Assembly: GCA_021432655.1 (NCBI GenBank)
Contig: MU271251.1
Span: 1-64,000, forward strand
Direction of reading: 5' to 3'
Origin: Atractiella rhizophila
Lineage: Eukaryota
Length of the DNA: 64,000 nucleotides
The notes beneath the pieces are model-generated. The model did no database searches, was not told the origin of the DNA, and saw only the letters and a list, made by a program, of their open reading frames with translations. A program made the position numbers and the translations under genes. Positions 1 to 64,000 of the stretch are shown one piece after another (position 1 is the stretch's first letter; the number at the start of each line of letters is the position of its first letter).

Positions 1-450
1 AAGTTGGAACTCTTGTGCCTCGTACGACCGGTTCGTCGATTGAGCACCGGAAAGCAGACGGAAGATTGGCGAGCCAAAACTGGCAAACTGAAAATCTCGC
101 ACTCGAAGAACCTGTCGTTCAAAGGAAATCGCTCGGAACACGTTCCAGCGTTGTTCCAGACGGCTCAAGTACAGACCGCTGCGCATTGCCCTTCGGAATT
201 AGCACCTCGAAGAAAGCCGAGCGGATTTCTCGGATTTCCCAACTGGTAATTCCACAAAGTTTAAGTTTATCATGTGCATCTGTTTCTCATTAAGGTTGAG
301 TGTAGTGGAAAAGAAACTACAAGCGAGACCACAGCCCAGCGCGTTTCCTTCTTAGCTCGAAAGCTGCAGCGACCATCTTCTAGCCTCTCCAATCCCTGGC
401 AAGTACCCTTTCTGCTTAGGATGCTTAGGGATGACTAGATGTGGGTATAG

Positions 451-2273
<1,823 letters not shown>

Positions 2274-2820
2274 ATACAAGACATCCATCGTGAGCATGCC
2301 TGATCTCTATCAATCATCCCTCCTGACAACGTGACATGGTGGAAAGGATACGACATCAATAAATCAATCATTTTTTGGGCTTTCTTGAGAGCAGCAAATT
2401 TTGCAACTTGCCTTTTTTCGACTTGAAGAGTGCCAGTTGTCTTTCGTCCCATCATGATCCGTTTGTTTGCATGAGACAGGCGTAACTAGTACAATTACAG
2501 AGGAGTTCGTCTAATGCGGTCGTGCATACCCATCGCCAAAGCGCTTTGTAGATAATAACCAACGCCGTCATCCATGAAGGAAATGATCGCTTCAATGAAG
2601 ACCAGTTTTTACTGATATTACTTAAATTCTTCGATGGTAGAATCTGAATGGGCCATTCTAGTTCCAAGATCTGCATTGAGCAACGAGAAGCAAGCAGTGT
2701 TACATATTCTATGGCATTTAACGGTAGTACAAGATGGGAGTCTGCAATTGTACGGGGTAGCGAGTGAGCAACGATAACGAAGGAATGAATGAACCAACGA
2801 CTTCTCAAACAACAGACAAC

Positions 2821-5034
2821 TTAAGAAAAGAGTCGCTTTTCGTATCTGTTACAGATTCATCAGTGCTGATACGTGTAAAATTGAAGTAACGCACGAGTGC
2901 AACCCATGAACGCCTCCTTCCACTTGAGCTGAGGCTGTACGGAGCTCGAACCTCAACTTTCCTGACTCGGCCTGTTGCCTCAGGTCTGTCATACTCCTCA
3001 CCCCCATATCTTGGAAAGCATGTTCTACAATCATCACGTCAGACCCAACATCTCATGGAAAGCAAAAACGTACGAAGACCGGCCACCAAATACGGAATGA
3101 ACCTCTTCAAGCTGCCCTTATCTTGAACGGCACCGGTGACGCCTTGAGCGACGCGGACGGTGTCCTCCTCCGAGAAATACCGCGACGTAGCAGCATTCTC
3201 ACGTCCCCCTTTCCCCTTCCCCTTCTTCTCATCATTGCCTCCCTCCATAGCGTCTAGGCTTCCCATCCCTCTGTACTTCTTCAACCGCTTTCCACCTCCA
3301 CTGCCGTCCTGAGAAGCATAAAAATATTCTCCCGGACTCTCCTCCGTCCCAGCGAGCATAGAACCCATCATCACTGCGCTGGCACCAAGCGCAAGAGCCT
3401 TAGCGATGTGTCCGACATTCGAGATTCCACCATCGGCAATGACAGGGACGCCGAATTTACTCGCGAATTCAGCGACGGCGTAGACAGCAGATCCCTGGCT
3501 TCTTCCCACAGCAGTGATTTCCTGAGTGATACAGATCGACCCGCTGCCCATTCCAACTCTAAGCGCATCCGCACCAGCATGAATAAGGACCGCCGCTTGT
3601 TCACGCGTTACCACGTTTCCAGCAATGACATCGAGGTGGGGATGGCGATTTTTGATCCATTGGATCATTTCTATTTGGTAGACGCTATTCCCCTGAGATG
3701 AATCGATGACGACTACGTCCAGACCTGCCTGAACAAGGAGATCGAGACGCTCTTTATCCGCCTCACGTGTGCCAATGGCAGCGGCGCAGAGAAGCTGTTT
3801 CCCATCCCCCTCACGCGTCTTCGAAGCCCAAGGGTACGTCTGAGATTTGAGGAGATCGGAACGAGCCAGAAGGGACTTGAGACGACCTTCAGAGTCGACG
3901 ATTGGCAGCTTGCCTTTCTTGGAATCGCGGAGGATCTCGTTCGCCTTGTCAAGTGTGATACCTTCTTGGGCAACGACGAGGGAGGGGCCTGTGGTCATGA
4001 CGGAGGAGAGAGGTGTGTTTGGTGGACGGAATTGCACATCGCGAATGGTGACGATACCGATCAACTTGCCATTCAGAGCACCAGTGTCTATTCGAAAGCA
4101 TCAGTCTCATAACCCAAGCAGAAGTCATCACGTAAGAAACAGAGAAAGAATCAGTGGACATGAATGATTGAGCTCCTCATGCTTTATCAGCAGAACGAAG
4201 GTTAACAGCAATATCTTTTTATCATCACGCTTTCTCACATGCGGAAACACATCGGGAAACTGACGACATACCTGTGATGGGAATACCACCGAAACCAAAA
4301 TTTGCCTTGATCTCGAGAACGTCGGACACCTTGTGGTCAGGAGTGAGACAGACTGGATCCGTGATGAAACCGTTCTCGAACCTGCACAAGAGCAATGTTA
4401 TCAAAGGCACATCTCATATCACAAACAAGGACAAGCATGCGCACAACGCTGCCCACAATTAAATAGCGCTGCAACTTTATGCAAGCTAGTGCCGAAAACG
4501 AAAACTAAGTGGTCACACGACCATCAACCATGCAAAGAAAGCTTCAAACGAAACAGCTCACGCCAATTCCTTAGCAGTATAACTTACTTCTTGACTTTCC
4601 TAACCATCTCAACTTGTTCAGCTGCTGGCAAGTTATGATGAATGACACCCAGACCGCCTTGAAGCTACAGCGCAAAAAGAGTCCTTAACCCGAATTCCAA
4701 ACTTGAAGCGATAAAAACTCACCGCCATTCCAACCGCCATATCAGCTTCTGTCACAGTATCCATGGGGCTCGAAATAACAGGAACACGGATGCGAGTTCC
4801 CCTCTTGGAGATCTTGACACCCAGATCGACTTCAGACGCCGCAAAATTGATGTGGCCAGGCATAACGAGGAAGTCATTGTATGTCAGGCCTCCTACGGTG
4901 GAAAGAGTCGTTTCGAAAAGCGATTTCAGTGAGTGTGCAGTCCCAGGATAGGAAGACAGATGCTGGAGCGCCGTCGAGGCGTCCAGGAAGCTGGAGGTGG
5001 ATCCGTTGGGAGGAGGGGTTTGGAGAATGACCAT
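2821..5034 (-). CDS. Inosine-5'-monophosphate dehydrogenase (IMPDH) with CBS pair
   Basis: [48 protein letters not shown]; last exon YEKRLFS* ends at 2821. Confidence 0.96.
4142..4236 (-). ncRNA. snR54: Intronic box C/D snoRNA, snR54/SNORD59-like (predicted guide for 18S Am974, yeast numbering)
   Basis: Within a ~180-nt IMPDH intron. Minus strand has C box GTGATGA (4228-4222), D' CTGA (4190-4187), C'-like TGAGGA and D CTGA (4154-4151), closed by a 7-bp terminal stem GAGAAAG/CTTTCTC. Guide TAACCTTCGTTCT is complementary to 18S AGAACGAAGGUUA. Yeast snR54 lies in the IMD4 intron. Confidence 0.88.
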
Positions 5035-5351
5035 ATTGAGAGTTTGGACTTGATCGAGGTGAAACGGTACTTGAGGAAGCCTCAAGGGAAGTGGTCGCCT
5101 TCGTGAAAAAAAGAAAATTTTCTTTCTACTTTCGATTCAGAACTGTAGTGACGTTATATGTCCGAATTGTATTGGTACAGACTTTAAAACTTTCTATCCT
5201 CCGATTGCTGCGTTTAATTAACACGCTCCAATCGGCATGGGCCATCACACAACGACAAAGATAGTGTAACAATTGAGCATTCATTTACTACATCTTCTTT
5301 TTGGACGAGCCTCAAAGCTGCTACAACAATTGGTTCTCACATTCAAATATC

Positions 5352-6178
5352 TTAAGCAGCGATACCAATAACACCACATGCCGCCCTTCCTCCAGCCTTC
5401 ATGACAGGTATCAGCTCAAAATCAAAATCAAATGCATGGAAAAACGCACATTTCCGGTCTTGAAGCTCTCCTCGTTTCCTCCCTTTCCAAGATCGTCGGT
5501 ACCCGCATGACTTGACGACGGGATCAGCTTGAGCGTCAAGGGACAAGAAACTGGGAAGATGGGTGAGGTAGGGAAGAGAACTTACACGACAACGGTCCTG
5601 CCGATGATGCTGAGGGGACCGATGAGCTTCAAGTGGCTATCAGTGATGTTGAGCTTTGCAACTCCATCTCCGTCGGTTTGAATATTGCCTATGCAGCTAC
5701 GAGGTCACTACAACTAACAAATGATACAGGAAGACAAGACGCACCAAGGTCCCCAGCGTGCCTCTCTGCATCAGTGGGACCTCCGTGTTTCTTTCCAGCA
5801 GGGTTGAAGTGAGGTCCAGCGGAGGTACATCCATTGGAGTTGTCTCCCAACTCACTATCTCACCGCAGAGTTCATCCACGATCCTCCACAACGATGCGCA
5901 AAAAAGACGCACTGGATATGAAATCCCCTCTGAGCGTTCTTATCCAAGTTCTTGATCTCGCCCGTCACGACAACAGGGGACGATTCATCTATCATAGGAT
6001 ACCATTATAACCAATAACCACTTGATCGAGAACCGGAAGGGTGTTGAACGCACTCTCTTGTGTGAATGTGATGACGCCCGTAACTGGCGAATCGCCTTCG
6101 ACAACCGATCGATCAGATCCCGTCCACAGAATAAATACAAATATGCACACCTCGGAGAACAGCTACTGCCTTGACCAT
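5352..6178 (-). CDS. SOD1: Cu/Zn superoxide dismutase (not captured as one ORF in the track)
   Basis: Spliced exons read [94 protein letters not shown]. Confidence 0.95.
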
Positions 6179-6822
6179 TTTGATCGTTTCTTAGACGCGT
6201 TGGATGGGCTCAAATCAGTTTGAAAATGTTGGTGGTTTCGAGCGCGTAATCAGCGGCGACGTCATTTTTAAAGTTGATGAGGAAGTTTGTTACTAAGTTA
6301 AACGCTCTTCGGAACGGGGTGGAGCGGCATCCTCTCCTCTCAGCAAAAACAAAACTTCCTACTGCTCGTGACAACTCGTGACTGCCAACTTTGTTAGCCA
6401 TGTTAGCCATGACATTAACTTGGTCTCATATAATCAGTGGAATGAACTTGGAATTCAGCAGGGCATGAGTCAGAATACGGCTATCACGTACGCTGAGCGG
6501 GATGTTCCGATGTCTGTCGTGTCCTTCAACACACAATCGACGGAGAGAAATTCTTTGCTGAAATTTTCTCGGTTGCTCTGCCTCTGGTGAGTCTTTCGGT
6601 CGTTGTTACCCTTGATATGGGTGGATAAAACGAGCTAAGTTACTTGTCAAGGGACTAGAGAAAACTCAAGCTCCTTCGGCGACCACGTTTCAACATTCCC
6701 TCAGAGCAGTTGTCCACCTGTGAAAGCGTCTCTGAGGTAAGTGACACCCAAAGCGCTTCTCTGCTCAATATTTCTTGACACTAACTCGAACGAAGGCTTT
6801 CAAGTCCGAAATCTGAGTAGAT

Positions 6823-9086
6823 ATGGTGAAACGAAAAAATGCTGCTGCTCCGTCTCCTCCACCAGCAGCACAAGAGAAGACTGGCGTCGAGGCATCGACA
6901 TCAGAATCAACACCTACGGCAGCCGCATCAAATTTACAGGAGAAGGAGTCGACATTCATAAGCTATATGATCCTCACAGCCATACACCTTAACTTCCTAG
7001 CTTTCACCCACAATGCCCTCCAGTCTTCCCTCGCCCCAATCTACGGCGGAATTCCCTCTCACCAGAGCGCGTTTCCCCCTCTCTTCTTATCTTTCTTCCT
7101 CTGCCATCTCGCCGGACTCTGGCTGCGTTCTCCCAAACAGAACGGTCGAATCACAATCACAAGGAATGAGAATCGCTCGCTCGTCGTCAAGACCGCTGGG
7201 TCCTTCATGGCCGTCTGGGCAATACTGGCTCCTCTTTTCCTCAATGGATTGGCGAACTTTGCGCAGTATTTGGGACCGTATGTTGGACCTACGCTGGAGA
7301 GACTTATCATCGAAGGCCCTCTCATCGCTGCTGGCGGGATTGTGAGCCAGTTGTACGCTCACTACGACTACGTGCGTCTCCTTCCTATCCTTTCTAGCAG
7401 GATTACGTTGATGCGGAAAGAGTAGTATCAGAATCCAGAGTTCAAGAAACTCCAGATGTACTTTTATGCCGCATTTGAGCCTTTCTTCATGACGACCGTC
7501 GTCGTCGGATATCAGGATCGAGTGTTCAGCTACTTCCCCGGTATGGTGCAAATCAACCAAGTACATATCGTACGTTTTCCTTTCTTTGTTTCCAGATATA
7601 TGCCTTAGAAACAATTATCACAGTGGAGAGCTGCCGCCATTATCCCTTACCTCATCGTTCCTCTCGCTCACCGCTTTCTCTCCTCCTCCCAACAACCAGC
7701 CTCCAGCCCTAAACTGAAGCGAGCCAACCGTCACCTGCTTGTTCTACCCTGGGCCATCCTCGCGCTCACCTTCACTCACCCCATCTACTCTAATTCTCAC
7801 CATCCAGCCGACTACCCCTATCGGGCCCATTCGAGAAATTTGAGGATCCTTCATCGCGAGAAGTCGGTGACGGGATGGATATCGGTGGGCGAATCGCCCG
7901 TCCCTGGCACAAGTGGAGAGGGGAAGGAAGCTCGTTACCTACGAGCGGACCACTCGCTTTTGGGCGGTTTGTGGGTGGGAGTTGAGAGGGCTAGGCTCGG
8001 ATACTACGCTGCGGCAGATGAGGAAACGAGGGAAGAGATCGACGAGAAGGCGGTCTTGACCGCTGAAAGCATCTATACCACTTTCTTGCTCCAGGAAGCG
8101 GTCCGATTGGTGGAGCGGTCGAGCAAAGAGGGGAGGGAGAGGGGTCTCGTCATGTTTGTCTTCTATCTGCTCTCGCTAGATGGTGGATCTGTCTGATGGC
8201 TTGTGGTGGACTCGGAACTGGCATTTCGGCTCGCTCACTTCAAGCTCTTGGGGTCAACACTACGATTGTGGAACTCGACCCCAGTCGTCTATAATCTGGC
8301 AAGAAAGTACTTTGGCGTCGAAGAGCCGGAGGGTGGTGTTTATATTCAGGATGCCAGGAGTACTTGGAGGGATTGACGAAGTATAGGAGGTGGAAAGAGC
8401 GGAAGTTTGACTATATCATTCATGACGTCGTTCGTCCTTTTTTCAAAAGGGTACAGTATGTGTCCTAGTTGTGGATTTGATCAGTTCACTGGTGGGATGG
8501 TCCCGGCAAAATTGTTCACCATGGAATTTTTTAAGCTTGTCAAGGAAGTCTTAGCCGTTCACGGTGTGATCGCAGTGGTAAGCCTTGCACTCCCCCCTCC
8601 CATTGTCTTCCTGTGATACGAGGCTCATCAAAGCAAATGTTTCGCAGAACTTCGCCGGTGAAATCAAAGCCGAACCCTCTCAGATTGTGCTGCAGACCCT
8701 GTTGCGCTCGTTCCGAGGCAACTGTCGCGCATTCGAAGACGGATTCCAAGCCCACGATGAAAAACAGGATTCGGACGAGTTCAAGAACATGGTCGTGTTC
8801 TGCATCAATACCCCGATCGAATATGGGTCTGCCCCCAACCCTCACATTCCGCGATCCAACCCCCGAAGATTTCTTGACCACCGTCTCTCCACAGTTTAGG
8901 AGGAGAGTCTTGACGTCGTTTAAGCAAAACGAGATGGATTTGAATTCTATGATCGATTGGAAGAAACCCATGATGTCGACCGATAAATTGGCCAGCAAGC
9001 TCGATAAAGTGCAGTCGAAAGGTGCCTATAAGCACTGGCCAATTATGAGAGGTGTATTTCCTGACGAGATTTGGAGGTGGTATTAG
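6823..9086 (+). CDS. Fungal membrane protein with C-terminal spermidine-synthase-like SAM-dependent methyltransferase domain
   Basis: Hydrophobic N-terminal region, then ESVTGWISV-like motif, RYLRADHSLLGG, ESIYTTFLLQEAVRL, GLGTG, VELDP, FDYIIHD, FTGG and NFAG motifs. Confidence 0.8.
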
Positions 9087-9207
9087 GTAGTGTTTTTGCT
9101 TGTTTGTAACGGATGAGATGTAGTATTGCAACATAATTTCAACATTCTGTTTGCACCACTATTTTACTTTGACCTGTGGAGCGGACTTTCCCAACGCGTC
9201 AATTCAC

Positions 9208-12200
9208 TCAAGGCTGCAATCCTCTCCACGTAAACTCATCCTCGTTTTCAATCGTGCCCTCCAACCGAATGTCCTCAACACTGGCTCCAACATAGACGTC
9301 ATATTCTCCCTTTTCTGCAACCCAGCATTCTCTCCTGTCATCCCAATACGACAAAGATCCGAAATCAACAGTCATTTTGACGGTAGCCGATTCTCCAGGC
9401 GGCAGGATCGACGTTTTCGCGAAGCCTTTGAGTTCCTTGATGGGACGCTGAAGAGAAGATTTTCTAGGCGCGATGTAAAGCTGGCAAGATTCCGCTCCGT
9501 CCTTTTTGCTCCAGTGTTCTTGATCACAAACACTGACCTCGAGGGTCTTCCTCCCACCTTGGCTGCTGAGCTTGGAGGACGAGAAAAGCAATGAACTGTA
9601 CTCGAAGTTGGTGTAGCTGAGACCGTACCCGAACGGAAAAGAGAGGAGCAATGGATCGCATCTCGTAGTGCTTTATATCCGACAAAGAGCCCTTCAGAGT
9701 AATGGACGCGACCGTTTTCTCCAGGAAAGTGCAGGTAGGATGGGTTGTCGGATAACTTCCGTGGCCAGGACAGGCTGAGTTTGCCTGATGGTGTTGTTTC
9801 TAGAGAGTTCAATGCATTGGAAAGAGGAATGGAGAGGGACTAGCAGACGTACTTCCGAACAAAACATCGGCAAGAGCGTTTCCGCCTTCTGTCCCGAGAT
9901 ACCATGCATGCACGAACGTCTTACATTCATCAATCCACGGAGAAACATCCACCGGCGTTCCAGCATGCGAGACAATTATGGTGTTTGGATTTGCTTTGAG
10001 TACAGCAGCAACCAGAGCATCTGTGTTTCCTGGCAGCGACATGTCCGGTCTGCGAAAATGATTTAATTCTTCGCTTTCTATCTGAACTTGAGGTTTTGCT
10101 CACCTATCAAATCCCTCAGATTCAAGTTCAGGTGTCAGCCCCACGAATACAATGGCAGCTGAAGCGGAAGCGGCCAAATCGGCTGCCTCTCTGATTGCTT
10201 CTTCTGCGTCAAATTTGCGTGCTGCCCCGATTCGAATTCCTCCCCAGTTCACAGCACGACCGCTTCCATGTTCCTATCTTACGTTTCAGAGACATCATAG
10301 GGTAAAGTGTCGTCACGTACATTAGGCGGAATGAGCTCTTCATTCGTGTATCGCACAGTCAATTCGTACTCCGTCCCTTTGGCAAGTTTGATTTCTCCAA
10401 TTCTTTCCCTATGAAAGCTAATTAGCTAGAGCATTCGATAATGAAGATAACGCACTCAGTGGCCGTGTTGAAGAATATAGTTGAGCGGATTTGGTTCGTC
10501 GAATTCTCGACCAACAACTTTCCATCAATGTACAGGTTGGCTTGACCGCAAGAAGCAAGCCTGCAAGCCAAGTTTACTGTTTATTTTATGGAAAGGTGGA
10601 GGAAGTTACCCTAGTTCATAAACACCTGTGTCGTGAGGAGTGATTGTTGCAGTGACCCTTGCATAGACTGGATATTTAGGCACGACACTTTCGGGAATCC
10701 CATCCGCGAAAAACATGGTCGTGGTATCGGCTTGGATAGTGCAAAGATGATTGCCCTCGTAAGTACCCTCGCTACTTGGTGGCTTATCAAAGAAATCAAC
10801 TCTAACAGTGCCATGGACCATTGACTCCAAGACTGCACTTGGAAGGAGGACGTGAGACTTGAATCCTTCGGTATACACGATTTTGGTGTCCTTCGACACC
10901 TGTGCCTTGATCCCGTCCAGAGCACTTATCCGATAGTAAGGACGCAGAGCAGCAGAACCACCTCCTGATATGGGGGTCGCAGCACCGTTAGGACCTATGA
11001 TGGCAATAGTAGGAATGGAAGCATCGAGAGGTAGTATGTTCGCCTCATTCTTCAGAAGAACAATCGATTCGCTTGCTGTTTGGCGGAGGACGCGCCTCGA
11101 CTCAGGTGTATCATTCCCTATATCAATCACAGAATAAATATAGCTCAGACTTGTCAGGCTGAATAATGAAACACCTTTCTCAACAGCATTGCCGGGAACT
11201 CCACTGCTTTTGGTTCGCTCCACTAGCTGAAGTATTTTGCGGGAGCAGTTTTTAATATCCTCTTCGTGTATTATACCTCCCCAGTGCGCTCTCTGGAGAA
11301 CGGCACCGCGCATAACTGCTGGACCTGACAACAAGCGATCAGTTGCACCAAGGTTGTTGGTGGGTGAGAATACCAGGCATTTCCAGATCTAGGCCAGCTT
11401 TGACCGCTTCGACGGTACTGTAGGTTCCGAACCTGGCGTTACATCCTCCACATGAAAATCTCACATATTTAAAAAGAACAGACCAGTCCGACATAACCAA
11501 TCCGTTCCAACCCCATTCGTCTCTCAAAACTTCCCTTAGGAGGAACGGGTTATGAGAAACATGCAGATCGTTGACTTTATTGTAGGACGTCATGAGAGCC
11601 CAAGGATCTGATTCAGCTGCAGCAAGCTCATCAACTCTGCGCAATAAACAGCTGATAGGCATATGTGCACACCTAATGCAATTTGGAAAGGTTTGAGATA
11701 TATCTCTCGCAAAGTTCGAGGATCTACCATGGCTGAAATCGAATGCCGTTGGAATTCTTGGTCGTTGCATAAGAAATGTTTGATAGTAGCTCCTAGGCAA
11801 TCTGTTAACTTTGCCACATTGGATGAGCCCGGATGCTTACCGATGTTTTTCGATTGCAGGCCCTGCACAAATGCTGCCGCCATTTTCCCAGAGAGATATG
11901 GATCTTAGGAAAAATAAATGGAAATCTTCTTGGTTCTGTTGTCACGCACCTTCAGAGTAGCCTAGGAACCAGGATCACAAAAAGGTCAGCAGAACGAAAA
12001 GATTTACTCTCAAACCCTCTCCCTCCCAATGGACTCCTGGCTATGTTAATCGTTGGTCCAAGAAGAATGTGAACACCTGCGCAGAAGCCCATCAGCCTAC
12101 CGGCCATCATCGAGCAAGGAGCCCGCCTTTTGCGATACATTCATCCGCCAAACAAATCCCTACCGTTCTGAGAAGCGTTTCGTTGAAGGTAGCAGCCATA

Positions 12201-12600
12201 GCGCTTGCGCCTGTTCTGTTTTCGTCTACACACACTAGGATCGAGGGGGGCACGACGAACAAGGCGTGCAACCAGCAGGAATACCTACAATGAAATGTCA
12301 AATAACTCATTCGCTTAACAATAATACCAGGGTCTAACTTGCCATTAAAGAATTGTGTCCCTCGGCAGCCGTTTGGCCCATCGCTCAAACGTAGAGCCTC
12401 GATGCCTAATCGCGGAATTGCACAAGTGTGCCAAAAGTCCTGTTTTTCTTGAGAGGCTGTACAAGATGTTTCTGGGCGCTTACGGCACCTGAGAGTAGCG
12501 AGGTAGCCTTGGGTCCACAATCAAATCAAGGACAATAGTTCTCATTTGATCTTACCTCCTCTGTCGTTAGTAGCTTCAGCTTCTCATCGATTGTAATCAT
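9208..12600 (-). CDS. Glycoside hydrolase family 3 beta-glucosidase (PA14 insertion, Fn3-like C-terminus)
   Basis: [45 protein letters not shown] nucleophile motif, [35 protein letters not shown]. Confidence 0.93.
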
Positions 12601-12945
12601 TTCTATCTGCGTTACTGCGAGTGTAAAAGCAGTTGATCAACACTGCTACCCATGTCATTCTCTTTTGAAAGTGGAAATAGCCAGGAAAGAGCCGATAATA
12701 GGAGCGCTGGAAAGGGAACACAGAAACGAAACACGTGACAACAAATGTGAGAGAGGTTCCACAAGGTTTACATGCTGGGCAAACGTCCCGGATAGCCGGT
12801 CAAAAACATTGTGGATGCAAGTCATCGGAGGCTAGTGGCTCTCCTCAAAGGTCGATGGCTTTCTCATTTGCCTAAATCTCAGCATCCGCGAGCTCAAGAT
12901 TCTTGTAGCTATCCTCAAAAGGACGCTGACGAGTCTCTGATCTCA

Positions 12946-15900
12946 ATGGCGTTTACTCCAACAGTGAGCGCGTGTTCTACACAAGATGACAGATTTACTC
13001 TGCACTAGACGCTCGCGCTTCTACTGTTCAAGACTCTACTGCTGCTACAGTACACTTCAAAGTCTGACGCCAACAGATTGCAGCTACAAGACCTGCTTCG
13101 GTTTTGAAAAACAAGGTGACATAGTCGCGAGGAAGCCTAACAAGCTCCTGTACCTGCTTCTGTTGCTCGGTTCGGCGGTCCAAGTATCAATCTTGATTGT
13201 CACTTGCAAATTTGGTTCTGAAACTCGTCCTGAAATTATTTTTGATGCATTTTTATGGGCGATCCTGCTTCTCCATTTGCGATACAAGACGGTCAAATGC
13301 CTTCGCTTCTCCTTGTTGGCATTTTTCACACTGCACCTATGTTCAAAACAATTAGAAGTGCATGCATTCTCCTTTGCTTACATAGACAAGTTCATAACCA
13401 TTTCCTTACTGTTTGCGACATTGCAACTTCCTCTCAAACCGTTCGCGTTAAAACCTTCTCATGGTTCTTTATTGAATCATGATCACATCACACTTTTTGA
13501 GTACCTGACTCTCTCATGGGTCACTCCATTGGTTAGATCAGACCCTTCTTCAAAAGATTTTAAGTCTAAAGTCTTTGATTTGAGCTTGGATTTAAAAACA
13601 GGAACAAATTGGGAAACATGGCGGAAGTATAGGTAAGCACTGCTGGACATTGACGTTGAGTGATGTTTGAATTTCTTTTTCAGCTCATCCTCTATCGTTC
13701 GACAATACTTCCGAAGCAATCAGGGCGAAATGGCCTTATCAACTGTATTAGTCTTCATTACAACGGCACTGGGTCGGTCTTCCCTTTTAGCTGTCCTCTC
13801 TGACTGACTACTGAATAGCATATGCGCCTTCCCACTACCTCTCTCGCATTTTGTCGTCCCCATCTCTCAGGAACGTAATCGCACCTTTCTTCGCCCTATC
13901 CCTTCGTGCTGTCCTCAAATGGGTCGAGCTCCTCCTCGTCCGTCAAATCATGGGTCGTACACGAGGGAACCTCACGGCTACGATATATTCCAAGCTCCTA
14001 CGCACTCCGCAAGGAACTGAAGCGGTGCATCTCCTCACGGACGTCGATAAGCTGGCAGACATCTGGTGTCTCATTCCGTATCTTCTCGTCACGCCCTTTG
14101 AAATTGGTATTGGCGTTGTGCTACTCTACCGGTTCGTTCCATATCTATTTTTTTGTATTGTAAGTTGATATAGGGTATCAGACAGCTGGGCAGCTCCGCC
14201 TTCGTCGGATTGTTGTTGCTACCCTTCACTTTCGTGGGAGCTAGAAAGCTATCTCGAGTGCATGCACAGGTTTAGTTTCACGTTTGATGCTGCCTGCAAG
14301 AAAGCCTGGCTGACTGTGTCCTGAGCAGGAGAACCGATCTAGAAATTTTTATCGAGATAGGTAAGGGTTCGTTCCTTATGTTGTACGAGGCATGTTGACC
14401 GGTATGCGGACAGCCGTGTCCCGAAGTTAGATGAGCTTATCCGGTTTATTCGACAGCTCAAGCTTTCTGGGTACCAGGAGTTCTGGTTGAAGGAATTGAA
14501 AAAGGTTTGTGCTTCGCCTTTGTTGGCGCATAAAATGATATTGAAGTCAGATCCGCGAACTTGAGCTTGGGCATCTGCTGAAAGCACATTGCGCTGCAGC
14601 TGGGGTTGCTTTGATCTGGTATGGTTGTCTCCCCTCAAGATTACATGAACTAATGGCCCGGTCAGGGAGCTGTCGGTGCCAATCATGGCATGTCTCAGTT
14701 TCCTTGCTTACACGACCATAGAAGGCAAAACACTCAGGTCGGTAGATACCTTGGTCATTTCAGTAGCAACTGAAGAATCATGCCACCGCGCACCGCATTA
14801 GTGTTTCTATCGTCTTCACTTCCCTTTCTGTCTTTCAGATGTTCAGCTATCCGCTGATTACCATTGCTGAAGCATTCCGAGACCTCATCCCTTGTGAGTC
14901 GTCTTCCAGTCTGAAGGATCAATTGTAATAGATTGCAATAGGTGAAGCATCTCTGATGAGGTTAGAGGAATACTTGCGACTGGAAGACGTCTCTCCCAGC
15001 GAAAGAGCGCAGAATCGCCGTGTCGGTTTCGCGGCTGCTTCATTTACTTTCAGTGGGCCTACAAAGCATGGGATACAGCCTAAGCTTGCATTGAAGAAGC
15101 TTCATGTCGATTTTCCGATTGGAAAAATCACATTGATTATTGGAAGCAGCGGTTCAGGGAAAACGAGTCTTCTAAGAGCTCTGCTCTCAGGTTCGTTCAC
15201 TTTCATTTTGAGGGATTAGAATCTGTGTCTAACGTATTTCTACTATAAGAACTTTACAGGGTCGAAGGAGAAGTGTATCTCTCATCGTCGGTCGCATATT
15301 GCTCTCAATTACCCTGGCTCTGTGAAGGGACAGTTCGGGACAACATCCTCTTCGGAACTAGCTATGATGAGCATCGGTATCGCATGACGATCGATGTTTG
15401 CGCCCTTGGCCCAGACCTTGAAGGATTTCCAGAAGGCGATTTGACAAGGGTCTCTGAAGGAGCGAGGAATCTCAGCGGGGGACAAAAGGCTAGGGTATGT
15501 TTGATTTTGACTCTGGACGCAGACATTTATATAACAAGCTGCAGATTTGCCTTGCGAGAGCTTTATATTCTTCCGCCAGCACCCTCCTCCTTGACTCACC
15601 ATTCGAAGCTTTGGACACCAGAACTGCAGCGCATATTGCAGCCTCCATCAACTCAGATATTTGGAGAGACAGGACTGTGCTGTTGATCTCTCAATCGGTG
15701 GAGCTATGCCAGCAATTTGCGCAGAAAACCATTCGCCTCGAAAGTGGCTCTATCGTTGAAGTCGAAATGCTGTCACCAACCTCACCGTCTCAGCCTGCTC
15801 TGTCGCCTTCATCTGTGGTATTGCCGGTTTACCCTTCTCAAGGAAGCGATGTTAAGGCAAAAGCCTCCTCAAATGGTTCGAAAGCGACGGGCTCTGAAAG

Positions 15901-18420
15901 TGGTGTCTGGACATTTTTCTCAGTTTACCCTTCTCAAGGAAGCGATGTTAAGGCAAAAGCCTCCTCAAATGGTTCGAAAGCGACGGGCTCTGAAAGTGGT
16001 GTCTGGACATTTTTCTCGGTCTTGGGAAAGTCTGCGTGGCTTGTGCTCCTGTTGTTGATTATACTGGAACAGCTCCTTAGTGGGTACCGTCACTAAGCCT
16101 ACGGTTCTCCTTACGCATGAGATGCAGGTTTTAGGACGACAATTCTTTTGAACAACTGGGGGGAAAGTTCAAAGTACTTTCAGTTCACTCCTCCAACGCT
16201 ATCGAATATGTACCTCAAACAATACATTCTCTATCTTGTGACCACATTCTCAATGCGGTTGCTTTCCACCTTTCTGATAGAACAGAACGTCCTGAAGACT
16301 TCAAGTCACCTCTTCCAGAATTGCCTAGAACGATTTACTGGTGGAGCATTCCACTATTATGACAACACGTCCTTCGGTAAGGCGTTTCATATATTTTGCT
16401 GGGTTGTCAAACTAAGTGTATGAGCAGGAAATATTACCAATTGCTTCATGAACGACTTTGAGGTTATTGAAGAATCTCTTCCGCGCAAACTACGACATGG
16501 ACCAGTAATATCGTCTATCTATTCGTCGATAGTGAGCATCTTCCCAAGACATTTGGCTCTTTAGGTTATTCTTTCTCGCAGATGATGACACTAGGTGGTG
16601 CCCCTATGAAGCCGCGCTTCCCTCACCTTGCACCGATCAGGACCCTTTATCGGCAGTATACCTCAGCTTACACAGCAGTCAGTAAAACAGAAAAGAACCT
16701 CAAAGGACCTATCATAACTCACTTTTCCGAGAGCCAATTAGGGCTCGAGGTTATCCGAGCATTTTCGGCGGAGTCTTATCACTTCAGAATGCTGCTTGAC
16801 CGCATTGACGATTTCAGCAGATTTCATTATGGTATCTATCGCATATTGCTATCGGGCGTTATAACTCATCAGTACATGGACAGCAACTCGCTACATCAAT
16901 CGTTGGTTCATGTTTCGTTGCGATTTGCTCGGCCCGCTTTTCTTCACGACATTAAACATTATCTCTTTGTCCTTAGCTCCGGGAGCTATGGCGGTAATCC
17001 TAACAGCCAACAATCAACTGGCTCCAAACACGTATTGGACCATAAAGTGGGCTTTGCCCATCGTGCTAGCGTTTTCTGACGACTTTCCAGATATGTTGAG
17101 GAGCTAAAGCGAGACTTTGATTGTAATTCACTTATTTTACAGATTTCAAGTGCACTAACCCAATGTTAAGCCGTAGAACGTGTACGGGAGCTCCTAAATG
17201 TCCCGCAAGAGCGATTGGGATATCGTCCTTCACGTCTCCGTGGAGTTGTGTCCATCACGTTTGTAGGTACTTTATCACTCAGGAATTGACCAAATGAAAT
17301 CGGATCCACAGGAAGGGGTATACATCAAGCATCAGAGTAACCTACCAGACGCTATCAAGAACATGTCGTTTGTGATTCATGCAGGGGAGAAAGTTGCCAT
17401 AGTGGGTCGCACGGGTATGAGATCTCTACAGCTCCCTTCGCGCTTAATCAACAATTTTCAGGTGCTGGCAAGTCCACACTGATCAGCAGTATCCTAGGCG
17501 CTGTATTGCCTCACGAGGGATCAATCAGGTATGAACCATAACTTGGTTCGATGCCACTCTCTCAATCACTTAGTCTCAACGGGGTCGATATGATGAGCGT
17601 GGACTTAGCAACCCTCAGAAAAGAGATTGTACGTTTCCCCGTTGCGTGCCCGTGAGTGCGCCTAATTTGTTTTAGACATTTGTTCCCCAAGATCGTTTGC
17701 GTTTCCCTCCTCTTGGCCAATCTCATCACTCCTCTAGCAATTCTCTTTTCCTCAAGCGTCCGAAACAACCTTGATCCTCTGTCGATGGTGCGTGTTTAGT
17801 CGTAATTGAGAAAAGTCTAACAGGAGAATGGCCAGCATACCGATGAAGAGTGTCTGCATGTGTTGCAAGGTTGCCAACTGCTGACTGGGACCACTGTGAC
17901 TTCCCTCACAGCGAATATAACGGAAATGAGTGTAGGGGAAAGACAACTGCTTTGCCTTGCTGTAAGTTTACGCTCCCGTGGTTGAGGCAGATCTCATGTC
18001 TGTCAACAGAGGGGAATGTTGAGGTACTTCCAAATCCATTTACCAGCTGGCATCATCTAACTTGCTGATAGGAACTCTGGCCTCGTAATACTTGACGAGG
18101 TCTGTCAATTTTTAAGTCAAATCTATTGCTTCAACGACTACCAGGCTACCTCTTCGTTAGATTTTGCGTCAGAAAAGAAGATAAAGTCGGTCATACAGAG
18201 TGGCTTCGGAAACTCCACGATACTTTCAGTTATTCATCGAGTGAGTGAATTCTTGACTTCGTCACTAATGACGGACTGGCAGCAGCTTCATGATCTGGAT
18301 TTCTACGACCGAGTACTTGTGTTAGAGGAAGGCAGAGTAGTTGAATTCGATACCCCTTCCAAATTGAGGAGGGCGGACGGTCTTCTCGCAAAAATGTTGG
18401 CAGCATCTTGTGCGAATTAG
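12946..18420 (+). CDS. Divergent ABCC/MRP-type ABC transporter (many short exons; boundaries approximate)
   Basis: NBD1 GSSGSGKTS, AYCSQLPWL, LSGGQKAR; NBD2 GEKVAIVGRTGAGKST, MSVGERQLLCLA, ILDEATSSLD, VIHR; transmembrane segments between. Confidence 0.82.
15827..16017 (+). repeat. Tandem direct duplication, 96-bp period (2 copies, 95 bp identical), in frame in the ABC transporter linker
   Basis: 15827-15921 is identical to 15923-16017; peptide VYPSQGSDVKAKASSNGSKATGSESGVWTFFS occurs twice. Confidence 0.97.
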
Positions 18421-18472
18421 AGCATGTATTGATAAAGTTGACGTTGCGGGGACTGTACATTGGAATTCAAGT

Positions 18473-19696
18473 TCAATACGTCCACCCAGCCTTTTGCCTC
18501 TTGAGAAGCTCGTCTACAGTGTCCTCAAAAATCCTTGTCGCCGGAATAAAATTCATGTTTAGAATCGTTTTGGCGGGACTCGTGTCCATCTCGCAAACTG
18601 GTCTCACTTCTGGAGGCAGGTCAGCATGGATTTGTGGAAGTCTATTGCGTAGTTCTGGCCGAGATTCACTGAGGTGCTTCACAACGTCTCTCCATAGCAT
18701 AGATCCGCTCGCAATAATGAATCTTCCTCCCTTCGCGTCCTCAACCTGTAGCGCCTTCACATGTGCGTCTGCGACATCTCGTACATCACAGAGAGGTGGG
18801 ACTCGATCCTCTGGCATGCTGGCGACTTCTCCGCTAATCAGTCTGTACACGTTGATGGATGAGGTATTGAGGTCCTCAGGGCCACGAAGAGGTTGACCTG
18901 GAGGTCCATAGATCATGGGTGGGTTGACTGGGCCGAATTATCAGTTAATCGATACAGAACGCGGCACAAGGTACGCACTTGTTACCAGCTCTAGGTCGTT
19001 CTCAAGGCAGAACTTTCGAGCTGCTTCTTCTGCAAATTTTTTCGACGCACTGTAGACCGTGCCAGCGTGAGTTTCTGAAAGTGCTTCATCCCAAGTGATC
19101 GGATTCCAGTCTATGTGTACATATATGTGACTCGACATAGGAATAACCAGCATACTCACCTGCAGAGGTATAACAGTAATTACGCCAACAGTGTCCAAGT
19201 TTTCTGTCAAAAATCGCTGCCATCGACGACGTAAGAACGACTCTACGAACAGCCGCTTTCTTCGCATACTTGAGGATATTGACTGTAGCATCGATGGCTG
19301 GTCTCAGCATATCTCGTTCATTGTCTTCGATTTGATAGTGGAATGGGCTGGCAACGTGGGCAACAAAATCGCAACCTGTTTCTCAAAATTGAAGGAAATG
19401 TTGATCCCATCGCTCCACCCACCTTCAAGAGTTTCCGATAGATTCCCATGTAAAAGGTCTGCAACTTCGACAATTTCACACTTTCCATTCGCGATGAAAT
19501 CTTGAAACTCTCGCCGAAGCGCCTCTTCAGACTTTGACGAGGATCTGACGGTTCCGCGGACGTGATACCCAGCCTGAAGCAATCGTTTGGCCTTTCATAA
19601 TAAAACACACTAAGTTTCAGCAGCCAGAATTGACATAGAACTCACAACTTCAAATCCTACAAAACCATTCGCTCCAGTTACTAATACTCTGGGCAT
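18473..19696 (-). CDS. NAD(P)-dependent epimerase/dehydratase-family reductase (Gre2/aldehyde reductase II-like)
   Basis: MPRVLVTGANGFVG, GYHVRGTVRS, RRVVLTSSMAA, catalytic YSASK, CDVRDVADAHV. Confidence 0.9.
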
Positions 19697-20098
19697 ACTG
19701 AAGTGAGCACTAGTAGATCAGAGTTGGTCTTCGTCGTGGGTGATGAGGCTAACTGGTTTAGCACCGTAACACTATATATAACTGCTGCCGGGGTTTTCAC
19801 TCATTGATACTCATTCCTCAGTGAAACGCCGGGACGCGCGTTCAACAATTCTTCTCATCGCATCTATGTGCATGATGGGATAGACTGAGGCTTCAACCCT
19901 GTGTGTGTGGTACTAGGTTTGAGTGGGACCAACGCCGTGGGATATCGCATCTAGCAACAACTTGACCCCCGAATTGCAGCTGGCTTGGCCGAATTTGCAG
20001 CAGAGGGCGCATACTTTGCACGGAGGTTGTACAAACTCATTCAAATTTTGCCACGGCATCTATTATGTAGTTAATGACGGTATTTGTACACTAGTGAG

Positions 20099-21841
20099 TC
20101 AGTCCGCGACCATGCCTTCTTCTTCTTCATGCCCACCGGGGATGCAACGCTTCTTCGCAGTGTTATCCTTACTCTTTTCGCGCGCAACGTCAAATTCCTG
20201 CCAGTCCAGATTAAGCCCTCGCTCCAGTCCTAGTTGTTCCATGAGGTCGATAGGGAATCCGTAGGTCTCGTACATTTTCCAGAGCTGACTTCCGGTAATT
20301 ACTTGGCCATCGGGACGTGTTCGTGCCAGCTTGTCGAACACTCGTTCGCAACGATGAATGATTTTGCAGAAAGCAGCTTCCTCCTTTTGCAAAGTAGCAA
20401 TTATGGTTGGAAGCTGGCCTCGCATGTTGGGATAGGTTGATCCCTAAGGTATGCCAGCATCTGGGAATGTACTCGAGTTGGGCCAAAAAAAGGCTCACCA
20501 TTTGTTCGATACAAACCTTCACCAAGCGCGGCCAGAAATCCTCGATTTCTTGGCCTAGCAGCCTCGTCATGCTAACGGCTCTTCTAAAAATTTTCCTTAA
20601 AACATGGCCGCGACCAGAACTATTAGGGAGTTGACCATCGGCGATAGCCACGCATATCGCACGCACATGGTCCACTATGACCCTGTAAGCCGTATCGATG
20701 TTTCCTACATCTTGAACTCCGAAGTGACCATCGTAAGGTTTCAAGGAGGCAGAAGGATTCGACTTGCAAAGTTCATAGACTGTATGAAGGAGATGTGAAA
20801 AGAGATCCGTATCGTAACTGTTTGTTTTGCCTTGCATAATCGAGACCAAGCGTTCCAACCCCATTCCAGTATCGATGTATTCGTAGCCAACGGGCCGAAG
20901 AGATCCATCGTCTTGCAGGAAAAGGGAAACGAAGGCGATGTCCCAGAATTCTACGAGAAAAGGATCTGAAGCGTTCACCAACGTCGGATCTCGATTGCTG
21001 ATAAAGTCGAAGTGAATTTTGCTGCTGGGACCGCACGGCCCAACCGCGCCCATTTCTAATTATTACATGCTGATGTTACCTAGCTCGTCTTAACAGAATG
21101 CAGACCTACTCCAAAAATTCAACACCTTATCTCCAGGGATGATGTGACAGTCGTTAACTCCCAAGTTTCTCCAAATGTCTCTACACTCAAGGTCGGGTTC
21201 TATTCGCTTCGCATAATCGCCAGGGTAGTAGGACACGTAAAGGCGATCTGCTGGAATGTTATACACATCTGTGAGCAGTTCCCAAGCCATTGATAGCGCT
21301 TCCGTCTGCGAGATATACCTTGTAAGTGACACGCTCGCAGTCAGGATAGAATGCCAACCTTGGAGTAGTCGCCGAAACTCCAGTTTCCCAGCATCTCAAA
21401 GAAGGTATGCCAGCACGGATCTCTCCCAACATTCTCAATATCTAACATGCGTATCAGAACCAGCCTGTTATAACATGTTATTACTTCCCGCCAAGCTTCC
21501 CTCCCACTCGAATGCACTTCTGGACACTGGCCGCTCTCCTTAGGTTTCTTAAGGGGGATTCTGAGTCGACTGTTTGAAGGAAGATCGGTTTGAACTGAGA
21601 AGGCGATCAGAACTCTGAGTTGGGGCGACAGATTTACTTGAAACATTCCTGCACCAGTGAACAGCGCCGTCGGGTCCTACAAAGATATCAGCACTCCTGA
21701 GCGATGGATCAATCCAGTCTGGGGATAATGATATACATCGTGTGGTACTACAGAACTTGATGGCACTAGAGTGTGTCCTCGCTGTTGGAAGAAGTCGAGG
21801 AACGTTTGTTTCACTTTCGATGATGGCCAGGATGTGACCAT
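20099..21841 (-). CDS. Truncated alanyl-tRNA synthetase-like protein, copy A (aminoacylation module only; one non-canonical splice donor, possibly pseudogenising)
   Basis: [93 protein letters not shown], then stop; no editing or C-Ala domain. Confidence 0.85.
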
Positions 21842-22214
21842 TGTTGCGAGCACACGAGCTGACGTTTGTTGGGAGGTGCATCAGGACCGACTGTGGGTCT
21901 TTATGAAGACTGGAGGCTGCGTCGCGACCTACGCAGGACAAAGTCGGAGTCAGGGCCATTTGGGACATCTGTTTGACTGGGCTAGGCATGGAGAAGTGAG
22001 AATGGAGGGGGAGCCTGTGAGTTATTGGCGCCGTCAGCCTGGCCAAGAAAGAAGTGGGAAACAAGGCAGAACACACGCGGCATGTTTAATTTAATACTCC
22101 AAAAACGAGAGCATATATATAGGACAACCTTATCAAATTATCAACTGGGTTGACGCATTAACTTCACACAAAATACCCTAAGTATTCATATTTGCCTGAA
22201 TACAACCCAAAAGC

Positions 22215-23918
22215 TTAGGTTTCTAGTGCTCCCTTACTCTCAGGCTTTGTTCCTTTCTTACTTTTCCTTTTCATCAACTCAAAACCTCCCCAGTCCATCT
22301 TTAGCCCGCGCTCCTCTGCAAGGCAAGCCATGAGATCTGTAGGGAAACCGTGAGTCTCGTACAATTTCCAGATCTCCTCTCCGGTGAGTTCACTACTGTG
22401 AACAGATTGAGCCAACTGGAGGAACGATTTTTCGCAGCGCTGAATGACTTTGTCAAAGGCCTCTTCTTCTTTATCAAGAACTGAAATGATGGTCGATAGC
22501 TTGCCTCGCAGGCTAGGGTAAGACGGTTCCTGTTCCAAATCAAGAAGTGGAGCATACAATAAAAGAGTGCCCACCATCAGTTCAACAAACGCCTGACATA
22601 AACTGACCCAGAAGCTCCTGTCTTCGACAACAAACGCAGTGCGTTTCACAAGGTGAGCTCTTCGAAATATCTTTCTGAGAACATAGCCGCGACCAGAGTT
22701 GTCAGGCATCTGTCCATCAGCAATCGCGATGCAGAGAGTCCTTGTATGATCCGCCACAATTCGATAGGCAGAATCAACATTCCCGACGTCGTCCGATCCT
22801 ACTTTGCCACCGTAAGGATGTAATGTGGGATTCTTCACTGTGCAGATCTTGTATATTGAGTTGAGCAGAGCTTCGAAGATATCCGTGTCGTAATTGCTTG
22901 TCTTGCTTTGTAGGATCGAAACCAAGCGCTCAAGTCCCATCCCAGTATCAACGTGCCTTTGTGGGAGTGGTTCAAGTGACCCGTCCACCTGTCGCGAGAA
23001 CGAAATAAAGACATTGTTCCAGATCTCGAGAACTGAGTCGTCCGACGTGTTCACTATCGATGAAGCGTCGCGATTTCCAATCAAGTCAAAATGAATTTCA
23101 CTGCTCGGTCCGCAAGGGCCTGTGCTACCCATTTCTTTCTCTTGCATTAGCTCTGCGATGGCCTCTTAAGCGGAGATTTACCCCAAAAATTGTCTTTACA
23201 GTTTCCTTGGACAATACGCTCCTCAGGAATGCCCAACTTTCTCCAAATATCTCGGCTTTCGTAGTCCGGATCCAGGCACTGTCGAGCGTCACCTTGAAAG
23301 TAAGTGACATAAAAGCGATCCTCCGGAAGCTGATACACCTTCGTGAGAAGCTCCCAGGACATTGAAAGAGCTTCTTCCTGCTCGCCAAACCAGTCATTAC
23401 AGGAAGCATAACCGAAATAGCAGTACTCACCTTCCAATAATTCCCGAAACTCCAATTACCCAGCATCTCAAAGAACGAGTGCCTGCAAAGGTCTTTCCCA
23501 ACATTTTCCAAATCTGTCGACAATCTGCTTAGACACACAACAAAGAAATTAGTGAAACCACGATACCGTTGTGCTTTCCTCCTGCACGAATACACTTTTG
23601 AATGCTAGTCGCTTGCTGCAGGTTCGCCAAAGGAGAAGTTGGTTGAACGGCTCCCAGGAATATAGATTTGAACTGCTCGCCAAGTTATTTCTACTACATA
23701 AAGTTTGTTGAAGGAAGCGAACTTGATTCATTCCAGCGTTGGTGAACAGTAGAGTTGGATCCTATTGCCATCTTTCTCGTAGGTGTTTGCTCCAGAACGG
23801 AAAAGCTTACATCTTCGAGAACTACTGAGCTAGAGGGTATCAACGTGTGACCTCTCTGCACGAAAAAATCAAGGAAAGTCTGTTTGACTTTCGAAACTGG
23901 CCACTGGTTTGCATCCAT
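22215..23918 (-). CDS. Truncated alanyl-tRNA synthetase-like protein, copy B (aminoacylation module only)
   Basis: [108 protein letters not shown], then stop; canonical GT-AG introns. Confidence 0.9.
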
Positions 23919-24240
23919 AATGCTGACTGCTTGTGCTTGCCATTCCCATGTCAATCACCTTTTATGTGCCTTTACAGCCATCACTCAAGCTGACTGGGAC
24001 GAAAGCAATGTATTGCCGTCTGGGCTCGAGCTCGAGTCGCAACCATTTATATGAGTTGTCACTAGAGGAGAATTAACATAACGAAGTCGAGTCATTCCCC
24101 ACACCGAATGTGCGCTACAAAATTATCCCACGGTACACGATTAACAAACATTGACCCTGGGTGGTGTCAAATCAGTGATGCAAGCAAGGATGCAGAGGAT
24201 GGGAGGCGAAAATAAGTGCTCACCAAGAGAACTCAACACT

Positions 24241-26691
24241 CTAAATATTCTCCTTGACCATCACATCGTCTCTCTTCCCTATCACCTCAACGAGGCTTGT
24301 GTATCCGCATAGTCCCATTGTGATCTCTAAATCGGCCAACAGGCACTTGAGCACCATTTCTACTCCTTCCTGTCCAGCAATAGCCAAACCGTAAAGGAAT
24401 GGCCGTCCGACTAAATATCCCAAGTCAACCAGATTTGCATTTTGATGGGAACCAAGATAGCGAAACTAAACGCACTCAAAACTCCCTGAGCACCAAGGGC
24501 TAAAGCCTTCAAAATGTCGCTTCCCGTCCGTATTCCAGAGTCAAAAAGTACCGTGAACTTGCCCTCCGCCTGTGCGGCTGCAATTGTTGGATCGGCGCAG
24601 ATGCGGTCGAGGGCTAGGAGCGCGGGGATGGCCCCATCGACTTGTCTTCCCCCTACAGGCGGAGCGTCGAAGATGAGGAGATACCTCGGTAAAGGGACTG
24701 TGAAGAGGACCTACCGTGATTGGATACGACGACACCGTGTACTCCTGCTTCCAGGGCTCGTTTCGCATCCTACATGTCCCTTCAATTTCATCCGCGATAG
24801 AGAGAGGAACCGAAATCTCACATCCGGCCTAAGGACACCTTTCAAAATAATTTTACCCTCCCAGTTATTCTTGATAATCTTAAGATCCTCCCATGTCTTA
24901 TAAGTGCCCGAGCAAATCTCTCCTAATAACTTGACACTATAGTTGACAATCTTCAAAGCCTCTTGATCTCCCCTCTGCAGCTTGTCGTGCCACTCTGCAG
25001 GGACGTAAGGGAACGGGGGCTCCGTGATGATTGGCCGTGTACCCTGCTGGGCCATGAAGAGTGGATCGGAGATGCCGATGGACGTGCCGTATCCGTGTGC
25101 GAAGGGAAGATAAGAGGCATCCAAGTCGTGCGGCCGCCAGCCCAGTTGCATGGTATCGAGGGTGATGACAAGGGTGGTGTAGCCTTCCTTTCTGGCTCTC
25201 CTCAGCAGTGACAGGGTGACATCTACGTTCTTCGGCCTTCAAAAGGGAAACGTCATTGCCTTCATTCCGTCAGGGAGAGAGACCCACGAACCAATAAAGT
25301 TGGAACCACCTCTCGCCCTCTCCACTCGCTTTCGCAACAGCCTCCAATGTCCTTGTTGCGGCTGTGGAAAGGGTAAATGGGATCTTCATTTTACTCGCAG
25401 CCCTCGCCGTCGCACATTCAGCGTCGGAATGTAAGAGCCCTTGAACACCAATAGGGGCGATTATGAGTGGCGTCGGACGATTGACGCCGAATATGTCTGT
25501 CTGTCAACATTGAACGTCTTGTGAGGCAAAGCGGTGGTAGGAGGGGGAAAGGAGGACAAACGGAGACGTTACGATGCGTTGTATTTACTAACATACGTGG
25601 TTGCAGGTGGTAGTTTTCGAAGGCGCGCCGGTTGGCTGCCTCTGTTGAGCAGGTGCCCGCACTCCCAAAGGTGTACAGAAATGCATCTAACATAAGTGTC
25701 AACCGCCTACTCTTTACCTCTTAAGATAGACTTCATAAATGAGAATGCTGATTTGAATCGCTAGAGGGCGGCCCTTTCTATCTGGGGCAGCGTCTACCGC
25801 AGGTAATTGAAGCAATCTCTTTCTCCATCGCACGGAATTGGTAGATCGGTCAATGTGTGAGCAATTTCAGAGGATCGAATTCGATCCACAATAGCTTTCT
25901 ATCTGCATGCGGCGGTGAAGGACGCTGCGGCTCTTGCAACACAATCTCGACCAGGTCTCAACGCAAGTTTTACACGCGTTCTTAGGTATCAGAATTGAAA
26001 GAGATGGATAGTTCAGCAATACAGCACTCGACCGTGACATCTGCGGACTCGGGTTGAGAAGATAATTGTAGAGCGAAATGTTGCACCTTCCACCTCCTCA
26101 ACCCAACCCAGAAGATTTCCAGAGACAGATGTCTCAACATGAGCTGGCAATAGCAACCGGTTGAAACGCCATGCAGAAAGTCACCGGGTGGATGTCCTCA
26201 CACGAAACCTCGGGCACATTACGGGAAGGGGATGACGAAGCGCGCACAACTTGAAACAATGTCTGGGCCATCACCTTCGGTTGCATCTAGGCGTACTGAG
26301 CGAGCCACGCACTTTAGGAGGATGCTAATCTTCGAGAAGGATGCCCGACGTTATGATGAAGAAAGGAACTCTTCCAAAAGGCACCATGCACAGCATCACA
26401 TCAATTCAGGGCAAGAAAATGAAAGTGAAGCTGAAACATGCACGAAGAAAGGCGAAATTGCACGGGAATCGAGGGAAAAATGAAGGAAAACGCACTGATG
26501 TTCTGGGCAAACTTTTCCCTCGCCTTCTCCTCCCACTTCCTCCAGTCCACGCTCCCAAGCGGCTCAGGGGCCTGCCCAAGTCTATAGATTTCCTCTAAAT
26601 AGGCAGAATATTTTATTCCTTCCGGCTGCCTTGGAGTTCTGAGCGATCTCAGGATGTCGGTCGAGGTTAAGGAGGACTTGGTTTCTGCCAT
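24241..26691 (-). CDS. FMN-dependent alpha-hydroxy acid oxidase/dehydrogenase (lactate 2-monooxygenase-like; no cytochrome b5 domain seen)
   Basis: FGSAGTCSTEAANRRAF, IIAPIGVQG, WFQLYW, TLDTMQLGWRPHDL, ILKGVL, VSNHG, FDSGIRTG, VGRPFLYGLA; 809-nt first intron at 25687-26495. Confidence 0.9.
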
Positions 26692-27436
26692 CTTGTCGGT
26701 GACGCTGACGTAGGCGATGAGATGGTAGAAGGTAAGAAGGTGAGATGGAGAGGCTGAAAAATTGTTTGAGGGGGATAGCTGTTGGTCGTCTTGAGAGTGT
26801 TGCTTGGACAGGAAAAGCAGGAGACGCGCAAAGGCTAAATCGGGTACGCTGTTTCGATAACGTTCGATCACGATCAGGCCGATGAGGTTTTGCTGGAACT
26901 GGAACGAGCGAAAGGCCCGTGAAAAGCTTTGGTCCCTGGGTGAAAGGTTAGGGGTTTACTCTTTCACGTCATTAACTGGCGTCAACCAGCTTCAACTAAT
27001 TAACTTGACTCTTGAGGAGCTTGAAGGTGACAGCAAGAGCTTCTGCTTTAACTAGCACTAGGAATTACAGTACAGCCCATCTCGCAAGCTGTTTCTCACA
27101 ACTGTGTAACCTGGAATTGACGCAGTTACTCCGCAGAGCCTCAGGGTTGCCGCCGCGTAGCCTCTTCATACTCTCACTGTGAAATTCTGCCTCTGACCAA
27201 CGAACGGGTTTGCCCCTACGAATTTACAACGAAGGAAGGGTTCAGCTTAGGAGCAATAAGCCACCAGGTGCGTCTCTTTCCGTTCCTGCTCCAATTCAAG
27301 GACCGGAAAGCTTACGGTCCCCAACCGCGGCAATTTCAGGCTTGCTTTGAGCTAACGCTTATTACACAACTTGAAAGAGGCAGGCAGCTCTACACCACTT
27401 TCTGGCGCTCCAAAGAGAAACAGAGAAGTTCACGTC

Positions 27437-30400
27437 ATGTCCTCTCCTCTACCTACGGCTTCCGCACCCGATGACGACCTCCTCCAAATCTTCCACGACC
27501 GCCCGTACTCCCGCTTCTCCCTCCCAGCTCCCTTCACTGTCGGTTCCACAAGCACACCCTTACATATCCCAACACTGCAACCATGCATCTTACCCGAACA
27601 GAAGAAGAAGGTCCTGGCCATCAGAGAGGGAGAGTCCGCCAATGTCGTCAGCGAGGTTCAGGCTCATTTGAGGGAGGATCCCTATGGTTCGCTCTGCTTT
27701 CGCTCCACATAATGACTGTACCTTGGTGACTGAAATACCCATGTGATGCAGAATTCCTGAGACAATTAGGTCATTGGGCAACCGGTACTTCCTGGCGGGG
27801 CTTCAATTCGTATGTAGGACAGAAAATATTTTACGAGACCTATTCCGAGGAGCAAATCAGCTTTTTACTAAAATCTGAAGCAGTCAACCGGCGCATAGAC
27901 GCGTTGGTTGAACAGAGAGGAGGTGGGAAGGAAGAAAGGAGAAAACTGAAACGTGAAGCAGAAATGATGATGCGAGGAGTGGTACCGACTATGGATAGCG
28001 TGCCTAGTTTACGGTATGCTTTCTGACCAAAGGAACGGCGATTGATTTCGGTGCATAGCGCGTTTGGAGCGACCGTGAACAATATTTTGGTACGATTATA
28101 CGACCAGGGGTCTGTCTTCCCTCTGTCCTTGTGGTATAAGAAAGTACACTCTCTGACCCAACGAATCTGGGTTTTGACAGAATACACATCTCTCCAACCG
28201 AGTTCCTCGCTTTCCGAAAAGCCGCTATTAAGGCTCAAGACGCACGCCAATCCCTTCTCGTCGTCCCATGCCATAAATCGCATATTGACTATCTAACCGT
28301 TTGTCGTCCTCTCCTCTGCTTACAACCTGCTCTTGAGCCCTGCTTAACGTAAAGATATTGACACTGAGTTGGTAGATATCATTTCTCTTCTTTCGGTTAT
28401 CGCTAGCGCTCCCGCATATCGTTGCCGGCGATAACCTCAACCTTCCTGTCGTCGGGAAGGTCCTTAAAAATTGTGGAGCCATGTTCATACGCCGTTCTTT
28501 CGGGGAGGATACGATGTACAGCACAATCGTTCAGGGTTCGCGCCTTACCTCCCAACTATTCACGCTGAACAGAGTGGTTGACTGATTTGTGCTGAGGCAG
28601 AATACGTCGAGCTCCTCCTTGAACAAGGTCACAATATCGAATGTTTCATTGAAGGCACACGTTCACGGACAGGGAAGCTCCTGCCTCCGAAGTTGGGGAT
28701 ATTGAAATATGTCCTTGACGCCTTGGTTAAAGGTCGAGCAAGCGACGTCTGGATTGCTCCAATCAGGTCCGTCGTTGTCTCTTCTCCTTATAGAAGCAGA
28801 CATAAACCTCGAAGCCAATTTGTGGTAACAGCGTCCAGTACGACAAAATCATTGAAACTGAATCTTACGTCAACGAGCTCCTCGGCAACCCGAAGGAGAA
28901 AGAGTCTCTCTGGGGACTCGTCACAAATACACGAATTCTTCAGCTGAAAAACGGACGTATAGACGTCCGATTCAACGAGCCCTTCTCCCTCCGTCTCTTT
29001 GTCGAAGACCAACTGCGCCGTCGCTCGTCCGAGCCTGATAGTCCTGATCGAATAGATGTTTCCGAGCTGATGAGAGAGGATCGTCTCGCGGAGGGTCAAC
29101 GCAAGATTACTGTGCTCCGCGCGTTGGGATATCGCATCCTCAGTGATATCAATAAAGCTGCCGTCATTATGCCTGCGTCGCTGGTTGGGACTGTGGTGCT
29201 AACTTTGAGAGGCAGGGTATGTCACCACATCTTGTTTGACTCTTCAAGGGATTACTGATATGGTATGGGCTAAAGGGAGTCGGAAAGAATGAGCTAATCC
29301 GGCGCGTGGATTGGCTGAGGAAGGCAATCATCTCCAAAGGCGGCAGAGTGGCGGATTTCGCAGGAATGACTTTAGAGGAAGGTCTGTCTTTTACCTTGTG
29401 CCGAAAGACACTGGGTTGATGGATTCCAACCGGATGAATAGTGGTGGAGCGCTCTTTACTAGTCATGAAAGACCTCATAGGTACACACAAAGACCTCGTC
29501 GAGTCGACTTACTACGCTGCGAAGAGGTTCGAGCTTTCGTTCTACAGAAATCAGGTGATACATTTATTTGTTTCGGAAGGTAACACGTTCCCCTACCAAA
29601 TTCAAAGCATGTCTTTTAAATTCAGGTGTGGTATTATGACAGCGATCTTCTCCGCCACACTCTACACGCGTGTCAAACAAGGCGGTGAACACCCAAATCA
29701 ACGAATGCAGGTCAACGAGATGGTGGAAGAATTGGATTTTCTTTCAAGGCTTTTGAAGAACGAGTTTGTCTATGAAACGGAAGGCTTGGAGGCCAACGCC
29801 CGTGGAACGATTGAACGTCTCGAGGTCCGAGTTTCTTCTTCTCCTTTAAGAGACAACGATGCTGATATGTTGGAGCACAGCGGGACGGCGTTATTGCTGT
29901 CGAGAACGATCTAGTTGGTCTGTCAACCAAGGAGAGGAGCATTGGACGAGAAAATTTTGGCACGTCTCTCTTTTTGTCTCGCTTGAAAACTGAGCTTACT
30001 GGCGTATAGACTTTTATTGCTTTCTAAGTGCCTCTTTTCGTTCTCCACTAGAGCTCGTCTGACTTCTTTCGTAGTGTGGCCTTTCATCGAGACTTACTGG
30101 ATTGCGTGTAAGTCTTAGACGTTGTCCTTCGTCTGTTCTGACAACGCTTTCTTAATAGCTGTTAGCCTCTTCGCTCTCACCCCTCCACGCAATGCACCAA
30201 AGAACCAGCTGTTTTGGGTGAACGAGAAGCAGTTTCAAGCTCAAGCACAACTATTTGGGAAGACTCTCTTTTACCAGGGAGATGTCTCCTACCTGGAAGC
30301 TATAAACCAAGCGACGCTTTCGAATGCTTTTGAACGGCTTTTCCAGCTTGGGCTTACCCAAACCCGACGCTCCAAATCGGGCAAGTCGATTCCTCTTCTT

Positions 30401-30675
30401 GCTCTCAACCCCGAATATTTTCCTTCGAGGACACAAGATGGAGGTATATTAGCGGAAGGAAAGCTATGGGACTTTCTCGAAAGATTAGGTGCTTTCAGGA
30501 GAGAAGGCAAGAACAGGAGGGATAATTCAACTGGTAATTTATTTGCTATTCCTTCTGATCCATCTCTTACTTCTTTGCTCCAGTGTCAACGAGAGTACTG
30601 GCCCTTGCTGACGGGCTGCATCCTCCGGTCGTTGAACAGACAGCTATTCGGGGTCCGTTAGCTGTGAAGCTGTAA
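27437..30675 (+). CDS. Glycerol-3-phosphate / dihydroxyacetone-phosphate acyltransferase (GPAT/DHAPAT family)
   Basis: PCHKSHIDYL (HX4D), AGDNL, FIRRSF, FIEGTRSRTGKLLPPK, YRNQVIHLF; spliced C-terminus ...PLAVKL*. Confidence 0.9.
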
Positions 30676-30821
30676 AGTGTGGGATTGTATTTATTGCTTT
30701 CACGTCACTCACGGCGCGCATTGATATTTTCGGGCAACTCGTTTTAAATAAATCAAAATTCGTCTCTATAAGAAATCTTTTAGATACTGAGGAGTAATTC
30801 TCCAAGTCTACATTTATCCCC

Positions 30822-33066
30822 TCAGTTTTCATCTTCCGTTGTCGCACATTCACGAGCTTCTCTGGATTCACGTTCCTCCTTGAACGTTCCAGGAAGGGGG
30901 TATTCCTTGATTGGTAGAGTGCAGAGGAAGCAGATGAACGTCAAGGCAGCGTTGAAGATGAAGACCGCTCTCAGGCCTGCACGATAGCTGAGTATTGCGT
31001 CTAGTTGGATATCTGGCTCTAGTTCGCGAACGATAGACGAGCGATGACGGATCTCTTCGATGAGATCTTCTGCCCCTGGCCCATGGATCCGTTGACGCAG
31101 TTGAGCTGTCAATACGGACTGCATAAGACTGCTGCTCAATGCAACACCTACGACTTGGCCAGTGTAACGGAATAGATAGGTGATGCCAGTAGCGACGGCG
31201 ATTTCTGAGCATCATCCAGGTTACACCATTCTGTGAATCTGAGAGGCAGAACATACGGCTACGGTCTACGCTCGCGATGAGAGCAATTAGAGTGCTGGTG
31301 ATGATAGTTGAAAATCCCAGTCCTTATTTGACAGATGTCAATTAAAGCAAGTATACCAAGGTTACTCACCTGAAGGACATATGGCTATCCAAGTGAGCCA
31401 CCCTGGAGAGTCCCTGTTCATAGTGGACATGATAGCTAGTCCGATTGGAGAAAGGATGGCAGCGATTACTGTCAAACGATAGTATCTCCCTGTGTGACGC
31501 ATGTACTGAAACCAGTCAAGTAAAATTACGACAGAAAGGTAAACCTACCCAACCAGCGAAGAGGCTGCCGATGGAAAGACACGGTGAATTCACGAGTAAA
31601 TGCAAGCCAGCAGTCGCAGAATTCGTCAGCAGGACCTATGTTCGCCGTATCAAGAGCTTCACATGCGGACTAAGGAACGGTGCTCACAGTCTCAAAGAAG
31701 TACGGCCAAAAGTACAAAACAGAAAATGCGCCCATTGATGTGATGAAATTCGTCAAAGCAATGCAGATACCGTTTCGAGTATTGAGCTGGATCCGTCTTT
31801 CAGTACTCGTAGTCAACGGGAGGAATTCGTACGATAGTAAGTGGCATGACGGGCTCGGCGCTCACGCAAGTCTCGACGTAAATAAACAGGGAAATGGCGA
31901 CACCAAAGACGATCAGGAAGGACCAAACTTTTGGATCGCTCCACTTTTCCCCGTGTTAAAGCAGCAGGCGTCTGAGAGAGGAAAGCGCACAGGGAGAAGC
32001 TCGTTATTTTTGAAGCTGAGAGAAATGAGCAAGCTTCCGATGCTGACGATCAAAGTCAGACTTCCGAGATAGTCAATGCGCTTGATCATCTCCTTTTTGC
32101 TCTTGCCTTGTCCTGGGATTTTGTACTTGACGAAGGTAGAGACAAGTATGAAGGCAGCCAGGAGGACTGGCAGTTGAATTATGAATGCCCATCTCCAGCC
32201 AATGGTATCAGCTAAAAATGATGTTAATGAGCTTTTTGTTGCACAATGAGAAACGGCATCACCAATGAATCCGCCTAACGGCCCACCAAGACCAGCTCCT
32301 GCACCGAACAGTATGTTCGTGACACCTTGTATGAACCCTCGCTTCCGAAGGGGGAAGAGATCAGAAGCAATGATGCTAACACACTGTCGGACACTAACGC
32401 GACAGACAATGAACGAAATACCTAGAAGTTGTCATGATTCCACCACCCCCGAGCCCGGCAGCGAGTCTAGCGACGATAAGCTATTGACTTCGGTAAGCAC
32501 TCCTGAAGCACGCCATCAATGGCACAAACAAATGTCATGCTCGGGGCGAATCCACAGGCAGCGGTTCCAATCGTGAACCAGCTGAGGGCTGTGAGGACTG
32601 CAAATCTTCTGCCTGCGATATCACAAAGTCTTCCGTAAATTGGAGTAAAAGTTGCGACAGCTGCCGATGAGTCAGCGAAGCTCCAGCAGTCCAAAGAAAA
32701 TCAGTACTCAGAAGATACGATGTCCCAAGCCATGACGATTGATGGGAGGAGTTAAACGAAGATGAAATCGAAGAAACCAAAGTCGCTACTATCGTAGTAT
32801 CCAACGCCTGCCCACGAATTGCCATCAGCTGGTCCAAACATGGCGTTCTTTCAGATACCCACACCAAGAAAAACGCCACTGTCATAACAAGCATCAACTA
32901 ACTGAGAAGACTTTGAAGAAGAGAGTATTTACCACCACACAGCGCTGAGAATCACCCATGCCTTTGGATTGTTGTCTGGATCTTGTGCTGCTGGTGGCAC
33001 ATCCTTGATATCCTCGTCCTCTCTGCGATTTTCTTGCAGAAGGGGCGTCCTCTCATCTCCAGCCAT
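30822..33066 (-). CDS. MFS transporter, DHA2/Vba-like (probably vacuolar)
   Basis: MAGDERTPLL N-terminus, ALDTTIVATL, WLGTSYLL, PIYGRLCDIAGRR, multiple TM segments. Confidence 0.88.
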
Positions 33067-33303
33067 GCTTTGACAAGGTCGGTACTGTAAGGGTTTTCTT
33101 GTTCTTATAGGAGCCTGAGAGCCAGAGCGGCAACAACGGAAAGGACTGAAAGGAGAGGCTAAATTACAAATTCAAATCCGATCACGTTCACTTCCAAAAG
33201 AGGCAAGCGCGGAAGCTAATTCAGAACAGTTCAAGCAATTGCACCATATTCATGCCAAACTAATACAAGTACAGGAAACACAGCAAGAAATATAATTCAA
33301 GAC

Positions 33304-35987
33304 TCAGTCGACGTGGATGAATATTGGTCCAACTAAAGAAACAGCTGTCGTGTTCCCACGTGGACGGAGGGGATCATCCGGGTTAGCGATCCAATACGAA
33401 TACCCTTCGCCTTTTGCAGAACCCCAACCTATTGCTGCATTAGAACCTTCTTATATGGTCGAGTGTGGGACGTACTGCGGCGATAGGACCAAGTTGACTC
33501 CCGAACTCGTCCTTCATCATCCTGTATTCCGTTTTTCGGAAGGGTGACATCGATAGTTCCTTGTGTAACAGCAGCCTGCAAAAGAAAGCATAAGCTTAAG
33601 CTGGGAGTGGAATGTCAGTCTGTGTACGCACCAACCAGGTACCCTCCCATTCCTTAACATGCTTCACGTCGATACGCCCTGCCGCAGACCCAAGTGTGGT
33701 TTCAAGAACCTTGCGTCTTGGCTGAGCGCTATACGAAAGGTCGATGTTCCCAGAGACGACCGATATATTCACAGTTGCTGGTTGGAACAACGAGATAGCA
33801 TGGTCTACGAAGATCTAGTTAAGAAGAGTGAAACAACCAAAACAGTTTGAATACGCACTTTCCCAAATACCGAGATTGAGCGTAACGTCTCCACTGGCTG
33901 TCGCAGCCAAAACAGATTCGCTAAAGCTAACATCTTGACCGTGAATTGACCCTGCGGCGCTAGCGACGGACAATGCAGAAGCATTCAAAGACGTCAAATC
34001 AATTGTCCCAACAGCGCTCCCAAACTCGGCGGTCTCCACGAGCAAACTCTTTGGAAGGTCCACATCAGCAGTCATGACGAACTGACTCGTAATCGAGAAT
34101 GCATTGAGTTTCTTGAGAGAGGAAGCGATGCTGATTTCGGTAGAGAACGTCAGACCGAGGTGTCCGGTTTTCACGGGATGATTCCGTGGTAAGTTCTTTG
34201 GAGAATACAGCAACAATCCTCTGTGCGCTCCACCCTTCGACGACGCCGCAGCGGTGTTGACGAGGCAAACGTGGACAAGATCCAAGGTCAAATTTTCCTC
34301 CTCCTCATCCCACGATGCGGAGTGATCTCCATGACTATGCGTAAAGCGAGGGTACATCTGGACCCGAACGAGGTGTGTCTTCTTGGAAGTAGCCGAAGGA
34401 GACAAGTAGGGGAGGGGGAAAGAGAGCGGAATCGGGCTTGAATGAAGCTCGGCTGATGACGCTGCAATGGGATGACTATCTTCAGTATTGGCGGTGACGG
34501 CAGCGCGGGACAACGATCCATTGGCTAAAAAGAAAAGTCCATCGACCTCGTCTTGCAATGAGATATCAAAGGTGAGCGTGCGACTGAACCAAGATGGCAG
34601 CTGTGGTTCGTTCCCTCTGTTCAGCTTTTCATTCTTCGGGTCGGGAATTGCCTGCTTGAGTTTTTCCCAATCCTTCTTGATCCCATCGAGGACTTCCTTT
34701 CCGATTCTGGGGAGAGGAATCGATGGCCAACCTTGAAGATCGTTATCGACAAAAGAATCTATATCTACGACGTCGTGCTCTTCAAAGCCTTTCTCGACAT
34801 AATAATCGATGATATCTTTGTATGATTTACCGTTTCCGTCAAAAGGTTTTGAAGTCGGTTTCATCCATTCGCGATACAGTCGACAGTCGCTCTTCGCCGG
34901 CTCGCCAGGAACGAGTGGAGTTGGAACTTTTGGCATCTAATACATGTGTTAAGATCGTGCGTGATTGCTTGGGAGGGTCACTTACCGATATTGGAGGCTT
35001 GGCCAAATTATCTCGATGACCAATATAGAGGTTGACCTCAGCCATCCATCCCAGGATGGCGCCAAAGAAGATATAGAGAAGGAGTCCCCAAAGGAGTGCG
35101 CCACAGAATCTGAAACAGAATACATGTTAGTACCCAGTCCCAAAGTGGCTTTCGAAAAGAATATCCCGCAAAATCTGCAACTAATAATCCTCCACAAATT
35201 ATTGGAACAACCTAGGGAACAAACATGAAGCATCCACAATGCACTAGTATGAACTCATACTCCCAAGGGTGCCACATGCTTATTTATAGATGAGGTCTTG
35301 ATGGATGCCGAACTTTCGTCGGATTTAGGACTTTTGCGCGCATACCAATGAACTCTTCCTTGATGAATATGGGCAGTATGACACTAAACCAAACAGATGC
35401 CCACCATGAAAGCATATGTATTCGTGTTCATGGTCATTTCTTGCCTTTCTTGTCTAGATTAAATAGTCCTTTTCGATTCAAACTTGAATAATCTTGGAAA
35501 AGGGGCAAATAAACGAAAGATAGATATGCAAACCAGTACAGTGTAAGAAAATAACGCGCTAGCCTAGTGCCCACTGTCTTGGGCCAAGCACTGACTCTGA
35601 ACTGGTATTTCTAGACAGCGACTTTGAGCCCTGGCATTATTGGGACACCGATCAAGCATCCACATGGATCAACAGCAGGCTCCATGCAATCCAAAATGCA
35701 AACCAACAACCGCACTTTCGACACAAAGAAAAGACATACCTCTGCCTAGCTCTTTTCTTCGCCTCATTCCTCCACTGCTCCCTCCGATCCCCAAACACGG
35801 TCCTTTCTCCCGCCTCCAACCTACCCCCTCCTCCTGAAGCAGCCGTCGCATACGAGTTATACAGCCTTGGACTCCCATGCACGTAATATTGAGGTCCAGA
35901 CTGGTTTGAGTGGGTCGACTGGTACGGAGCTGAAGCGGTGGAGGCCATGTAAGCGGGCGGCTGGGCTTTGGAGTCCGTCAGATGCAT
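33304..35987 (-). CDS. Uncharacterised single-pass membrane-anchored protein with beta-rich C-terminal region
   Basis: Exon 1 (MHLTDSK...KKRARQR) splices across a 630-nt intron (35739-35110) to FCGALLWGLLLYIFFGAILGW, a TM helix; then the 373-aa ORF 33815-34936 with repeated S/A-x-G-x-I/V units; ends PIFIHVD*. Confidence 0.65.
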
Positions 35988-36610
35988 TATTTTGCGTGGA
36001 CAAAACTCGAAAAGGAAGGAAGAGAGCCACCATGAGGGACACTCTTATAAAATTTGACGGCGGATGTCAACAGTGTGGGAGTCATGGTCCTCCCACTCGC
36101 ATGGTGGGTGCCTACATGCTGAGCTCCACACATCGTCCGGAACCACTACTCGGATATGTAAGGATGAGAGGGAGACATACAGAAGAGAGAGGTAGTTTCA
36201 TCCGCATCAGTCCCAGAGACTACGGTGCCCGATCTTGTGCCATAGTGTGAGCCTGAAGCGGAAGAGGGAGGGATGGTGGCGGATGGCAGGGGGGGAGAGT
36301 TGGCCTCGGTTTCTTTGGTGTGAGGATCATGGCATGCTTCTCCTGCTCGCACTGCTGTTGCAAGCCGCGGTAAAAGGATGCTGGTGCTGCAAAAGCTGGA
36401 TGGGTCGACGTTCGTCAGTCGATCCCAAATGCGATATCAAATTCCTTCGGCTTTTACAACCAGAACTCCGAAAAACACGTACGTACGACGTGTTGGTGTA
36501 TGTGGCGACGTGGAGCAGACGACAGAGAAAAGTAACCACGTCGCTCTCTTTTCTTCCTCCATCTCATCACATTATCGGTACAAATTATCTGGTCAGGCAT
36601 CTAGTACATC

Positions 36611-38474
36611 ATGTCGTGTGAGTATTTATTCTACCTGAGCAAGAGAAATAGCTGAGCATGGATTGTTCTAGTCCGGTTTCTGCACTTGGGTAAGCTTCAA
36701 CTTCGAACATTCAGCGTGGAAGGTTGATTCATGGGACGTATGAAAAGTGCGACCTTTTATGTCCATCCTCCCCGAGGTTTCCTCGCCGGAGCGAAAGATT
36801 CCTTTCCAGTCAAAGGTGTGTCTTTTCTCCATTGCATGGAAGGCGAAAAAGTGGTGTGACTTGGGTTGGGTATCAAAAGGTGTTGTGGACCGCCGTCACC
36901 CTCCTCATCTACCTCGTATGCTCCCAAATTCCCCTTTACGGAATCGTCAGTTCCGATTCTTCAGGTTCGTCTCTTCCAGCGTGTCACTTAGTTACGACGC
37001 TGACCCGTCGCTTGGTGGTGGACAGATCCTCTATATTGGATGCGTGTCATTCTCGCTTCTAACCGTGGAACCCTCATGGAACTCGGAATATCCCCTATCG
37101 TCACCTCAGGAATGATCATGCAGTTATTGGCCGGATCCAACTTGATCGAGGTCGACTTCTCACTGAAGGAAGACCGCGCCTTGTTCTCTGGTGCTCAAAA
37201 GCGTGCGTCCTTATCTTCTTCTTGCACGCAGCGCCATGACTGAGGGGTTGGAATTTCCAGTGTTCGCCCTCATCATTTCTTTCGGACAAGCAACCGTCTA
37301 CGTGCTCACCGGGCTCTACGGCCAGCCCTCCGACCTTGGAGCTGGAGTGTGTCTCCTCCTCATCCTCCAGCTCATCGTCGCCGGACTTCTCGTTATTCTT
37401 CTCGACGAACTCCTTCAAAAGGGCTACGGTCTCGGCAGCGGTATCTCACTCTTCATTGCCACCAACATCTGCGAGTCGATTGTCTGGAAGGCGTTCAGCC
37501 CTACCACCGTCAACACTGGACGTGGCCCCGAATTTGAAGGAGCACTCATCGCACTCTTCCACCTCTTCTTTACTTGGAACGATAAGTCCCGTGCACTCAA
37601 AGAGGCTTTCTACCGAGACCGTCTTCCCAACGTCATGAATCTTCTCGCCACCTTGGTCGTGTTCGGCGTCGTCATTTACCTTCAAGGATTTAGGATTGAG
37701 ATTCCCGTCAAGAGCAACAAGTTCAGAGGCGGAAGGGGAACTTACCCAGTCAAACTCTTCTATACCTCTAACATGCCCATCATGCTTGAAAGCGCCTTGA
37801 CCAGCAACATCTTCATCCTCTCTCAAATGCTCTGGAACAGGTTCCCCGATAACCTCCTCGTCCGCCTTCTCGGTGTTTGGGAGGTTTGTCTTCCTCTCAT
37901 CACCCTTTCCTTACAGTTACTAACAATGCGACAGCCTCTGGAAGACGGATCGTCTCAACTGACAGCCACCTCCGGAGTCGCCTACTACATGACCCCACCG
38001 CACACCATCAAATCGGCCGTCCTCGACCCGCTCCACACCCTGATCTACATCACCTTCATGCTCTCCGCCTGCGCTCTCTTCTCCAAAACCTGGATCGAAG
38101 TCTCCGGCAGCGGTCCTCGAGACGTGGCGAAACAATTGAAGGACCAACAACTCGTCATGGCCGGACATAGGGAGGGATCGATGTACAAGGAACTGAAGAG
38201 AGTCATCCCTACCGCTGCCGCTTTTGGTGGAGCTATCATTGGTGCGCTTTCGGTTTGTGCGGATCTTATGGGAGCCCTTGGAAGCGGAACTGGTATTCTT
38301 TTGGCGGTTACTATCATTTATGGATACTTTGAGATGGCTGTTAAGGTTCGCATTTCTCTCTGCACCTATTTCCTCTTTGTGTCGAAAGACGAGACACTGA
38401 CTTTCCTGCGTCGTGTGTAGGAGGGATACTCTGGAATGCAAGGAGCTGAAGGTATTCAAGATCTTATCAACTAG
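36611..38474 (+). CDS. SEC61: Protein translocon subunit Sec61 alpha
   Basis: Micro-exons give [72 protein letters not shown]. Confidence 0.97.
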
Positions 38475-38765
38475 TTCAATCGAAGCGAGGAGAGGGAGCA
38501 AGGGAGAGGAACAAAAGTTCCTTTGTGAGGGGGAGAAGGGAAGATGCAGGTCATTGGGTTGACGGTGCGGTGGTAGAGGGAGCGAGTGTATGAGGACAAA
38601 AAGTAGGGATCGCCCTATTAATGCATAATCCTATTCTCGGTTTCAAAACTTCATGGCCATCGCCAGATGTAGAAAGTCCGGCGTTGTTACATTCTTCGCT
38701 TTATTTCAAGGTATCAAGTTAAGCTGTTTACACCTGGACTGGGGTATCATATCTTCACAGACAGG

Positions 38766-40014
38766 CTATTCCAGCTTCCAAATATCCACCTCTCCCCAGT
38801 TTATCAGTTTTCTCGGCTTTAGTCCCATGTCTTCAGCCAAGTCAAAGAGCTTGTCGTCGCCTTCCGTCCGATGCCGATAAGCAATGAGTCCGAACCCTTT
38901 TCCCTTTTCTTCTTCTTGATCTTCTGGATGCAGAATCGATTTTATCGTCTCCAGAAGAGGTTGATGATAGTCGGGGTTGTATTGCACATCGCTGGCCAGA
39001 ATAATCGGGGTCCAACCTGGAAACACGAATTCTCTCCTCTTCTCTGGAGTTAGAGCCCCCCATGATAGAGGACGGGCGATGGTGTTTAACGCTTCGTGAT
39101 CTTCTGGAATATGGGAGTTGGTCCATCGATTGTAAGAGGCGAACTCGTCCACCGTCTCCTGTTCATCAGTGCAGAACACCTTTCCTGTCCGTTGCTCCTT
39201 CTCAAGCACGTGGGAGGCCACAATTCCCAATAGTCCACAACCACAGCCGAGCTCAATAACGGAGAGTGGACCGGGAGAAGGTGAGGGATAAAGGAGGGAA
39301 GGGTTTGAAAGCAAATGTAAGGATAGCACGATGGCGCCATCCCAGATTTTTGAGCCTGTAGAAACGGCGTGATGAATCTTCTCTTCGAAAAGGAGCATGG
39401 ATGGAGGGCTTGTAAGATCCCGAAAGAGTTTGAAGTGGCATTGGACTGTTGCGATCGAGAGGAGTCGAAGAGGTGAGCGGGATTAATTCATGGTGAGGAA
39501 GTGAGGAAGGGGAAAGCGGACCTTTCTCTTTTGATGTCGTTTCCGCATTGAGAGAAAAAGGAGCTGAATAAGTGCTCAATATCGCATACTCCTCGTCGTT
39601 ATCCTCGGGAGAAGTAACGAAAGCCGTATCAGGTACGAATTTGTTCAACTCTACGAAGGCATTGGGTGGCTTGGATGTCGAGTTCGATAAAGCAACCACC
39701 TTCAAGCAGACTTCCTTCCAGTCCATGTCGATTCTCCCCTGCCTCTGTGCAAAGACATTGAAGCTAATCGTTACAGGCACCTCCGGTTTATGAAGGTGTT
39801 GGACCTCGAATTGGGAAGGAGAGATTTGAACATTTGTAAATGGTGCTTCGCCATGGATTCGAAGTGAGATCAGCGACAGGGTGATGGTGATAGGAAAGGG
39901 GAGGTGTTGTACAGTCCCATAGTCATCACAAAGGCAGAAGGAGAGATCAAGAGGAGAGGAGAGAGAAACTGCTTGAGGAGGGAGGCGCACGAAACGAAGA
40001 CGCAAGAGCTTCAT
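38766..40014 (-). CDS. Family-16 (METTL21/Efm-like) protein methyltransferase with N-terminal extension
   Basis: TGSKIWDGA, VIELGCGCGLLG, CTD, LSWG, ILASDVQY; two ORFs joined by an intron at ~39447-39521. Confidence 0.85.
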
Positions 40015-40334
40015 TTGGCAACTCCCAGAGATGTAGAATATGCGTGAGAGAGTATGTGGTGATGCCCCCTTGTCCACAAAGTCCAAATTAAGGACTCAAT
40101 ATCACGCCATGTTACTGTGCTAAAGTTGAAATTATAACCTTATTACTTTGACATTGTTCTTTGAAACTTCTTTCCTTGCTTCCGCATATTCCTGCGAAAG
40201 CTATGCTGGCTATATGGCTTCCATCCCAGATGTTGAAAGAAGTCAAGATACAGTATTCGTAGATGTTCCCACTATGAATTATATACACATATTTCAACTT
40301 GCGTTCATACACACTCCCCATCATTTCGGGCATT

Positions 40335-41990
40335 TCACGCTTTTCCACCAACCAGGTCCTTCGCCATCCTCGCGCACTGTGCCTCTTCGTCCTATCCAAC
40401 CAAACACTCGGTCCACACGAAAGGAAGGAGAGAAAGAACATACGGTCTTACAAACGAAGAAGGGTACGCTGCCACCGTCAGTCAACGACTTCACACCGTT
40501 CCTTTCCTCCCCTTCTCTAATCTCTCCTGCTCCAAACGCCCGGAAATGGGCAATCACGTCCCTCCACAATCTTTCGCTCTTCTCCCCGATCCCGCCAGAG
40601 AAGACAATCCCATCGATACCACGATTCTTGCCGTCTGTGCGTTCGAAGGTGGAAGATAGCAGTTTGAGATAGTAAGCACCGAGAAAGTTCAGTACGCGGT
40701 CAAGGAAAAGGTTGTACGCCAACTCCTTCTCTTCTTCCTTCCCCTCCGAAATGTCTTTGAAATTACTTGTCCCCGCGATCGCCTGGAATCCCGACTTCCT
40801 GTCCCCGTTCACTATTCATCAGCTTCAGTTGAATGGTCTGGGAGACAGACTTGTTCAGCGTCTCTTCCGCCTTGCTTATCTCGATCCCTCCGCCAATGTT
40901 CACCTTTTCATCACCTTCTTTCTCCGGAAAGAGATGAAATACAACGCTTGGATCGACGCTTCCGCTCCTCGTCGCCCCAGGTAGTCCCTCAAGAGGCGAC
41001 AATCCCATGGATGTATCCGCCGATTTGCCGTTACTACAATCCACGTCTTTGTTTAGCCATCTGCCGCACTAAAGACGGGATAGGATATACCTGATCATGC
41101 ACACACTCGCTCCGCTTCCCAAGTGCGCGACGATCAAGTTCAGTTTGTCCTCTGGTCGCTGGAGGTAGGATGACACACTGCGCAAGATAGACGCGTACGA
41201 GAGCCCGTGGAAGCCGTATTTCCTGAGGGGGAGAGATTCACCTTTCGCATTGGCCGTGTGAGAGGAGAGAGGATAGGTGTAGATGTGCGGAGGGATGGAG
41301 CGGTGGAATATGGTATCAAAGCAGATGATCTGTTTGGAGCGCGGTAGGAGACGCAGAATTTCTGTTGTGTGTTTAGAGAGGGATGAAGATTGGGGGCAGA
41401 GAACGGACCTTTGATCAGTTTGACGCTTGCATGGTTATGCAGCGGCGCGAAGGCAGAGAGCCGATCCAATTCGTCGAGGGCAGAACCTTGCTGTTCCTTT
41501 GCTTCTTCATTCCCTCCCTCCGACAGAGAAGGGGTCTCTATTATCATCGGTGTGGAATGAGTGCCACCATGCACCATTCGATGAGTGACGTAGGGAATGG
41601 TGTCCGAAACCGAAAGGTCTTCGGAGAGGAGGGAAGAGATGGTTTCGAGGATGGATGCTATCACTTGTTCGCTGTCTGATTTGTTCTCTGGTATTCGTCA
41701 TCAGGAGTCATTTCGACTCGAAGGAATGACATTACAAACCGTCTAACTTAGTCTCCCCGTCTCCATTCTTCCAAGAGTGTTGCACAGTCAAGGGTTTTCC
41801 TTTACCAACATCGTTTACAGAGGCTTTGAAGACCTGTTCAAGGGATGGGAAAAGGAAGAGTTTCGTTTTGATTGAAGAAGATCCAGCATTCTTCAACGAT
41901 AAGTCGCAGCGTTTAGAAATGATATCAGCATTTACACTACTCGAGGGAGCGGCCTACGATGGAGAGGATGTGCTTAGGCTTGGACATCAT
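40335..41990 (-). CDS. ack: Acetate kinase
   Basis: [76 protein letters not shown]. Confidence 0.95.
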
Positions 41991-42377
41991 GGATTTATTG
42001 AGAGGTAGGTATGAGATAGATCGGGAGGAGTTTTTGGATAAGAACCTGGACTGCTGGTGACATCACATCCCGGCTGAGCCGCGACTGATGGGCATCACAC
42101 TCACGCGCTGACGAGGCGACCGCGAGCAAACACCTTTCCGCCTTGTCAAGCAACTTGCACCTTAAATTTACATTTTTGGCCTGAAAAAGAACTTATTTGG
42201 TTTTTAGCAAAGAGATTCCTCGGGATTGCGTCGCCAGTCATTTCATCAGAGGGAACTCACCGGGGCCGGTCTCTCCCCATGAACTCAAATGACATCATAC
42301 CACTCAGGCTCCCATCCCTCTTTTTATAAACATCAACGTTCTACCTCGACGTTGACTTCCACTGGCAACTTACATTT
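41991..42377. promoter_or_regulatory. Putative bidirectional promoter between ack and phosphoketolase
   Basis: Head-to-head genes ~390 bp apart; TGACATCA twice (42058-42065, 42290-42297); TATAAA at 42325-42330. Confidence 0.5.
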
Positions 42378-45300
42378 ATGTCCCAACAGGTTGAAGAAAA
42401 GATCGAAATGACGCACCCGTTGGAGTCTTCACTGAAACTCTCAACTCCACTATCCTCCCTTCCCGTCAAGCTGGACCCGAAAAAGGCGTTAGAAAGTAGG
42501 GAGAAGTATGGATTGGACGAGGTCATGAGATTCCAAAGATTGTGCGTTGCTCCCACATTTAAGTTACCTTCACGTCTGTCGAAGCTATTGCAGTTGATGA
42601 CATTGCAAGCCCTATTGTTCAAAAGGTTCATTAATCTTACCACCACTTGGACCGGGATGATGTTGTGTCATTCCTTACAGATCTAGAGTTAATTTGTTGT
42701 CTTATTATTTCTTCTTTCCGTTGGCCATGTATCTTGAGGCAGTAGGGAGAGAGAGTATTGTGCCTGCTGGTGTGTGGAAGTTAGGTAAACTTCTCAGGAT
42801 ACAGAAAGGATGGAAAGAAGTTGAATATGTCAGAGAACGTTTGCTCCTTTTCAGCAACTGCGCGATGTTGTATCCTTATATCCTCGATGATATTCCTACC
42901 GTTCACACGTAACGATGCTGCCGATCAACGCAGCCCTTGTTTTCGTTCTCGAAGCCAACCTTGTTTTAACAAAATGGTATTAATTAAGAGATTTCAACTG
43001 TTTTCGACAGAGAATGCACTTTTTTTAAAAGCGTTTGATATCTAGGTATATCCTCCTTGAACTTGTAGCGCTCAAGGTGTCAAATTGCCCGCGAGTCTCC
43101 TTTCATGTGTTCTACAGAATTGAAGAATTTTGGTCGTAACGAAAAGTTATGGAAGGTGTTCTTCTGTCAATGTTCCAAAGTCAAATCATCTCAGTATCAT
43201 CTTGCACATTGATCGTGAGATCAATTGGCATGTTTTGGAATATTGATTCTTGACAACATAAACGCAACAAAAGAAGCAGCCGCTACATTGAGAGACTTGA
43301 ATGATGTCTACTCATTTCTTCGGGGAAGAAGTAACGAAAGCATTGATCTTGCCTATTCACCCTGCAATTTCTTCACGTTGTCGACGAGCAGAATGTGTGA
43401 TGATATTACGATATTGTGGTTATCCAAGCGCAGAAAATGTGTATACATATAATGGTGCATAGTTTATTCTCGCTTCGATCTGCGTCATGGGCACATCTGC
43501 CTTCAACTCAAATTCCAGCACCTTGCTGATATGCCGGGCAGGGCCAATTACATCTCCGTAGCACAGATATTCCTCCAATCGAACGCCTTGCTCGACTCCA
43601 CTCTCCAAAAATCAGATGTCAAAAAGCGACTGGTATGTCAATATCTTCGTTGTACCTTATTCGCACTCAGCAATTCTAGTTGGGGCATTGGGGAACCTGT
43701 CCCGGCTTGACCCTCTTGTACTCGCACTGGTCCTCGATTGTCACCCGTTCTCTTAATTCGGATCCCATCAAATCTATCTTCGTTACAGGACCTGGACATG
43801 GAGCGCCATCCGTTCTCTCTTGTTTGTACCTTGAGGGGACCATCACTCACTTTTATCCTCAATACTCGCTTGACAAGAAAGGCTTCGAAAAATTCACTCA
43901 TGACTTCTCTTTCCCGAAAGGGTTTCCGAGCCATTGCAATTCGGAGACGCCCGGACAAATTCACGAAGGTGGTGAGTTGGGGTATGTCCAGCTTTACATT
44001 TATTGTACTAGAGGTGATCGACGCCTGACGACTATAAAGATATGCACTCGCGGTGGCTTACGGGAGCGTGATGGATGATCCTGACCTCGTCACTCTTTGC
44101 GTGGTTGGGGACGGAGAAAGCGAAACCGGGTACGTGTCAACTTCTTTCTAGAGTAGTCAGCCTGCTCATAGCATATCGTGATGGCAGACCAACAGCTACC
44201 GCATGGCACGCCCACAAGTATATTGATCCCACTGAGAGTGGGGCGGTCCTTCCCGTCTTGCACCTGAAGTTAGTGCTTCCTTTTCCGTTTGCCCCTTTGT
44301 TACCAAAGTGATTCCTTCACGTAGTGAGTTCAAGATCTCTGAACGAACCATTCCTGGTGCTATGACAGACGAATCTCTTGTCCTTCTCTACACAGGATAC
44401 GGGTATCAAGTTCGCTTTGTCGAGTATCCTTACCCTCTCGCTGTATGTCTTTCCTTCTATTGCTTCGGCTACATTAAATGTGGTGCGCCTGTAGGACCCG
44501 AACGACGTCAAAGCGCAGGAAGAGAAACTCGAACATCTAAATGCTGATATGGCAGTGTCACTGGAATGGGCCCTTGGAGAGATTCGGGCGATTCAGAAGG
44601 ACGCGCGTGAAGGCAATGGGGAGAAGAAGAGGAAGCGACCATTGTGGCCAATGATTATCCTTCGTAGCCCCAAAGTTCGGTCTTTCTTTATGGAGGATCA
44701 ATCTCGTTAATGATCCCCTTGCAGGGCATGGGCTGTCCACGAACCCTGAATGGGAAGCCGCTGGAGGGTAGCTTCGCAGCTCATCAGGTTCCTTTAGCCG
44801 CTGCAAATAAGGACGATGAACAACTGAAAATGTTGGAGCATTGGCTAAAGAGCTACGAAATCACAGAGTTCATTCGTGAGGAGGAATTGAAGAAGGGAGC
44901 GAAAGGAGAGTTATTTGATCTCAGCAAAATCAAGGGTGTTGTTCCAGAAAAACCAGAGTATCGACTGGGAATGGTGAAGGTTCGTCGACAACAATTCTCA
45001 CATGTCCCCATCAGTCCAAAGCAAGCTCAAGTTGCGCGTTAGGAAGGAAATAACTATCATGTGCCGTTGAACGTTCCGGAGATCGATAAATTTGCCGTCG
45101 ACATAAGTAAGGAGAAGGAGAGCTCGACAATGCAAGTTTTTGCTGCTTGGCTGGCAGAGGTGGTAAAAAAGAACCCCACCACGTTCAGAATTTTCTCACC
45201 GGACGGTAAATTAACTCTCCCATTGTTCAGAAAGTGGGTACTGATGAAAGGAAATAAGAATTCGTTTCCAATAAACTGGACAAAGTGTTCCAAGTTACGA

Positions 45301-46891
45301 GCCGCCAACAAGAATGGGATGGCGAGAGTAAAGTTTTACCCTCACCTACTAGATGGTGGAACTGATTATTATTTCTGCGCTAGCTGAGGGGAAGAGAGGA
45401 AGAGTAATTGAAATGCTGAGCGAACATACTCTTCAAGGCTTTCTACAAGGATACACGCTGACAGGTGTGCTTTCTGCCTAGTTGTCTCAATGGAGCGACA
45501 TCTTACAAAGTTGGAAACAGGTCGAACCGGGCTGTTCCCCAGCTATGAAGCTTTTCTAGGAATTGTAACCACAATGGCGAGCCGTCTCTCTTCTTTCCAA
45601 CCCGTTGGTTGAAGTAGACAATGTAGATCGCTCAATATTCGAAATTTCGCAAAATGGCGTTAGAGACTAAGTGGAGAGGCGATGTTTCCAGCTTGAACTA
45701 TCTGGAAACTTCGACTTTGTATTATCTGTCCTTCGAAGGTTCATCTACTAATATGTCAACAGGTGGCGGCAAGAACACAACGGCTATTCGCACCAGAATC
45801 CAGCCCTGATCGGCAGCCTACTCAACTTGCCTCGACATATGACCCGGATCTACTTCCCTCCTGATGGGAATACAATGCTATCAGTCATGCATCACTGTTT
45901 CAAGTCAAAGAACTACGTAAACCTGGTTCGTTGATTTAGATGCACGATGTCTCATCACTGATCGGTTCGCAAAGGTGGTTGGGAGCAAGAATCCAACGAC
46001 AAACTTTTTGACCCTCGAAGAAGCGAAACAACATTGTCTCTCTGGCATATCAGTTTGGAAGAAGTATTCAACGGATGAGGGAAAGAACCCCGATGTTATT
46101 CTGGTTGGCATCGGTGTCGAAGTCACGGTAGAAGTGATTGCTGCTGCGAAGCTGTTGCAGAAAGAAGGCTTTCGCGTGAGGACCATCAATGTCGTCGACT
46201 TGATGGTTCTCTCAGAAGAGCGCGGACATCCACATGCACTTGGAGAGACCGCCTTCAATTCCTTATTTGGGAAGAATATTCCAGTCGTCATCAACTTTCA
46301 TGGGTATCCTACCCACGTAAAAGGACTTCTGTTTTCGAGACATCAAGCCATTGACAGGCGAAGGGTAAGCTTTGTTTCCTCCATTTGATCGCACATTATG
46401 GCTGACTGCGTGAGTAGTTTGACGTGCATGGATACGTATGTCTCATTCCTGTCTAACGACCTGATATTTCGCTCATGGCATGGCAAACAATAGATGGAAG
46501 AGGGCACAACCACAACCCGTGCGTAGTCCAACTCCAAGCCATTCGATTGCTCACACCGGAGCATCAGCTTGGTCAATGCTGCATGTAAATCAAGGTCTGT
46601 CATTTTATTTTATACCATGTTAGCTTAGTGAAGGCCCTAAACACACCCTTGACAGCTTCTCGATACGATATCGCAAACAAAGCTGTCGAGCTATACACTG
46701 CTCGTAATCCGAATGGTCCTCTCAGTCTGAAGGTTCGTTCTCCTTCAAGATATTGCCTGAATCAAAGCTGATGACGAGACAAGTGCCATGAGCTACAAGC
46801 TTGGTTGACGCATACGAAACTTGAACAAGCCCGTTTTGCTGAGGAAAATGGATTTGATTCTGACACTGTTGGCACTGTGGAGGTGAGTTGA
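42378..46891 (+). CDS. xfp: Xylulose-5-phosphate/fructose-6-phosphate phosphoketolase
   Basis: ANYISVAQIFL, LGHWGTCPGL, GPGHG, ETPGQIHEGGELGY, TPP motif VGDGESETG, FRIFSPDE, LSEH, RQEHNGYSHQNP, FHGYP; 1000-nt first intron; start may be 42378 or 42408. Confidence 0.95.
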
Positions 46892-47298
46892 ACAAGGTCG
46901 GTTCCAATTTGTGCAAGTGTATGACTTGTGATTGATAAGAGAATAAGAGAATAAAATGTATATGTATGTAGCATTTCAAACGAGTGGAAGGACTTTGGCG
47001 CGATGTTTGTCGGAGTGTGAGCAAGGTTGCACATCACCGAATACGGCTCCGTCCCACACACGCGCCTATTTCAAAACGCTCAAAAGCGCCAACAACGCGT
47101 GATCGCCTTCAATCCCACCATCTCATTAGAAGGACTGTCCTCTTTGACTTGGATTTTCTGACTCGAGAAGGCTTGTGGACCCACAAGCGGTTGATTTAAA
47201 GTCGAAGGGGTTAGATTCTTACTCAAAAAGATTCCTTTTCTCGATATGCAGCACAGAGACCTTTGGTGCAGCAGGGTTACGACAGGCGGGTGGTGGAA

Positions 47299-53459
<6,161 letters not shown>

Positions 53460-53660
53460 ATTATTACGCATACGTTGTAGTTTCACTATATATGTGCAAA
53501 AGATGCATTTCTACTTCATTTTTGCTTTGAGCCTCGGATGAGAAGTCAGGTGACGGATTTGTATTGCCGTTCAAATCCGGAAGTACAACCGCAGCAATTG
53601 CTTGAAACGACGACTTCCACTGATCTTTCCTCTGTCCTCGATCCTCTCTAAACTTTTACG

Positions 53661-54041
53661 ATGTCCTGGCAAGTCTACGTCGATTCAAATCTCGTTGGAA
53701 CTGGGAAAATTGCGAAGGCAGCTATCCTAGGATTGCAAGGAGGGGTATGGGCAACCTCATCTGGATACACGATATCACCACAGGAACAGAAGGACATTGC
53801 AGCTTCTTTCGCAGACGCCGATAAAGCTCTAGCGTCAGGTATTAGGTTAGGTGGCCAAAAATTCTTTACTCTCCAAGCGACTCCAAGGAGCATTTATGGG
53901 AAGAAGGGAGCCGATGGAGTGGTTTGTGTCAAGACGAGTCAAGCCATCATCATCGGTGAATACATCGCTCCCATCCAGGCTGGAGAAGCTACCACAATCG
54001 TCGAGGGACTTGCGGATTACCTGATCTCCGTTGGTTATTGA
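53661..54041 (+). CDS. Profilin (single exon)
   Basis: MSWQVYVDSNLVGTG, GGVWATS, GIRLGGQKF, SIYGKKG, VEGLADYLISVGY*. Confidence 0.96.
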   Translation: MSWQVYVDSNLVGTGKIAKAAILGLQGGVWATSSGYTISPQEQKDIAASFADADKALASGIRLGGQKFFTLQATPRSIYGKKGADGVVCVKTSQAIIIGEYIAPIQAGEATTIVEGLADYLISVGY

Positions 54042-54960
54042 AGACTGGAGCTGATGCCTGATCGATGGAACTCCGAATGCGATCTCCCTGATCTCCCATC
54101 TCCTTCATCGCCATGCCCTTCTCCTATCCATCGACCGGCGCCACCCTTTCTCCCACCTCTACCTCTCGCCACCGAACTATGTCACTTTTTTATTCTCAAA
54201 TTTGCTCTGAGTTATATCTCGGTTTTCGTCTGTCTCCATCGTCTCCCTCGCAATCCCACTTGTCTGTCACCATCAATCAACGAACGGAATCTCTCCCCTC
54301 CTCCTTCGACATCTTTTATCACTCAATCGAAGGAGAAAGTTAGGATCCTAGAAAATTGAAGCGCTGTAGAAGAATTGTCACTTATTGGGTTCCTGTGTGG
54401 AGGAGGATTGGGTTGGTTTATTTTGCGTGGATCAAGTCGGGATGTTTGTTGCTTCCGTCCCGTAAGTATTCTCTTTCTGTTGCACTGTGGGCCTGGTGTT
54501 TATCGCCAGATGCAGGCCGCCCTTTCTTCACCACCCGTGTCTGTTCACACCCTCTCTCCTCCAACGCATTCCCTTCTCTGTCCCAATCATGATTCCCACC
54601 TTATTTCCCACTGTTCCACACAAAGAATGTCAAACAAAAAATCCTTGTAGAATGTCGAAACGGAAAACGCCTTTTTCTTCATCCCAACTAGCAAGTTAGC
54701 AAGTGCCTCGCGCAGAGTCATGGCCGGAGATTGAAGCGAGAAAAGGGGGAACGAATTAAGGAACGAAAGAGGATCCTGTCCCAACTTGTTTTGAATCGAC
54801 CTAGTCTTGCAGAGCGAGCCACCGCCATCATGAGTACTGAGCTGAATTCACAATTGCACATTTCTGTTTGACCTACAAATTTCCTTTTTCTTTGTTCACA
54901 ACAACATTTGTTAGTTAGCATATCCTGGAAACGTCAATTTGGAGCTGACACCCCGTCCTC

Positions 54961-56363
54961 TCACCCTTCAAGCGTATGCTTGACGCGGTCATTGTACCTG
55001 CCGCCCTTCACGTCTGCCTTTTGCACGATGGCTCTCACCTCCTTCAATTCCGCCTCCGTCAGTTTGATTTGAAGTGCTTTCGCACTCTCTTGGACGCCGT
55101 CAACCCTTGTCTGCGTTCACAATTTTATATCTCTGATTAGGTGTGAAAGAAGGAGAAACGCACGGAACCGGGAATAGGAACCAGCTTGTCGTACTGATTC
55201 ATTTCCCAAGCAAGGCAAAGCTGGGCATTCGTCAATCCCTTCTCATTCGCTATGACAGCGATCTCATCGACAAGCTTGAGGTTGTGTCCAAAGTTCTCCG
55301 GCTGCGCCATCAATATGGAACCCTCAGGGCCAATCCTGCTAGTGGACAGGTAGACGGCTGACCTGAAAGCGGTCCAGGTGTCTACGCAAATCACCTTCCG
55401 GAATGTCGTCGATGGAGCGCAATGTGCCGGTGAGAAAACCTCGCCCTAGTCAAGGCATTCAGTGGACTTGAAGAATTGGTGAAGAGGACGAACCGAGAGG
55501 GGAATAGGCTGCGATGGCTATCCCAAGCTCTTTACAAGCCGCCAAAACGCCGTTATGCTCAATATCCAATGCCCAGGGAGAGTACTCCACTTCGACCTAG
55601 ATCCGTCATATAGCTCCGTCCGCTTGGGAGAGAGGGGAGGAACTTGGAGGAAACGAACCATAGCGATCGGGTGAACCTTGTGAGCGCGCCTTATGGTCTC
55701 TGCCGAGCACTCAGAGAGACCAATAAAATCGAACTTTCCTTCGTCAATAAGGGTCTTCAAGTCCCCGATGACATCTTCAATCTGCCTGCCTATCTCCGTC
55801 ACATCCCATCAGCCTTTATACAGCATAATTAGCACAGTTAAAATCAAGAGAAACGGACTCTTGTCTACACGAGCGCATTCGAACAGATCCAGTTTCTTCG
55901 TGCCAGCCAATGCCGCCAAAGTATTATCAACGCTCCTCCTTAACCCCTCCGTGCTCTGATCAGGTGCCAAGGTATTGATGTTGATGCCACCTTTGACGCT
56001 CAAGAAAGTCTTCTCTGAGTATTCAGGATATTTCTTAAAAAACCGAGAGAGAAGCGTCAAGTTGGCAGTTTGATTTGGAGCGTTTCCATAAAACTCGGCT
56101 GCTTCCTATTAGCAGGACCCTGTAAGTTAAAGTAAACCAACCGCTGTTCAGTAGATTACATCCTCCATCAATGGCTGCTTTGATAGCCGGGAAAGCTTGT
56201 TCGTCTGACTTGGGATTTGGGGTCCATGTACTGCTCAGCACCATTGAGTTGATGAAAGCAAACATCGAGGGAGGCTGAAGGCTGACAAATTCATTAACCC
56301 GTATCCGAGCCGTCCGACCTCAAAAGACTTCTTCCCATCCGTGATCGTGAGTTTGGAGCTCAT
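54961..56363 (-). CDS. Aldo-keto reductase, pyridoxal-reductase-like
   Basis: [61 protein letters not shown]. Confidence 0.88.
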
Positions 56364-58897
56364 GCTTCTCTTTGCTCTGCGCTGTGTGTCTGTGCGTAGT
56401 TTTAACCGTGAGCATTGATCCAGACCATCCGATCTCCTGAAAAAGTGAAGAAGCCAAGTAAAGGGATTCAAAACAGAGCACACACGATAACTACCGAGAG
56501 AGAAATGTGACCAGCTGTCCAGCAGGATCAGAACGGCCGGCCCGCCCAAGTGCGCATGGCCCAGACGCGAAGCCCTCACGCTCCCTCACCTGCGTTTGAC
56601 AATTTCAGAGCTCGGAGACGGGCGACCTGGTAGCCTGAGAACAATGGCAACACTGCAGGCGTTAATTGGATGTCTAATGAGCTATAACCTTATCATCACT
56701 CATCAAACGCTCATACAATTCCAGTTCATACCTCGAGCTCCTCGAGCTCGAGCAGAGGGCCAATACCACACCACAAAAAGAAGCAAGAGTGCGGTTCAGG
56801 CATCGCTGAACTGAGGGACTCGGAGTAGAGTAGGAATCGTAATCGTCAAAAATCTAGCTCACCTTGAAAGTCGATGGGATATGTCTCACACTGCTTCTTC
56901 CCTGCCAGTGAGGCACTTTATAATTCCAGCCTCAACTCAAGGTATGACGTATGAGTCCTTAAGTCTTCCTGTCTGTTCCCTTGGTTCAAGCAGATCAAGA
57001 AAGGTTCAAATCAGTTCAGATCTCGGAAAGGTCGGAAGCAATTTTGTTTTACCAGCCTGAGCTCGCCAGCTCACCTGAGCCGGTTCACCAGTCGAGGGTA
57101 CGTCTCCCCTGTCTCACTGTCAGCCACCACCGCCATCTCGCGACCTCCCCACCTCCTCACGGACACTAGGGAAACGGGTAGAAACCTCCTCAGAAGGTTG
57201 GGTGGTCTCACATCCTAAACCTCATTTCATGGATTGACTCGATGAACCGAACCGAGGGTGGTACGTTTGTCTTATGTTTTTCTTTAACGAAATACAAGGC
57301 AACCAATTCTTTCATTGTAAGCGAAACTTTGACTCCTGCCTATTTTCCTTTGACACAAAATCGCATACCATGCCTTGTGTAAGGGCTTGGTAGGACGACG
57401 TGTACCGTTTTCCATGGGAAGCGATTGTTGCATGATATGGTTGCTGCCGAGGAATGTTGGGTATTAAGTGCAAGCAGCTCACTTCGCTGAGTTTCGATGT
57501 CTGTGCCAGTGCTTTCTTGACGCGACTACGAACTTATGTGTCAATCTCTGTCTTTAACTCAACTCAACTCAAGAGGCACCCATTTCGGAGCCAGCGAAGC
57601 TCTGACAAGTGAAAGAGACAGAGGAATAAGTTTTGGATGAAATTTGGTGAGATAGTTCCTGGATTCGATTATGGAGTTTGAACAGATTGAGAAACATGGA
57701 GGGGCATTTGACGGTCGATCAATGTCACCCGAACAAGTTGAACGTTATGGAGCAGACTGACAGCAAGAAGAGCTGAAAGGAGAGGTGAGATTCCTCTTCT
57801 TGCCACGAGGGAAAGTCAGACACTTCTTCCTGTCGTGACGACAAATTCAAAGACTCAAACATGGTCAACATGTCAACATGTAGAGATGTTCAATCAAGGC
57901 GATGCACGTATTTCTGGGTATTGACATCCTGGACAGAGCAAGCCTGCTTCAGAGCCGTTTGACCCGCAATGCCGTGCCGTGAACGTTTCGAGTTTCGAGT
58001 TTTGGTGTTGGGCCTATCCGGAATGCAGGATCACCACATGGGTTGATTGTTGAACGTTGAATCTCGAAAGTGGGAAGACGAGAGATGGAGAGATGGAAGA
58101 TGTGGCAGGATTCGGAAGACAATGAGCTTAGCAGAAGATTAGGCTCTTGAAGTCGCCGTTTTACGTGGAGGTTCTTCGATAAGGTCAAAGCTTACATCCA
58201 AAGTTGGTGCTAATCTACCTTCGCTTTGGCTTCAGTTAGTCGACTTTACATTGTTGGAGCCGTGCTGGATTCCTTGGTTTGTGAGCGCTTGCTCTATTTG
58301 CGATTGGTGAAAGAACTCACCCAACAATGCAACAAGGAATTGTTATTTGGCAGAGAAGGACATGACAGCCTACACGAGAGCCTAAAGATAATTCATCTCC
58401 TATTCCCATGGGCGAGTCCTCTTTGAAACATCTGTACCCTTGAGACTCGAGATTCCCATTTTCAACGACCAACACCTAATCGGATGAGGATTTCTCGCTT
58501 GGATAAATGCCCTTCCAGTCTTACGGTAGAAAGCCAAGTGTACCTTGCACCGTTCGTCCAGAAGTTTCTCGGACGAGGTCGTTAATATGAGGAGCTGAAG
58601 ATGAACATGACTGCCAGTTAACGTATATCACTGAGAAGGGCGATCATGTTGTTGGAATCAAATCGTTTGTGGAGTAGAAATTTGTCTGGAAACTTGTGCA
58701 CCAGATGGCGACGACAGAGTAGTCTGTCCCAAGACTTTGGGGACTTGCAAATTAGGTCGTAATTTTGAGAACACGGGAGGGTTTAGACCTTGTTTTCTTT
58801 CCTGCCTTTAAAAGAGCCATCGCTGCTCAATAAGTTCTCATCGATTGGGGTGATATCTCCTTCTAACGACTATACTGACCCGTTTATTTCTCTCGTC

Positions 58898-60261
58898 ATG
58901 CGAACACGAACGACTAAACAGGAGAAAAAGTCGAAACAACGAAGCCGTGCCTTTCCCTTGCAGAACCAGTCCCGTGGACCATGGAGTAAGCAAGAGGACA
59001 ACATCCTCAAGCAAGTGATTCGACGCCACGGCCCTCGCCAATGGGTCAACATCTCGCGTCTTGCGGAGGACATTGGAATGTTTCGGGACGCGAAACAGTG
59101 TCGGGAAAGGTTGTTACTACTTTCTGACTAGGAATCCCCTCTGACGCACTCGAACAACAGATTCGTCAATCACTTGTCTCCTCGCGGTATGTCTTGCTAC
59201 CTGGCTTGAACTCATCCGCTGAACGCACTTCGCAGTCATCAAGCGACCGTGGACTACCGAAGAAGATCTCGAGATACTACGTCTGCAGCGCAAATATGGG
59301 AACCGCTGGTCAAAAATATCGCGAGAGTTAGTTGGGAGGTCAGACAACGACATCAAGAATAGATGGAATACTGTGCGTCTACAATTTGGATTTAGCCTGA
59401 TCAAAGCGTTGATTCTCCTCAAGCGATTGGGCAAGGGAAATTGCGAATTGGTCGCAGTACTCGATGAAGCTGTGCGTAGCGCACCATACCTAATACCCAG
59501 CAACTCCACGTCCGTGGATGTCGTCCAGCCTGTTGTTCTCTACACAAACTCTTCCAGTTCTTCCACCGCCTCGACGTCTCCCACGCTTTCTCCCTCCTCT
59601 CCCACTTTCCCCAACTCGGTACCAGGCTCTACCATTCACCTCAGCAAACCTTACGGTGGATACGTCGCCGCTGGCCCTCAACACTCAGAGTCGTCCCATG
59701 TCTGCCTTATCCCTGCCGTTCATCCTAATGCCCCGATGCACTCGTGGGGAGAAATAGGAGGAGGGGACGTGGCAATGACAACAACTCAATATGTCGAACA
59801 ACAACTTTCTCCTCCAAATTTTCCTGCTCCCACATCAAGCCAGCCGTTGATTGAATTTTCGGACGCTCAACCTGTCACCCAACACAGAAGCCAAAGCGAT
59901 CCTTATTCTTTCGTCGGCTACTCTGAATATGCCAACAGCCCTCCAGAGGTGCCTCAACAATTCGTCTCTCCGTTCGGAATGCTTCAGAGGAACGTTAGAG
60001 AGGGAGTAATTCGTTCCCATTCATTTCCAGAAAAGATGCCGCAGGCTACTCAATCTCCTGTTGTAGGCTCCTTTCCCATTTCATGTGCTATCTAACAGAA
60101 CTGCGCAGGAGTATGCCTGTATGCCTCGGTTCTACTCTACTCCGCAGAACCACGTCCAGATTCCTCATGCTTTTGCACCACAGACCCCTGCACTGACTGC
60201 GGTTCCATCAATGGGGTACGATGACCGGATACCTTACTTTGCTAACTATTTGAATGATTAA
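58898..60261 (+). CDS. Myb-domain transcription factor (two repeats, S/P/Q-rich tail)
   Basis: [16 protein letters not shown]...[41 protein letters not shown]. Confidence 0.85.
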
Positions 60262-60650
60262 AATGCGCAGCGTCCACTTCCTCAAAAATGTGTAGAACAG
60301 TTTTGATTCCTTCTTTGTTAAGAGGATTGCAGGATTTGCGATTGTTGGTTTGCAAGTCGTCGCTAGATGTTGATGTTTGCGGTTGTAGTACTAATTATGT
60401 TTAATTAACGTTCGTACTCGCTTCGTCATTTCGATTCAATCCTTTCACTATTTTAACAATTTCATTGTTCTTTCCTCATGGCTTCGTCGCCTTGGACTCA
60501 TTCCCTTCATGCGTGAGATTGTTGATGTTCTTTTAGGGTCGCAGTTGGAGATGTGCATGGATCCGGGATTGTGAATGTTTTGATGATTGTAACCCTGCTT
60601 GTATTCCTACAAAATTACCACCGTATTTCTTCATCAGATGTATTTCCATC

Positions 60651-61932
60651 CTACTGTGCAGGCGGAGGGCCAGCTCCCATCTTGCTCAGGTCGCTATCAT
60701 AATCAATGGCCACATCCTTCACCTGGTCCCAAAGCTGCTCCACTTGGTCTACCACATCTGAAGGAAGAGGTCCCTTCTCCAGGAATTCGATGTTCTTCTG
60801 CCAGTGCTCGACCCGACTTCCTCCAATCATGATAGCATCCCCATTCTCCTTCTTCAACGGGCTGTGGTGAGCTATCCATCGCAGAGCCACCTCAATACCC
60901 TGAAGGTCGGGATGGTCTTTCTTCAGAAAGTCGAGGAAACGAGTAACGGCCGTGAAAAGAGCGTCTTTGAAATACCACATCCGCGATATGGCAGCCATTC
61001 CATTGTCTCCAGCGAATCTACGGTATGTTTTGACAAGGAAGTAAGGCGGCGAGGGGAAAACGCACCTTCCGGCTTGGTTTCGGTTCGTGAGCCATTTGCC
61101 AGATAGGAACCTGGGACAGAACGTTTAAGAGAAGCGCAAAAACCATCGGATGAGCTAACCCTCCAGCTGAAGGGCTGAAAGCCCAAAATCCAATATTGTG
61201 GTTTCTCAAAAATGGGAGGAGTTTTTCTTCTGGGTTTCTAGAAAGAATATTGTACTGTCCTGTGCAAACAACAAATCATCCGAAGACGGTAGGTGTAGGG
61301 AGGCCGACACAAACCTTCGTATACTGAGATGGGGACGTAATTGTTCTTCTTCGAGACGTTGACGAATTCTTCTAGATCCTCGAGGGCAAAATTTGACAAG
61401 CCAAACTGTACCAGTTTTTAGATGTTTTCGACGGAGAAAAACGTCGAAATACCTGCTCAAATTTGCCCTCTTTATGGAGTGCGTCCACAGTACTCAAAGT
61501 TTCCTCTACACTAGTCACTTTCCCCGGCTCAGGCGTTTGCAGCATGAAAATCTTGACCTTTTTCACTCCTAACCTTTCCAAACTGCCTTCGATGGACTCC
61601 CTCAAGTTTTCGGCGTTATGGGCCAAAGGTCTCAGGCTGAAAGCTTTCAAGGAGATGGTGAGCTTGTCCAAGTGTTGAGATTGGCCAATGAGACGCTCGG
61701 AAGAGCCGCTATCGGGAGGAGATGGGTACATTGCGCCAGTATCGACGAATGAGTATCCCCGTTCAACGCTCCAGGAAAACAAGCGATCGACCTCTTGCAC
61801 CGATTTGATCATGGCTATATCACCCGTGCCGAACTTGGCTGAGCAGCGGCATCAGAAATGTGGATGAGGTATAGAGGAAAGGGACACACCAGCTCCTATG
61901 ATGACAGGAATAGCAGATTTGCTGACAGCCAT
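60651..61932 (-). CDS. Aldo-keto reductase, aflatoxin-aldehyde-reductase (AKR7)-like
   Basis: VDTGAMY, SERLIG, SLERLG, LHKEGKF, GLSNF, AFSPSAGG, ALRWIAHHSPL, GDAIMIGGS. Confidence 0.85.
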
Positions 61933-64000
61933 TGTGTTCAGGAACGTTCTTAGGAAATTTGGGCTCTTGAGATGAGTATAACCACCGGTTCGGTTTGCAA
62001 TCCAAACATCCTCTCCTCTTTTATACTTGCCCATTCGGCGATATTGTTTCGGGGTTCACGAATTTGACAGCGTGCAGAACTCGAAGCACGGCACTGAGTT
62101 ACGAGAAGAGTGGAAAGAATACGTAGACCCCAAGCTGCTCAGACTCTGTTTCCCCCCTCTGCCTGTAAATGCTTTCGGCGGGCCCGCTCAAATGCCTTGG
62201 CTGACAATATGAAGGAACTGCTTGAAATCACTGCGCTTGCGAAGCGTTGCGGAACAGGTCTCAGCGGCAGAAAAAGAGATTATGAAGCAATAAAGTGGAT
62301 GACATCTATGCCCTCTTGAGGCCGCTTCCCCGTGAACCCCTTACGCAACAGTGCACTTTTGACTGGGCAACAAATCGACGGCTTGTGTGCACTGATCGAA
62401 AAGCACCATGATTTGCCAAGCATCAACTTCTTACGCTCCGCCAGCTTCACTTTTTGAGCAAGATTCATCTTCAGCCCCTAACATATGAATGAGCGAGTTG
62501 TCTTACTCGACCCAGCAGCAACAAATAACGTAAGCAACTGCTTATTGTAGGGCTGATTTTACACAGTAACCAACTCACCTTGCCCAGCATTTATCCCCAT
62601 CCCCCCGCTTACTACCATGCAAAAATTACAGTCCCACTTAAAGCTCCAGCGCAGACGATGTGTTTCACAGTACCCTTCCAAACCCATCCAAAAGCCAAGA
62701 GCCTTCACGAAGCATCCATTCCTCTGAGTACACAGCACATAGGCTGCCAATCCATTCAGATTCAGCGGTTCAGTTGATTTGAGTTAATACCATTGATGCA
62801 CGTCGATGCGAGTCTTGATGATGCAAGCATCCTCTTCTTACTTCGAGTTGTGTCCTGGTTGTATGCATCTTCTTCTCCTGTTGTCCTGCATGTCAGTGTC
62901 GAACAACCCAAATGTGTCATGCATCAATATGCAGGTTTGATGATCAGGAAGCGACCTGGAACGAGAACCCAGGCCGAGCACTTCCCTTTTTGCTTCTTCG
63001 ACTCGGACTTTCTAACTTGATATTACCTGACACATTACAGTACCTGATTGCCTTGGCTATGTGCCGGAGAAGCTTGAGAAGTCTGAGAGATCGCTCGCGG
63101 CTGCTGCTGCATCTCTCCGCAGTGTGAAATGTTCCCATGTTCCCGTCTTTGCGCGCCGTTATTGTTGTGATTGCGTGAGCGGAGTTCACTATTGTGATTC
63201 TGCAGCAGCTCCTGTTTCCATTTCATAATAAGAGCGGAATTTGTTTCTCCAGGACTCCCATCCCCATCAGTTTGAATTTCAGGTCGTTCCCTGCCCTTTT
63301 TGGTCTCCTAACTTTCTTCACTTGGGCAATTCGAGAACTTTCCAGTGCTTATCTCTGCTTACAAGATCATTATTACTTGATACACTTGTTGTGGCGGTCT
63401 GTCCTTAGTTCGCCTAGCGCTCAGCACCACCAGCATATTTTCCGTGCAATCTTTCGCCATCAAGGCGCCATTACATTACGCCTTTATATATCTTCTCAGC
63501 TTCCGCTATTCTTCCGCACCTTTCAGCATAAATCGTTACCCCTTTATCCAATACCTGAACGTTCGAATATGGCGGAACACTCTGATTACCTACCAACCAC
63601 GGCCAACGGTCTGCAAGGCGAACATGCGAAGTCGGCTGTCTCCTCTGTCAGTTCGAACAAAGACGCCTCCGATTCGTTCATCGCTCGAATTCCCCTTCAG
63701 CGACTTACGCCGTGCCTATCTCGTCTGCCTCTCTCAGTTTCCAATGGCGATGGTAGCGCAAAAAGCCAGACACACCTTTCAGTGACGCCACCAGTAGCTC
63801 CCACACTCCTCCGAAAAGCGAGCGGTCTCAGCAATTCCTCCTCTTCCTTCGCGCTTTCCAGCTCGTCATCATCCTCTTCTAACCTTCTCGAAGGATCCTA
63901 CCAATCCTCAGTCCTCAGTACGTCGACTTCCGTAGACCAAGACGACTCCGGGAACGGTGATGGGGGAGCCTGCGACGTTAAATATTCCTCCGCGAGACTG

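What the first reader, a model, noticed from the sequence alone, without database searches (positions are those of the whole stretch)
20099..23918. Tandem pair of mini alanyl-tRNA synthetases lacking editing and C-Ala domains: candidate non-translational aaRS-like enzymes
Seen: two same-strand paralogues with shared intron positions. Each encodes only the class II adenylation core plus the helical domain (roughly 450 aa, estimated) and stops a few dozen residues after the YETxGFPxDL motif. No HxxxH/CxxxH editing domain or C-Ala domain follows either gene, and both stop at nearly the same point, so the truncation probably predates the duplication. Known: housekeeping AlaRS is ~900-960 aa and needs editing to clear Ser/Gly. 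AlaRS-like enzymes are used in natural-product aminoacylation (ascamycin pathway), and AlaRS can act as a lactyl-AMP-forming lysine lactyltransferase. Inference: these are repurposed adenylating/transferase enzymes, or a self-resistance copy, rather than translation enzymes.
Basis: partly seen in the sequence, partly recalled or inferred. Interest (0 to 1): 0.88.

Follow-up and report, generated by a model that had tools for sequence, protein, structure and literature searches.

The report
Tandem mini alanyl-tRNA synthetase genes, fungus
A root-associated basidiomycete carries two neighbouring, expressed genes for half-size alanyl-tRNA synthetases that lack the proofreading and C-terminal domains, a form so far described in print only for a giant virus and a Streptomyces antibiotic pathway.

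Summary
On the minus strand, gene A (23918-22215, 468 aa) and gene B (21841-20099, 476 aa by RNA) each have seven exons. Their six introns share positions and phases. Both stop after the helical tRNA-recognition domain. No editing or C-Ala remnant lies anywhere in the 64 kb. NCBI names both proteins as Atractiella rhizophila alanyl-tRNA synthetase.

RNA contigs show both genes spliced, and contigs of two root metatranscriptomes run through B's stop. Variants between strains suggest purifying selection (pN/pS about 0.18 for A, 0.25 for B).

A and B are sisters inside Basidiomycota. Their only close relative among 1.84 billion representatives is an unnamed full-length AlaRS (P0353) that shares their remodelled helical domain. 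A keeps the ATP and alanine pocket. B evolves about 2.7 times faster and has changed pocket residues, including the Asn that is also changed in the Streptomyces transferase AcmF.

Best reading: accessory, non-housekeeping enzymes. A is probably an editing-free alanine activator or tRNA-Ala charger, and B a neofunctionalised partner. No function was tested.

No biosynthetic core gene is nearby, so self-resistance is unlikely. A housekeeping AlaRS in this genome could not be confirmed. Interest is moderate to high.

The parts
22215..23918 (-). Gene A, mini-AlaRS, 468 aa. Exons 23918-23811, 23761-23723, 23672-23567, 23513-23431, 23377-23182, 23134-22575, 22529-22215.
   Evidence: The translation equals P0001. 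PF01411 scores 514 bits over residues 10-463, profile positions 1-433 of 552. It aligns over residues 7-452 to the human AlaRS 1-455 fragment 4XEM, E 3.5e-150. Introns 2-6 are spliced in RNA contigs.
20099..21841 (-). Gene B, diverged mini-AlaRS, 476 aa by the RNA model. Exons 21841-21737, 21676-21638, 21594-21489, 21441-21359, 21305-21110, 21055-20499, 20443-20099.
   Evidence: All six introns are spliced in run X9. Contigs of X2 and X3 run through the stop to 20053 and 20060. PF01411 scores 429 bits for the database model P0002. Its end branch is 2.43 against 0.90 for A.
21442..21488 (-). B intron 3 (47 nt, phase 1), at the same position as A intron 3. In the window it begins GG, not GT.
   Evidence: The joint 21441 to 21489 is seen in X9, and the letters were read. 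The database model P0002 instead removes 21517-21465, which deletes the motif-2 stretch.
22530..22574 (-). A intron 6, 45 nt, in frame with no stop if retained.
   Evidence: It is spliced out in contigs of X9 and X3. It lies at the same position as B intron 6.
21842..22214 (.). Spacer between A's stop and B's ATG (373 nt).
   Evidence: No contig of the four runs covers 22015-22155. One X1 contig covers 21799-22004. No read-through transcript was seen, but contigs cannot prove absence.
24241..25720 (-). Context only: upstream neighbour on the same strand, an FMN-dependent L-2-hydroxyacid (lactate) oxidase / 2-monooxygenase-like gene. Limits are approximate.
   Evidence: PF01070 hits four ORF pieces. 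The best solved relatives are L-lactate oxidase 7F20 (E 6e-22) and lactate 2-monooxygenase 6DVH (E 2e-13 and 3.5e-8).
18476..19641 (-). Context only: downstream neighbour on the same strand, a GRE2 / dihydroflavonol-reductase-type NAD(P)H short-chain reductase. Limits are approximate.
   Evidence: PF01073 gives a weak hit. The solved relatives are anthocyanidin reductase, methylglyoxal reductase GRE2 and cinnamoyl-CoA reductase, E 7e-14 to 1e-9.

Best explanation
A and B are lineage-specific accessory paralogues of alanyl-tRNA synthetase. They arose from a full-length basidiomycete AlaRS of the P0353 type by loss of everything after the tRNA-recognition domain, followed by tandem duplication.

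Shown: the anatomy, shared introns, splicing, descent, and an excess of synonymous variation.

[quoted passage not shown] This is what the equivalent human 1-455 fragment and the Tupanvirus mini-AlaRS do. B changed much faster after the duplication and altered the amino-acid pocket and the motif-2 loop. It is therefore no longer a standard alanine activator. It either activates another small acid or uses the charged tRNA as a donor, as AcmF does beside AcmD in ascamycin synthesis. The pair would then serve a non-ribosomal acyl or aminoacyl transfer rather than bulk translation.
For: Anatomy and truncation.

Expression:
- X9 contigs are spliced at A introns 2-6 and B introns 1-6.
- Root metatranscriptome contigs X1-X3 are spliced at 1-3 introns each.
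- X2 and X3 run through B's stop.

Selection: A has 7 nonsynonymous and 11 synonymous variants (pN/pS 0.18, one-sided binomial 3e-4). B has 7 and 8 (0.25, 0.008). In A, 1 of 7 nonsynonymous against 6 of 11 synonymous changes lie in the catalytic half (codon positions).

Descent: (A,B) has 100/98 support and (P0353,(A,B)) 100/99, inside Basidiomycota at 96/93. Eighteen conserved columns carry derived states in all three and in no other of 500 rows; the next best row has 6.

A's active site: it keeps the motif-2 stretch up to the Asp after His-Asn, the FFEM stretch, the E-I-W-N-x-V strand and the DTGMGLE stretch. It keeps all five human pocket residues R77, M100, W176, V218 and D239 named in PMC11093599 (mapped). 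It keeps the acceptor-stem Asn. Beyond the changes it shares with full-length P0353, its helical domain has 4 further changes shared with B and none of its own among 72 conserved columns.

B: it has 24 B-only changes among 129 conserved catalytic columns, including H83L, N84G, N217D, V219A, R225L, P235G and H238Y.

Precedents:
- Human AARS1 1-455 alone is catalytically active in vitro (PMC11093599, passages).
- The 461-aa Tupanvirus mini-AlaRS charges tRNA-Ala and rescues yeast ala1 (PMC10036535, passages).
- AcmF is a truncated AlaRS-like Ala-tRNA-dependent transferase whose pocket Asn is replaced (PMC12945691, passages).
Against: - No activity was measured.
- A itself differs from the consensus at 18 of 129 highly conserved catalytic columns. 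These include the first His of the H-H pair (to Arg) and the Gln and Asn after the pocket strand (both to Ser).
- The acceptor-stem Asp is Glu in A, B and P0353, and in 5 of 195 canonical rows.
- The E. coli N461 fragment binds tRNA-Ala poorly, with Kd above 32 uM (PMC10036535). A bare truncation is therefore a weak charger unless compensated.
- In the window's own allele B intron 3 begins GG. That allele may be mis-spliced, and the public model P0002 deletes motif 2.
- X9 and X1-X3 carry other alleles or strains. Contigs give no expression level, and low-depth contigs (2-7) may hold errors that blur the variant counts.
- One X9 contig of B leaves the window sequence 13 nt before the stop with a 31-nt loose end.
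- No acceptor, carrier or transferase gene is recognisable nearby, and no tRNA gene is in the window.
Confidence: 0.5

Rival explanations
1. Lactate or 2-hydroxyacid module. The mini enzymes activate L-lactate or a related small acid as an acyl-AMP and pass it to a lysine or a small molecule. They would work with the flanking lactate-oxidase-like and GRE2-type reductase genes.
For: The four co-oriented genes are 320-460 nt apart. The upstream one is nearest to L-lactate oxidase and lactate 2-monooxygenase. The downstream one is nearest to methylglyoxal and flavonoid reductases. Human AARS1 1-455 forms lactyl-AMP and lactylates histones in vitro, using the pocket residues that A keeps (PMC11093599, passages). 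B's V219A would enlarge the pocket.
Against: Adjacency in a fungal genome is weak evidence, and many neighbour families could be given a story after the fact. The Asp that holds the alpha-amino group is kept in both genes. No orthologous locus exists to test conserved linkage: 80 metagenome loci reach 53% identity at best over the full length. Co-expression was not measured.
Confidence: 0.13
2. Non-catalytic sensors or regulators. These would be pseudoenzymes that bind alanine, ATP or uncharged tRNA-Ala, as HisZ or the HisRS-like domain of GCN2 do (both recalled, not checked here).
For: Both proteins changed universally conserved catalytic-domain residues after the split from P0353: 8 columns are shared by A and B, 6 are A-only and 24 are B-only. 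Even so, they stay under constraint.
Against: A keeps every pocket and ATP-site residue checked. Its catalytic half carries 1 nonsynonymous against 6 synonymous variants, which fits retained chemistry.
Confidence: 0.15
3. Decaying partial duplicates without function. They are transcribed only because they kept the parental promoter and introns.
For: The GG donor of B intron 3 in the window. B's very long branch of 2.43. No orthologue was found elsewhere.
Against: Both reading frames are open over 468 and 476 codons, although A and B are only 56% identical to each other. All 12 intron positions are retained, and 11 of the 12 introns are seen spliced. There is an excess of synonymous variants in both genes.
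Confidence: 0.1
4. Self-resistance copy that protects against an AlaRS inhibitor made by a nearby gene cluster.
For: Extra aaRS copies serve this role in other clusters (reference list of PMC12945691; otherwise recalled).
Against: No PKS, NRPS, terpene-synthase or other core biosynthetic family appears in 215 ORFs of the 64 kb. [quoted passage not shown]
Confidence: 0.03

Closest known systems
Tupanvirus mini-AlaRS (TuAlaRS, 461 aa; PMC10036535, abstract and passages read)
   Same: [quoted passage not shown] Its catalytic motifs are kept, as in A.
   Different: TuAlaRS is viral, single-copy and related to its host's enzyme, and it lacks both acceptor-stem residues (Asn and Asp). Here the genes are cellular, in a tandem pair with introns. 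A keeps the Asn and has Glu for the Asp. B has a changed pocket.
AcmD/AcmF of ascamycin biosynthesis in Streptomyces (PMC12945691, passages read)
   Same: AcmF is a truncated AlaRS-like protein with only the aminoacylation and tRNA-recognition domains, and it works beside an AlaRS-like charging enzyme. AcmF's pocket Asn is replaced (N219Q). B has Asp at the position three residues after the same conserved Glu (the equivalence is inferred from spacing).
   Different: AcmF lacks most ATP- and alanine-binding residues and has D232E. B keeps the motif-2 Arg, the adenine-stacking stretch, the Asp and motif 3. AcmD is full-length-like and bacterial. No biosynthetic cluster is visible here. Sequence kinship with AcmF was not tested.
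Engineered catalytic fragments: human AlaRS 1-455 (PDB 4XEM, 5KNN) and E. coli AlaRS 441N/461N (PDB 3HXU)
   Same: A aligns end to end with these fragments, residues 7-452 to 4XEM at E 3.5e-150. It stops within about 15 residues of their ends.
   Different: Those fragments are laboratory truncations of housekeeping enzymes. A and B are natural genes, 55.8% and 47.3% identical to the nearest of the 220 full-length AlaRS compared.
Unnamed full-length AlaRS P0353 (964 aa, from the representative library)
   Same: It is the only protein sharing the pair's 18 derived states and the sister of A+B. It is 57% identical to A.
   Different: It has the beta-barrel, editing (tRNA_SAD) and DHHA1 domains and a near-canonical catalytic domain, with 8 of 131 conserved columns changed. 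Its helical domain is remodelled, with 20 of 80 columns changed against a canonical median of 1 and maximum of 11. Its organism is unknown.

Membership tests
Alanyl-tRNA synthetase, class IIc (Pfam tRNA-synt_2c) | Significant match to PF01411 above the curated cut-off | tested here: met
   A scores 514 bits and B (P0002) 429 bits against a cut-off of 30.3. The match ends at profile position 431-433 of 552.
Alanyl-tRNA synthetase, class IIc (Pfam tRNA-synt_2c) | Alanine/ATP pocket residues (human R77, M100, W176, V218, D239; PMC11093599) and the pocket Asn | tested here: met
   A keeps all of them. B keeps 4 of the 5, with V to A, and has Asp for the pocket Asn (numbering mapped through). The feature is met for A only.
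Alanyl-tRNA synthetase, class IIc (Pfam tRNA-synt_2c) | Asn and Asp that read the G3:U70 pair (E. coli N303, D400; PMC10036535) | tested here: inconclusive
   A has Asn present and Asp changed to Glu. B has Asn changed to Ser and Asp changed to Glu. Glu also occurs in P0353 and in 5 of 195 canonical rows.
Alanyl-tRNA synthetase, class IIc (Pfam tRNA-synt_2c) | Editing domain (tRNA_SAD) and C-Ala (DHHA1), as in the prototype architecture | tested here: not met
   There is no hit in A or B or in 215 ORFs. tblastn gives nothing below E 0.16 in 64 kb.
Alanyl-tRNA synthetase, class IIc (Pfam tRNA-synt_2c) | Charges tRNA-Ala with alanine | not testable with these tools
   This needs ATP-PPi exchange and aminoacylation assays.
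Natural mini-AlaRS (Tupanvirus type) | Only the catalytic plus tRNA-recognition domains, about 460 aa, with catalytic motifs kept | tested here: met
   The proteins are 468 and 476 aa. The motifs are kept in A and partly in B.
Natural mini-AlaRS (Tupanvirus type) | Functions as an AlaRS in vivo (rescues yeast ala1) | not testable with these tools
   A complementation experiment is needed.
AcmF-type AlaRS-like aminoacyl-tRNA-dependent transferase | Truncated to the aminoacylation plus tRNA-recognition domains | tested here: met
AcmF-type AlaRS-like aminoacyl-tRNA-dependent transferase | Loss of most ATP/alanine-activation residues, including the pocket Asn and Asp | tested here: not met
   A keeps them all. 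B changed the Asn, the His-Asn of the motif-2 loop, a Val and an Arg, but keeps the Arg of motif 2, the Asp and motif 3.
AcmF-type AlaRS-like aminoacyl-tRNA-dependent transferase | Sits in a biosynthetic gene cluster with the acceptor's pathway | tested here: not met
   No core biosynthetic family appears in 215 ORFs of the window. Only an oxidase-like and a reductase-like neighbour are present.
Self-resistance aaRS copy | Complete, functional extra copy of the target enzyme inside the producer's cluster | tested here: not met
   The genes are truncated and no cluster core is present.

The most novel reading that the evidence does not exclude
The pair is a fungal counterpart of AcmD/AcmF built from AlaRS halves. 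A would make Ala-tRNA-Ala, or an acyl-AMP from alanine or lactate, without proofreading. B, with its altered pocket, would pass the group to a non-tRNA acceptor. The flanking lactate-oxidase-like and reductase genes might supply or process that acceptor. The remodelled tRNA-recognition domain, shared with the full-length relative P0353, would mark a private enzyme-RNA channel kept apart from translation.
Probability: 0.15. Interest if true: 0.85.

Novelty: new variant of a known kind. Interest (0 to 1): 0.6.

Why it matters
Papers on AlaRS state that the enzyme keeps one prototype architecture throughout biology (abstracts of PMC10036535, PMC8887476 and PMC10485164, seen in the listings). In the library searched, the only natural catalytic-half forms I found are one giant-virus enzyme and the bacterial transferase AcmF.

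A cellular eukaryote that keeps two such halves, expressed in roots and under constraint, would be a third, independent case. It offers a direct test of what an editing-free AlaRS core is used for: an unproofread Ala-tRNA supply, tRNA-dependent transfer, or lactate or alanine sensing.

The full-length relative with a specifically remodelled tRNA-recognition domain raises a second question. Has this lineage changed how tRNA-Ala is recognised?

Tried and rejected
- Whole-genome search for a housekeeping AlaRS: no genome is held.
- Search with the C-terminal half of a Melampsora AlaRS: none of the 120 listed rows is from Atractiella. Several other Pucciniomycotina classes are missing too. P0353's C-terminal half would score 429 bits, below the 487-bit list limit. 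The miss therefore says nothing.
Their origin stays unknown.
- Other short hits as possible mini-AlaRS: those read look like fragments or mis-called models of canonical enzymes. No fungal one is diverged like A or B.
- Orthologues in metagenomes: 91 of 155 matched stretches encode relatives and 80 were kept. The best reach 50-53% identity over the full length, so they are ordinary AlaRS.
- My first model of B intron 3, a GC-AG intron at 21491-21442, was wrong by 3 nt. The RNA contig places the donor at 21488.
- Horizontal transfer from bacteria: rejected, because the pair nests inside Basidiomycota and carries spliceosomal introns.
- A dedicated tRNA or other known RNA nearby: none was found.
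- dN/dS between A and B: not attempted. At 56% protein identity the synonymous sites are saturated.
Parts of the stretch without contig cover (22015-22155, A exon 1, A's stop) are no finding.
- Structure prediction and the complex test were not run. The sequence match to solved fragments is decisive for the fold, and I make no claim that A and B bind each other.
Full report
**What is there.** The window is fungal nuclear DNA. The two proteins of the finding are in the public protein collection under the NCBI name 'alanyl-tRNA synthetase [Atractiella rhizophila]', on one 122,684-base contig. Both genes lie on the minus strand.

Gene A runs from the ATG at 23918 to the stop at 22215. It has seven exons, and its 468-aa product is identical to P0001. 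Gene B runs from 21841 to 20099, also with seven exons. The six introns of each gene (43-60 nt) interrupt homologous codons with the same phases, 0,0,1,0,1,0. The proteins are 56% identical.

**Truncation.** Pfam finds only tRNA-synt_2c in both, ending at profile position 431-433 of 552. A full-length relative run in the same call shows tRNA-synt_2c to position 552 plus tRNA_SAD and DHHA1.

None of 215 stop-to-stop ORFs of 90 aa or more in the window hits tRNA_SAD or DHHA1. Seven ORF pieces hit tRNA-synt_2c, all inside the two genes. tblastn with residues 460 to the end of three full-length AlaRS gives nothing better than E = 0.16 anywhere in the 64 kb. The N-terminal control hits both genes at E of 1e-100 or lower.

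Against solved structures, A aligns over residues 7-452 with the crystallised human AlaRS 1-455 fragment (4XEM, E 3.5e-150) and with E. coli 441N.

**Transcripts.** Of nine runs that hold part of the stretch, I laid four. All are assembled contigs, so they show presence and joints but not levels.

- Run X9 (kind not on record; its contigs are spliced) has joints at A introns 2-6 and at B introns 1, 3, 4, 5 and 6. B intron 2 shows as two loose ends that read on into the neighbouring exons.
- Three root metatranscriptome runs from different studies have spliced contigs: X1 over A intron 5 and B intron 4, X2 over B introns 4-6, X3 over A intron 6 and B introns 4 and 6.
- X2 and X3 contigs, spliced at B intron 6, continue through B's stop to 20053 and 20060. 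B's stop is therefore used in those transcripts.
- A's contig ends 15 nt before its stop, with no loose end.
- No contig covers 22015-22155.

Two oddities remain. First, the X9 joint puts B intron 3 at 21488-21442, the same position as in A, but the window reads GG at the donor. The public model P0002 instead uses a GT-AG intron at 21517-21465 and so deletes the motif-2 stretch. Second, the X9 contig of B departs from the window 13 nt before the stop, with 31 unmatched letters. All four runs carry alleles that differ from the window.

**Selection.** I took the differences listed in table 3 as natural variants.

| Gene | Nonsynonymous | Synonymous | pN/pS | One-sided binomial vs neutral |
|---|---|---|---|---|
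| A | 7 | 11 | 0.18 | 3e-4 |
| B | 7 | 8 | 0.25 | 0.008 |

In A, 1 of the 7 nonsynonymous and 6 of the 11 synonymous changes lie in codons 1-255 (positions listed). The numbers are small and some come from contigs of depth 2-7. Even so, the direction argues against dead duplicates.

**Relatives.**
- With A's last two exons as query, 2951 of 4073 near-length candidates and 7806 of 8000 longer ones match. Only the best 120 of each are listed. After A itself and B, identities are at most 50%.
- The short hits I read are fragments or mis-called models of ordinary AlaRS.
- Against 220 full-length AlaRS, the best identity is 55.8% for A and 47.3% for B's public model.
- A single-protein scan of JGI metagenomes returned 80 loci, at most 53% identical over the full length.
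- A profile of A+B against 1.84 billion representatives gives A at 992 bits, then one 964-aa protein, P0353, at 611 bits, and everything else at 566 bits or less.

P0353 has all AlaRS domains. It is 57% identical to A, 46% to P0002 and 52% to a rust AlaRS.

In a careful tree of 34 rows, (A,B) has 100/98 support. (P0353,(A,B)) has 100/99 and sits inside Basidiomycota at 96/93. Branch lengths are 0.82 for the common stem, 1.14 for P0353, 0.77-0.91 for the A+B stem (the two figures come from different rootings), 0.90 for A and 2.43 for B. The median tip is 0.37.

Eighteen columns that are at least 90% conserved in 195 canonical rows carry derived states in all three. No other of 500 rows has more than 6. 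The origin of P0353 could not be learned.

**Where the changes are.** In P0353 the helical tRNA-recognition domain is the outlier: 20 of 80 conserved columns are changed, against a median of 1 and a maximum of 11 in 70 canonical rows sampled from 195. The other domains are near normal: catalytic 8 of 131, editing 5 of 76, C-Ala 0 of 10.

A and B inherited this remodelled domain. Of 72 conserved helical columns, 14 are changed in all three, 4 more in both A and B, none in A alone and 7 in B alone.

After the split from P0353 the changes shifted to the catalytic domain. Eight conserved columns are changed in both A and B: R12K, D88N, Y94C, H95R/W, F111W/S, C188S, Q222S and N224S/F. Six are changed in A only and 24 in B only. 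The canonical set is mostly fungal, so some 'invariant' columns vary in other lineages. From memory, E. coli has Asn at the D88 position.

A keeps the motif-2 Arg with the G-G-K-H-N-D loop, the F-F-E-M stretch, the E-I-W-N-x-V strand and D-T-G-M-G-L-E. This includes the five human pocket residues R77, M100, W176, V218 and D239 (PMC11093599, passages; mapped through). B has H83L, N84G, N217D, V219A, R225L, P235G and H238Y.

For the two residues that read G3:U70 (N303 and D400 in E. coli; PMC10036535), A has Asn and Glu, B has Ser and Glu, and P0353 also has Glu.

**Surroundings.** No PKS, NRPS or terpene-synthase family appears in the 215 ORFs. There is no tRNA gene and no Rfam family.

Four genes are co-oriented and closely spaced on the minus strand:
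- an FMN-dependent 2-hydroxyacid oxidase-like gene, nearest to L-lactate oxidase and lactate 2-monooxygenase;
- gene A;
- gene B;
- a GRE2/flavonoid-reductase-type short-chain reductase.

This is suggestive, because human AARS1 1-455 makes lactyl-AMP in vitro (PMC11093599). It is still only adjacency, with no orthologous locus to test it.

**Reading.** Shown:
- Two natural, intron-bearing mini-AlaRS genes.
- Truncation before duplication.
- Fungal descent from a divergent full-length AlaRS lineage.
- Splicing in RNA from several studies.
- An excess of synonymous variation.
- An intact pocket in A and an altered one in B.

Inferred:
- A still activates alanine and probably loads tRNA-Ala acceptor stems without proofreading. 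Since leaving the full-length lineage, its tRNA-recognition domain has hardly changed at conserved columns.
- B has taken a new role after a burst of change. Candidates are another substrate or, by analogy with AcmF beside AcmD, aminoacyl-tRNA-dependent transfer (PMC12945691, passages). AcmF's replaced Asn lies three residues after the same conserved Glu as B's N217D; that equivalence is my inference from spacing.

The caveats are these:
- No assay was done.
- A itself has 18 changes at conserved catalytic columns.
- A bare E. coli N461 fragment binds tRNA poorly (PMC10036535).
- B intron 3 has a GG donor in the window.
- It is unproven that a proofreading AlaRS exists elsewhere in this genome.

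**Literature.**
- 'mini-AlaRS' occurs in two papers of the library among those listed. One is the Tupanvirus paper, of which I read the abstract and passages. The other is a preprint I did not open.
- Fifteen papers mention Atractiella rhizophila. Twelve were listed and none has a title on synthetases.
- A five-term search for AlaRS paralogues in fungi found 23 papers, 12 of them listed. I read passages of the fungal survey PMC4301749. It lists one AlaRS of 969-1019 aa in each of three fungi.
- In these searches I found no description of a cellular mini-AlaRS. Subscription journals are not covered. The primary AcmF paper (ACS Catal. 2024) was seen only as a citation.

**Verdict.** It is a new variant of a known kind: the natural catalytic-half AlaRS, known from a giant virus and from AcmF. 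Interest is 0.6.

Noticed in passing
window 21442-21517: The public protein model of gene B (P0002, 474 aa) removes 21517-21465 and so deletes the motif-2 stretch. The RNA contig of run X9 instead splices 21488-21442, keeping motif 2, but the window reads GG at that donor. This is either an allele-specific donor defect or an assembly error.
   Followed up: partly
window 20083-20114: One X9 contig of gene B leaves the window sequence 13 nt before the stop, with 31 unmatched letters, while X2 and X3 contigs read straight through the stop. The cause is unexplained. It could be an alternative allele, an isoform or an assembly tip.
   Followed up: no
protein P0353 (no locus): A full-length AlaRS of unknown origin has a tRNA-recognition domain with 20 of 80 conserved columns changed, while its catalytic, editing and C-Ala domains are near-canonical. 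It may mark a lineage with altered tRNA-Ala recognition.
   Followed up: partly
window 40324-41697 (-) and 43680-46385 (+): An acetate kinase gene and a phosphoketolase (XFP) gene lie about 2 kb apart on opposite strands, pointing away from each other. Together they would form the two-step phosphoketolase route.
   Followed up: no
window 774-2023 (+) and 3042-5136 (-): A tubulin gene and an IMP dehydrogenase gene sit side by side. Both are ordinary housekeeping families here, and there is no sign of a linked cluster.
   Followed up: no
window 14932-17076 (+) and 50021-53293 (+): Two ABC-transporter genes are present. The first gives only a nucleotide-binding P-loop hit in ORFs of 90 aa or more, so its model is unclear.
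   Followed up: no
window 26154-28530 and 33818-34936 (-): Several long ORFs, including one of 373 aa at 33818-34936, have no Pfam family.
   Followed up: no
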